From contig JAKBAG010000001.1 in NCBI GenBank assembly GCA_021809235.1, positions 1-52,483 on the forward strand: a stretch of 52,483 bases of DNA, written 5' to 3'. Under the pieces are notes generated by a model that was given only the letters and a program-made list of their open reading frames with translations, had not been told where the DNA came from and did not search any database. The DNA comes from Acidobacteriota bacterium. Its GTDB lineage: Bacteria; Acidobacteriota; Terriglobia; Terriglobales; Acidobacteriaceae. Position 1 is the stretch's first letter. Each line of letters begins with the position of its first letter. Position numbers and translations under genes: made by a program. Shown here piece after piece: positions 1-52,483 of the stretch.

Positions 1-1766
1 ACCGAACTCCACTTCATGTCATTGCCGGAGGTGATGCTCTTGAAGTGCATGGTAAGCAACTGCTCGTGCGGACCCTGCAGGTCAAAGGTGTCAATCTCGG
101 CGCCCATCGTGAAGTCATCCGCGTAGGTCTTGTAGATCGACGGAATATTCGTCTGGATGGTCGGCGGGGCAACATAGGTGAGCTGGAAATCGTCAATGTA
201 GAAGGAGCTGAGATCGTTGCCCGACGCCGGCACGGTCTGGAGATACAGAAAGGCCGAACCGGGATCATATCCGGCCGACATCGTGTAGCCCATCACGTTG
301 ATCTGGTGCCAGTTGCCGTCGGCCAATACGGTCACGCCCGGATAGGCGGTGATGCTGGGATAGCTGGTCTGGCCGTTGAGCGTGGTTTGCAGACTCATGT
401 TCAGCACGTGGCTGGAGCCGTCGGCCTGCGCCATCCGTACCCAGACACTCAGGTTGTATACCGACCCTACATACATCTTGTCGCTGACGCTGATCTGCGG
501 TCCATCGTAATTGGCCACACGCCCGGTGGTCAGCAGGCTGTGTGTGCCGCTATGCGCCTCCAGCGTGCTGTTCTGCACCAGGGACTGGCCGGTACGCGAG
601 CTCCATCCATCCGGACCTCCATCCTCAAAGGTGCTGCTGATGCCGGAGTTGTCCTGCTGGCTGACGCTGACCGGAGCTGCCGTTAACTGCGAGATGGTGA
701 CTCCGCTCAGGTAAAACGAGTCCGTCGCGCTGCTGGACTGCACAAAAAGCACCAGACTCGACGGCGGTCCGGGCTGATCACTGAAGCTGAACGTACCCTG
801 CACCTTGGTCCAGACCGTGTTCGAAAGCGGTCCGGAGGTCGCCGTCGTGCCGAAGAGTCCAGAGGCACTGGCGCAGTTGATCGTCTTGGTGGAGATGGTC
901 ACCGTAGGATTGGTGGCATCCGGAGCAGCCAACAGTACATAAGCCGTAACCTGATAGGTGGCACCGGCAACCACGCCGGAGACATTCAGCAGATTCAGGC
1001 TGGGCCCCATGTAGGTGGCCGTGCGGTTGCTGGTCAGCAGGGCGTGGGTGTTGCCGGCCGGATCCGGCAGCGTGGGCATCTGATTGCTCAGCGTGGCTGA
1101 ACCAAAGGGCGTCCAGCCGTCGAGTTGTCCATCGCTGAAGTTGTAACTTGCCACAGGCGTACCGCCCGGCGGAGGAGCCGTTTCCGTGATCACCACATCG
1201 TCCAGGTACATCGTCTCCGCCGCTGTAGCACCCACGAGCTGGGCATACAACGTAAGTCCTGTCTCCGTGGCGCTTACCGTGTAGGAGCCACCAATCTGCA
1301 CCCAGTTTCCGGCGCTGACGCCGGTCTTGTAGGCACCGATGGTGTCATAACAGGCGCCGCCCGAGCTGGCACAGGCCGGATCCGAACGCCGGATGGTGAA
1401 GTTGGCGCTGGAAGCCGGGGAGCCCGCCGCAAGCTGCACATAACCGGTAATGGTGTACTGAGCACCAGCCTGCAGCAGACCACTGACCACGATCGAAGGA
1501 CCGCCAGCGCCATTTGCTCCGGTAGTGGTGGCCAGACTGCTATTGCCGGTATACGCTGCCGCCGTGGTGAGGGTTGGCGTGGAGGCTCCGTTGAACGAGA
1601 CCCAGCCATCGGTGGAACCGTGATCGAAGTTGTAGGTGGCAACGGTCTGCGCATACAAAGCTGGGCTGGCCAGTCCAAAGGCCAGACCCAAGCCGGCAAG
1701 GACAGGCCCAAGCCTGCCGCGCAGAAGGATGGAAAGCTGCAGGGATTTCTTCCAGTGTCGTAACAT
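1..1766 (-). CDS. Secreted multi-domain endo-1,4-beta-xylanase (3x CBM_4_9/CBM22-like modules + GH10 catalytic domain), 3' end beyond window
   Basis: Not in ORF track (no stop inside window); translated by hand from ATG 1766 with SD AGGAG: MLRHWKKS...LAFGLASPALYA|QTV signal peptide. Three modules start YNFDHGSTDGW / YNFSDGQLDGW / STFEDGGPDGW and end YLDDV / FYLSGV / FYIDDF, then ...LLTMHFKSITSGNDMKWSS, matching the GH10 (E/G)NxMKW motif. Confidence 0.85.
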   Translation of the reverse strand, partial: MLRHWKKSLQLSILLRGRLGPVLAGLGLAFGLASPALYAQTVATYNFDHGSTDGWVSFNGASTPTLTTAAAYTGNSSLATTTGANGAGGPSIVVSGLLQAGAQYTITGYVQLAAGSPASSANFTIRRSDPACASSGGACYDTIGAYKTGVSAGNWVQIGGSYTVSATETGLTLYAQLVGATAAETMYLDDVVITETAPPPGGTPVASYNFSDGQLDGWTPFGSATLSNQMPTLPDPAGNTHALLTSNRTATYMGPSLNLLNVSGVVAGATYQVTAYVLLAAPDATNPTVTISTKTINCASASGLFGTTATSGPLSNTVWTKVQGTFSFSDQPGPPSSLVLFVQSSSATDSFYLSGVTISQLTAAPVSVSQQDNSGISSTFEDGGPDGWSSRTGQSLVQNSTLEAHSGTHSLLTTGRVANYDGPQISVSDKMYVGSVYNLSVWVRMAQADGSSHVLNMSLQTTLNGQTSYPSITAYPGVTVLADGNWHQINVMGYTMSAGYDPGSAFLYLQTVPASGNDLSSFYIDDFQLTYVAPPTIQTNIPSIYKTYADDFTMGAEIDTFDLQGPHEQLLTMHFKSITSGNDMKWSS

Positions 1767-1842
1767 GCTAATCTCCTGAAAATTGCGCAGGGAATCCCTT
1801 AGGAGTTGCGGGGGAGTCATTGCGGCACCGATTTGTGCTCTA

Positions 1843-1858
1843 ACTAATTCGGTTTAGT
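1843..1858. promoter_or_regulatory. Candidate LacI-family operator upstream of the xylanase
   Basis: ACTAATTCGGTTTAGT, imperfect 16-bp palindrome with central CG, extended by CTCT...AGAG flanks, about 80 bp upstream of the start codon. Confidence 0.45.
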
Positions 1859-2060
1859 AGAGCGCGAGAATCCTAGTACAGATTTTTTTTGCGTGTCAAC
1901 GAATATTTTTCGAGTTACGAATTTCGACATTTTTATCGCTAACTTTCTCGCAATCTCCGACCATAACTTCACTTACCTGGCAATCGCTCCTGCGGGAACC
2001 CGACACAATCAGACCGGTCAACGGAGAATGACCTTGGTCGAGCCACGAGGCATCGTTCCC

Positions 2061-2100
2061 GAAAGCAAAGGGCCGGGCCGCGAAGATCGCGGCCCGGCCC
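2061..2100 (-). terminator. Intrinsic terminator of the VWFA gene
   Basis: GGGCCGGGCCGCGA-aga-TCGCGGCCCGGCCC 14-bp stem followed on the minus strand by TTTGCTTT. Confidence 0.8.
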
Positions 2101-2160
2101 GGGAAGTCCGTATCTGCAGAAATGGAACCCTTGTCCAGCGATATTGCCGGAGTCGCTGGC

Positions 2161-3234
2161 CTACTGGCCGCTGTAAAACCCGGTGCGGGTGCGAACCGTA
2201 AGCCCCGGACGATCGACGGTGATCTTCAGGCTGTGGTACTGGTCCGGCTTGCCATCAAGCGGCGAGGCGAAGGCCAGAAAGTAGGATTTGTTGGCATCCG
2301 CGGCAGCTCGGGCAATCGTCTCGGCCAGGCTGGTCTTGCCGGAGAAGGAAAAGGCCACGCCGCCGGTATCCTGCGACAGCACCTGTACGGAGAAGCTGCC
2401 GACCGGGGTATGCATCGGATCGGTGACAGGCTTGAGGTAGATAGCGTAGTCTTCCCATTCGACGGTGCGCTCATCGGCCGTGCGCGCCGACTCCAGCGAA
2501 TAGAGGGTGACCCGGGCATGGCGCGAGGCTGAAACCAGTGCCGTCAGCGTGGTAAAGAAGGTCTGCTCCTGTTTGCGATCGGCCAAACTCTGCGTGTTCA
2601 TCATCAGCGGCCAGCCACGGCCGATCCACAGGACCAGCTTGTGGCCGGGCTGCGTGGCCTCATGCGCCAGGAACGCGCCGATGGCGTTTAAGGAGGCCTG
2701 AAGGCGGTCCGTATAGTTATAGAACCCTTCAATCTTGAGATAGGGTCGCTGAGCACCTGGTGTTCCGTGAAGCTGCTGGTAGAGCTGGTTGCCATCCGTG
2801 GAGGGTCCGGCGGCCAGCACCAGCCCCTTGCCATCAAAGTGATAGATGGAGACCGGCGTGTTCAGCTTGCCGCCGTTGGCGCGCAGATAGTCCTCGGCGC
2901 ACTGGCGGATGTAGGCAATGCGGATATCCGGGGTATTCACGTTGTCCAGAACAATATCGACGGCGTCGGGCGGCGCGGGCTTGGCCGTGGCCGGACGGGC
3001 AACATTGGGTGTCTGGAAGGCAAGAATCTTGCGCGGAGTGCCATTGTCGAGCACGGTAAAGTCGCTGGCCTGCAGATCCGTGACGCGGTGGCCGTTGGCA
3101 TCGGTGACGATCAGATCGGTGGCAACGATCTGGGCGGCAGGCTTAGCCGGGGACTTGGCCGGCGACTGTGCCAGCAGGGAAGATGTGGCCAGCAGCAGCG
3201 CAGGCGCAAGAAGCCGGATTGAGGCAACGGACAT
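2161..3234 (-). CDS. Acidobacterial VWFA-related (VWA domain) secreted protein
   Basis: SD GGAGG before ATG 3234; signal peptide; motifs DLIVTDANGHRVTDLQASDFTVLDNG, IVLDNVNT, GHKLVLWIGRGWP, LSQDTGG, YHSLKITVDRPGLTVRTRTGFY. Confidence 0.85.
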   Translation of the reverse strand: MSVASIRLLAPALLLATSSLLAQSPAKSPAKPAAQIVATDLIVTDANGHRVTDLQASDFTVLDNGTPRKILAFQTPNVARPATAKPAPPDAVDIVLDNVNTPDIRIAYIRQCAEDYLRANGGKLNTPVSIYHFDGKGLVLAAGPSTDGNQLYQQLHGTPGAQRPYLKIEGFYNYTDRLQASLNAIGAFLAHEATQPGHKLVLWIGRGWPLMMNTQSLADRKQEQTFFTTLTALVSASRHARVTLYSLESARTADERTVEWEDYAIYLKPVTDPMHTPVGSFSVQVLSQDTGGVAFSFSGKTSLAETIARAAADANKSYFLAFASPLDGKPDQYHSLKITVDRPGLTVRTRTGFYSGQ

Positions 3235-3409
3235 GGAACTCCTCCAGAACATGGGCAGTGCGGTCGCGACGCAGATACGGAAATCCAGCGCAGGCGCTGC
3301 CAGTCTATGGCATGAGAGTTGTCCTAAGACAGGCGAGTTGTCCAACAAGGAAAGAAAAAGAAGAAAATAAGCAGAGAGTTTTGACAACGGCAACACGCAC
3401 AGGAGGAGA

Positions 3410-4054
3410 ATGACCATGACCATGCAGGCTGGCGGCGAGGGAGATGTACTGCTGGTGGTGGATGTACAGCGGGATTTCTGTTTCAGCGGAGCGCTGGCCG
3501 TGCCGGATGGTGATGCGGTGGTGATGCCCATCAATCAGTTGATGGAGCATTTCCGGCACGTGGTCTTGACGCAGGACTGGCATCCGGCCGATCACAGCTC
3601 GTTTGCCGTGCAGCATCCGGGAAGGCAGGCGTTTGATGTGGTCCGGATGCCCTACGGGGAGCAGCAGCTTTGGCCCGTGCACTGCGTTCAAGGGACACCG
3701 GGAGCGGAGTTTCACCCGAAACTGCACTGGAACCGGGCGGAACTCATTGTTCGCAAAGGCTTTCGTCGGGAGATCGACTCGTACTCGGCGTTTCTGGAAA
3801 ACGATCGGACCACGCCGACCGGACTTGCCGGATATCTGCGCGAACGCGGGCTGAGACGGGTCTTTCTGGCCGGCCTGGCACTGGACTATTGCGTGGGATT
3901 TTCCGCACTGGACGCACGCGCCCTGGGTCTGGAAGCGTGGGTGATCTCCGACGCCAGCCGTGCCGTGGGTGTGGGAGGATCCCAGGCGGCGATGCAGCAG
4001 CGGCTGGCAGCCCTGCAGGTGGGTTCGGTAACCTCGGGGGAGTTGAGGCGATAA
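3410..4054 (+). CDS. pncA: Nicotinamidase/pyrazinamidase
   Basis: SD AGGAGG; DVQRDF, TQDWHP..H, WPVHC, RKG..DSYSAF, GLALDYCV catalytic motifs. Confidence 0.93.
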   Translation: MTMTMQAGGEGDVLLVVDVQRDFCFSGALAVPDGDAVVMPINQLMEHFRHVVLTQDWHPADHSSFAVQHPGRQAFDVVRMPYGEQQLWPVHCVQGTPGAEFHPKLHWNRAELIVRKGFRREIDSYSAFLENDRTTPTGLAGYLRERGLRRVFLAGLALDYCVGFSALDARALGLEAWVISDASRAVGVGGSQAAMQQRLAALQVGSVTSGELRR

Positions 4055-4145
4055 AGGGCATCCGGGACGCAGGACTCTGCGTCCAAGTAGAATAGAAAGT
4101 GCGGATGCAGTGCGGTTGTGGCTGATTCGCAATGGAGAGATGGCA

Positions 4146-4916
4146 ATGGGACTGATGAGGACGTCAAACCCGGCACTGAGTGAACGCCAGTTTCGTGGCG
4201 ATGGAGGGTATCCGGGCGGGTATCCGATGCAGCTCGGCGAAACCATGACCCTGAACGGGACGGTGAACAAGACCGGCATCCTGCTGGTTTGCGCCATGGT
4301 GACCGCGTACTGGACCTGGGAGCAGTTTCTGGCGTCGGGAAATCCTGCCTCCGTGGGCGGCTGGATGATGCTGGGCCTGATCGGCGGCCTGGTGATGGCG
4401 ATGGTGACCATCTTCAAAAAGGAGTGGGCCGGAGTGACGGCGCCTGCCTACGCGCTCTGCGAGGGACTGGTGCTGGGCGGCATGTCGGCGATGTTTGAGC
4501 TGCGCTGGCCGGGGATCGCGATTGAGGCCGTGAGCCTGACCTTCGGCGTGCTGCTGGTGCTTCTGCTGGCCTATCGGTCCGGACTGATCCGGGTGACGAA
4601 CAAGATGCGGCTGGGGATCGTGGCCGCAACCGGCGCCATCATGCTCTTCTACCTGGCCGAGATGGTGATGGGCTTCTTTGGCATGCATCTGACGGCGCTG
4701 AATGGCTCCGGCCCGCTCAGCATCGGCATCAGCCTGATTATCGTTGGCGTGGCCGCCATGAATCTGGTGCTGGACTTCGACATGATCGAAACCGGGGTAC
4801 GCATGGGCGCACCGAAGTACATGGAATGGTACGGAGCATTCGGCCTGATGGTAACCCTCGTCTGGCTGTACATGGAGATGCTGCGGTTGCTCTCCAAGCT
4901 GAACAGCCGACGATAA
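4146..4916 (+). CDS. Bax inhibitor-1/YccA family membrane protein
   Basis: MRTSNPAL start, seven hydrophobic segments, LVLDFD and EWYGAFGLMVTLVWLY.E.LRLL signature; start could be 4140. Confidence 0.9.
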   Translation: MGLMRTSNPALSERQFRGDGGYPGGYPMQLGETMTLNGTVNKTGILLVCAMVTAYWTWEQFLASGNPASVGGWMMLGLIGGLVMAMVTIFKKEWAGVTAPAYALCEGLVLGGMSAMFELRWPGIAIEAVSLTFGVLLVLLLAYRSGLIRVTNKMRLGIVAATGAIMLFYLAEMVMGFFGMHLTALNGSGPLSIGISLIIVGVAAMNLVLDFDMIETGVRMGAPKYMEWYGAFGLMVTLVWLYMEMLRLLSKLNSRR

Positions 4917-4945
4917 ATGACGGCTGCACTCCTGCTGGAATGCAG

Positions 4946-4982
4946 GCAAAGCCCCTCCGAAGGATGGAGGGGCTTTGCTTTT
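4946..4982 (+). terminator. Intrinsic terminator
   Basis: GCAAAGCCCCTCC-gaaggat-GGAGGGGCTTTGC then TTTT. Confidence 0.85.
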
Positions 4983-5010
4983 GAGGGTGGGATGGTTGGA
5001 AATCCCTTAT

Positions 5011-5025
5011 TTTCGCTTTTTATTC
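5011..5025 (+). promoter_or_regulatory. Candidate degenerate LexA-type box (NTTC-N7-NTTC) upstream of recA
   Basis: TTTC-GCTTTTT-ATTC in the AT-rich recA promoter region. Confidence 0.45.
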
Positions 5026-5142
5026 TAGTTTTAGCTGCCGGTTTGCTGCTAGAATTCCGATGAATCGCAAACAATTTTCCGAGCCGTATGCGCCGCAAGG
5101 GCGTGAGTTTGGAAGTTGCAGAACCGGACAGGAGACCCCCCA

Positions 5143-6219
<1,077 letters not shown>

Positions 6220-6239
6220 GCTCGCGGAATCGGATAGCC

Positions 6240-6275
6240 AAAAGGCCTGGAGCGCGTGCGCTTCAGGCCTTTTTT
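6240..6275. terminator. Bidirectional intrinsic terminator between recA and the Pmp3 gene
   Basis: AAAAGGCCTGGAGCGC-gt-GCGCTTCAGGCCTTTTTT. Confidence 0.85.
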
Positions 6276-6288
6276 CATGCTCTGGGAG

Positions 6289-6486
6289 TCAGATTCTTCC
6301 TCGGTAAAAAGCGCGGCGAATCTTCTGGTCGGTCTTGTACTGGCTGAGCGCGTAGGCGGACCAGATCGCCGCCGGAATCCAGCCGATAATCGTGACCTGC
6401 AGGATCAGGCAGGCGATGCCGGCAAAGGGACGGCCAATGGTGAAGAACTGCAGCCAGGGAACAAGAATGGCAAGAATCAGTCGCAT
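6289..6486 (-). CDS. YqaE/Pmp3 family small membrane protein (65 aa)
   Basis: MRLILAILVPWLQFFTIGRPFAGIACLILQVTIIGWIPAAIWSAYAL; GGAG SD; this is the real 3' part of the 6289..7956 ORF. Confidence 0.85.
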   Translation of the reverse strand: MRLILAILVPWLQFFTIGRPFAGIACLILQVTIIGWIPAAIWSAYALSQYKTDQKIRRAFYRGRI

Positions 6487-6774
6487 GGGCACGCTCCGGG
6501 GAAGTCTTTTCCGGCCAGTGGCAGATGTGCGATTGTAGCGCTTGGCAGCCGATGACGAAAAGTTCAGCCTGCCAGGCATGGTTTTGCGGGTGCACTCCAC
6601 GTCTAATCGATGAGAAAACCACGAAACGTCGGCCATCTGCACGAATAAAGCAGCGTAGACTGGCATACTAAGGCCGAAGACGCCACAGGAATATAGCGGC
6701 CGGGCATGTCGATAGAGATAGAGAGAAACGAGGCGTAGCCAGTGGGGATTGGGACGCGTCGAGATCGGGTAAGA

Positions 6775-7953
6775 ATGAGCGGAATGGTATTGGTTATTGG
6801 AGCAGGGCCTTATGGACTTTCGCTGGCGGCGCATCTGCGCGCGCGCGGCGTGGAGCACGCGGTTGTGGGCCGGTGCATGGACGCCTGGCGGGAGCACATG
6901 CCGGCGGCGATGGTGCTCAAGTCTGAAGCATTCTCCTCGGATCTGTATGCGCCGGGACGCGGCTATCGGCTGGAGACCTACTGCCGCGAGCAGGGATTGC
7001 CCTACGAGCCCATCGGTCTGCCAGTCCCGCGCAGTGTTTTTGCCGACTACGGACGCGCCTTTCAGCAGCGGTTTGTTCCGGATCTGCGCGAGGAGCACGT
7101 CACACGGCTGGAGCAGGTGTCGGGCGGATTCCGTGCGACGACCGAAAGCGGCTGGAGCACGGAGGCCAGGCGCGTGGTGCTGGCCGTGGGGCTGCATCCG
7201 TTTCCCTATCGGCCACAAGCAATGGAATCCCTGTCCCCGGCGGTGGCATCGCACAGTTTTGACCATGGCGACGTGAGCCATTTTCGCGGCAGGCGGGTGA
7301 TGGTCTGGGGCGCGGGAGCTTCCGCCATCAACCTTGCCATTGACCTGAAAGACCACGGAGCCGAGGTGGAGGTACTGGCGCGTGCGCCGAAGATCATCTT
7401 TCATGATGCGCCGGTGATCGAGCGCCCGCTGCTGGAGCGGATCCGGAATCCGCGTTCGCCGCTGGGACTGGGCTGGCGATCGAAGCTGGCCGCCGAGCTG
7501 CCGGGAGTCTTCCGAAGGCTGCCGGTGGAGTTTCGGCATCGGGTGGTGGCGCGACACCTGGGGCCGGCGCCGAACTGGACGACGCGGAAGGACTTTGAGG
7601 GACGGATTCCAGCGCGACTGGGGCTGGAGGTCGTCTCCATGGCAGAGCGAGACGGAGGCGTGGACGTGGAATGCCAGGCTGCGCATGGCGAGCGAAACCG
7701 GCTGCGCTACGACCATGTGATTGCGGCAACGGGCTTCCGCCCTACGGTGGATCGCTTGGCGCTGCTCGAAGCCGGACTGGCGCAATCGATTGCCACAGAG
7801 ATGGGCGCACCAAAGCTGGATGGCAACTTCCAATGCTCGGTTCCCGGCCTGTATATGGTGGGACTGGCGGCGGCCAACAGCTTTGGTCCACTGTTTCGCT
7901 TTGCCTGCGGGGCACGCTATGCCGCACGGCGGCTCACGGGGCACCTGAGCTGA
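6775..7953 (+). CDS. FAD/NAD(P)-dependent oxidoreductase (class B flavoprotein monooxygenase-like)
   Basis: VIGAGPYGLS FAD motif, second WGAGASA nucleotide motif, VIAATGF, SVPGLYMVG. Confidence 0.85.
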   Translation: MSGMVLVIGAGPYGLSLAAHLRARGVEHAVVGRCMDAWREHMPAAMVLKSEAFSSDLYAPGRGYRLETYCREQGLPYEPIGLPVPRSVFADYGRAFQQRFVPDLREEHVTRLEQVSGGFRATTESGWSTEARRVVLAVGLHPFPYRPQAMESLSPAVASHSFDHGDVSHFRGRRVMVWGAGASAINLAIDLKDHGAEVEVLARAPKIIFHDAPVIERPLLERIRNPRSPLGLGWRSKLAAELPGVFRRLPVEFRHRVVARHLGPAPNWTTRKDFEGRIPARLGLEVVSMAERDGGVDVECQAAHGERNRLRYDHVIAATGFRPTVDRLALLEAGLAQSIATEMGAPKLDGNFQCSVPGLYMVGLAAANSFGPLFRFACGARYAARRLTGHLS

Positions 7954-8208
7954 CAACGCGCTGGCAACACAGGCTGCGACTCATCAGGAAGTTTGAGTTT
8001 GTGCTCCACGTTCAGGTGGAAGACAGCAGACACCGCGGCAAATAGAGTTCAGGAGACGCTTGAACTTCCCCGCGTGAGGTCTTCTGTTGTGAATGCTGTG
8101 TTGCGCCTGCGAAGTCGTGTGCCCGGTCCAGGGTACACCGAAGTTCCTTTGAATCCAGAGAGTGGCCGGGATTGGACTGGTGAATCCGTGCGCGATGGCC
8201 GGAGCAGG

Positions 8209-10197
8209 ATGCTGCCCGGGCTGTTGCTGCTGGCTGGCTGCTGCTGGCTGCTGGGTCCCCGCAGTATGGCCCAGCAAGCCGGCGACTCCGCCCTGCCCAT
8301 GGTGGGTGCACAGACAGGCGGCTCCAGCGAGAACAGTGGCTCAGCTACGGCCGGGGTCTTTGCCCCGGTTCTGGACGCGGAAAAGCGGCCGATTACTGCG
8401 GGCGGATTTGTGAAGAGCGGCCCGGTGATCTTTCGGGACATCTCGAAGGAGTCGGGATTGACCACGTGGAAGCATACGATGGGCACGCCGCAAAAGTCCT
8501 TCATTCTGGAGACCATTGGCTCGGGTGTGGCGCTGCTTGATTACGACCACGATGGCTGGCTGGACATCTACCTGGTGAACGGATCCACTTTTGACGCCGA
8601 AACCGGGAAAACCACTCCCCCGCATGCTGCACTCTTCCACAACAACCATGACGGCACCTTTACCAATGTGGCTGCGGCTGCAGGTGTGACCAATGATCGC
8701 TGGGGCTTTGGCGTGGCCGTGGGCGACTTTGACAATGATGGCTGGCCCGATCTGTATGTGGCAAACTACGGCAAAAACCGCCTCTATCGCAACAACCACG
8801 ATGGAACCTTTACCGACGTGGCGGAGAAGGCGGGCGTCACCCTGGGCAACTGGTCCACAGGGCCAAGCTTTGGCGACTACGATGGCGACGGCCTGCTGGA
8901 TATCTTTGTTCCCGGCTACATTCACTGGGACATGCAGCACATGCCAGTCTCCGGATCGCGTGAGGTCGGCTTTGCCTTCTGCCAGTTTCGCGGAGCCAGA
9001 ACCATGTGCGGACCGCGCGGACTGCCGGGGGAACCCGACCATCTGTTTCACAACAACGGCGACGGCACCTTCACCGATGTGAGCCTGAAGGCTGGAGTGG
9101 AGGACAAGCAGCGCTACTACGGATTCTCCTCCACCTTTGTGGACATGAATGACGATGGCAAGGTGGACCTGGTGGTGACCGACGACTCGTCGCCTAATTA
9201 TCTGTACCTGAACAAGGGGAATGGCACCTTTGAGGATGCTAGCTTTTACAGCGGCTTTGCGCTGAACCAGGACGGACGCGAGACCGCGGGCATGGGGATT
9301 GCCGTGGGCGACAGCGCCAATAATGGTCGCCTGGACCTGTATACCACGACCTTCTCCGACGACTACAAAGCGCTCTATCGCAACCAGGGGAATTCCAATT
9401 TTGTGGATGTGACGCCGCAAATGGGCATGGCCGAGCCAACCTATCCCTTTCTGGGTTGGGGCACGGCTTTCTTCGACTACGACAACGATGGCTGGAAGGA
9501 TCTGATGTTTGTCAGCGGGCATGTCTATCCGCAGGTGGACCAGCATACCTGGGGCACATCCTTTGCCGAGCGTCCGCTGCTGTTTCACAACGAGGAGCAT
9601 GGCCGGAAGTTTGAGATTATGCCCGCTGTGGAGGGCACCGGACTGGCCGACGTGATCCCGGCCCGTGGAGCAGCCTTTGGCGACCTGTTCAATGACGGCA
9701 AGATCGATGTGGTGATCAACTGCCTGGACCATACGCCGGTGCTGCTGCGGAATGTAGCCGAAGAGCAGAATCACTGGGTTGGTCTGGAGCTGACCGGAAC
9801 AGGCAAAAGTCCGCGTGACGCGATTGGAGCTACCGTCTGGCTGACCGCCAACGGGATGCGACAGCGCGAGGATGTGATGAGCGGCGGCAGCTTTGAGTCG
9901 TCCAACGACGAGCGGGTTCACTTTGGACTAGGTGCTGCCACCACTGTGCAGAAAGTGGAGATTCGCTGGCCCGACGGACGGAGACAAACACTGACCTTGC
10001 CGTCGGTGGATCGCTTCTTTGCCGTCCAGGAAGACAAGGGCATCGTTCCCAGCGTCTATGACCAGGTTGCGCTGCAGAGCGCACAGAAGCTGCAGCCGGA
10101 GCACAAGGTGGCCTTGCATTCGGAGATGCCTGCCAAGAGCCGAAAATCCGCATCCGGGAAAGCTGCGGATACCGCCGGATCGGTCGGCGCACAGTAG
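8209..10197 (+). CDS. CRTAC1-family secreted protein (FG-GAP beta-propeller + ASPIC/UnbV domain)
   Basis: Signal peptide; seven DxDxDG-type repeats (DYDHDGWLD, DFDNDGWPD, DYDGDGLLD, DMNDDGKVD, DSANNGRLD, DYDNDGWKD, DLFNDGKID); C-terminal HFGLG...IRWPDG; start approximate. Confidence 0.9.
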   Translation: MLPGLLLLAGCCWLLGPRSMAQQAGDSALPMVGAQTGGSSENSGSATAGVFAPVLDAEKRPITAGGFVKSGPVIFRDISKESGLTTWKHTMGTPQKSFILETIGSGVALLDYDHDGWLDIYLVNGSTFDAETGKTTPPHAALFHNNHDGTFTNVAAAAGVTNDRWGFGVAVGDFDNDGWPDLYVANYGKNRLYRNNHDGTFTDVAEKAGVTLGNWSTGPSFGDYDGDGLLDIFVPGYIHWDMQHMPVSGSREVGFAFCQFRGARTMCGPRGLPGEPDHLFHNNGDGTFTDVSLKAGVEDKQRYYGFSSTFVDMNDDGKVDLVVTDDSSPNYLYLNKGNGTFEDASFYSGFALNQDGRETAGMGIAVGDSANNGRLDLYTTTFSDDYKALYRNQGNSNFVDVTPQMGMAEPTYPFLGWGTAFFDYDNDGWKDLMFVSGHVYPQVDQHTWGTSFAERPLLFHNEEHGRKFEIMPAVEGTGLADVIPARGAAFGDLFNDGKIDVVINCLDHTPVLLRNVAEEQNHWVGLELTGTGKSPRDAIGATVWLTANGMRQREDVMSGGSFESSNDERVHFGLGAATTVQKVEIRWPDGRRQTLTLPSVDRFFAVQEDKGIVPSVYDQVALQSAQKLQPEHKVALHSEMPAKSRKSASGKAADTAGSVGAQ

Positions 10198-10209
10198 GGG
10201 AATGCGAGC

Positions 10210-12975
10210 TTGGCTCAGAATTCTCATCGAAACGGATCGGCACCTCATCGAGAGTGGCGTCGCGTGCGTCTGACCGGCACTGTGCTGCTGGCAGCAGTGG
10301 TTGGGCTACAGGGTATGGGCAGCCTTGCCCAGTCCACGCCAGACCCGGTGGCTAAACCGGAGACTGCGGCGGAAGCGACTGCACGCCTGACCTGGGAACG
10401 GCAGGCAATGGAGAAGTTCACGACAGCGCGAAAGGCCTGGAATGCAAGCGTGGCGCCGGGCTACAACTATGCCTTTGGTCAGGACAGGCCATACGCGCCA
10501 GGAAATCTGCAGGTGGTTGGCTCCGGTTTTCTGCAGCCGGATGCCTTTCCCAGCGCCGAGTATTGTGGAGGCTGCCACCAGCAGGCCTATGCGCAGTGGC
10601 GCGAATCGCTGCATGCTAACGCCTTCCGGTCTCCGTTTTATCGGCGCAGCGTCAATCTGCTGATTCATGACAAAAGCCGCGGGATTGCCTATGCCCGGCA
10701 CTGCGACAGCTGCCATAACCCGGTGGCGGTGCTGGCAGGCGGATTGACCGAGAACTCCCAGGTCAATCGAACCGCAATGGATAGCGATGGTGTGACCTGC
10801 ATGACCTGCCATTCGGTGGTGAGGATTGGCGCACCCGAAGGCAACGGGCAACTGATGATGGGCGTCCCGGCAGTGATGGTGGACGAGCACGGAAACCGGA
10901 TTCCAGGCATGGTTTCCTATGACCAGATTCTGCGCCATCCCAAGCTGCATGCGCAGGCCGTGATGCATGACTTCCTGCACACGGCCGAGTTCTGCGCCGT
11001 CTGCCACAAGGCAAATCTTCCCGATGAACTGAACCACTACAAGTTTGTACGAGCCTTTACCACCTATGACGAGTGGCAGCTTTCCAAGTATTCGCATCGG
11101 AATCCGTTGACCTTCTACACCGCCGATCCGGCCACCTGCCAGGGATGCCACATGCAGCGCGGAGTAGCTGGTCCGCACGAGCCAGGAGCCAAACAGGGGC
11201 AGTTTGCCTCGCACCGCTGGCTGGCAGGAAACACGGCAGTGCCGTTCTATTACGGCTATGACACACAACTGCAGAAGACGATTGCCTTTCTGCGGTCAGG
11301 CAACTATCTGCATGTGGACATCTTCGCCCTGCGTGAGTCCGAGGGCGGCCGACTGATTGCGCCCCTGGGCCAGACGGCCTTCACGCTCAAGGCCGGGCAG
11401 AAGATTGAAGTCTGGGTCGTGATCCAGAACAAGGGAATCGGGCACTCCCTGCTGCCGGAGGTGCGTGATCTGTACCAGGCATGGGTTCACTTCCGGGTGC
11501 AGGATGGCGCAGGAACAAGCGTCTTTGAAAGCGGAGCCATCCGTGCCAACGGCAGTCTTGATCCTGCAGCACACATCTTCAACAATCGTCCGGTGGATGC
11601 GCAGGGCGAGTTCGTGGACAACCACGCTGTGTGGAAGATTCATTCAGTCGCCTATGACAACACGATCGAGTCTGGCCGCTCTGTGCTGGTTCGCTATCGC
11701 TTTCAGGTCCCTGAGCATGTGCAGGGGAACCTGACTCTGACCGCCAGTGTGGAGTATCGACACCTGCGGCAGAGCTACTTGAACAGCGTCTTTGGTCCGG
11801 ATCATCCCGCCTATCCCGTGGTGACGCTGGCCAGCCAGACGCGCCAGTTGCAAGTGGGCAGGAATCATCCCTCGGCACAGCATCCCTCTCCAGAGCAGCC
11901 GACCTGGATGCGCTGGAATAACGCGGGAATTGCACTGCTCGACCAGCTCCAGTATGGTGCAGCCGTGAATGCCTTTGCGCACGTGGTGCGGCTGCAACCG
12001 CAGCAGACCGACGGCTACATCAACGTGGCCCTGACGGAGATTGCCTGGGAGAAGTATGCCTCGGCACGCGCCGCGCTGCACAAGGCGCTTACCCTGCATC
12101 CATCCGATGCGCGCGCTCTGTTCTATCGCGCACAGCTGGAGCGACGATCCGGAAATCGCGCCGGAGAGATCGCAGACCTGGAGGAGGTGGTGCGGCAATT
12201 TCCGGATTCGCGCGATGCTCGCCGTGAGCTGGGCATTGCCTATTACCAGGAGAATGAGCTGGCCAAGGCCATGTCGGACTTTGAGTCGCTGCAGCAGATT
12301 GATCCGGATGATCTGGCAGCCCACTACAACCTGTCGATCCTGAACCGCCGGGCTGGGAACCAGGCAGATGCCGTGGCCGAACAAACCCGGTTTATCGATG
12401 AAAAGATTGATCCCGGTGCTCCCACCTATGCGCTGGACTATATCCGACAGCATCCGGAAATCTCCCTCGAGACGATTCCCTGGCATGTGCATGCCAACGT
12501 GCCCGTCGCAGAAGCCGCGACACCGGCAGGCAACGCAGCGACCGAGCAGGAGCAGGCCCCGCCACACGAAGTGACAGTCCCGACGGACCCGTGCAGCTGG
12601 ATAGGTTCGGCCACTGTATCGGCGCTGCTGGGTGGAAGCTTCCAGACGGTGCGACAAAACGGAATCTGCCTCTTTACCCTGCAGCAAGGCAGCAACCGGC
12701 GCGCGATGCTGGTGAGCAGCATCGCAAACTCAACCAGGGACAGCCCGGCAGGCACCTGTAACGGCAGCCCCGAACCACTGCAGGGGTTGGGCAATACTGC
12801 GGAGTTCTGCCGTCTGCGCAGCGGCTACGGAGCGCAGATTGTGGGTACTGTACGGAACCAGTGCTTCCGCGTACAGGTGACCACAAGCAACCGTCGCGAT
12901 CCTTTGCTGACTCCGGAGACATGGCGCATGGTTACCGAAGAAGCTGCCGCACAGGTGGCCGGAAACCTCTTCTGA
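10210..12975 (+). CDS. Exported multiheme c-type cytochrome with TPR repeats and extra C-terminal domain
   Basis: Five CxxCH motifs (codons at 10564, 10702, 10798, 10993, 11137); N-terminal hydrophobic signal; TPR repeats (WNNAGIALL..., AHYNLSIL); start may be GTG near 10264. Confidence 0.85.
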   Translation: MAQNSHRNGSAPHREWRRVRLTGTVLLAAVVGLQGMGSLAQSTPDPVAKPETAAEATARLTWERQAMEKFTTARKAWNASVAPGYNYAFGQDRPYAPGNLQVVGSGFLQPDAFPSAEYCGGCHQQAYAQWRESLHANAFRSPFYRRSVNLLIHDKSRGIAYARHCDSCHNPVAVLAGGLTENSQVNRTAMDSDGVTCMTCHSVVRIGAPEGNGQLMMGVPAVMVDEHGNRIPGMVSYDQILRHPKLHAQAVMHDFLHTAEFCAVCHKANLPDELNHYKFVRAFTTYDEWQLSKYSHRNPLTFYTADPATCQGCHMQRGVAGPHEPGAKQGQFASHRWLAGNTAVPFYYGYDTQLQKTIAFLRSGNYLHVDIFALRESEGGRLIAPLGQTAFTLKAGQKIEVWVVIQNKGIGHSLLPEVRDLYQAWVHFRVQDGAGTSVFESGAIRANGSLDPAAHIFNNRPVDAQGEFVDNHAVWKIHSVAYDNTIESGRSVLVRYRFQVPEHVQGNLTLTASVEYRHLRQSYLNSVFGPDHPAYPVVTLASQTRQLQVGRNHPSAQHPSPEQPTWMRWNNAGIALLDQLQYGAAVNAFAHVVRLQPQQTDGYINVALTEIAWEKYASARAALHKALTLHPSDARALFYRAQLERRSGNRAGEIADLEEVVRQFPDSRDARRELGIAYYQENELAKAMSDFESLQQIDPDDLAAHYNLSILNRRAGNQADAVAEQTRFIDEKIDPGAPTYALDYIRQHPEISLETIPWHVHANVPVAEAATPAGNAATEQEQAPPHEVTVPTDPCSWIGSATVSALLGGSFQTVRQNGICLFTLQQGSNRRAMLVSSIANSTRDSPAGTCNGSPEPLQGLGNTAEFCRLRSGYGAQIVGTVRNQCFRVQVTTSNRRDPLLTPETWRMVTEEAAAQVAGNLF

Positions 12976-12992
12976 GGCGAACGGCGGCGGCT

Positions 12993-13289
12993 TCAGGCAG
13001 TGAAGGCACCGATGCGCGTCTCTGCCGCCGTCAGCGCATCGCAGGCCCGATCCACAACCTCATAGTCGGCGTCGTGCGCGGCGCGAAAACTGCGAAAGGC
13101 CTCTTCGCTGGTCCAGCGATCCAGGGTCAGATAGCGGCCCGGCACATAAGCATCCCGCAGCAGTTCCGTACCCAGATACTCCGGCGAGCGGGAAAAGAGC
13201 GTTGACCAGGTGCCGCCCGGGGCGTAGGCAGCCTCAAAAGCGGAGAGCTTGTCTTCGGTCACGTCGAATTGCCAGACGATGAGGAACAT
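12993..13289 (-). CDS. Antibiotic biosynthesis monooxygenase (ABM) family protein
   Basis: MFLIVWQFDV...FEAAYAPGGTWSTLF...YLGTELLRD...YLTLDRWTSEEAF; SD AAGGAAG. Confidence 0.8.
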   Translation of the reverse strand: MFLIVWQFDVTEDKLSAFEAAYAPGGTWSTLFSRSPEYLGTELLRDAYVPGRYLTLDRWTSEEAFRSFRAAHDADYEVVDRACDALTAAETRIGAFTA

Positions 13290-13459
13290 GAGCTTCCTTT
13301 CTGGAATCATTATTCCATCGAAGCAGGATGGCCCAAGGTGGAAGCGTGGAAGATGCCCCAGCTCCGACACTCCCTGCGGGACTCACTCCAGAACATTCCG
13401 CAATGAGATTCCACTTTGGTCCGCGTTGCCGTGTGCAGGGCTGTCGCTGTCGCGCCGCC

Positions 13460-13485
13460 GGAACATTTCTCTCGCTGGCTGCGTA
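13460..13485 (+). promoter_or_regulatory. Candidate ECF-sigma promoter (GGAAC-N17-CGTA)
   Basis: GGAAC at 13460-13464 and CGTA at 13482-13485, 9 nt before ATG 13495. Confidence 0.55.
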
Positions 13486-13494
13486 TCGCAGGGC

Positions 13495-14160
13495 ATGAGA
13501 ATCCACACCATGACCGCAGGCATGCTGCTTTTGACCCTTTCCCTGGTGTCTCCACTGGCGGCACACGGCCAGAGCCGTGGTGACTGCTCGACCGTTCTGC
13601 ATGCCCCGCTTAACTCCGGTGGCATTCTGACGATTGATTCCATTTCCCTGGGCATGACGATTGAGCCGGCAGGCAGTGCCGTCCCGCAGGATACGGTGCA
13701 GGTCAGCTGTTCGATGGATCGGTCCGATCCGCCACGTTCCTTTCAAATGCAGCTCAGCGGTGAAAATGGCAACCTTCACCTGAAGGTCGAGGGCGGAACG
13801 GTGCACCATGGAGATCTGGAGCTGCATATTCTGGTGCCGGAGCGGACAAATTTGCGCGTCCGTATGGCTGCCGGACAAATCACGATCCAGAACGTGAGCG
13901 GGGACAAGGACTGCGCACTGCGGGCCGGGCAGATTACCATCTCCCAGAAGCAGGAGTGGAACTACCGACTGGTGGATGCCTCGGTGGACATTGGGGAGCT
14001 GAATGCCAAGGCCTATGGGCAGGAGATGGGCGGATTCTTCCGTCACTTCCGGGCAAACAGCACGGAAGGCGTTCACGATCTGTATGTCCACGTGGGAACG
14101 GGACAGGTCGATCTGCTGAGCGGTACGCATCGCAACAACGGGAAGCAGACCAGCGACTAG
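13495..14160 (+). CDS. Secreted hypothetical protein, DUF4097/adhesin-like beta-repeat
   Basis: Signal peptide (LLLTLSLVSPLAAHG); LHILVPERTNLRVRMAAGQITI, LRAGQITI, VDIGEL, VHVGTGQVDL repeats. Confidence 0.65.
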   Translation: MRIHTMTAGMLLLTLSLVSPLAAHGQSRGDCSTVLHAPLNSGGILTIDSISLGMTIEPAGSAVPQDTVQVSCSMDRSDPPRSFQMQLSGENGNLHLKVEGGTVHHGDLELHILVPERTNLRVRMAAGQITIQNVSGDKDCALRAGQITISQKQEWNYRLVDASVDIGELNAKAYGQEMGGFFRHFRANSTEGVHDLYVHVGTGQVDLLSGTHRNNGKQTSD

Positions 14161-14238
14161 CGCCTGCGGGATTGACCCCACGAGCGCAAGCTGCGAGGAT
14201 GAGCGGCAGGCGCGGCTGTGCGCCGGGAGATTGCCGCG

Positions 14239-15243
14239 ATGTTTGAGCCGCAAAGTTATGCCGGAGCACTGGTATGCATGGCTGTGACCATGCTGTGCTG
14301 GGGTTCCTGGGCCAACACCCGGAAGCTGACCCCTGGCTTCCGCTTTCCGCTTTTCTACTGGGACTATGTGAGCGGGCTGCTGGCGGCAACACTCGTTCTG
14401 GGGCTCACGCTGGGCAGCATGGGCGCAACAGGCCGCTCGCTGACCGACGATCTGGCGCAGGCCGGAGCCGGAAACCTGACACTGGCCATGATCAGCGGCG
14501 TGGACTTCAACGTGGCCAATCTGCTGCTGGTGGCAGCGATTGAAGTGGCCGGGCTGGCCGTGGCTTTTCCTGTGGGCATCGGATTGGCGCTCGTGGTGGG
14601 AGCCGTCTCCAGCTATGTGGTGAACCCGGCGGGCAATGCCGAAATGCTCTTTGGCGGTGTGGCGCTGGTGGTGGCAGCCATTGTGTGCGATGCCGCCGCC
14701 TACCGGCTGCGCGAACGCGGACAGCGCGCCAATACCCAACATCCCACCGCGCAGCGCGGCATCTGGCTGAGTGTGGCCGCAGGACTGCTGATGGGCACGT
14801 TCTATCCGCTGGTAGCGCGGGCCATGCAGGGCAGCCATGCCGCTGGTCCCTACAGTGCATCGCTTCTGTTTGCTCTTGGGGTGGCGCTGTGTGCGCTGCC
14901 GGTGAATGGCGCGCTGATGCGCTGGCCGCTGGATGGCGGCAAGCCGACAACCCTGCGCGCGTACGGGGATGCTCCCATGCGCTGGCATCTGTGGGGGGCG
15001 CTGGGTGGCGCGGTCTGGGCGCTGGGAGCCACGCTTAACTTTGTGGCCGCTGAGGCCGGACGCGTCGGCCCTGCGGTTTCCTATGCGATGGGTCAGGGTG
15101 CAACCATGGTGACGGCAGCCTGGGGCGTCTTTGTGTGGCGCGAGTTTGCCGGAGCTCCGCGGGCGGCGCGCTGGCTGCTGGCAGCGATGTTTACCCTGTT
15201 TCTGGCCGGGTTGACGCTGGTGGCACTGGCCCCGCTGCACTGA
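14239..15243 (+). CDS. DMT-superfamily GRP/ureide-permease-like transporter (likely ribose/nucleoside uptake)
   Basis: TMLCWGSWANT, FYWDY, AGLAVAFPVGIG, SYAMGQGATMV..WGVFVWREF; about 10 TM; upstream of ribokinase. Confidence 0.8.
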   Translation: MFEPQSYAGALVCMAVTMLCWGSWANTRKLTPGFRFPLFYWDYVSGLLAATLVLGLTLGSMGATGRSLTDDLAQAGAGNLTLAMISGVDFNVANLLLVAAIEVAGLAVAFPVGIGLALVVGAVSSYVVNPAGNAEMLFGGVALVVAAIVCDAAAYRLRERGQRANTQHPTAQRGIWLSVAAGLLMGTFYPLVARAMQGSHAAGPYSASLLFALGVALCALPVNGALMRWPLDGGKPTTLRAYGDAPMRWHLWGALGGAVWALGATLNFVAAEAGRVGPAVSYAMGQGATMVTAAWGVFVWREFAGAPRAARWLLAAMFTLFLAGLTLVALAPLH

Positions 15244-15293
15244 GCAGAATGGCATCGGGAAAATGTGCTGGAGAAGAGAATCAGGAGAAACAA

Positions 15294-16247
15294 ATGACAA
15301 GACGACCGATCGTCGTGGTAGGCAGCATCAACATGGATCTGGTGGTGCATGCGCGGCAGATTCCCGTCGGCGGCCAGACCCTGCTGGGAGATGGATTCCA
15401 GATGCACCCCGGAGGCAAGGGAGCCAATCAGGCGGTGGGCGTGGCGCGGCTGGGCTGGCCGGTGGAGATGATCGGCATGCTGGGCAGCGAGGCTGGCCAA
15501 AGCGAGACTGGCCGGCTGGATGCCATGGGCCAGACGCTGCGCAGCCATCTGCAGGCCGAAGGCGTGGGAACCGACGGCGTGGGTCTGGCCGATGCCGCCT
15601 CCGGCGTGGCACTGATCACCGTGGCCGACAGCGGCGAGAATACGATCGTGGTGGCACAGGGGGCGAATGCCTGCCTGACCCCACAGTGGGTGGAGCAACA
15701 GGCCGCCCGGCTGCGCGGTGCCGGCATGGTGCTGGTGCAACTGGAGATTCCGCTGGCGACGGTTGAGCGCGTAGCCCGGATCTGTGCCGAGGCTGGCGTG
15801 CCGGTGATGCTGGATCCAGCCCCGGCGCGTACGTTGCCCGAGAGCCTGTATCCGCTGCTGAGCTGGATGACGCCCAATGAGACCGAGGCCGCCTTCTATG
15901 CCGGGTGGCAGCACGAGTCTGACTTCGACCCGGCCGTGGTGGCAGCCACGCTGCAGGGACGCGGAGCAGCAGCCGTAGTGGTGAAGATGGGCGCGCGCGG
16001 TGCCTACCTGGCCGATGCCGAAGGCTACGCAGCGCACGTAGAGCCGTTTCCGGCGCAGGCGGTGGACAGCACCGCAGCCGGGGACGCCTTCAATGCCGCC
16101 CTGGCCGTGGCCCTGCTCGAGGGTAGAGCAACACCGGAGGCAGCACGCTTTGCCGCGGCGGCGGCGGCCATCTCCGTAACCCGCAATGGAGCTCAGGAGT
16201 CCATGGCTACGCGGCGGGAAGTGATGCAGCGGCTGGAAGTGCGGTAG
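15294..16247 (+). CDS. rbsK: Ribokinase
   Basis: SD AGGAG; VVGSINMDLV, GGKGANQA, QLEIP, TPNETEA, DSTAAGDAF. Confidence 0.92.
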   Translation: MTRRPIVVVGSINMDLVVHARQIPVGGQTLLGDGFQMHPGGKGANQAVGVARLGWPVEMIGMLGSEAGQSETGRLDAMGQTLRSHLQAEGVGTDGVGLADAASGVALITVADSGENTIVVAQGANACLTPQWVEQQAARLRGAGMVLVQLEIPLATVERVARICAEAGVPVMLDPAPARTLPESLYPLLSWMTPNETEAAFYAGWQHESDFDPAVVAATLQGRGAAAVVVKMGARGAYLADAEGYAAHVEPFPAQAVDSTAAGDAFNAALAVALLEGRATPEAARFAAAAAAISVTRNGAQESMATRREVMQRLEVR

Positions 16248-16291
16248 AGGCTGGAGGCTGCAGCTGGCAGCGATGCTGACCGAAAGAACGA

Positions 16292-18742
16292 CTACTGGCG
16301 CAGATGCACGGTGGTGGCACCGGCACCGCCTTCCAGCTGCGACGGCTCCTCGATGCTGGCCACATGCGGGTGCTGGCGCAGATATTCGCGCAGGGAGCGG
16401 CGGAGCACGCCCATGCCGGTGCCATGGATCACGCGAACGCGGGGCAGGCCTGCAAGAAAGGCGCGATCCAGATAGCGCTCCAGCTCTTCGGTGGCCTCGG
16501 CGACTGTGAAGCCGATGAAGTTGATCTCCGAGGGCGTAGCGCTGTCCGGCTCAGCGGCCGTGACGGTGATGCCGGAGCGACGGCGCACGGCCCGGAGCGG
16601 CGTTTCGGCAGGCCTGGATTCGGCAAGCTGCGCCAGATCGGTGCTGCGAACCCGCATCTTGAGCGCACCGATGGTCACCTCCCACAGGTCCTTTTCCACG
16701 TGGCGCGTCAGGGTGGCAGGCTTGTTCAGGCTGCGCACGAGCACCTGCGCCCCGGCGACCAGATTGGGAGCGCTGGCGTCGGCAGCAGATGCCTCCGGCT
16801 GCGTCGGCTGGCGCAGCGCGGCCACGCTCGATCGGAACTGGGCCTCAAACTCCGCACGCATGCGCTCCATGCGGCTGCGCGATTCCCTTGCCACCTTCTG
16901 GCGGGCGGCATTGTCCTCAATGGCCGCAATGGACTGTCGCATCTGTGCGTCAAAGTCGCGCAAGAGCGCAGCAAACTGCTGCTCCAGCGCGCGGGATCGG
17001 TCCCGCAGCTCGGCATCCCCCTCCCGTGCCAGCCGCGCACGCTCCTGATGCAGCGCATACTGCTCGGCGCGGGCTGCCTTGCGTTCGGACTCCAGCGACT
17101 GCAGCTGGTCATGAATGGCATCCAGGAAGCGCGCAATATCGAGCTGCTGCGAACTGAGCCGCTGGCGGGCACTGGCGACAATCTGCCCGGGCATGCCCAG
17201 GCGCTCTGCGGTGGCAATGCCGGCCGAGACTCCGGGCACACCGAGACGCAGCTGGTAGGTAGGCGCCAGTGTCTCCGGATCGACTCCGGCAGCAGCATTG
17301 AGCACGTCGGCTGTGTTGGCCGCATAGACCTTGAGCGCAGTGTGGTGTGTGGTGATGACCGCCCAGGCCCGCTGTGCGCGGAAGTGATCGGCAATGGCCA
17401 CGGCCAGAGCTGAGCCTTCGTCCGGATCGGTGGCCGATCCCAGCTCATCGAGCAGCAGGAGCGCGGAACTGGAGGCAAGCCCGGCCAGACGCGTGATGTT
17501 TGCCACGTGCGCGGAAAACGTGGACAGCGCCAGTTCGATGGACTGGGCATCTCCAATATCTGCCAGGAACGCGGAAAAGATGGGCAGCGTAACCTGGGCG
17601 GCCGGTACAGGAATCCCGGACTGGGCCATCATTGCCGACAGCGCAATGGTCTTCAGCGTGACGGTCTTGCCGCCGGTATTGGGGCCGGAAAGGATGAGCT
17701 GCCGATGCGTATCGTCCAGCGTGATGCTGAAGGGAACCACCGAGCCACCGCTGGAGCGCAACCGATGCTCCAGCAACGGGTGGCGAGCATCCACCAGCTG
17801 AAAGCGGCTTTCTTCGACCGAGGGGGAAACGCCGCGATAGTCGCGGGCGAAGCGGGCACGCGCCTGCAGGGAGTCAAGATGGGCCAGAACTGCGGCTCCG
17901 GCAGCCAGTGCCGGAGCATGCTGGGCCACCAGGCGCGTGAGCGCGACAAAGATCCGATGGATCTCTGCCTGCTCGTCCTCCAGTAGCCGGATCAGGTCAT
18001 TGTTCTGCTCGATGGTCTCCAGCGGCTCCAGAAAGACGGTCTGGCCCGAGGAACTGGCTCCGTGGAGGACACCGGGCAGGCGGCGCTTCTGCTCCACTTT
18101 GACCGGGATGACGAAGCGGTCCCCGCGAACGGTGATCAGCTCGTCCTGGGCGTGACCGTCGGCGGCCAGGCGACGAAGTGCGGTGCGCAGAGTCTGCTCG
18201 ATGAGCTGATGCTGATGGATCAGCTCGCGGCGAATGCGGGCCAGCTCCGGACTTGCATCATCGGTGAGCGTGCCGTCGGGCAGAAACTTGCGCTCGATGG
18301 ACTCCCCCAGGGAGCGCATGGAGCCGGAAATAGGCTGCGCCAGATGGAGAAGATCAGGAATGCGGGCGGCAAGGGCTGCGGGCGCATCTATGATGAGGCT
18401 ACGCCAGCTTGACAGCAGGGTAGCCAGACGAGCGATGGCCAGCAGTTCGGCGGCCTCCAGTGCGGCATCGGGAATCGAGGCCTGCTCCAGCGCCTCGGCA
18501 GGATCAAAGAGCGGCGCCAGCGAAAGACCGGGAGTGGCGGAAAGCAGAATATCCAGCTGAGCCACCAGGCGATGCTCGCGCTCGATCCAGAGCCGATCCA
18601 GCGAAGGCGCCAGCCCGCCGACAGCGGCGCGACCGATGGCAGAATGGGCGTAGCCGGCAACCAGGGCAAGCAGCGCAGGCCACTCCAGGGATGCGGAATC
18701 AAAGGCCGGAACCGGGTTCGGGATGGGGGAAACGAGTGACAT
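16292..18742 (-). CDS. mutS2: Endonuclease MutS2 (Smr domain)
   Basis: SSSGQTVFLEP, GPNTGGKT P-loop, DIGDAQSI, LSTFSAH, DELGSATDPDEG, C-terminal Smr VIHGTGMG..GGAGAT; start could extend to 18796. Confidence 0.95.
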   Translation of the reverse strand: MSLVSPIPNPVPAFDSASLEWPALLALVAGYAHSAIGRAAVGGLAPSLDRLWIEREHRLVAQLDILLSATPGLSLAPLFDPAEALEQASIPDAALEAAELLAIARLATLLSSWRSLIIDAPAALAARIPDLLHLAQPISGSMRSLGESIERKFLPDGTLTDDASPELARIRRELIHQHQLIEQTLRTALRRLAADGHAQDELITVRGDRFVIPVKVEQKRRLPGVLHGASSSGQTVFLEPLETIEQNNDLIRLLEDEQAEIHRIFVALTRLVAQHAPALAAGAAVLAHLDSLQARARFARDYRGVSPSVEESRFQLVDARHPLLEHRLRSSGGSVVPFSITLDDTHRQLILSGPNTGGKTVTLKTIALSAMMAQSGIPVPAAQVTLPIFSAFLADIGDAQSIELALSTFSAHVANITRLAGLASSSALLLLDELGSATDPDEGSALAVAIADHFRAQRAWAVITTHHTALKVYAANTADVLNAAAGVDPETLAPTYQLRLGVPGVSAGIATAERLGMPGQIVASARQRLSSQQLDIARFLDAIHDQLQSLESERKAARAEQYALHQERARLAREGDAELRDRSRALEQQFAALLRDFDAQMRQSIAAIEDNAARQKVARESRSRMERMRAEFEAQFRSSVAALRQPTQPEASAADASAPNLVAGAQVLVRSLNKPATLTRHVEKDLWEVTIGALKMRVRSTDLAQLAESRPAETPLRAVRRRSGITVTAAEPDSATPSEINFIGFTVAEATEELERYLDRAFLAGLPRVRVIHGTGMGVLRRSLREYLRQHPHVASIEEPSQLEGGAGATTVHLRQ

Positions 18743-18839
18743 GGCTGACTCCAGCATATCCGGCGCATACCACCTTTGTGGGATGGGATATGCCACTGAC
18801 GGCAGGCGGATTACACGGGATGTGGGATTACGTTGGGAA

Positions 18840-18854
18840 GAAAAGTGAGCGAAT
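18840..18854 (-). promoter_or_regulatory. Candidate degenerate LexA-type box between mutS2 and small peptide gene
   Basis: Minus strand ATTC-GCTCACT-TTTC; shares WTTCGCT...TWTTC with the recA-upstream element. Confidence 0.4.
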
Positions 18855-18906
18855 CTTAAACACGTGGATGAGCCACTTCGAGCTCATCAGAATGGAGAAA
18901 ACAACC

Positions 18907-19005
18907 ATGCATGATCTTCTGATCGGAATCGCTTTCCTCGCCATCCTCTTCTGCCCCGCCGTGGTGGCATCGTACTCCGGCAAGTCTGAGTCCAATCCGG
19001 AATAA
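18907..19005 (+). CDS. 32-aa single-TM small protein
   Basis: SD GGAG; MHDLLIGIAFLAILFCPAVVASYSGKSESNPE; downstream hairpin. Confidence 0.7.
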   Translation: MHDLLIGIAFLAILFCPAVVASYSGKSESNPE

Positions 19006-19110
19006 CCTTCCGATCCGGTCGGCTGCATGCCCGCTGACCCACGAAGCATCCTTCCCGCTCGACGAGCCGCGGTGACCGCACGCAGGCCGGAGCCGGGAAC
19101 TCCAAGACAG

Positions 19111-19151
19111 ACGCGCAGCATGGTCCTCGGGGGATGACCATCGCTGCGCGT
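19111..19151. terminator. Hairpin between the convergent small-peptide and lysozyme genes
   Basis: ACGCGCAGC-ATGGTC...GACCAT-C-GCTGCGCGT followed by TCTGCTTT on +. Confidence 0.6.
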
Positions 19152-19196
19152 TCTGCTTTCCGGGGCAGGATTTCCATTCCCAGCCCAAAGTTCCTG

Positions 19197-19709
19197 CTAC
19201 GCTGTCAGAAAGTCTGTCGGCTGTGCGGTTCCGGCCAACACGGCGCAATCGGCGCCGCCGCGCTGCGTGGCGCCCGAGCCCACCTGCTGAAACCAGAGCG
19301 ACTGCTGCAGGTTATAGGCGGCCATGGACCAGTTCTGCTGCCGGACAAAGGCCAGCGTATGCACAAAGGTGCCAAGCATCGCCTCTCCCATATTGAAGGC
19401 CAGGTCGGTGAGGACGATCTGCTGCGCGGCTGGAATGGCAGGAAACTCCGGAACCAGTATCTGCGCTGCTGCGACTGCGGTCTGCAGAGAATGCTGCAGG
19501 AGCTGGTCGATCTGCGCCGACGTGAGCGCGACCGAGCCATTGAGGACCGAGGCATAGTCCAGCCCCAGAGCCTCCACCTGCGCCTGTGCGCCAGCTGCCT
19601 GCAGGTTGAAGCCTACGCCGATGGTGGGGATTCCCTTCGTGTCGAGGTACATGGTGGTGCGCAGCCCCTCCCAGTGGGCGGTATAACGAGAGGCGAGATC
19701 GAGGTCCAT
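19197..19709 (-). CDS. T4-type (GH24) lysozyme/endolysin-like protein
   Basis: SD AGGAG; WEGLRTTMYLDTKGIPTIGVG (E-x8-D-x5-T triad); DLAFNMG, NWSMAAYNLQQSLWFQQV resembling the T4L C-lobe; no signal peptide. Confidence 0.85.
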   Translation of the reverse strand: MDLDLASRYTAHWEGLRTTMYLDTKGIPTIGVGFNLQAAGAQAQVEALGLDYASVLNGSVALTSAQIDQLLQHSLQTAVAAAQILVPEFPAIPAAQQIVLTDLAFNMGEAMLGTFVHTLAFVRQQNWSMAAYNLQQSLWFQQVGSGATQRGGADCAVLAGTAQPTDFLTA

Positions 19710-19814
19710 GCAGGCTCCTGAATGCCCAGGAACGGGCATGGAAGCACCGTATCACAAAAGGAAAGAATTCCCTGCAGAGGCCGCATGCGCGACCGGCGGC
19801 ATACAATCAGACCC

Positions 19815-20801
19815 ATGGGGTTTCCTGGAATACGAATGCGAAGGATGCGTCGCACGGAAGCGCTGCGGCAACTGGTACGCGAGACACGTCTGGAGCCAGG
19901 GCAACTGGTGCTGCCGATTTTTGTCTGTCCGGGCGAGGGAGTGCGCAAGCCGATCAGCTCCATGCCCGGTGTTGCCAACCTGAGCGTGGACGAGGCGGTA
20001 AAGGAAGCCGAAGTAGCTGCCGAGCTTGGCCTGGGCGGACTGCTGCTCTTTGGCCTGCCAGAGACGAAGGATGAGCATGCCACCGGCGCATGGGACCCGG
20101 CAGGAATCGTGCAGACGGCACTGCGTGCGCTGCGCCAGACGGCTGCGGCAAAGTCGCTTGTGCTGATCGCGGATGTTTGCCTGTGCGAGTACACCAGCCA
20201 TGGCCACTGCGGCGTGGTCCGGAAGCAGGGAGATGCCTTTTCCGTGGCCAATGATCCCAGCCTGGAGTTGCTGGCACGGACAGCGGTAAGCCTGGCGCAG
20301 GCGGGAGCTGATATTGTGGCGCCCAGCGACATGATGGACGGTCGCGTGGCGGCTATCCGACAGGCGCTGGATGCTGCTGCATTGGACGAGACGCCCATCC
20401 TCAGCTATGCGGCGAAGTTTGCCTCCGCCTTTTATGGTCCGTTTCGCGAAGCGGCAGACTCGGCACCTCAGTTTGGGGACCGGCGCAGCTACCAGATGGA
20501 CCCTGCCAACGGGCGCGAGGCCATGCGTGAGATTGCACTGGACCTGGACGAAGGCGCCGAGATGATTCTGATGAAACCGGGAATGCCCTATCTGGATGTG
20601 CTGCATGCGGCGCGTGAGCGCTTCGATGTGCCGATGGGCGTGTATCAGGTTTCCGGGGAATACTCGATGCTGCAGGCAGCCTTTGCCCGCGGGTGGCTGG
20701 AGCAGGAACGAACCATACTGGAAAGCCTGACCGGAATGCGGCGCGCCGGTGCGGACTTTCTCGTGACCTATTTTGCCAAGGATGCGGCCCGGCTGCTGTA
20801 G
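19815..20801 (+). CDS. hemB: Porphobilinogen synthase (Zn-dependent type)
   Basis: RMRRMR start, [54 protein letters not shown]. Confidence 0.97.
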
Positions 20802-20869
20802 CCGCGGGATCGTGTCTCGGCTGGTTGTCTCAAGGTCGTTCTGGCGCGAGTCCGGTTTGCCTGGGTCCG

Positions 20870-21502
20870 TTACTTTGCATTCGCCTGGCCTGAACCCGAC
20901 ACTGGCCTGCCCGGCAGTCGGGCCAGTGTGGACAGCAGGTTGGAAACCAGCGCCAGCGGCAGACCCACCACATTGAAGTAGCAGCCGTGAATACGGGGAA
21001 TCCAACAGGCGGCACGGCCCTGTATGGCGTAGGCACCGGCTTTGTCCATTGGCTCTCCGGTTGCAATGTAGGCGGCAATCTCCTCGTCTGACAGGGAGTG
21101 GAACTGAACCGCAGTCACTTCGGCAGCGGTGAGGATCTGGGCCGATGAGACGACGGAGACCCCGGTGATGACCTGATGGGTGCGACCGGAAAGCAGGCGC
21201 AGCATACGGGCAGCGTCGGCAGTCGATTCCGGCTTGCCCAGGATCTGACCTTCGATGACGACGGTGGTATCCGCACCGAGGACAACCGCGGAGGCATTGG
21301 CAGGCCGGGAGCGGACAGCCTCGGCCTTGCCACGGGCCAGTCGCGTGACGTAGGCGATGGGATCTTCGCCTGGAAGCGGGTCTTCGGGAATGTCTGCGGC
21401 CTCGATGCGAAACGCATAGCCGACCTGTGCCAGCAGCTCACGGCGGCGAGGACTGGCAGAGGCAAGCACAAGCGGAACGGAAGCCATGGAGTCGATGGTC
21501 AT
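20870..21502 (-). CDS. maf: Maf family nucleoside-triphosphate pyrophosphatase
   Basis: LASASPRRRELL, GADTTV..ILGKP, DKAGAYAIQG, NVVGLP; alternative start 21487. Confidence 0.93.
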   Translation of the reverse strand: MTIDSMASVPLVLASASPRRRELLAQVGYAFRIEAADIPEDPLPGEDPIAYVTRLARGKAEAVRSRPANASAVVLGADTTVVIEGQILGKPESTADAARMLRLLSGRTHQVITGVSVVSSAQILTAAEVTAVQFHSLSDEEIAAYIATGEPMDKAGAYAIQGRAACWIPRIHGCYFNVVGLPLALVSNLLSTLARLPGRPVSGSGQANAK

Positions 21503-21591
21503 ACCAGACCAGAATACCTGCCGGGCTGGGAGTTCATCCCACGCACCCGGCGGGATTGGCTGGCTGGGATGCACCGTAAAATGGGGTTGGT

Positions 21592-22950
21592 ATGTCCGGA
21601 ATGAATTATGCAGAGGCCGTGCACAGTCTGAATGGGCTGGTGCCAGAGCTGTTGACACTGCCCGGGGGCGAGCGGCGGAAGTTCACGCTCGCCGAGATCG
21701 GGCTGCTGTGTGGTGCGCTTGGCGATCCACAGCGGCAATTTCCATCGGTGCTGATTGCCGGAACTAACGGCAAAGGCTCGACGGCGGCTACGCTGGCATC
21801 CATTGCGCAGGCAGCCGGAGTCCGCGTGGGGCTGTATACGTCGCCTCATCTGGAGCGGGTGAACGAACGGGTACGCCTGAGCCGGGATGGTCGGCTGGCG
21901 GAGATCGACGACGAGGCCTTTGCCCGGCACTGCAGCACCGTCTTGGGCACGGCGCAGCAGTTGGTGCAGGACGGCGCGCTCCGCGGGATGCCCAGCTACT
22001 TTGAACTGATGACGGCGCTGACTTTCTGTGCATTTGCAGAAGCTGGGGTGGAGCTGGCAGTGCTGGAGGTGGGGATGGGCGGACGGCTGGATGCCACGAA
22101 CATCGTTGATCCCTGTCTCAGCGTGATCACCGACATTGACCTCGACCATCAGGAGTGGCTGGGCGAGACGATTGGCGCGATTGCACGCGAGAAGGCAGGC
22201 ATCCTGCGTGAGCAGGGCGTGATGGTGACGCTGCCCCAGCATCCGGAGGCAAATACGGCGCTGGGCGAGGTGGCCGTGAAGCTGGGCGTTCGGGGCGTGA
22301 ATGCGGCCGTATACATGCCGGCACGCGGCACGGACGACTCCAGCGGCTATGCCCTGGAGGTGATGGGCAGGCAGGTGCAGGTGGAGTCTCCGCTGCACGG
22401 AGCGCACCAGCAGCGCAACGTGGCACTGGCAATTGCTGCCGCTGTGGAACTGGCCACCGGGAAGGGATTTGCCATCCCGCCCGAGGCGATTGAGGCCGGG
22501 ATCCGGCAGACGGAATGGCCGGGAAGGCTGGAGCGGTTTGCACCTGCCGGCTGGCCGAAAGTGATCCTGGACGTGGCTCATAATCCGGCCGGTGCCTGGG
22601 CGCTGCGGGCGGCTGTAAGCGGACTGGACAGCCGCGAGCCGGCTTCGCCACAGGTTCTGGTCTTTGGCTGCCTGCGCGACAAGCCCGTCACCGAGCTGGC
22701 CAAGATTCTGTTTCCGCTCTTTGATCGGGTGGTGCTGGTCGCGGTCCATTCGCCGCGCGCTGCCAGCCTGGAAGCACTGCAGGCCGCAGCGGAAGCTACC
22801 GGGGCCATGACCGACAGCGCTGAAAGCCTGCCGCAGGCGCTGGCCGTGGCGCGGGCGGCGGCCGGAAGCCAGGGGCGAATCGTGGTCAGCGGCTCGGTCT
22901 ATCTGGTGGGAGAAGCGCGACACTGGTTGAAAACGGAAGCCGTCGCATGA
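21592..22950 (+). CDS. folC: Bifunctional folylpolyglutamate synthase/dihydrofolate synthase
   Basis: IAGTNGKGST, YTSPHL..VNER, LEVGMGGRLDATN, EKAGI, WPGRLE, LDVAHNP, GSVYLVGE. Confidence 0.96.
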   Translation: MSGMNYAEAVHSLNGLVPELLTLPGGERRKFTLAEIGLLCGALGDPQRQFPSVLIAGTNGKGSTAATLASIAQAAGVRVGLYTSPHLERVNERVRLSRDGRLAEIDDEAFARHCSTVLGTAQQLVQDGALRGMPSYFELMTALTFCAFAEAGVELAVLEVGMGGRLDATNIVDPCLSVITDIDLDHQEWLGETIGAIAREKAGILREQGVMVTLPQHPEANTALGEVAVKLGVRGVNAAVYMPARGTDDSSGYALEVMGRQVQVESPLHGAHQQRNVALAIAAAVELATGKGFAIPPEAIEAGIRQTEWPGRLERFAPAGWPKVILDVAHNPAGAWALRAAVSGLDSREPASPQVLVFGCLRDKPVTELAKILFPLFDRVVLVAVHSPRAASLEALQAAAEATGAMTDSAESLPQALAVARAAAGSQGRIVVSGSVYLVGEARHWLKTEAVA

Positions 22951-23696
22951 ACGGAAAGCGTCCACAGCAGTTGCCGATCACGCGGCGCATGAGCAGTAAC
23001 CTGCTGCAGGCTCCGCTGTTTGGCGTGGCCACGGCTTCTTTTGGCTCCCTGGCACTGGTAGCCTCGCTTTGGGATCGCTCTGGCAGGCTGCAGCATCGGA
23101 TTGCACAGACCTGGGCAGGAGTCTCCCTTGCCGCATCCCTGTCTCCGCTGACGGTTGTGGGTCGCGAGCACCTGGCAGTGCCGGGACCGGTGGTCTATGC
23201 CTGCAATCACACCTCGTACATGGATACGCCAGTATTGTTTTCCACGATTCCCGGGCAGTTCCGGATTCTGGCCAAGAAGGAGCTATGGAAGCTGCCTTTC
23301 ATCGGCTGGTATCTGAATCGCTCCGGGCAGATCCCGGTGGATACGGAGAGCCCCCGAGCCGCGCTGTCATCGCTGAGCGGCGGCGTTCGAGCGCTGCGCG
23401 CAGGCATGTCGGTCTTTGTCTTTCCGGAGGGCGGAAGAACACCGGATGGAAGGCTGCAGAAGTTTGAAAACGGAGCCGCCTACCTGGCCATTCGTGCGCA
23501 GGTTCCGGTGATTCCGATTGCGCTGAGCGGGGTCTATGACCTGCTGCCCATGCACACGCGGCACTTCTGGCCGCGACCGTTGCGCATGGAAGTGGGGGCT
23601 CCGCTCGAAACCGCCGGACTGAGCGTGCGCGACGTGGACACACTGACGGAACAGATGCGCGCAACGATTGCCGCCATGCTCGGCGATAACGATTGA
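22947..23696 (+). CDS. plsC: 1-acyl-sn-glycerol-3-phosphate acyltransferase
   Basis: NHTSYMD (HxxxxD), FPEGGRT; ATGA overlap with the folC stop. Confidence 0.9.
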   Translation: MNGKRPQQLPITRRMSSNLLQAPLFGVATASFGSLALVASLWDRSGRLQHRIAQTWAGVSLAASLSPLTVVGREHLAVPGPVVYACNHTSYMDTPVLFSTIPGQFRILAKKELWKLPFIGWYLNRSGQIPVDTESPRAALSSLSGGVRALRAGMSVFVFPEGGRTPDGRLQKFENGAAYLAIRAQVPVIPIALSGVYDLLPMHTRHFWPRPLRMEVGAPLETAGLSVRDVDTLTEQMRATIAAMLGDND

Positions 23697-23820
23697 GAGC
23701 CAGTCAGGGACTGGAGCGCGCATCCTAAGCGAAATCCCGGGACGAGCCGGATCAGACCCATTGCCGAAGCGGGGGCTGAAGCATGAGGACGAAGCCACAG
23801 AGACATCGATGCGATAAGCC

Positions 23821-25554
23821 CTAATATCCTGCCGCTTTGCCGTAGTTGTGGCGATGATCCTGCCCGCCCAGTCGCTCGCCGGTTTTGGGGTCGATGGCAA
23901 TGCACTCGCCATCGGACCATGTGCGCCCGGAGATGCTCAGTGTGTAGCCCATCGCTGTGAGCGCCGCTTGTGTGGACTGCGGAAAGCCCGGCTCCAGGTA
24001 GAGCTTGTCCGGCAGGTACTGATGATGGAAGCGCGGCGCGTCCACGGCCTGCTGAATGTTGAGCCCTCCTTCGGCTGCGGACAGAAAGATGTTGGCAACG
24101 GTGGTGATGATGCGTCCCCCGCCGGGCGAGCCAAGCACATAGCGCAGATGGTTGCCTTCCAGCACAATTGTGGGCGTCATGGAGGAAAGCGGCCGTTTGC
24201 GCGGGGCGATAGCGTTGGCCGGCCCCTGAATCAACCCGAACATGTTGGGCACGCCCATCTTCGAGGCAAAGTCGTCCATCTCGTCGTTGAGCAGAAAGCC
24301 CAGCGTGCCGACCGTGACATCGGATCCCCAGGCATTGTTCAGCGTCGTCGTCACCGAGACAGCATTGCCGTCTTCGTCCACCACTGAGTAATGCGTCGTA
24401 TCGGGCGACTCCGTGCGTTGGCCCGCAGTGGCGGGTGGCGGCGGCAGAAAACCCGCCGGACGCTTCAGCTCCGCCGAGGGCGTGGCGCGATCGGTGATGC
24501 TGGCGCGCCAGGCTGCGTCATAGGCGGGCGACGTCAGCGCAGCCACGGGAATCTGGTTGTAGTCCGGGTCGCCCAGGTAGTCGCTGCGGTCCATGTACGC
24601 GCGGCGATAGGCCTCGGTGATCCGCTGAATCCACTCTGGCGACCGATCTCCCAACGTCTGCAGCCGATAGCCGTCGAGGATGTTCAGCGCGCTGAGCAGG
24701 ACCACGCCGCCGGAGCTGGGCGGGGGTGCACTCAGGATCGTGTACTGGTGATAGTGGCCAACCAGCGGCTTGCGCTCCACCACCTGATAGCGTGCCAGGT
24801 CCTCACGCGTGAGCAGTCCGCCGCCCTTCTGCACGGCTTCGGCAATCTGCGCGGCCAGCTTGCCGTGATAGAAATCTGCGGGGTCGGCTGCGATGCGCCG
24901 CAGCGTGGCTGCCAGCTCCGGCTGGCGAAATCTCTCGCCTGCCTTGTAGTCATTGCCGTCGCGCTGGAAGATGTGTTTCGTTTCCGGGAAGCGCGCCAAA
25001 TCGGAGTCCTGCATGGCTGCGGCTTCCTGTGCGGAAAGGACAAAGCCCTCACTGGCCAGCCGAATTGCCGGAGCCATCACGCGTGCCAGACCGAGCCGCC
25101 CATACTTCCGCTCGGCATAGGTGAGGCCAGCCACCGAGCCCGGCGTGGCTATCGCGCGATAGCCGACAATGCTGCCCTGCGGGTCGTCCGGGGCGCGTAC
25201 ATTTCCCTTCGTGTCCAGATACATGTTGGCCGAAGCGGCCAGCGGCGCCTGCTCCCGATAATCGAGGAAAATTGCATGTCCGTCGTGGGTACGCAGGAGC
25301 ATGAATCCGCCGCCGCCAAGGTTGCCAGCGATGGGGTGCACCACAGCCAGCGCAAAGCCGGTGGCCACGGCAGCATCGACGGCATTGCCACCGGCTTTCA
25401 GCATCGCGAGACCGGCATCCGAGGCCAGATGATGCACGCTGACCACCATGCCGTTCCGGGCGCGCACCGGCTGCTCCTGCTGATAGTTGGCGACCTGGGC
25501 CGCGGCGGGCAGGATCAGGGCTGCAAGGACCAGGAAGGCAGGAAATCGGGACAT
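23821..25554 (-). CDS. ggt: Gamma-glutamyltransferase (exported)
   Basis: Signal peptide; GGNAVDAAVA, TTHYSVVD autocleavage Thr, LNDEMDDF, RPLSSMTP, GSPGGGRI. Confidence 0.95.
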   Translation of the reverse strand: MSRFPAFLVLAALILPAAAQVANYQQEQPVRARNGMVVSVHHLASDAGLAMLKAGGNAVDAAVATGFALAVVHPIAGNLGGGGFMLLRTHDGHAIFLDYREQAPLAASANMYLDTKGNVRAPDDPQGSIVGYRAIATPGSVAGLTYAERKYGRLGLARVMAPAIRLASEGFVLSAQEAAAMQDSDLARFPETKHIFQRDGNDYKAGERFRQPELAATLRRIAADPADFYHGKLAAQIAEAVQKGGGLLTREDLARYQVVERKPLVGHYHQYTILSAPPPSSGGVVLLSALNILDGYRLQTLGDRSPEWIQRITEAYRRAYMDRSDYLGDPDYNQIPVAALTSPAYDAAWRASITDRATPSAELKRPAGFLPPPPATAGQRTESPDTTHYSVVDEDGNAVSVTTTLNNAWGSDVTVGTLGFLLNDEMDDFASKMGVPNMFGLIQGPANAIAPRKRPLSSMTPTIVLEGNHLRYVLGSPGGGRIITTVANIFLSAAEGGLNIQQAVDAPRFHHQYLPDKLYLEPGFPQSTQAALTAMGYTLSISGRTWSDGECIAIDPKTGERLGGQDHRHNYGKAAGY

Positions 25555-25591
25555 GGGCATCACCTCGACGGGTATGGATTGGAAAAGTCTC

Positions 25592-27160
25592 TTACCACTG
25601 CGCCTCAAAGACACGGAAGCGACGCTCCAGTTCCCACTGCTGCGCAGCACGCGGATTGGCATCCAGATAGCTGCGGCACGGTGGAGTTGGCTTGTCCGCA
25701 CCGAGCGGCTGGCGGGCGCAGGCAGAGACCGTGGCGGAGAAGCGGTCGGCTTGGAGCCAGAGCGAGTTACCGGGCAGAAAGTCATGTTCGAGGCTGGTGC
25801 GTGCCATCTGTTTCAGCTGGAGATAGCCGAGGTTGAACTCGTCGGCTGCACGGAGATACTCATGCGTCAGGTCAATGCGACTCACGCCTTCGTCATCGGT
25901 GGACAGGGCGACCGGAACACCGGCATGCAGATATTGCGGCAGCGGATGGTTGCGTCCGCGGATGCCGAGAATGACATCGTTGGATGTCAGGTTGATCTCC
26001 ACCATGATGTGGTGCGCTGCCATCTCTTTCAGCAGCGCCTGCGCGTTGTCTTCGTTCATCACGTCTACCCCGTGGCCGATACGCTCGGCGTGACCAAGCT
26101 GAATGGCCTGGCGAATATGGAAGCGGAGACCATCCGGAGGAACAAGACCGGGTGCAAGTTCACCAGCATGCAGCGAGATGTGGACGCGCGGATACAGGCG
26201 GTGGAGGTAGTCAAGCATCTGCATCTGGCGCGTGTAATCACGCATGGAATAGAAGGCATCCTCCGGCTGCACGAAGTTGATGCCCACAAACTCCGGGACG
26301 CGCGAGATTGTTTCAAAACCAAGCAGTGTCTGGGCAAAGACCTGCTCGGGAGGAAAGTCCCGCAGGATCTGGTAGAGGAAGCGGACCGTGACCGTGCATC
26401 CGGGCTGTGCGCGGTCCGTATGGCAGTGCTCGATCTGGTCGCGACGGTGCAGCGCATCCTCCACGGCAGCACGCGCCGGCTCCACCTCCTGGAAGAGTCC
26501 GCCATCGATCAGCCGCTGGCGCAGCGCCGGCAAATCGGCGTCCCAGCCGATTTTCGCTGCCAGTTGTGCGGCATGGGAGAAGCCAGGCGTATCCATCAGC
26601 TCCAGATATTGCTCGTTCTGGACTGCAGCGCGTGAAGCCACCTCGTCGATCCACTCGCCGGTGTGGGATTTGCGGGTGCCGCTGAAGCGGCTGAAGGTGG
26701 CAAAGAACTGGTCATGCCCGCTCCAACCGGCGGAGGGCACAAAGCTGCGCATGGAAAAGGAGTCGATCAGCTTGTCATAGAGGCTCTGGCTGGCGGGCTG
26801 CTGCATCGTGGCCAGCATCTGCGCGGCTGCCAACTGCCCTGCGGCACAGTGGCCGTCTGGTTTCGGCGCGGCGAAGCGGAGTTCCCCGGTATCGATACAG
26901 AGTCCATCCTGGCCAGCAGCACGCAGCCAGCTCTCGGCATAGACGGCGCCGCTGAGGTGAACGTGCAGATCGGCTCCCTTGGGCATCCCGCCTAGAAATG
27001 CCTGCAACGCCGGCGGACCCTGTTTGCGGGCCGCATCCATGGCGCGCGCGGTGCGCAGGGTGTGCCAGTCGGCAGAAACCCCGGTGGGTGCGGCTTGCGC
27101 AGCCAATCCGGCGGCGAGCACCATGGCAAGCGAAAACGAAAAAAGACGACGCAGAAGCAT
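25592..27160 (-). CDS. Adenosine deaminase family protein with signal peptide
   Basis: MPKGADLHVHLSG, HAGE, RIGHG, STDD motifs; N-terminal MLLRRLFSFSLAMVLAAGLAAQA. Confidence 0.88.
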   Translation of the reverse strand: MLLRRLFSFSLAMVLAAGLAAQAAPTGVSADWHTLRTARAMDAARKQGPPALQAFLGGMPKGADLHVHLSGAVYAESWLRAAGQDGLCIDTGELRFAAPKPDGHCAAGQLAAAQMLATMQQPASQSLYDKLIDSFSMRSFVPSAGWSGHDQFFATFSRFSGTRKSHTGEWIDEVASRAAVQNEQYLELMDTPGFSHAAQLAAKIGWDADLPALRQRLIDGGLFQEVEPARAAVEDALHRRDQIEHCHTDRAQPGCTVTVRFLYQILRDFPPEQVFAQTLLGFETISRVPEFVGINFVQPEDAFYSMRDYTRQMQMLDYLHRLYPRVHISLHAGELAPGLVPPDGLRFHIRQAIQLGHAERIGHGVDVMNEDNAQALLKEMAAHHIMVEINLTSNDVILGIRGRNHPLPQYLHAGVPVALSTDDEGVSRIDLTHEYLRAADEFNLGYLQLKQMARTSLEHDFLPGNSLWLQADRFSATVSACARQPLGADKPTPPCRSYLDANPRAAQQWELERRFRVFEAQW

Positions 27161-27242
27161 GCAGGAAACCTCAAGGGAACGGAGTAGCCCCAGTGTATAC
27201 GCCGGTGGAATGCCCGCGACAAGACTGACACATGGTCCAGCT

Positions 27243-27270
27243 TTGCCCGGGTGGGTGCTCTTGCTATACT
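27243..27270 (+). promoter_or_regulatory. Sigma70 promoter for tRNA-Phe
   Basis: TTGCCC-N16-TATACT with extended TG. Confidence 0.55.
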
Positions 27271-27348
27271 AAGAGTGGTTGTCAGACGAGTGCCGAATTC
27301 CCACCCGGGATGATCGAGCGCCAACCAAGCAACCGTTGCATGCACTGA

Positions 27349-27423
27349 GGCCAGATAGCTCAGTGGTAGAGCGCGGCCCTGAAAAGGCCGGCGTCGGCGG
27401 TTCGATCCCGTCTCTGGCCACCA
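27349..27423 (+). tRNA. tRNA-Phe (GAA)
   Basis: GGCCAGA acceptor stem, anticodon arm CGGCC-CTGAAAA-GGCCG, GTTCGATCC T-loop, encoded CCA. Confidence 0.97.
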
Positions 27424-27484
27424 CTGCTGCAGTTGATTCTTTCCCAGAACAAAGTCAGCGTATCCACTGCGTCCCCATCCCGGA

Positions 27485-28174
27485 TCACAGTTCTCCTGAC
27501 TCTGGCACCTTCATCTCTGGCCTGCCAACCTTGCCGCTGGAGGATTCCGGAGCGATGCCTTTGTCCACGATCTGAATCGCTGCCCTGCTGCCGCGCTTTG
27601 CTGCCGTCGGCTGCAACTGCAGAAAGAGCCAGGCGCGCGCATGCAGCCATTCGCGATCGACCGTACGCGAAGAGACACCCAGCGTTTCCGCTGTTTCCTC
27701 CATTGTCAGCCCGCCGAAGAATCGCATCTCCACGATCTGCGCCTGCCGCGCGTCCATCTCCTCCAGCTTATGCAGCACCTCATCGAGAGCCAGCAGGCCA
27801 TCGTCGGAGTGAAGCTGTATCTGCTGCGTCTCGCTGATGCCAAGCACAATAGCACCCCCTCCGCGCTTGGCGCTCAGTCTGGCCCGGGCATGATCGATGA
27901 GGATGCGCCGCATGAGGCGCGCAGCCATGGCCAGAAAGTGCGCACGCGTACTCCAGTTGGGTTGGCAATGCCCGGCCAGCCGAAGGTAGGCTTCATGCAC
28001 CAGCGCCGTGGGCTGCAGGGTGTGGTCCGGGCGCTCATGCTGCATGAAGTGCATGGCCATGCGATGGAGATCCTGATAGACGAGCGGCATCAGTCGCTCA
28101 AAGACGGAGTGGTCCCCGGCTGCAAGCCGTTGCAAAATGGCATCGACTTCGGATTGTGGCGTGGGATGGTCCAT
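27485..28174 (-). CDS. ECF sigma-70 factor, kinase-associated type (TIGR02999-like)
   Basis: LMPLVYQDLHRMA, ERPDHTLQPTALVHEAYLRL, MRRILIDHAR..KRGGG, VEMRFFGGLT.EE.A..LGVS.RTVDREW. Confidence 0.92.
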   Translation of the reverse strand: MDHPTPQSEVDAILQRLAAGDHSVFERLMPLVYQDLHRMAMHFMQHERPDHTLQPTALVHEAYLRLAGHCQPNWSTRAHFLAMAARLMRRILIDHARARLSAKRGGGAIVLGISETQQIQLHSDDGLLALDEVLHKLEEMDARQAQIVEMRFFGGLTMEETAETLGVSSRTVDREWLHARAWLFLQLQPTAAKRGSRAAIQIVDKGIAPESSSGKVGRPEMKVPESGEL

Positions 28175-28233
28175 GGAAACGGAATGTGGCAAGCGTATGC
28201 ATCGATGCCGCATGTGCAGCCGGGCTGCAGCGG

Positions 28234-31200
28234 CTATGGCAGAGCCTGATATTCCTTTCTGGCCTTCTCCACGAGCGGGATGCCGGGATCGGCATCCTGC
28301 CAGAGAACGAAGAGATCCTGATAGGTCTTACGGCTGTCCTGGAGTTCTCCCCTGGCTGCCAGTGCCCGCGCCAGGCCAAGCATGGCAAGCGTGCCGGTCG
28401 GACAGTTGAGAACGACGCCGCGCTGCGCCAGCAGGGACTGAAACTGTGCAATGGCTGCATCCTGTTGCTGCCGGGCCATATCAATCAGTCCGGCCAGATA
28501 GGTGGAATCCATGCATTGCAGGGGCTGATAGATACCAATGGCATAGGAGGTGGTGGGCTTGAGCCATTGCGTGGCAGCTGGATATTGCCGCCGCTGGTAT
28601 GCCGCCCAGGCATGGATGAGCGGCACCCAGTACTGATGCACCATCGTGTCCAGCGGATAGTCCTGGGCCAGCGTATTGGCCAGGAACTCGGCGCGATCCG
28701 TATTGCCGCTGACAACAAGCGCCATGGCACCAACGACTCGCTCATCCTGTCCCTTGAAGAGCGCAATCGCATGCTCGATATTGGCATCTACGGCCGAGCG
28801 GCTGCCAAACTCGGCCTCCCAGAGCCGCTCGCGCGTGCTCCACTCTGCGGCAGTTTCCAGGTTGCCCGCGTGGCTGGCAATCGCCGCAGCCTTGTCAGCC
28901 AGCTGTCGCGCCTGCTTCAGGCGACCGTAATAGGCGCTGGTATCGGACTCCTGCGAGAGGATGGTGTCCTCCGCACCGGGAATTGCAGCAGCGTCCTGCA
29001 GAACGCGGGTCATAGCCGCTGCATCCCCGTCATAGAAGGCAAGCTGATAGCGAACCAGCTGGATGTTGACGTCGTGCAGGTTAGCGCGGGCTGCGGCATC
29101 GAGCAGGGTTTTGGCTTCGTCGGAGCGATGGAGGGCCAGATAAATCTGCCCCAGGTTGCCATAGACGGGGGAGAGTCCGGGAAGCTCACGCATGACCAGC
29201 AGATTCATCGCCAGCGCCTTTTCAAACTGGCCACTCATCGCGTAATCCAGTCCGAGATTGACGGGCCAGGCCATGTCATGGGGGTAGATTTTGCCCCACT
29301 GCTCATAGGTCTCCGCCTCCTTGTCGAGCTGCCCGGTGACCAGTCCGTAATAGTGGGAAACAACGTAGAACCGCTCCCACTCGGAGATGCGGTCGCGCAG
29401 CTCATAGGCGCGTGTGAGGGCAATGTCGGAGCGGCGTGTCTCACCCATGTTGCCCAGGATGGTTCCCAGACGGGCGTAGGCCATGGCGAAGTTCGGGTCC
29501 AGCTCCGTTGCCTTCTGGAAGTAGGGAATGGCGGCTGCCTCGCCCTGTTCATTCCATTTGCGATTTCCCTGGCTGTAGGCCGAAAGTGCATCGAGCGAGG
29601 GAGTGGTGGCCTCGTCCAGCGGTACGTCAAAGCGGCGGATCGACTCCAGCGACTCTCCCAGCCCGGAGCGTGTGGCATCCGCTACCTGATCGAGTACGCT
29701 CAGCACTGTATCCCGATTACCGACCTGCTGGCTGCGTGCAAAGACTACCGCACCGTTGGAGCAGTGATAGGCCTGAATACCAACCTCATAGCCCTGCCCG
29801 TTGATCCGAATGCTGCCCTGGATCACGGCGGAGCCATTTTCCCGCTGGCAAATCTGCAGGGCCACGTGCAGCGTCAGCCGCTCGTGGTGATCGAGGCCCA
29901 TGTAGCGCAGAGCCTGCACGATCTTCTGTGGAGGCATCAGGTTCAGATACGGAGACTGTTGCAGCTTGGCTTCGAGCGCCGTGTTCAGCGCATCGTCGAA
30001 TTCCGAATCGCCTGTCGTGTTCACAAAGTCCGCCATCACGACCGGTGCCTGGGAGTCTGAGGGAATCTGCGAATGAAGATGATGGCGATAGCCACCGAGA
30101 AGCAGTGCGACCAGGCAGGCCACGGCTCCGATGCCGAGCACCCATCGGCTCCGCCAGATCGAGGATGCACTGGCTGCCCTGCGGCCATGCCGCACAGCCG
30201 ACCGGTCTTGCGCAACCGAAGGAGGCTGCGTGGAACTGTCCCCGCCCGCAAGCTTTGCAGGATTCCGCTGGCTATGCGATTTTGGCTGCCACTCCTCACG
30301 CTCCAGCTGAGCAATCGCCTGCCTGAGCTGCGCGGCCGAGCCAATCCGCTTCTCCGGATCCCTTGCCAGGCATTGCCGCAGCAGCGCATCCCAGGCACGG
30401 GGAAGCGAAGGCGCGTAGCTGCTGGGCAAGGGTGGCTCGTCGGTCAGCCGTTTGAGCGCTGAGAGCATCTGGGAGCGGCTTTCAAAGGCATGCCTGCCCG
30501 TAAGCATCTGGAAGAGGATCAGGCCCAGGGCATAGATATCACTGGCAGGGGTCAGCTCGCGACCCTCAATCTGCTCCGGAGACATGTATTCCGGGGTGCC
30601 GAAGATGGCCTGTCCGCTGCGCGTCAGGGGGTCGTTGCTCATGGTGTGAGCACGGACAGCAAGTCCAAAATCTGTCACTACGGCACGGGGACCTGAGGCA
30701 TCATGTGCCTCGAGAAAGATATTCGAGGGCTTCAGATCGCGGTGAATGATCCCGGCCTCGTGGGCGGCTGCCAGCGCATCCGTTACCTGGCGCAGGATCG
30801 CGAGTGCCTCGTGGGGATCGAGGGCTCCGCGCTCCCGGAGTACCGAAGCGAGCGTTCTGCCCTGCAGCAGCTCCATGCTCACGAGAAGGAAGTCGGGCTC
30901 TCCCCGATGCCCGGACGAATGACGAAAAAGATCGTGGATGCGGCAGACATTCAGATGAGTGACACGCCGGGAGAGCTGCACCTCGCGCCGGAATCGATCC
31001 ACGGACTGGGGAAGGCCAAGAATCTCCGGCCGGATGGTCTTGATGGCAACCCGGGTCTTGAGCTCCTGATCCTCGACCTCATAGACCTCACCCATACCGC
31101 CGTGGGCGAGAAAGGCGATGACCCGAAAGCGGCCAGCGAGCAGCGCGCCCGGCTCAAAGCTGGCATGGTGTTGCACCGTGGACGACGAGGAGGATGGCAG

Positions 31201-31425
31201 CGACGGAACTGCCAGGGCGTTGGAGGAATTCGGAGTTTGCAGCAGATGCGGCTCCAGAAACGAGCCCGCCTGATCGTGCGCATGCAGCAGTTCATCCATG
31301 CACTCACGCAGGGATGGATCCAGTCCGGCAGAGTCCAGAATTTCGCGCTGCTGATCTGGCGCTTTTTCAATGGCCAGCAGGAAGAGCTCTTTGATTCGTA
31401 ACCAATCTTCCTGAGAGATTTGCAT
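28234..31425 (-). CDS. Membrane Ser/Thr protein kinase with extracytoplasmic TPR region
   Basis: AHGGMGEVY, VAIK, HRDLKPSN, DFGLA, GTPEYMSPEQ; TM WVLGIGAVACLVALLLGGY; TPR repeats (ELDPNFAMAYARLG). Confidence 0.93.
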   Translation of the reverse strand: MQISQEDWLRIKELFLLAIEKAPDQQREILDSAGLDPSLRECMDELLHAHDQAGSFLEPHLLQTPNSSNALAVPSLPSSSSSTVQHHASFEPGALLAGRFRVIAFLAHGGMGEVYEVEDQELKTRVAIKTIRPEILGLPQSVDRFRREVQLSRRVTHLNVCRIHDLFRHSSGHRGEPDFLLVSMELLQGRTLASVLRERGALDPHEALAILRQVTDALAAAHEAGIIHRDLKPSNIFLEAHDASGPRAVVTDFGLAVRAHTMSNDPLTRSGQAIFGTPEYMSPEQIEGRELTPASDIYALGLILFQMLTGRHAFESRSQMLSALKRLTDEPPLPSSYAPSLPRAWDALLRQCLARDPEKRIGSAAQLRQAIAQLEREEWQPKSHSQRNPAKLAGGDSSTQPPSVAQDRSAVRHGRRAASASSIWRSRWVLGIGAVACLVALLLGGYRHHLHSQIPSDSQAPVVMADFVNTTGDSEFDDALNTALEAKLQQSPYLNLMPPQKIVQALRYMGLDHHERLTLHVALQICQRENGSAVIQGSIRINGQGYEVGIQAYHCSNGAVVFARSQQVGNRDTVLSVLDQVADATRSGLGESLESIRRFDVPLDEATTPSLDALSAYSQGNRKWNEQGEAAAIPYFQKATELDPNFAMAYARLGTILGNMGETRRSDIALTRAYELRDRISEWERFYVVSHYYGLVTGQLDKEAETYEQWGKIYPHDMAWPVNLGLDYAMSGQFEKALAMNLLVMRELPGLSPVYGNLGQIYLALHRSDEAKTLLDAAARANLHDVNIQLVRYQLAFYDGDAAAMTRVLQDAAAIPGAEDTILSQESDTSAYYGRLKQARQLADKAAAIASHAGNLETAAEWSTRERLWEAEFGSRSAVDANIEHAIALFKGQDERVVGAMALVVSGNTDRAEFLANTLAQDYPLDTMVHQYWVPLIHAWAAYQRRQYPAATQWLKPTTSYAIGIYQPLQCMDSTYLAGLIDMARQQQDAAIAQFQSLLAQRGVVLNCPTGTLAMLGLARALAARGELQDSRKTYQDLFVLWQDADPGIPLVEKARKEYQALP

Positions 31426-31721
31426 GATCGATGAACGTGCTCCGATCTCGTTGCTGACAACCCGTTTCTATCAATTCCCCATGAACAGCTGCATCCGCCT
31501 TCGACCATGTGTGCCGACAGGCCCGGCGAAAAGCCGGATGCAATCTTCCACCGACAGCCGGAATTTGGCCATCAGCAGTTCCGGATCACACGGAATTTTT
31601 CTCGCTGCCTGTCGTACTTGTCAGGGATTTTACGCCATTACAGGCAGGCAGAGTTCGGGATATATCGCCCGGCTCAAAAATTTCCGCATTTCTCAACAAT
31701 GCATGGCTACTGGAGGCTCAC

Positions 31722-34700
31722 ATGTTCCGCAGGTATGGTCGTTCCCTGGTTGGCTGTCTTTCGCTGGTACTGGCAGTGTTTGTCCTGAGTGGACTGCTGA
31801 ATGGCTGCTCGGGCAGCAAGCCGGTTGCCATTCAGCTTGCTGCTGCAAAAACCACCGTCGATCCCACGGACAGCACAACCGTCACAGCCACTGTGATGCA
31901 CGACAAGAACAGTGCCGGTGTGAGCTGGTCAGTAACCGGTGCCGGAACGCTCTCCAACAGCTCTACCTCCAGCGTGACCTATACGGCGCCTGCAAGCGTC
32001 CCTGCGGCTGCGACAGCCACCATCACGGCGACCTCCAATGCCGACAAGACCATCTCGGCCACGATCACAATCCAGGTTCCAGTAGCTCCGTCGATTTCAA
32101 CCACATCTCTGACACCGGCCACTGTGGGCGCGGTTTACAGCGCCTCTCTGAGCGCGACTGGCGGCATCAGCCCCTACACCTGGATGCTTGCCTCGGGCAC
32201 ACTGCCGCCAGGATTTACCCTTAGCTCGTCTGGGGTGCTCAGCGGTCCAGCAGTCAATGCAGGGATGGCTGGCAGCTACTCTGGCCTCGTGTTCCAGGTG
32301 ACTGACTCCGGAAGCCCGACGGCCCTTACGGCAACGACCTCGCCGCTGACACTGGTGATTGCACCGGCTCCCACCATCACCTTTACCACGGCTGCCACCC
32401 TGCCCGCAGTCACGGTCGGCACGGCTTACTCCGCCAGCGTGGCGGCAACAGGTGGAGCCGGCGCACTCACCTATTCCCTTGCCAGCGGCGCGCTGCCAAC
32501 CGGATTCACACTGTCTGCGGCAGGAGCGATTACCGGAACCCCGAATAGCGCCGATATCGGAACCGCTCACTTTGTGATTCAGGCTGCCGATGCCTTCGGC
32601 GATAGGACAACACAGAGCTTCAGCCTGAGTGTGAATGCCGCTCCCGCCATTAGCTTCACCACGGCTTCCACCCTGCCCGGGGCTACAGTCGGCACGGCCT
32701 ACTCCGCCAGCGTGGCGGCCACGGGCGGAGCTGGCGCACTCACCTATTCCATCGCCAGCGGTGCGCTGCCGGCCGGATTCACACTCGCCACCAGCGGTGG
32801 CATCACGGGCACTCCGACAGCAGCCAGCGTGGGCACGGCAACCTTCACCGTGAAGGCTGCCGATAGCTTTGGCGACTCCGCGTCGCAGAGCTTTACCGTG
32901 GTGGTGTCCTATCCCAAGCTCACAGTGACCACCACATCCCTTCCCGGTGGATTGGTGAATACCCCTTACAGCTCATCGCTTGGAGCTTCGGGTGGCTCGG
33001 GCAGCGGCTATAGCTGGCAGGTGCTCACGGGCGCGCTGCCCGTGGGAGTCACCCTCAGCACATCTGGCAGCCTGAGCGGCACACCCACCGCAACCGGGAC
33101 CAGCAGCTTCACGGTACAGGTTACGGACTCTGTTCACAACACGGCCACCCAGGCGCTTTCCATCCAGATTGCAACCCTGGCCATCACCACAACATCGCTG
33201 CCGAACGCAACCGTGGGCAGTCCCTACTCCACCACACTGGCAGAGATGGGCGGCACGGGCCCGTTCAACTGGACTATCACCGCGGGCAGCAGCGCTCCGG
33301 GTGGACTCGCACTCGCGAGCAACGGAGTGCTGAGTGGCACACCCACGACGGCAAGCGGCAGCACGCCGACAGCGTTTTCCGTCACGGTGACCGACGCCAA
33401 CAGCAACAGCGCCACGGCCGTCGTCTCGCTGCAGATTTATCCGGGCACACCGCTGGTCATTCAAACCACCACTCTCTCCTCTGCCACGGTGGGGACGGCA
33501 TACTCGGAAGCCATTAACGTCAATGGCGGAGTTCCACCGTATACCTACTCGATCCCCAACGGCTCGTTGCCTGCCTGGGCCACGCTCAGCAACGGCAAAA
33601 TCACTGGAACACCGGCAAGCACCGACACGGGCAGCTCTACGTTTACCGTCAAGGTGACGGATTCGGCATCCCAGTCCGTGACCCAGTCCTACACGCTGAC
33701 CGTCTATGCCATCTCCGGAGCGAACAATGCCCTGCTGAAAGGCCAGTATGCCTTCCTCGTCAAAGGCTGGATCGATGGCGTGGATATGGGCAGCACCACA
33801 AAGCAGGCCATCGTGGGCAGCTTTGTTGCTGATGGCAACGGCAACATCACCTCCGGCACGGCGGATATGAACAACATCACCACGCAGACCGGTGCTTCCC
33901 CGCTGTCCATCAGCGGAACATACGCCCTGCCGTCCAACAACATCGGACAAATGACGCTGACTGTCGGCAGCAAAACAGTGACGCTGGCATTCACAGTTGG
34001 CACGCTGCAGTCGAGCGTGGCCACAGCCGGAAGCATTGTGGAGTTTGACGATGTCTCCGGAGTGGGCGCCACTCCGGGAGGCAGCCGATTCACCGGCGAG
34101 TTCGCACTCCAGACTCCATCCAGCTTTACGGCAGCGAATCTGACCGGAGGATATGCCTTTGGGCTGGAAGGCGAGACCTGTCCCGTCTACCTCTTTCCCG
34201 GCGCACCTGCCGTGAACAGCAACTGCTCCCAGACGCTGACAGAGGGTCCTGTCGCCATCGCCGGAACCATGAGCTTCTCCGGAGCCGGAGCCATCTCCAA
34301 TGGCATGGAGGATATCGACCTCAACGATGGCAACTGTCCCAACTCCAACGGAACCCCTACCTGCACCTATAACTATCCACAGGCCACCTTTACCGGCAGC
34401 TACGGAACGCCGAACACCACCAACGGACGCACCACTCTGACTCTGAATGCTCCAGCGGCTCTTCCCGCCGGCACACTCGCCATATGGCCCACCCATTATG
34501 TGGCGTATATGGTCAGTGCCAGCAAAATCTATTGGATCTCCACTGACCCGCACATTCAGGACACGTTGCTTGCCGGCAGTGCCATCCAGAACACGGTCAC
34601 CACCTTCAGCAACGCCAATATGAACGGCAACGAGGTCCTCTACGAAGTCTCCGCTCAGGATGACAATGGCTGGGGCACCAGCGGATACGGGCCTCAGTCG

Positions 34701-35252
34701 GACGTAACCCTGGTGTTGGCCAACGTGAACGGCTCGGCTGGAACAATCTCCGCAACCCTGCAGCAGAATGCTGCCGGAACCTTCACAACCAAGAGCGCAA
34801 CGGGCACGTACTCGGTCGCCGCCAATGGTCGCGTGACCATGACTGTCGGCAACCAGCCTCCCGTGATGTATCTGGCTGGTACCGGTATTGGTTACGGCGT
34901 GGAGTCCAGTGGACAGGCCGGACTCTTCCATCTGGAGCAGCAGACTGCCACCGCGCTCTCCAGTGCCACCTTTGCAGGGGAAACACGGATGAGTGTGGCG
35001 CCGTCGAGCCTGTCCACCAGCCAGGTAACCAGCAACTCCGGCAATGTGAATATTCTGAGAAGCAGCAGCAACAGCAACGGTACGCTCAACTGGGATGCCA
35101 CAAACTCCGATACCTACACCGTGGATCCGACCGGCTTGATTACGCTTTCCAACGGAGCCGTTGGATACGTCATCTCGCCCACACGGTTCGTGATCATGGA
35201 CAAGCCAACCAGCAGCAATACCGCTCCCACGGCGACGGTGTTGCAGCAATAG
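31722..35252 (+). CDS. Large surface lipoprotein with six putative-Ig (He_PIG-like) repeats and C-terminal beta-repeat region
   Basis: SD GGAGG; lipobox LLNG|C; repeats T(T/S)LP.ATVG.(A/P)YS..L.A.GG..PY.W....G.LP.G.TL...G.(I/L)SGTP. Confidence 0.88.
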   Translation: MFRRYGRSLVGCLSLVLAVFVLSGLLNGCSGSKPVAIQLAAAKTTVDPTDSTTVTATVMHDKNSAGVSWSVTGAGTLSNSSTSSVTYTAPASVPAAATATITATSNADKTISATITIQVPVAPSISTTSLTPATVGAVYSASLSATGGISPYTWMLASGTLPPGFTLSSSGVLSGPAVNAGMAGSYSGLVFQVTDSGSPTALTATTSPLTLVIAPAPTITFTTAATLPAVTVGTAYSASVAATGGAGALTYSLASGALPTGFTLSAAGAITGTPNSADIGTAHFVIQAADAFGDRTTQSFSLSVNAAPAISFTTASTLPGATVGTAYSASVAATGGAGALTYSIASGALPAGFTLATSGGITGTPTAASVGTATFTVKAADSFGDSASQSFTVVVSYPKLTVTTTSLPGGLVNTPYSSSLGASGGSGSGYSWQVLTGALPVGVTLSTSGSLSGTPTATGTSSFTVQVTDSVHNTATQALSIQIATLAITTTSLPNATVGSPYSTTLAEMGGTGPFNWTITAGSSAPGGLALASNGVLSGTPTTASGSTPTAFSVTVTDANSNSATAVVSLQIYPGTPLVIQTTTLSSATVGTAYSEAINVNGGVPPYTYSIPNGSLPAWATLSNGKITGTPASTDTGSSTFTVKVTDSASQSVTQSYTLTVYAISGANNALLKGQYAFLVKGWIDGVDMGSTTKQAIVGSFVADGNGNITSGTADMNNITTQTGASPLSISGTYALPSNNIGQMTLTVGSKTVTLAFTVGTLQSSVATAGSIVEFDDVSGVGATPGGSRFTGEFALQTPSSFTAANLTGGYAFGLEGETCPVYLFPGAPAVNSNCSQTLTEGPVAIAGTMSFSGAGAISNGMEDIDLNDGNCPNSNGTPTCTYNYPQATFTGSYGTPNTTNGRTTLTLNAPAALPAGTLAIWPTHYVAYMVSASKIYWISTDPHIQDTLLAGSAIQNTVTTFSNANMNGNEVLYEVSAQDDNGWGTSGYGPQSDVTLVLANVNGSAGTISATLQQNAAGTFTTKSATGTYSVAANGRVTMTVGNQPPVMYLAGTGIGYGVESSGQAGLFHLEQQTATALSSATFAGETRMSVAPSSLSTSQVTSNSGNVNILRSSSNSNGTLNWDATNSDTYTVDPTGLITLSNGAVGYVISPTRFVIMDKPTSSNTAPTATVLQQ
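32365..32910 (+). repeat. Tandem 273-bp duplicated Ig-module coding repeats
   Basis: ACTCCGCCAGCGTGGCGGC at 32428 and 32701; GGCGCACTCACCTATTCC and CCGGATTCACACT also recur at the same period. Confidence 0.8.
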
Positions 35253-35303
35253 TCCGGTGTTTCCATCCCAACCCGGATGGGGATAGCGGCTCGGTTCTTA
35301 AGC

Positions 35304-35341
35304 GGCCTACTCACCCCGGATCTCTGATCATTCGGAAGGCC
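35304..35341 (+). ncRNA. Candidate structured RNA (possibly Acido-Lenti-1-like) ahead of a terminator
   Basis: GGCCT-actcacc-CCG-GATC-tct-GATC-att-CGG-a-AGGCC nested stems; family assignment is from recollection, not from a search. Confidence 0.4.
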
Positions 35342-35342
35342 C

Positions 35343-35376
35343 TGCTCCCGGTTCTTATGACCGGGAGCACTTTTTT
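35343..35376 (+). terminator. Intrinsic terminator
   Basis: TGCTCCCGGT-tcttatg-ACCGGGAGCA-c-TTTTTT. Confidence 0.88.
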
Positions 35377-35565
35377 GCGAAACAGGATGGAGTATTCTTC
35401 CTTGACATCAGATTCCCCGTCTACGGCGGGTCATATCGTGGGCATGGGACTGCCAGCCAGAAGCCTGCATACAATGGAATCAGTGCCGTGCGGAGCACAA
35501 ACCGGCAGAGACCCCGATCCACGGCCTGTGCTGAGGCCGCACCGCAAAGCAGAAAAGGGATAGGT

Positions 35566-37098
35566 ATGCGTTCACCGGCAATTCCAGGCAAAGTGCGAAG
35601 CGCGAATGGCTGGTTCTGCCTGCCACGCATCCGGGCAGGAATCCGGGGAAGACTCTGCTCCAGAATTTGCATCCTGCTGGCTGCGCTTGTGGCTGCTGCG
35701 GAAGGCAGCGCCTGTGCACAGACCGCGCCCCTGAATCCGCAGAGTGTCTGGCATGACCGCATGGAGTCTCGGCTAGGCCCAATCCAGAATCCGACGCCAG
35801 TGCCGCTGCTGGACCCGCACACGGCCTGTAGCCAAGCCTGCACACTGCCGGAGCTGATCAACCTGGCCGAACAGCGCAATCCGGCCACGCGGCTGGCCTG
35901 GGAGCAGGCGCGCATCCGTGCGGCCAGTCTGGGAATCGCGCGGTCACAGTGGTATCCGACGCTGGCTGCGCTTGCCGTGGCCAGTACCGCACGCGTGCGC
36001 GTCCTGCTGAACTCGCAGTTCTACCGCCAGACCTATGGCAACTTTGCACCGGAGCTGCATGCCGAGTACCTGATTCTCGACTTTGGAGGACGCGAAGAGG
36101 CAATCCAGGAGGCAAAGTGGAATTTGCTGGCTGCCGACCTGAACTTCAATGATGCGCATCGCAAGGTGATTTTTAGCGTGATGCAGGCCTACTATCAACT
36201 GCTGAATGCCGGCAGCCTGCGCAAGGCTGCCGAGGTGAGTCTTGCCAATGCGCGCGCCGATGAGGCCGATGCCGCAGCCCGACTGCAGCACGGACTGGCC
36301 ACACGGCCGGATCTGCTGGAGGCGCAGGCAGCTCGGGCTCAGGCCGAGTACGATGTGCAGGCAGCACTGGGCAGGGAGGAAATTGCGCGCGGCGCGCTGG
36401 CAACAGCTCTGGAACTGCCACCGGAAACCCCGCTGCAGGTGGCCGAGGTAGACACGCTGCAGGTACCGTCCAGCATGGCCGACAGTGTGCGCGCAGAGAC
36501 GGAACGCGCACTGGCCGAGCGGCCGGACCTGAAGTCGCTGCTGGCGCGCATGCGGGCGGCGGATGCCGAGATTGGCCGTCAGCGTTCGACATTTCTGCCT
36601 ACGCTGCACCTGAGCGGAAATGCCGGGGAGACGCGACAGTATGGGCAGCAGGATCTGCTGCCGCCAGGGTATGGCGGCGGGGAAACCTGGGACGGCGCAC
36701 TGGAGCTGCGCTGGACGATCTTCGACGGCGGACTGCGCACACACGAACTGGCGCTGGCCCATGCCCAGAAGGCTGCCACCCAGGCCCAGATTGATACCCT
36801 GCGCGATCACATCGCCGAGGACGTGTGGAATGCCTATACCAATGCCGAAACCGCCCTCCGACAGCACGATGCGGCGCTGGCTCTGGTCTCGGCCTCCACG
36901 GAATCCTATGCCGCCACGCGCGAATCCTACAATGACGGCGTGCGCAATATTCTGGACGTGATTGCAGCGCAGAAAGCGCTGGCTCAGGCCCAGGCAGAGG
37001 ACGTTACAGCACGAACCGAGGTACTGCTGCAATTGGCAAATCTGGCCTTCCAGACCGGCGATCTGCTGGCAACCACCAGCACGAGGACGATTCCATGA
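35566..37098 (+). CDS. TolC/OEP family outer-membrane efflux protein
   Basis: LPELINLAEQRNP.TR, GLATRPDLLEAQ, RPDLK, IFDGG, YNDGVRNILDVIAAQ; start uncertain. Confidence 0.88.
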   Translation: MRSPAIPGKVRSANGWFCLPRIRAGIRGRLCSRICILLAALVAAAEGSACAQTAPLNPQSVWHDRMESRLGPIQNPTPVPLLDPHTACSQACTLPELINLAEQRNPATRLAWEQARIRAASLGIARSQWYPTLAALAVASTARVRVLLNSQFYRQTYGNFAPELHAEYLILDFGGREEAIQEAKWNLLAADLNFNDAHRKVIFSVMQAYYQLLNAGSLRKAAEVSLANARADEADAAARLQHGLATRPDLLEAQAARAQAEYDVQAALGREEIARGALATALELPPETPLQVAEVDTLQVPSSMADSVRAETERALAERPDLKSLLARMRAADAEIGRQRSTFLPTLHLSGNAGETRQYGQQDLLPPGYGGGETWDGALELRWTIFDGGLRTHELALAHAQKAATQAQIDTLRDHIAEDVWNAYTNAETALRQHDAALALVSASTESYAATRESYNDGVRNILDVIAAQKALAQAQAEDVTARTEVLLQLANLAFQTGDLLATTSTRTIP

Positions 37099-37400
37099 AC
37101 CATGCCTGCTTCCACAACCTCCGGCGTTGTACCCGCTGGCAAAGCCTGCAGTACTTTCTCGGCATGCTTCCGTTCGCCGCCTGTCTGGCTGGCTGCGACC
37201 ATGCTCCGGAGTTCAACATTGTCGGCTCGTACTTTCCGGCATGGCTGCTTTGCATGGCTGCAGGAACGGCGCTGTCCGGGCTGAGCTATCTGGGACTGAA
37301 GCGTCTGGGGGTGGATCGGGAGATCGTTGCCTCGATCGTGGTCTACCCATCGCTGGCACTGTTCTATGCCTGTGCACTGTGGCTGTTGCTGTTTCGATGA
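37095..37400 (+). CDS. ytcA: YtcA family lipoprotein/membrane protein
   Basis: LAGC..AP.FNIVGSYFPAWLLC...VYPSL; ATGA overlap with the TolC stop. Confidence 0.85.
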   Translation: MNHACFHNLRRCTRWQSLQYFLGMLPFAACLAGCDHAPEFNIVGSYFPAWLLCMAAGTALSGLSYLGLKRLGVDREIVASIVVYPSLALFYACALWLLLFR

Positions 37401-37411
37401 GAGGAAGAACG

Positions 37412-38632
37412 ATGGAGCTGACAGCAGAGACTCGACGCCGACTTGGACGCGGCATCAGCGCGGCTGCCGTGCTGGGCGCCACGATCACCGGCCTCTTCGC
37501 ACTCCAGCAAATGGTGGAGAATCCGCGCACCGATGATGCCGAGGTCTTTGCCAACTTTATTGGTATGGCGCCGGTGGTCAGTGGTCCGGTGATGAAGATT
37601 ACCGTGGCCGACAACCAATATGTGAAACAGGGGCAGATGATGCTGGACATCGACGAGCGGCCCTACGCCTATGCGCTGGGCCAGGCACGCTCCGAGCAGG
37701 CCGCACTCGAGGGCAGCATTGTGGATGAACAGCGACGCATCGCCTCCGAATCCAGCGCCGTGAGCGTGGCGGATGCCGGTGTGCGTAGCGCCGAGGCAGC
37801 TCTGGCCCACGCGCAGGCAGTGGTTGCGCAGGCGCGGGCAGCCGTGGTGGGCGCTCAGGCATCTGTGGATCGGGCGCGGGCTGAGCGCGACTATGCCGTG
37901 CACAATCGAGACAGACTGGAGCCACTACTGGCCAAGCAATTTGTCACCGTGGATCAGGTGGACCGAGCGCGCACCGTGGCCGCGGCACGCGAGCAGGCGC
38001 TGGCCGAAGCCCGGGCGCAGCAGACGCTGGCCGGTGCTGCGTTAACCTCTGCACTGGCTGCCGAAGCCCAGGCGAACGCAAGGCTGGAGCAGAGCCATCA
38101 GCAGGTGCAGCAGGCGCAGCACTCGGTGCTCACGCTGGAGCCGCTGGTGGCCCAGCGCAGCGGACGGCTTTCTGCCATCCAGACCGCCGAGTACAACCTG
38201 GAAAACTGCCGTCTCTATGCACCCTTCGATGGCCGAGTGACCAATCTGACCATCTCGGAAGGTGCCTACGCGCACGCCGGCCAGGAGATCTTTACGCTGA
38301 TCGACACGCGAACGTGGTGGGTGCTGGCCAACTTTCGCGAGACACAACTGCGGCATATCCAGCCCGGCATGAAGGCCGATATTTATCTGATGTCCCACCC
38401 GAACCTGCATCTGCACGGGGTGGTGGACAGCACGGGCTTTGGTGTGACGCCAGACGCCGACCTGCTGGGCCGGCTGACCAAGGGACTGCCGGATGTGCAG
38501 CGCACCTTGAACTGGGTACGCCTGGCCTCGCGGTATCCGGTGCGCATCCGCATTCTGGACGGTCCGCAGCAGAACTTTCGCCTGGGAGAATCCGCCGTGG
38601 TCGTCATCGACGGCCACCCCGGATTGCTATAA
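37412..38632 (+). CDS. mdtN: MdtN-like HlyD membrane fusion protein
   Basis: N-terminal TM, PRTDDAEV, APVVSG, APFDGRVTNL, ANFRETQL, LNWVRLASRYPVRI. Confidence 0.88.
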   Translation: MELTAETRRRLGRGISAAAVLGATITGLFALQQMVENPRTDDAEVFANFIGMAPVVSGPVMKITVADNQYVKQGQMMLDIDERPYAYALGQARSEQAALEGSIVDEQRRIASESSAVSVADAGVRSAEAALAHAQAVVAQARAAVVGAQASVDRARAERDYAVHNRDRLEPLLAKQFVTVDQVDRARTVAAAREQALAEARAQQTLAGAALTSALAAEAQANARLEQSHQQVQQAQHSVLTLEPLVAQRSGRLSAIQTAEYNLENCRLYAPFDGRVTNLTISEGAYAHAGQEIFTLIDTRTWWVLANFRETQLRHIQPGMKADIYLMSHPNLHLHGVVDSTGFGVTPDADLLGRLTKGLPDVQRTLNWVRLASRYPVRIRILDGPQQNFRLGESAVVVIDGHPGLL

Positions 38633-38638
38633 CCAACG

Positions 38639-40822
38639 ATGAGCGCAGAAGCCGTACTGGGTCGAACCGATACGCGCAGTTTTTCCGCATGGTTTGTGGA
38701 TTTTCTGCGCAGCGAAATGGCGCCCTACCCCGGTCGCGGGCTGCTGGTGGCCCGCATGGTCCTCTCCGCCACGCTGACCATGATTCTGGTCATGACCTTC
38801 CGGATTCCCAACGGAGCCACCGGCCCGCTCTACGCCTTTCTGATTGCCCGTGACAACCTGCTGACCACGGCACGATCTGCCCGCAACGTGACCATTGCCT
38901 TTGCGCTCTGTGCACTGTTTGTGCCCTTCGGCGGACGCATGTTCGGCTCCCTGCCGATGACCCATTTTCTTTGGGAGGCGGCGAGCATCTTTCTCATCTT
39001 CTTCCTCATCCGGACGCTGGACAACTACAGCATTGCCAGCGCTATTGGACTGATGGCAACCTCGGCTCTGGCCATCTGGTATCTGCCCGGCCCGGCGGCA
39101 CGGAACGTGGAGCTTACGCTGTGGCAGATTCTGTCGCCAGCCATTGGAGCCGGGGTCACGATCGTGGTTGAGGCAATCTTCCACGCAATCGTCAAGCAGG
39201 ATGAGCTGCTGCGCGGACTCGGCGACCGACTGCACCTGATCGAAGAGCTTTTGCACTGCTATGCAGCCGGAAGCACGGTATCCTCCACTCTGCGCCGCAG
39301 ACTGACGCAGGCAGCGATGATCGGCGTGGGCGGATTGCGCCGCAGCGCGGCCCGTGCCAACACTACTCCCATCCAGCGCGCACAGATGAATGCGGTCGTC
39401 TCCCTGGTGGGTCGCAGTGTGGACTTTGCTGCAGCGCTGGAGCAGACCACACGACAGATGAACGAGGGGGACAGGGATGCCGCCCGGCAATTATCTGCGC
39501 AAATTGCAACCATGCGCACCGCCATTGCCGAGGGCCACGGCAATGCGCTGCCGCAGTGGGTCGCTTCCACGGCAACACTGCCGCTGCTTCGTGAGATGGA
39601 AGGCATGTTTTCACTGATCCCGCGCGTGCTGGCTGGCACGGAATCCCTGGAGGCGTATGATGCCTTCACCGAACGCGCCCTGCCGCAGAGCCGCATCTTT
39701 GTGCGCGATGCCTTTTCCAATCCGGAGCATCTTCGCTACGCACTTGGCGGCTGCCTGGCGGGCACGCTTTGCTACGTGCTCTATGTCTCGCTCTCCTGGC
39801 CAGGACTGGCTACTTCGGTCACCACCTGCGTGCTGACGGCACTGACGAACATCGGCTCCTCGCGCCAGAAGCAGGTACTGCGACTGGCCGGAGCCGTGAT
39901 TGGTGGCTTCGTCTTCGGCATGGGAGCGCAAATCATGGTGCTTCCCTGGCTGGACAGCATCGCCGGCTTTACGGTGCTGTTTGTCGTCGTCTCGGCAGTT
40001 GCGGCCTGGATTGCCACGGCCAGCACACGACTGTCCTATTGCGGCCTGCAAATCGCGCTGGCCTTCTATCTGATCAACGTGAATGAGTTTCACATCCAGC
40101 TTTCGCTGACCATTGCACGCGATCGTGCACTCGGCGTACTGCTGGGCATTTCCATGATGTGGCTGGTCTTTGAACGCCTCCATCCCAAGACGGCTACCGA
40201 GACGATGATTGAAACCTTCCTGACCAATCTGCGCCTGCTGGCAGAGTTCAGCAAGCTGGCTCTGGCGAACCCTACGGCGAAGTCGGTTGCTCATGTTCGG
40301 CGACTGCGCACGGCCATCTCCAACAATTTCTCGGCCGTCAACGCGCAGGCCGATGCCATTCCCTTTGAGATTGGCGCGGCACGTCCGCAACACATGGCTG
40401 CGCGTGACCATATCCGCCGCTGGCAGGCCATGCTGCGCACCTACTTTCTGCTGGAGCTAGCCCTGCTGCAATATGCCGCATTCTCCGGAACGCTGAGCGA
40501 GGAGGACAGCATGGCACTGGGTCACTTTGACCGGCACTGCGCCCAGACGCTGGAGGCAATCGCAACACGGCTGGAGAATCAGTATCGCGCTTCCCAGGCT
40601 AACGATGCCGGAGGCACAGCCATGCGGCCGGATTCAGCAGCACCAGTGGCCATCCCCCCCGGATTCGGCTCACTCTCGGATTGGCGTGAGTGGCCCGTAC
40701 TGAACGGGCGTGAAGAGACCCTGGAAGGCGTATTGCCCATGGTTCGGGAGATTCGGCAACTGCTGGGCAGGGTCACGGAAGAGGTCGCGGCGACGCCACT
40801 GTTTGCCATCGAACAGCCGTAG
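38639..40822 (+). CDS. mdtO: MdtO-like FUSC family inner-membrane efflux protein
   Basis: EMAPYPGR, DAFSNPEHLRYAL, WPGLATSVTTC, GSSRQKQVLR, RLSYCGLQIA, ARDRALGVLLG. Confidence 0.85.
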   Translation: MSAEAVLGRTDTRSFSAWFVDFLRSEMAPYPGRGLLVARMVLSATLTMILVMTFRIPNGATGPLYAFLIARDNLLTTARSARNVTIAFALCALFVPFGGRMFGSLPMTHFLWEAASIFLIFFLIRTLDNYSIASAIGLMATSALAIWYLPGPAARNVELTLWQILSPAIGAGVTIVVEAIFHAIVKQDELLRGLGDRLHLIEELLHCYAAGSTVSSTLRRRLTQAAMIGVGGLRRSAARANTTPIQRAQMNAVVSLVGRSVDFAAALEQTTRQMNEGDRDAARQLSAQIATMRTAIAEGHGNALPQWVASTATLPLLREMEGMFSLIPRVLAGTESLEAYDAFTERALPQSRIFVRDAFSNPEHLRYALGGCLAGTLCYVLYVSLSWPGLATSVTTCVLTALTNIGSSRQKQVLRLAGAVIGGFVFGMGAQIMVLPWLDSIAGFTVLFVVVSAVAAWIATASTRLSYCGLQIALAFYLINVNEFHIQLSLTIARDRALGVLLGISMMWLVFERLHPKTATETMIETFLTNLRLLAEFSKLALANPTAKSVAHVRRLRTAISNNFSAVNAQADAIPFEIGAARPQHMAARDHIRRWQAMLRTYFLLELALLQYAAFSGTLSEEDSMALGHFDRHCAQTLEAIATRLENQYRASQANDAGGTAMRPDSAAPVAIPPGFGSLSDWREWPVLNGREETLEGVLPMVREIRQLLGRVTEEVAATPLFAIEQP

Positions 40823-40847
40823 CGGACAGAGGTGGAAGCTTCGCAAC

Positions 40848-43800
40848 CTACGGAGTCACATTTACGGTCAGATAGGCATGGTTGCTGACCGTCACATTGT
40901 TGACGTAGGCAGCGCCGGTGATCTGGAGTGTGGCCGTTCCCAGCGGTGTGCCGCTGGTGGTTGTTCCGGATGAGGATGGCGTCGATGTACCGCAGCCCAG
41001 CGTGGAAAAGGTGGTGGCAGCCAGCAGAACTGCCGCAAAGACCAGTGCCAGGCTTCTACCGTGCAGCCAGCGCAGACGGCGGCGACCCAGCGGTAGCAGC
41101 AGCAGCGCGGCCAGTGCCAGTGCAGTGGCAGTGCGGCCAGTGCGGCTGTCCGCAGGCCGACGCGAGGCCTGGATCAATCCCGCATAGGTGGTCACGGTCA
41201 GCGTTGCCGTCTCCGTTCCGTTCACGATGGTCGGATTGAAGGTGCAGGTGATGGCTCCTGCTGTGGGAGGATTCTGCTCTGCGCACAAAATCTGAATGGG
41301 GCCGGTCAATCCGCCGGTGGACGTAATGGTATAAGGCACCGTCGCCGTCTGGCCCTGGGGAATCGTGATCGAGGTCGTGGTGGAGGTGATGGTGAAGCTT
41401 TCAACGGCAAATCCAAGTGCATTCGATGTGGCCTGCGCATAGATGCTGTCGCCGGAGTAAACCGCGGTCAAGTTGTAGGATCCACCGGGAAGCGTGGGCA
41501 CATTGAGTGAGGCGACGGAAGTATCCGCAATGCTGGCGGTCAGGGTGCTTTCGCCGATGAGCTGCGTTCCGGCATAAAAGAAGATATGGCCCGATGGATT
41601 CTGTTCCACGCCGGTTGCCGGAACCGTCACAGGCGTGACCGTCGCGGTCAGGTTCGCAGCCTGGCCGGGCGAGAGCACTGCCGATGTGCTGGTCAGCGTC
41701 ACTGTAACCGGCTGCAGGATTGCTTCCAGCACCAACGGACTACTGGTACTCGAGGCCCAGGTTGTATCGCCGGAATACACCGCAGTAATACTGTGGGAGA
41801 CGGCAGGAGACAGGGTCGAAATCCCGGATAGCGTCGCAATGTTATTGATCACCGTTGCCGTTCCCAGTAGCGTGCTTCCCTGATCATAGAAGGATACGGT
41901 TCCGGTGATGCTGTAGGTGGTGGTGGTGCTGGCCGTCGGCGCAATGGTCGCCGTAAACGTCTCCGGCGTTGCCGAAGTCAGCTTGCTGGGCGTTGCAGTG
42001 ATGGAAACCGTGGTGGCCTGCTTGGCAACCGAGATGGTGACCGAGGGCGAGGTGGACTGGTTGTAGTTGGTGTCTCCGGCGTAGATGCCCTGCAACATAT
42101 GAGACCCGGACGTGGGAGCCGTCATGTTGAAGCTGGCCGTAGTCACGTTGCTGGTGGTAGAGAACTTTGCTGTCCCCTGCGGCACTCCATCCAGATTCAC
42201 CGTCAGAATTCCGGTCGGCGGAGAGTTGCCCGGATTACTCGCAGTCACAGTTCCCGTTACGGTAATGGCCGCTCCGGCAGCGGGAGTTGTGGTGGACGGC
42301 GCAATGACCAGCGAAGTGGCACTGGGCTGAATATTGAAGGTCACCGGCTGCGAGGTTGCCGAGGCATAGGTGGAGTCTCCGCTGTAAATGGCTTCAATAT
42401 TGTGCCCGCCAATGGTGAACTGCGCCGGCTCGGTGTAGGTGGCGGTACCATCCGACGCCAGCGTGACCGGCGAACCGGCATTCTGCTGGCTGGTCTGGTC
42501 ATAGAACTGGATGGTACCCGTGGGAACCGCTCCACCGGAGAGTGACGTGACTTTAGCTGTTAGCGGAATATCCGCGGAGGGGTTATAGGTCAACCCGTTC
42601 TGGTTGGTCATCAGCACCTGGGCCAGTTCGGTTCCTGTCGCATCCGGTCGTGTCCACTGAGCCAGCAGCGCCGACGCATGCACCGTTCCCAACCCGGTGG
42701 CCAGATCAAACCCGGCTGCAGCGGCATAGCCCATGCGCCCGTCCACTGCCTGCGCACCGCAGCCACTGGCCGTGCAATACAGACGATTGCCGCCCGTGGT
42801 CACATCCGCAAAGACAGGAGCGGCAGCGGCGGAGGAGTCGTTGGCGGAACTGCCCTGTGGCGAGGTGGCCGAGTCCATGCGCGCCAGTCGATACAGGTTG
42901 GGCGCCAGATTTCCCTGGGCTCCATGCGCAGCATCGATGCGGGCAGCCATACCAGCCATGGTGGCCGCAGCAATCGCACTGCCGCGGGCGGAGACTGCAC
43001 GACAGCTGGCTGCAAGATCGGTACCGCTCAGGCAGAAGACAGCTCCGCTGGAGCCTGCAGGAAGCACCAGGTCCGGAAGATAGCGGTGATGCCCGACAGC
43101 AGCTCCGGGTACCTGCCCGGGGTCGCCGGAAGGCATGCCCTGCGCGCTCTGCCACTGCGGCGTAGCATGGAGCGCGCTGATGCCTCCACCGGTTGCCAGC
43201 GCCGGATTGGCTGCCGATTGCGGCTCCCAGCCGGAGACAGGCATGGAACCGTCACTGCCAGCCGAAAGAACAGCCGCTCCAACGGCCAGATTCCACGGCG
43301 TTGAGGCCAGTGCATTGACACCTGTGGCGCTGCCGCACTCCATCGCGCCATGATCACCGCTGGCTGCAATCACAGCCATTCCCTCAGCGGCAGCTACCGC
43401 ATCGACCGTGGCATAGAAGGAGGCATGCGCAGAACTCAAGGTTGTCTCGCAGGAGTCGTAGCCAAGCAGGATCGTGTGCGCCGTGGCGCGATTCACCGCA
43501 GCAGCCAGGGCCAGATCCAGCCCGTCGGTCGCATTGGTGCCAGCCGCGGGAATTACTGCAATCTGTGCCTGCGGTGCGGCGGCCATTACCCACTGGGCCA
43601 TCGCGGCCGTCACGGCTTCGTCGTCTGTGCGCCCAGGATCTGCTCCGTCCGGCTGCACGGTCAGTAGTCCGGTTCCATCCGGAAGCCCAAAGGCTGCGCG
43701 AAAGGACATGGCATCCTCGTCGCGCAGGCTGCTGCGGGAGGGAATGGCAACGGTTGCCCCCGCAGCCGTCGCTGCGGTTGTCTCGCTGGCCTGCGCGGCT

Positions 43801-44594
43801 GTGGACTTGTTGGTTGGCAGAATACCGGCCTGTGCCAGCATCGCCGGTGTCAGCGCCTGCCCGGAGATTGCCACTGCCGTCTGCTTCGGAATCGCGCCTG
43901 CCTGCGGCACTCCGGAGGATTGCTGCCAACCCTGCCCGACCGACGTAACTGCCTCCAGTGAGGCTGCTGCACGCACGCCGTCAAGCGAGGCCAATCCTAC
44001 CACCTGCGCAGCAAGCGCCGCCGGAATCACAGGCGCAGCAGCAAAGCGCAGAATGGGCTGACCTTCGGCATCGGTGCCAGCTGTCGTCAACCGCGCTTGA
44101 AAGGCTGCCTCCACCTGCGCACGGGATCCGCTGAAGACAATCCACATGCGGCTGGAAGGCAGAGGCTCTACCTGAAAGCCCTCGTCAGCAAGCCAATGCG
44201 TGACGGCGGAAATCTGGCCGGAGGCTGGGGCGTATTGGGAGGCAAATTGCTGCGCCGTCAACCACTGGTGAAACTGCGCGCTGCCGGGCGTCTGCTGCGC
44301 CTCCAGCAGCTGATGCAGGGCGCGAGTCTGTGCCGCAGAACCGCGCAGAAGCAGGATCATGCGCTGCACCGCGCCCACGGCTGCCGTGCCAGCATCGCTG
44401 GCGCTGGTTCCACGGGTCGTCACGCGCTGTGCGCTGCCGGTGGCCGCACTCGCACCCAGCGCCGCGACCAGCGTTAAGGCAGCCAGCAGCACCGTGGCAC
44501 TCCGCCGCTTGGACAGGCGCCAGCGCCCGGCACAGGTTGCCGTGCGCTGGCTGCGCTGGGTATTGCTCTCCAGAAAGCTGGGCAGATTCCGCAT
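40848..44594 (-). CDS. S53 (sedolisin)-like probable pseudoprotease with pro-domain, Big_3 Ig repeats and C-terminal TM-hairpin/internal lipobox module
   Basis: Pro-kumamolisin-like FHQWLTAQQF; SGDHG; PDLVLP; GFDLATGLGT; Ig repeats ..H.I.A.YSGD..Y..STS; start 44594 (TACAAT upstream) or 44669. Confidence 0.8.
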   Translation of the reverse strand: MRNLPSFLESNTQRSQRTATCAGRWRLSKRRSATVLLAALTLVAALGASAATGSAQRVTTRGTSASDAGTAAVGAVQRMILLLRGSAAQTRALHQLLEAQQTPGSAQFHQWLTAQQFASQYAPASGQISAVTHWLADEGFQVEPLPSSRMWIVFSGSRAQVEAAFQARLTTAGTDAEGQPILRFAAAPVIPAALAAQVVGLASLDGVRAAASLEAVTSVGQGWQQSSGVPQAGAIPKQTAVAISGQALTPAMLAQAGILPTNKSTAAQASETTAATAAGATVAIPSRSSLRDEDAMSFRAAFGLPDGTGLLTVQPDGADPGRTDDEAVTAAMAQWVMAAAPQAQIAVIPAAGTNATDGLDLALAAAVNRATAHTILLGYDSCETTLSSAHASFYATVDAVAAAEGMAVIAASGDHGAMECGSATGVNALASTPWNLAVGAAVLSAGSDGSMPVSGWEPQSAANPALATGGGISALHATPQWQSAQGMPSGDPGQVPGAAVGHHRYLPDLVLPAGSSGAVFCLSGTDLAASCRAVSARGSAIAAATMAGMAARIDAAHGAQGNLAPNLYRLARMDSATSPQGSSANDSSAAAAPVFADVTTGGNRLYCTASGCGAQAVDGRMGYAAAAGFDLATGLGTVHASALLAQWTRPDATGTELAQVLMTNQNGLTYNPSADIPLTAKVTSLSGGAVPTGTIQFYDQTSQQNAGSPVTLASDGTATYTEPAQFTIGGHNIEAIYSGDSTYASATSQPVTFNIQPSATSLVIAPSTTTPAAGAAITVTGTVTASNPGNSPPTGILTVNLDGVPQGTAKFSTTSNVTTASFNMTAPTSGSHMLQGIYAGDTNYNQSTSPSVTISVAKQATTVSITATPSKLTSATPETFTATIAPTASTTTTYSITGTVSFYDQGSTLLGTATVINNIATLSGISTLSPAVSHSITAVYSGDTTWASSTSSPLVLEAILQPVTVTLTSTSAVLSPGQAANLTATVTPVTVPATGVEQNPSGHIFFYAGTQLIGESTLTASIADTSVASLNVPTLPGGSYNLTAVYSGDSIYAQATSNALGFAVESFTITSTTTSITIPQGQTATVPYTITSTGGLTGPIQILCAEQNPPTAGAITCTFNPTIVNGTETATLTVTTYAGLIQASRRPADSRTGRTATALALAALLLLPLGRRRLRWLHGRSLALVFAAVLLAATTFSTLGCGTSTPSSSGTTTSGTPLGTATLQITGAAYVNNVTVSNHAYLTVNVTP

Positions 44595-44683
44595 CGGTGG
44601 CAAGCATGATTGTAAAGCCGGGCAGCCGGTACTGTTCCAGAACTTTTCGTCAGGAAGCCGACCTTGCATGCGGAGCTACCCGG

Positions 44684-45730
44684 TCAGCGTGTGCTGCTGT
44701 CGTGGAAGATCGCCTTCGGGCAGATGGCGTGGACGCCGACACTGCCGTCGACAAGCTGCGTGATGTCCACATCCACGGCCACGCTGGTCAGCATGTAGGC
44801 ATCATCGCGGCTCAGGTGCTTCTCCGTAACCAGAAAGTTGATCATGTCCCGCACGGCCAGTTTGGTTGCTGTTGTCAGGTCCGGGCTGAAGCCCATGGTG
44901 ATGTAGCTGGTCGGCGTCTCAGCCCGCGGCCACAGCAGATGCTGCTGCTTATGGACGACAAAGCGGAAGGTTCCGGTCAGGAAGGTTTCAAGCGCCGTGA
45001 TGTCCACCTCGCCGTTGCCCTGCCCGGCGTGGCCATCGCCTACTTCGAAGAGTGCGCCGGGGGCATGCACCGGCAGATAGAGCGTGGTGCCGGCTACGAG
45101 CTCGCGGTTGTCCATGTTGCCGCCGTGCATCCAGGGCGGAGCACTGTCGATGCGTCCGGCTGACTCCGGCGGTGCGTCACCCATGCTGCCAAAGAACGGA
45201 TGCAGCGGAATCTCGATGCCCGGCGCGAAGTGAGCCAGCATCTTCTGGCGATCGAGGGGAATGATCCTGGTACGGCCGTAAGGGAAGTCATTGGGCAGAA
45301 AGCCGCGACCGGCGCCAAATCCATTGCAGGCAAAGGGCGCATCCAGGTTGATCTTGAGGATATCCACCTCCAGCACATCGCCCGGCTCGGCCTCGGCAAT
45401 AGCCAGCGGCCCGGTCAGAATGTGCCCGCCCGGACCACGATCCTTCACCTGCTGGAAGATGGCTTCGTTGTAGGGCGGAATGTCCCTGGCGGCAACGCCC
45501 TCTTTTTCCAGTCGCTCGTCGGAGCCGCAGGTGGACAGCGTCTGGATGGTGACCGTGTCGCCGGAGTGGACCGTCATTACCGGCCGGGCGTGCGCCCAGT
45601 AGTATCCCCAGGCCACGGTCTGCGGCGTTGCGAGCAGTGTCTTTGCGTCTTGCGTCGTCTGCGCTGCTGCGTGCAGAAAGCTTGCCGTACAAAGCAGCAC
45701 AATCGCTGCACAGGGAATGACTCTTCGCAT
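44684..45730 (-). CDS. Acetamidase/formamidase family protein with signal peptide
   Basis: GHILTGP..AEPGDVLEV, HGGNMDN, GDGHAGQGNGEV..TALE, AYMLTSVAVD..ITQLVD. Confidence 0.9.
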   Translation of the reverse strand: MRRVIPCAAIVLLCTASFLHAAAQTTQDAKTLLATPQTVAWGYYWAHARPVMTVHSGDTVTIQTLSTCGSDERLEKEGVAARDIPPYNEAIFQQVKDRGPGGHILTGPLAIAEAEPGDVLEVDILKINLDAPFACNGFGAGRGFLPNDFPYGRTRIIPLDRQKMLAHFAPGIEIPLHPFFGSMGDAPPESAGRIDSAPPWMHGGNMDNRELVAGTTLYLPVHAPGALFEVGDGHAGQGNGEVDITALETFLTGTFRFVVHKQQHLLWPRAETPTSYITMGFSPDLTTATKLAVRDMINFLVTEKHLSRDDAYMLTSVAVDVDITQLVDGSVGVHAICPKAIFHDSSTR

Positions 45731-45797
45731 TCTGACTCCCTACTTTCTCATGGATTCTCCATCTCCCGGATTGGTCGAATGCAGCATACAGACAGCT

Positions 45798-48092
45798 TCA
45801 GACCTTCTGTGCGCGCTGCACTTCCCGCACGCCCGGCAGGCGTCGCAACCCCGTCACCATACGGTTCAGGTGACGCACATCCTCGGCCTCCACCACAAAC
45901 TCGACAATGGCTTCGCCGTTGGCACCATCCCGCGTCTCTACGGCGCGAATATTGGTGTCATCACTGGAGATGATGGCGGTCATCTCCTTCAGCATCCCGG
46001 AGCGATCATCGCAATGCACCGTGATGCGCACCGGATACCGCTGCGCTCGTCCGGCAACCTCTGAAGCGGTCGGTGCCCACTCCACGGCAATGCGCCGATC
46101 GCTCTCGTAGAGCAGGTTCTGCACATTCGAGCAGCTGCGCGCATGCACGGCCACACCCTTGCCGCGCGTCACATAGCCCACAATCTCCTCGCCACGAATC
46201 GGATTGCAGCAGCGCGCGCGATAGACCAGCAGATCGTCCTGTCCCTCGACCTGCAGGGAATCCGAACCGGTCAGGTGCAGTCGTCGCACCGCCTCGGACA
46301 TGGCGGCCGCACCGGTTTCCGGCACTTCTTCGGCTTCCTCCGAAGTGGTCAGCATCAGCTCCGGTGCCAGCCGGTTCAGAATCTGCCGCGCCGATTGCTT
46401 TCCAAAACCCACGCCTGCCAGCAAGTCCGTCGCCGTTGCCAGCCCGTAGTCGCCGGCCAGCCGCGCCAGGTCGGTGTCCTCGATGCGGTTCATCGGAACC
46501 TTGAACTTGCGTGCCTCGCGCTCCAGCAGTTTTCGTCCTACCTCAATGGCACGCAACCGCTGGTTTTCATTCAGCCAGTGCTTAATCTTGTTGCGCGCGC
46601 GCGGACTCTTCACAAACGTCAGCCAGTCACGGCTGGGGGTATGCCCGTTCTGCGTGATGATCTCTACAATGTCGCCATTACGCAGCTTGGTGCGCAGCGG
46701 CACCATACGGCCATTCACCTTGGCCCCCACGCAGGTATGTCCCACCTCGGTGTGCACCGTGTAGGCAAAGTCCACCGGCGTGCCGTCAGCCGGAACAATG
46801 ACCACCTTGCCGCGCGGCGTGAAGGTGTAAACCTCCTCGGGATAGAGATCCATCTTCAGGCTGGAGAGGAATTCGTTGGGATCGGTCATCTCCCGCTGCC
46901 AGTCCACCAGCTGACGTACCCACGCCAGACGCTGCTCGTCCCGGGCAGAGATCACGCTTTCGCCAGCCTTGTACTTCCAGTGCGCGGCAATGCCTTCCTC
47001 GGCAATCTTGTGCATCTCCTCGGTACGAATCTGCACCTCGAACTGATGCCCGTTCTCTCCCATCACGGTCGTATGCAGCGACTGGTAGAGGTTGGCGCGC
47101 GGAATGGCGATGAAGTCCTTGACGCGGCCTGGCACCGGACGCCAGAGCATGTGAATCAGGCCCAGTGCGGCATAGCAGTCCGTCTTGGTCTGGGTGATGA
47201 TGCGAATCGCCAGCAAATCAAAGACCTGGTCCACACCGACCTGCGACTTCAAAAGCTTTTGCCAGATGGAATACAGCCGCTTGATGCGCCACTCCACATG
47301 CGCCTCAATGTTGTTTTCGCGCAGCTGCTCGCGGATCGTCTCCTCCACCTGGGCCATGAATTGCTCCCCGTCCTGACGACGCGCCTCCACCGCCTCAGCC
47401 ACCTGCTGGTAGCTGACCGGATCGGTGTAACGGAAGGCCAGATCCTCCAGTTCCCCGCGCACCTTGCCCATGCCCAGCCGGTGCGCCAGCGGCGCATAGA
47501 TATCCAGCGTCTCGCGGGCTATGGCTTCGCGCCGTTCCGGCTTCAGATGCTCCAGAGTCCGCATATTATGCAGTCGATCCGCCAGCTTGATGAGCACCAC
47601 ACGCACATCGGAGACCATTGCCAGCAGCATTTTGCGCACGTTCTCCGCCTGCCGGTCCTCACGGTTGGCAAACTGGATCTTGTCGATCTTCGTCACGCCC
47701 TCGACAATGTGCGCCACCTGCTCGCCAAACTCAGTCGCAATCTCATCGGTGGTCACCGGCGTGTCTTCCACCGCATCGTGCAGCAGTCCGGCTGCAATCG
47801 CGGTGGCATCCAGCTTCATCTCTGCCAGCACCTCCGCCACTTCCAGCGGATGAATGATGTACGGCTCTCCGGAGGCGCGACGCTGCCCCTCATGAAAACG
47901 CACGCAGAAATCCCAGGCTTTGCGGATGGGAGCTGGATTTTCCGTGGGACGATGCTCATGCACCTGCTCGATGAGATGCTCAAAACGCTGGGCAATCGGA
48001 TCTACGGGCAAGGAGCCAGACCGGCGAACAGCTGCAGGCGCAGCCGACGACACATTCCCTGCCGCAGCCGAATTCGGTTGCTGTGTCGCCAT
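45798..48092 (-). CDS. relA: Bifunctional (p)ppGpp synthetase/hydrolase (RelA/SpoT)
   Basis: SGEPYIIHP, LLHDAVED HD motif, KLADRLHNMRTL, RVKDFIA, YQSLHT, TGS, CCNP zinc finger, ACT. Confidence 0.97.
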   Translation of the reverse strand: MATQQPNSAAAGNVSSAAPAAVRRSGSLPVDPIAQRFEHLIEQVHEHRPTENPAPIRKAWDFCVRFHEGQRRASGEPYIIHPLEVAEVLAEMKLDATAIAAGLLHDAVEDTPVTTDEIATEFGEQVAHIVEGVTKIDKIQFANREDRQAENVRKMLLAMVSDVRVVLIKLADRLHNMRTLEHLKPERREAIARETLDIYAPLAHRLGMGKVRGELEDLAFRYTDPVSYQQVAEAVEARRQDGEQFMAQVEETIREQLRENNIEAHVEWRIKRLYSIWQKLLKSQVGVDQVFDLLAIRIITQTKTDCYAALGLIHMLWRPVPGRVKDFIAIPRANLYQSLHTTVMGENGHQFEVQIRTEEMHKIAEEGIAAHWKYKAGESVISARDEQRLAWVRQLVDWQREMTDPNEFLSSLKMDLYPEEVYTFTPRGKVVIVPADGTPVDFAYTVHTEVGHTCVGAKVNGRMVPLRTKLRNGDIVEIITQNGHTPSRDWLTFVKSPRARNKIKHWLNENQRLRAIEVGRKLLEREARKFKVPMNRIEDTDLARLAGDYGLATATDLLAGVGFGKQSARQILNRLAPELMLTTSEEAEEVPETGAAAMSEAVRRLHLTGSDSLQVEGQDDLLVYRARCCNPIRGEEIVGYVTRGKGVAVHARSCSNVQNLLYESDRRIAVEWAPTASEVAGRAQRYPVRITVHCDDRSGMLKEMTAIISSDDTNIRAVETRDGANGEAIVEFVVEAEDVRHLNRMVTGLRRLPGVREVQRAQKV

Positions 48093-48163
48093 GCTTCATT
48101 ATAGGCACGGAATGTCACAATCGCTACCGGCAGCCAGTCCAGACATCTCCCTGCCCCCGGCAA

Positions 48164-48193
48164 TTGACGAAAGACCCCGCCTACGGCGACAAT
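48164..48193 (+). promoter_or_regulatory. Sigma70 promoter for tRNA-Ala
   Basis: TTGACG-N18-GACAAT, 17 nt upstream of the tRNA. Confidence 0.55.
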
Positions 48194-48210
48194 AGAAATA
48201 TCCCGTGAGT

Positions 48211-48286
48211 GGGCCTGTGGCGCAGCTGGGAGCGCGCTTCCATGGCATGGAAGAGGTCATCGGTTCGATCCCGATCAGGTCCACCA
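48211..48286 (+). tRNA. tRNA-Ala (GGC)
   Basis: G3:U70 pair, anticodon arm CTTCC-ATGGCAT-GGAAG, GTTCGATCC, encoded CCA. Confidence 0.97.
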
Positions 48287-48449
48287 ATTACATAATTAAA
48301 AACTTACAATCCAAAAGCAGCCCTCAAAAACTGCCCGATTCCAGCCTGAATATGTCAGTGTATGCAACTAGGCATTTTTGCTGAGGCCGTCACAGGCACG
48401 GATTGTCCGTACGCTTCTACCATTCCTGAAAAGGCCACGCACACGGTGG

Positions 48450-48636
48450 GCAGGGTGGCAGACTGCCAGGCTTAGCCGTCGAAGCCAGGGGCGGCCCAGG
48501 CGGAGTTGTCGCCTGCATGGGTCTTCCAGCCCTGATCGAGGGGCGCGACTCCCTGCGCCCAGTGGGCTAGTTCCACGGTCTGGGTGGCGGCTGCGGCTGC
48601 GGTGAGAAAAAGCGCCAGCATGAGGATTTTACGCAT
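48450..48636 (-). pseudogene. Truncated remnant of a second SpoIIE-type sensor phosphatase
   Basis: ATG overlaps the upstream gene end (VLHA*). MRKILMLALFLTAAAAA...LDQGWKTHAGDNSAWAAPGFDG*AWQ parallels FRTGDNPAWSNPNLDESGW of the intact gene; in-frame TAA at 48472-48474, then similarity is lost. Confidence 0.75.
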
Positions 48637-50524
48637 GCAGCACCTCGGCGGGGGCGAAGGTGAGGGTGAGGACGGTAATGTCGTCCTGTTGGCCGAAATG
48701 CTGGGCGGCCCGGGCCAAGGTCGCGCCGTCTGAGCCGTTGCGCAGCAAGTCCCCGATGCGGTCGAACCCAAAGAGTTCTCCTTTGCTGTTCTGCGCTTCC
48801 ACAACGCCGTCGGTCATCAGTACCAGCGCATCACCTTCGGCAACCTTGAACCGCAATACGGGGAAGGAGATTCCGGGAGCCGCTCCCAGCGGAAGTGCTC
48901 CTTCGACGGGAATTTCCTTCCCATTGAGAAGTGGAGGCAGATGGCCGGCGTTTACAAGTTTCGCGGATCCGTCGCTCTCCACGCGCAGCACGAGAGAGGT
49001 CACCAGGCCACGCCCCTGAAGCCGTTCGTTCAGAAGCTCCAGGATGCGCTCCGGATCGGTGGTGAACGCGACCGCCGTGCGGATCGCTCCCACGATCAGC
49101 GCAGCCAGCATTCCGGCTTCCATACCCTTGCCGGCGACATCCCCGATCACTACCAGTGCCCCATCCTCGGCGAGCGGCAATACCTGAAAGAAATCCCCGC
49201 CCACCTCGCGGGAAGGATGGTATTCGCTTCGGATATGGAGCCTGGGAATCGCTGGTAGCTGTCTGGAAATCAAAAATTGCTGCGCGTTGCGCGCCGCGTG
49301 CATCTCGCCTGCAAGCTGGGCGCGATCTTCTGCGATACGGCGCTGTTCGCGCAACAGCAGAGCGATCAGCACAACCACAATCGCAATCAAAGCGACACCG
49401 CGAGCCTCCAACATTTGCGTATACCAGCGGACAAAGAGGTTCGGAATGTCCGGAATACTCTCCAATGTCGCAAGCACAAGCCACACCAGGTCCGTGATCA
49501 CCCAGATCGAGCAGAACATCGCCAGCACACGAGCATCCCGCGACAGTCTGCGAATCGGCAGGAAAGCAGTCAGTGCGGATGCAGCGGGAATCAGCGCGCC
49601 AAGCACCGAATAGCTAATGCGTACGTTTCGCTCATTGGTAATGGCAGTGATCCAGATTGCAACCGAATACGGAACGACCATTTCGAGGAGAAATACACAT
49701 TCCAAAAGCAAGAGAATGGCAAGCGCGATCACGAGGTAAGCAGGCATCCGTCGCCGCGCAATGTGAAAAAAGAAGTAGACTTGGGTCCACGCGTATACCC
49801 AATCCGGAATATCGGATAACAGGCCGAGCGTGAGTGCGGATGTGCCAACCTGGGCTTGAGCCGCGAAGATACAAAAACGACCCAGCGCCATCATGAGGCA
49901 GGCAAGGGCCAGCATCAGGACTTCCAGGCGTGATCGGTCACTGAAGAAAAGCCCCAGCAATGCCAGCCCGATCGCCCCAATCACTGTGTAACAGAGAACT
50001 ACTCCCGCGTTTGTCTGGATAACAGTCAGCAACAGCGAATTGCGAAAGGCTATTAACTCGGAACGACTTCCGAGGCGAAGTGTCGGCGGGTCAGTACTGG
50101 TGATGATAGCGCGAAGGGGAATGCGAAGCGCGAGAACGCCGTGAGCGCCTGCCGACAGCGGCGGCAACGACCACGTTCGAATCCTGTCCAGACTATAGTT
50201 GCCCGATTGCATGCTGCCAAAGCTACCGATCCGTCTTCCGTCAAAGTAGACCTCATACGCCGTCGGTACAAAGATTTGAATCGCCGGATCATGCAACCCT
50301 CGAACTATGCCCAAATCCACCTTGCAGCGCACCCAGAAACGGGGCTGATAGAGGTCCACTGTGAACTTATCTCCTGGCGTCCAGCCGCTTTCATCCAGAT
50401 TCGGATTGGACCACGCAGGATTGTCGCCTGTGCGGAAGATGCACTTGTCCAGTGATATTTGGGTTGACTGCGCACACGCAATGCTGGAAAGGCAAAGAAA
50501 CAGCCAGGCCCATGATTTGCTCAA
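48629..50524 (-). CDS. Membrane SpoIIE/PP2C-family phosphatase with N-terminal sugar-binding-like domain and about 7 TM
   Basis: SD GGAGG before TTG; EVGGDFF, IGDVAGKG, NAGHLPP, MTDGVVEA, QDDIT. Confidence 0.9.
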   Translation of the reverse strand: MSKSWAWLFLCLSSIACAQSTQISLDKCIFRTGDNPAWSNPNLDESGWTPGDKFTVDLYQPRFWVRCKVDLGIVRGLHDPAIQIFVPTAYEVYFDGRRIGSFGSMQSGNYSLDRIRTWSLPPLSAGAHGVLALRIPLRAIITSTDPPTLRLGSRSELIAFRNSLLLTVIQTNAGVVLCYTVIGAIGLALLGLFFSDRSRLEVLMLALACLMMALGRFCIFAAQAQVGTSALTLGLLSDIPDWVYAWTQVYFFFHIARRRMPAYLVIALAILLLLECVFLLEMVVPYSVAIWITAITNERNVRISYSVLGALIPAASALTAFLPIRRLSRDARVLAMFCSIWVITDLVWLVLATLESIPDIPNLFVRWYTQMLEARGVALIAIVVVLIALLLREQRRIAEDRAQLAGEMHAARNAQQFLISRQLPAIPRLHIRSEYHPSREVGGDFFQVLPLAEDGALVVIGDVAGKGMEAGMLAALIVGAIRTAVAFTTDPERILELLNERLQGRGLVTSLVLRVESDGSAKLVNAGHLPPLLNGKEIPVEGALPLGAAPGISFPVLRFKVAEGDALVLMTDGVVEAQNSKGELFGFDRIGDLLRNGSDGATLARAAQHFGQQDDITVLTLTFAPAEVLHA

Positions 50525-50801
50525 TGTTTCCTCCGGCGCGGGAAGGTTCGCTTTCGGGATATGAGGGGAACGAAAATTGCCCTAAGGATACCCGAAGTTT
50601 CAGCGCGAGGCCAATCCTTATCGAAAGGAAAGCTGATTCTGCACAGGTGCCAGACCTGCGAGCCTGATGATTGATAGTGATAAAGCATTCAGGTCTGGCC
50701 GTGGCGAGTCACGATCAGACCTGGATTCATCACGAAGTGTAGTTGATCTGCGAAAGCGATAGAGCAAAGGAAGCTCCGGCTCATCGCCTGGAATTTTCTC
50801 G

Positions 50802-51470
50802 TCAGTGCGTGGCGGTTTTCTGGTGATAGCTCACGCCGAAACCGATGCGCAGGTCGTTCTGGGAGTTGGAGCCATTGTTTGGCAAGGTCGTGCGTACGTA
50901 GTCCAGTTCGAGCAGACGCAATCCCCAGCCCTTTTTCAGATCCATATTTGCTCCTCCGCCCAACTGCATGGAGAACGCACTGGCGCTGGGTGTGGTTCCT
51001 GCGCTTGAAGGAAAGACGCTGTTGTAGGCGTGAACACCGCCCAGCAGCCACTCACCAAAGAGATACGTGGCATGCTTTTTGGCAAAGCCACGCTCGGTCC
51101 ACCGCGAAGAGTCGAAGGTGTAGCGCGGACCCGCCATCAGGATGAACTGGCTTAGATTCACGCCAGGGGTGATATTGGAGGCATGGTTCAACGTCAGATT
51201 TCCGGCGATGCCAAGTCCCCGATACAACGTTGCCGCCACATCTCCACTGCCACCATTCAGCCAGAAGCACCCACAGTTGGAAGGTGCAATCTTGGTCCGC
51301 TCCGCCGTATACGTCACGGCATAGTCCAGAGAGCGAAGATGCAGCCTGGTATCCGGCTTCTCAGTCCTCTGTATGCTCTGTGCAGCTGCCGTCGTGAACA
51401 GACCGCTCATCATTGCGCTCATTACAGCTCCGGCAAGGAGCGCACTACCAAATCCTCTTTTGTGCGTCAT
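50802..51470 (-). CDS. Small outer-membrane beta-barrel protein
   Basis: SD AGGAG; signal peptide; amphipathic strands, NCGCFWLNGG, MAGPRY, C-terminal LRIGFGVSY. Confidence 0.8.
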   Translation of the reverse strand: MTHKRGFGSALLAGAVMSAMMSGLFTTAAAQSIQRTEKPDTRLHLRSLDYAVTYTAERTKIAPSNCGCFWLNGGSGDVAATLYRGLGIAGNLTLNHASNITPGVNLSQFILMAGPRYTFDSSRWTERGFAKKHATYLFGEWLLGGVHAYNSVFPSSAGTTPSASAFSMQLGGGANMDLKKGWGLRLLELDYVRTTLPNNGSNSQNDLRIGFGVSYHQKTATH

Positions 51471-51480
51471 GACTTCTCCT

Positions 51481-52483
51481 TTACTGGACGTTGAGTGTGA
51501 CGGTCGTGGAGTGGACGAGAGCTCCGGAGGTTCCCGTAATACTTACCGTGTAGGTGTGCTGCGCCTGGCCAAAGTAGCCGGTTGTAGTACCGCATCCGGA
51601 CAATCCGGCCACCGTACCCAGACCAACCATCAGCAGCAGAGCCAGAGTCACTGCGCGGCCCATCCGCTTGCCCATCTTGCGCATCCTCCTGGTAAACGGC
51701 AGCAGCAGCACGCCCAGTGCAATCGGAGCCAGTCCTCTACCCCATGGTTGTCCTTCGGGCTTTCCAGTCGATCTGCCCGGAAGCGGCCTGTTGGTCTGGC
51801 GCAGAGCAGCCATGGTTGTGTTCGGCACCTGCACCGTCAAGGTCACATTCGTGGGGCCGGAACCGGCCTGGATTGAGGTTGGCGAAAGCGTGTAGGTTGC
51901 CCCTGTCGGCAGACCGCTCACGCTTAGTGCGACGTTGGCCGGGAAGGTTGTGGCACCGGTCGGGCTCAGCGTGAACACATAGTTCGCTGTTCCTCCCGGA
52001 ACAACCGTTGCCGTTGTTGCACCTCCCGCCGTGGTGGAGATGGTCAAGTTGAAGTCCTGCACCGTCTGCAACAGTGCGGGGCTGGTTGCAGCTACAAAGT
52101 TTCCATCGCCGGAGTACACCGCCGTAATCGTGTGTGTGCCGATGGCAAGCGTAGAGCTGGTCAGCACTGCCACGCCATTTGTCAGCGCAGCCGCACCGAT
52201 CGGAGTGCTCGTTGTGGAACCGTCAAAGAAGCTGACCGTCCCCGTCGGCATCCCGACAACCGAGGCCACTGTCGCGGTGAACGTGACCGGATTCTGCACC
52301 AGCACCGTGTTGGCAGAGCTGATCAACGATATGCCTGCCGTGGCCTTGTTCACCGTGAGCATGGACGAAGCGGTCGCCGTCTTATAGTTGGTTGCGTTCG
52401 ACGGGGTGAAGTTTGCGGTCAGGCTGTAGCTTCCTGCCGGCAATACAGTCGTCGCTGTAACAGCACTTGGCACTCCTCCCGCA
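51481..52483 (-). CDS. Ig-like (Big_3) repeat surface protein, 5' end beyond window, with C-terminal TM-hairpin/internal lipobox module
   Basis: Frame is open to the window edge; PTGTVSFFDG..IGTHTITAVYSGDGNF; ends GLAPIALGVLLLPFTRRMRK...GLSG|CG...TYTVSITGTSGALVHSTTVTLNVQ. Confidence 0.85.
   Translation of the reverse strand, partial: AGGVPSAVTATTVLPAGSYSLTANFTPSNATNYKTATASSMLTVNKATAGISLISSANTVLVQNPVTFTATVASVVGMPTGTVSFFDGSTTSTPIGAAALTNGVAVLTSSTLAIGTHTITAVYSGDGNFVAATSPALLQTVQDFNLTISTTAGGATTATVVPGGTANYVFTLSPTGATTFPANVALSVSGLPTGATYTLSPTSIQAGSGPTNVTLTVQVPNTTMAALRQTNRPLPGRSTGKPEGQPWGRGLAPIALGVLLLPFTRRMRKMGKRMGRAVTLALLLMVGLGTVAGLSGCGTTTGYFGQAQHTYTVSITGTSGALVHSTTVTLNVQ

Follow-up and report, generated by a model that had tools for sequence, protein, structure and literature searches.

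What anchors an exported protein whose last Ig-like domain breaks off before two hydrophobic helices, and whose only lipobox lies near the C-terminal end? The question is raised by a minus-strand open reading frame (ORF) in a 52,483-nucleotide stretch of an Acidobacteriaceae genome (assembly GCA_021809235.1, contig JAKBAG010000001.1), hereafter the window. A preliminary description, made from the letters alone, had noted the interrupted domain, a first helix, a basic cluster, a second helix ending in a lipobox, a linker and two final strands. From these it proposed a candidate new surface-anchoring system in which the C-terminal peptide is lipidated, excised and then completes the Ig fold. All of these elements are present in the ORF, down to the codon of the cysteine (Table 1). 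The split-Ig anatomy and the lipobox of that proposal are supported, as is closure of the fold by the strands after the Cys; the claim of novelty is overstated, as the tail was already catalogued in NCBIfam. The tail, by which we mean the C-terminal 185 residues of the ORF, is real, catalogued and mechanistically unusual, and its lipidation and cleavage are predicted from sequence.

Family assignment and distribution

The protein has one NCBIfam match, to NF058595.1 (invert_tail), at 38.8 bits for the whole protein and 44 bits for the tail alone (cut-off 37). This match covers residues 1154-1270 of 1273 and model positions 2-113 of 113, and is thus C-terminal on a large protein. The tail is a catalogued member of NF058595 and not a new family. 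NCBIfam release 20.0 names the model 'lipo-invert putative C-terminal anchoring domain-containing protein', so that the anchoring role is putative by the model's own name. Compared through its span and name line, the model starts at strand E (aa 1154) and lacks strands A-D. All 101 aligned members matched it at E ≤ 0.01, most of them having been collected with NF058595 itself. Pfam had no model above cut-off for the tail, the sole match being TauE, below cut-off. The family label is known at NCBI; in a literature search with most subscription journals outside its reach, we found no printed test or description of the split fold, no paper on a lipo-invert tail or an internal lipobox, and none in which LspA works on an internal signal preceded by another membrane helix. 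The main text of the myxosortase preprint does not contain 'Acidobact', 'invert' or 'lipobox'.

Nine copies of the tail occur in this genome, which is 85% complete; seven of them, including the second copy in the window, are above the NF058595 cut-off. Their passengers differ, comprising S53-like, NHL, Big_3_5 and Cep192-type Ig proteins. A profile survey of the phylum, as the preliminary description had advised, gave matches at E ≤ 1e-5 in 40 of 301 genomes, with 32 above cut-off; 14 candidates were scored per genome, so that per-genome counts are lower bounds, and the tally includes one match in an unpublished genome (G145), which is used nowhere else. The tail was found in 25/25 genomes of the window's family, with a maximum of at least 14 matches per genome, and the closest named relatives were Acidobacteria/Acidobacteriaceae MAGs. 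In another class the domain was matched in 17 of 121 genomes and the full split form in only 2; 30 loci read from that class held 35 domains, 2 of which were split. G204 and G371 are sporadic carriers of the tail. The NF058595 match checked in G258 (L047) appears to be an ordinary N-terminal lipoprotein, so that weak matches to the model outside the family are unreliable.

The carrier protein

From its N-terminus the carrier comprises a predicted signal peptide, a pro-kumamolisin domain, a degenerate S53-like domain, four Big_3_5 domains and the split Ig domain with the lipo-invert tail, and it is likely an exported protein. Translation more likely begins at Met26 (44594), which would make the protein 1248 aa long, the length of the database copy. 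By a crude rule, 38 of the 57 Met-starting tail carriers have a signal peptide, and many of the remaining 19 appear truncated. We rejected an artefact as the source of the tail, the carrier ORF being intact and the tail being kept in orthologs at 62-97% identity.

Table 1. Features of the carrier ORF, its tail and the second tail copy in the window
Feature	Residues	Position in window	Strand	Basis or remark
Carrier ORF	1-1273	40848..44669	-	Profile searches and sequence
Predicted Sec signal peptide core (KRR, hydrophobic stretch, ASA)	about 54-75	44445..44510	-	Read from sequence; no lipobox
Pro-kumamolisin activation domain (PF09286)	93-225	43995..44393	-	Pfam, E 9e-24
S53/sedolisin-like domain		42654..43862	-	Motif inspection
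Four Big_3_5 (PF16640) Ig-like domains		41406..42617	-	Pfam, E 9e-46, four stretches; outer bounds approximate
Strands A-E of the last Ig-like domain	1091-1162	41184..41399	-	Domain search, AlphaFold model
Basic linker before helix 1	1163-1179	41133..41183	-	Fast-evolving by ortholog identity
Helix 1, predicted stop-transfer	1180-1195	41085..41132	-	Hydrophobicity, AlphaFold
Arg-rich loop RRRLRWLHGR, predicted cytoplasmic	1196-1205	41055..41084	-	Charge
Helix 2 and lipobox ending STLG, signal peptide II-like	1206-1225	40995..41054	-	Sequence, conservation
Conserved Cys, predicted lipidation and LspA cleavage site	1226	40992..40994	-	Conservation
Gly/Ser/Thr tether	1227-1240	40950..40991	-	Sequence, family means, AlphaFold
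Strands F-G, predicted to close the Ig sandwich	1241-1273	40851..40949	-	Homology to the final strand pair of the uninterrupted repeat
Copy 2: C-terminal portion of another protein, same split-Ig lipo-invert tail		51481..52482	-	Cut by window end

The passenger itself appears to have diverged from an active enzyme. In its S53-like domain ExxLD is absent, GTS reads GSA (Ala565) and SGD is kept. We take ExxLD to hold the catalytic Glu/Asp and GTS the catalytic Ser, which would put Ala565 at the Ser position. The same loss of ExxLD and the same change of GTS to GSA occur in P0001 and the orthologs P0027 and P0067; a paralog (C92) keeps both motifs. Judged by these motifs, the domain is likely an inactive pseudo-protease that has retained its pro-domain.

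A split Ig-like domain

A ~99-aa Ig repeat, found intact elsewhere, holds the insert in its E-F loop. Querying with the tail region brought up many proteins that carry repeats of this length in tandem and without interruption. One of these, P0003, has eight intact repeats and a ninth, its last, that stops after strand E and resumes beyond the insert, which bears out the earlier reading of a last Ig domain split by a helix insert. The 229 proteins and frames examined held 201 domains flagged as interrupted, 261 flagged as intact and 32 that were unclear. Of the interrupted domains, 199 are the last such domain and lie at most 150 aa from the protein end. This genome also holds an uninterrupted control, a locus with three intact copies of the same repeat and no tail (contig C336, 1838-5563, minus strand). 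Other proteins (P0188, P0198, P0220, P0173 and others) have an intact Ig repeat followed by a single C-terminal helix and basic residues, often after an 'ILGL/IFGL' motif; from its sequence this ending looks like a different, simple C-terminal anchor.

The post-Cys strands had been read as the two missing terminal strands, and both homology and structure prediction agree. Their consensus corresponds to the final pair of strands in the uninterrupted repeat. An AlphaFold2 model built with 101 sequences shows one sandwich, in which the tail strands (model residues 156-166 and 172-182) have a pLDDT of 90-96 in 10-residue blocks, like strands A-E; the insert is of low confidence and forms two helices. 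VIA-align placed 94 residues of model range 2-182 on residues 404-502 of 1eut, one ~99-residue domain, at 1.8 Å and Z 12.1, and 99 residues on 8jmw at Z 12.2. With about 73 residues in A-E by itself, the match must include the tail strands. No match came from a PDB sequence search with P0001, and Foldseek gave weak, generic Ig matches only. Strands F-G are best described as predicted, by model, to complete one Ig sandwich with A-E.

We also folded the two halves as separate chains. A-E and F-G scored 0.49 against 0.02 for the best control, with contact agreement of at least 95% and partner pLDDT of at least 66; passes at or below 0.60 in this test comprise 18 of 157 solved pairs and both passing mismatches, and same-fold halves tend to pass by likeness. 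The outcome lends weak support to pairing of A-E and F-G in trans. In split members, A-E and F-G also covary only weakly: the mean z is 0.66 against 0.05 ± 0.25 (maximum 0.46) in 30 shuffles that ignore kinship, and only 3 of the 15 test pairs across the split fall within the top 26 of 915.

Three of 204 members (L046, L132 and P0176) have about 85-105 extra residues nested between the Cys and F-G, which remain terminal. The nested part, apparently a whole domain, is ASH-like, below cut-off, in L046 (1120-1974, genome G204); L132 is from G169. The fold of a nested-domain member has a pLDDT of 96-98 for A-E and F-G, the nested domain staying unfolded on too shallow an alignment, so that this model contributes little. 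As a group, the three members suggest that the segment after the Cys acts as a self-contained exported unit. Within A-E, Cys1129 and Cys1142 are likely a disulfide. The corresponding extra Cys pair is present in 170/204 split domains as against 144/1263 intact domains overall, and in 74 of the 145 uninterrupted repeats that share a protein with a split domain; lineage accounts in part for the extra disulfide.

The lipobox cysteine and selection on the tail

All nine paralogs in this genome have the Cys. The large member sets were partly gathered with Cys-containing models, and the 204-member set required the Cys; against this circularity, insert-blind searches used strands A-E only. In this genome such a search found 11 domains, 3 intact and 8 split, with the Cys in 8/8 of the latter. 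In four other genomes it gave 89 matches, of which 60 were fetched: 17 had no insert, and in the 43 with a hairpin the Cys was present every time (pattern matching found 40, inspection by eye 1, and reading of the shifted frame 2 in frameshifted copies). For background, [GAS]C occurs at that distance in 14 of 291 other internal basic and hydrophobic segments of this genome, and ~3 of those 14 resemble mis-started ordinary lipoproteins. Conservation of the lipobox Cys exceeds chance.

The surroundings of the Cys were summarised over 147 split domains below 70% identity (kept of 148, one being mis-flagged intact). Position -1 is G in 69%, A in 17% and S in 14%; helix 2, the h-region, has a mean length of 18.7 aa, and the mean content of the loop is 4.5 K/R and 0.02 D/E. 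Of the pattern-based flags in the whole analysis, P0037 and three intact domains were discarded by eye. The internal lipobox resembles the N-terminal lipoboxes of this genome. Eight orthologs of the window protein have identities of 85% in A-E, 38% in the linker, 57% in helix 1, 37% in helix 2 and 96% in F-G. Moreover, F-G identity is higher than that of helix 2 in 18/18 clusters and than that of helix 1 in 16/18. Such an identity profile is what one would expect of a disposable signal with folded-domain sequence on either side. In two members of G291 (L160 and L170) the tail genes are frameshifted within the hairpin region, and are pseudogenes or assembly errors.

Processing genes

This genome (G000) holds single copies of lspA, lgt, lnt and lolA, together with one secretin match. 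Its LolC/E-like gene is below the NCBIfam cut-off, as are the LolC/E-like matches in 4/4 genomes. Dedicated paralogs of the lipoprotein enzymes were considered and rejected: lspA is single in 5/5 genomes, and no extra lspA accompanies the tail among these five. A single lgt occurs in G000, G169 and G250, and extra divergent copies in G299 and G259. When the window genes were compared with six syntenic relatives, no processing gene was found among the conserved neighbours; an acetamidase gene adjoins the carrier gene in 6/6 relatives, an efflux operon adjoins it in 2, and relA/spoT lies in the flank in 2. With single general lipoprotein genes and no conserved processing neighbour, the general lipoprotein pathway is the simplest candidate.

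Two rhomboids, one with catalytic motifs and one without, and four CPBP genes were found in G000. Among five genomes counted, tail-bearing ones have 4-9 CPBP genes and two tail-less ones 4 and 7; no cognate sortase for the tail was found from these rhomboid and CPBP counts. A rhomboid-family protein without GxSG and His motifs occurs in 3/3 tail-rich genomes (L210, 1324-2148 on contig C144 of G000; L209 in G299; L215 in G169). The tail-less G259 and G250 have similar rhomboids (L208 and L212) with the same basic C-terminal motif and with the catalytic motifs kept. The motif-lacking protein is possibly a family pseudo-rhomboid, and its association with the tail is confounded by kinship.

A proposed route and its alternatives

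The signal peptide suggests that Sec would export the passenger (step 1). By charge and hydrophobicity, helix 1 would stop transfer with the Arg loop inside, and helix 2, for which the loop would act as n-region, would restart export (step 2), putting the Cys and strands F-G in the periplasm. There F-G would close the Ig sandwich (step 3), homology being observed and structure predicted. Lgt, LspA and Lnt, of which one gene each is present, would lipidate the Cys and cut before it (step 4). The mature peptide would be 48 aa, a small correction to the ~45 aa first estimated. We lean slightly towards the view that Lgt and LspA make this lipopeptide and that its strands stay in the Ig fold, tethering the passenger, a judgement that covers steps 1-4; our belief in the topology, the lipidation and the LspA cut, taken jointly, is likewise a little stronger than our doubt.

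The preliminary description took the lipopeptide to tether the passenger once cut out, and overlooked that after cleavage by LspA alone the passenger would still be held by helix 1; a second cut is therefore needed before the lipopeptide becomes the sole anchor. Made at helix 1 or ahead of it, most probably by a rhomboid, this cut would release the passenger from the hairpin (step 5). It is the weakest step, and less certain than formation of the lipopeptide; the linker before helix 1 is a candidate region for it. Helix 1 is predicted to be N-out/C-in and is Gly/Pro-rich, ending in the Arg cluster, and rhombosortase acts on an N-out/C-in helix in GlyGly-CTERM proteins (10.1101/2023.06.07.544157). 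With Asp lacking at +2, transport of the LolA/LolC type could then move the pair to the outer membrane. We put forward the full route, with the second cut and outer-membrane transport, tentatively, and doubt it somewhat more than we believe it.

The nearest alternative is a sub-case, the same route minus step 5. Lgt and LspA would act and helix 1 would stay uncut, so that the passenger would face the periplasm on the inner membrane, held by both hairpin and lipopeptide. No conserved motif for a second cut precedes helix 1 in the 204-member set, helix 1 has ~18 uncharged residues, long enough to span the membrane, and it is more conserved than helix 2. However, the lipid would then be redundant, and Asp at +2 is absent from 204/204 members, although lipoprotein retention rules outside E. 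coli vary. Helix 1 also has Pro in 171/204 windows as against 28/204 for helix 2, and is richer in Gly (the windows include the helix ends); the substrates of intramembrane proteases are often Pro/Gly-rich in the helix. We regard such a double anchor as unlikely. No more probable, in our judgement, is an uncut single chain on a two-helix inner-membrane anchor, its Cys either acylated by Lgt without a cut or unmodified. AlphaFold reaches the fold without processing, and we found no precedent for an internal LspA cut in the literature within reach. Against this, the full lipobox is kept in every one of the split domains from the insert-blind searches, helix 2 evolves at the pace of a disposable signal peptide, and splitting the domain would confer nothing if the chain stays whole.

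The least probable of the readings that we weighed, and a distinctly unlikely one, is a dedicated sorting enzyme, CPBP/myxosortase-like or another intramembrane protease, that reads the Cys and, in the manner of MYXO-CTERM processing, cleaves the protein or transfers it. CPBP proteases process Cys-containing C-terminal tags (PMC11980579), CPBP genes are numerous in tail-bearing genomes, and the tail-rich genomes share the rhomboid ortholog without catalytic residues. However, the Cys follows a basic and then a hydrophobic segment, the order of signal peptide II, and does not precede a terminal helix; CPBP counts are similar in the two tail-less genomes, and no processing gene was seen among the conserved neighbours when the window genes were set against six syntenic relatives.

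Returning to processing by Lgt and LspA followed by a second cut, the Acidobacteriaceae may have a family-wide sorting route without a sortase of its own, one precursor encoding both cargo and anchor; this, too, we hold with more reserve than conviction. In that route a rhomboid would sever the cargo from the hairpin, the lipopeptide would complete the cargo's last Ig fold, and Lol would carry enzymes and adhesins of 30-400 kDa to the outer membrane by their C-terminal end. The clip would be non-covalent, and possibly releasable or exchangeable. If this mechanism is true, an internal signal in a multi-helix protein would be open to signal peptidase II, and fold complementation could fix a lipid anchor to the C-terminal end of a protein whose N-terminus stays available for pro-domains and enzymes. 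The mechanism would also account for how a family dominant in soil and acid habitats displays its glycosidases, proteases and adhesins, of which there are up to about 14-25 per genome.

Comparison with known systems

Like signal peptide II lipoproteins, the tail has a basic n-region, an h-region of ~19 aa, a [LAV][TSA][GAS]C lipobox and a Gly/Ser tether. Unlike them, it has its signal more than 1,100 residues in, behind a stop-transfer helix, with the Cys at aa 1226, and its 'lipoprotein' is merely two beta-strands of the upstream domain. Read from sequence features, the tail would work like a signal peptide II lipoprotein; by position it is not one.

Many paralogs per genome and unrelated passengers are shared with the GlyGly-CTERM/rhombosortase and MYXO-CTERM/myxosortase tags (10.1101/2023.06.07.544157; PMC11980579). 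Helix 1 and the Arg cluster resemble the helix and basic end of tripartite CTERM tags, and the invariant Cys is a likeness to MYXO-CTERM. In contrast to such tags, the tail has no signature motif before helix 1, its Cys follows a second helix, folded strands continue beyond it, and 78 residues run from the Arg cluster, which in CTERM tags is terminal, to the C-terminal end. None of 101 tail members gave a CTERM-tag NCBIfam match.

In SEAL/SEA and GAIN/MAIN domains a shared beta-sheet holds the pieces of a cut domain and tethers the ectodomain to the piece in the membrane (10.1101/2023.06.27.546760; 10.64898/2026.05.12.724683), as the strands of the tail would do. Those domains have other folds and cut themselves in a tight turn, whereas the tail has a ~80-aa membrane cassette at the split point, which is predicted to be removed by enzymes and to leave a lipid anchor. 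Among the families listed by the structure search, the tail model best matched Ig-like sandwiches (Z 12). The main text of the MAIN preprint (10.64898/2026.05.12.724683) has no occurrence of 'Acidobact', 'lipoprotein' or 'lipobox'.

Completion of an Ig-like fold by a strand from another chain is a feature of chaperone-usher pili. Type V fimbriae offer a similar likeness, an Ig-like fold being closed by a strand of a separate chain in donor-strand complementation, and type V pilins begin as signal peptidase II lipoprotein precursors (PMC5789003). Unlike both kinds of pili, the tail draws its strands from its own precursor and gives no hint of building polymers; its lipid is predicted to remain on the donor strands.

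Other genes of the window

The efflux operon converges on the carrier gene (35488-40822, plus strand) and encodes an outer-membrane factor, a small membrane protein, an HlyD-type protein and a 727-aa membrane protein, the last of which had no Pfam match at E ≤ 0.001. An ORF of 688 aa (13234-15300, minus strand) had no Pfam or NCBIfam match. At 7993-12975 on the plus strand, an FG-GAP/ASPIC-UnbV protein is followed by a multiheme cytochrome c-TPR protein.
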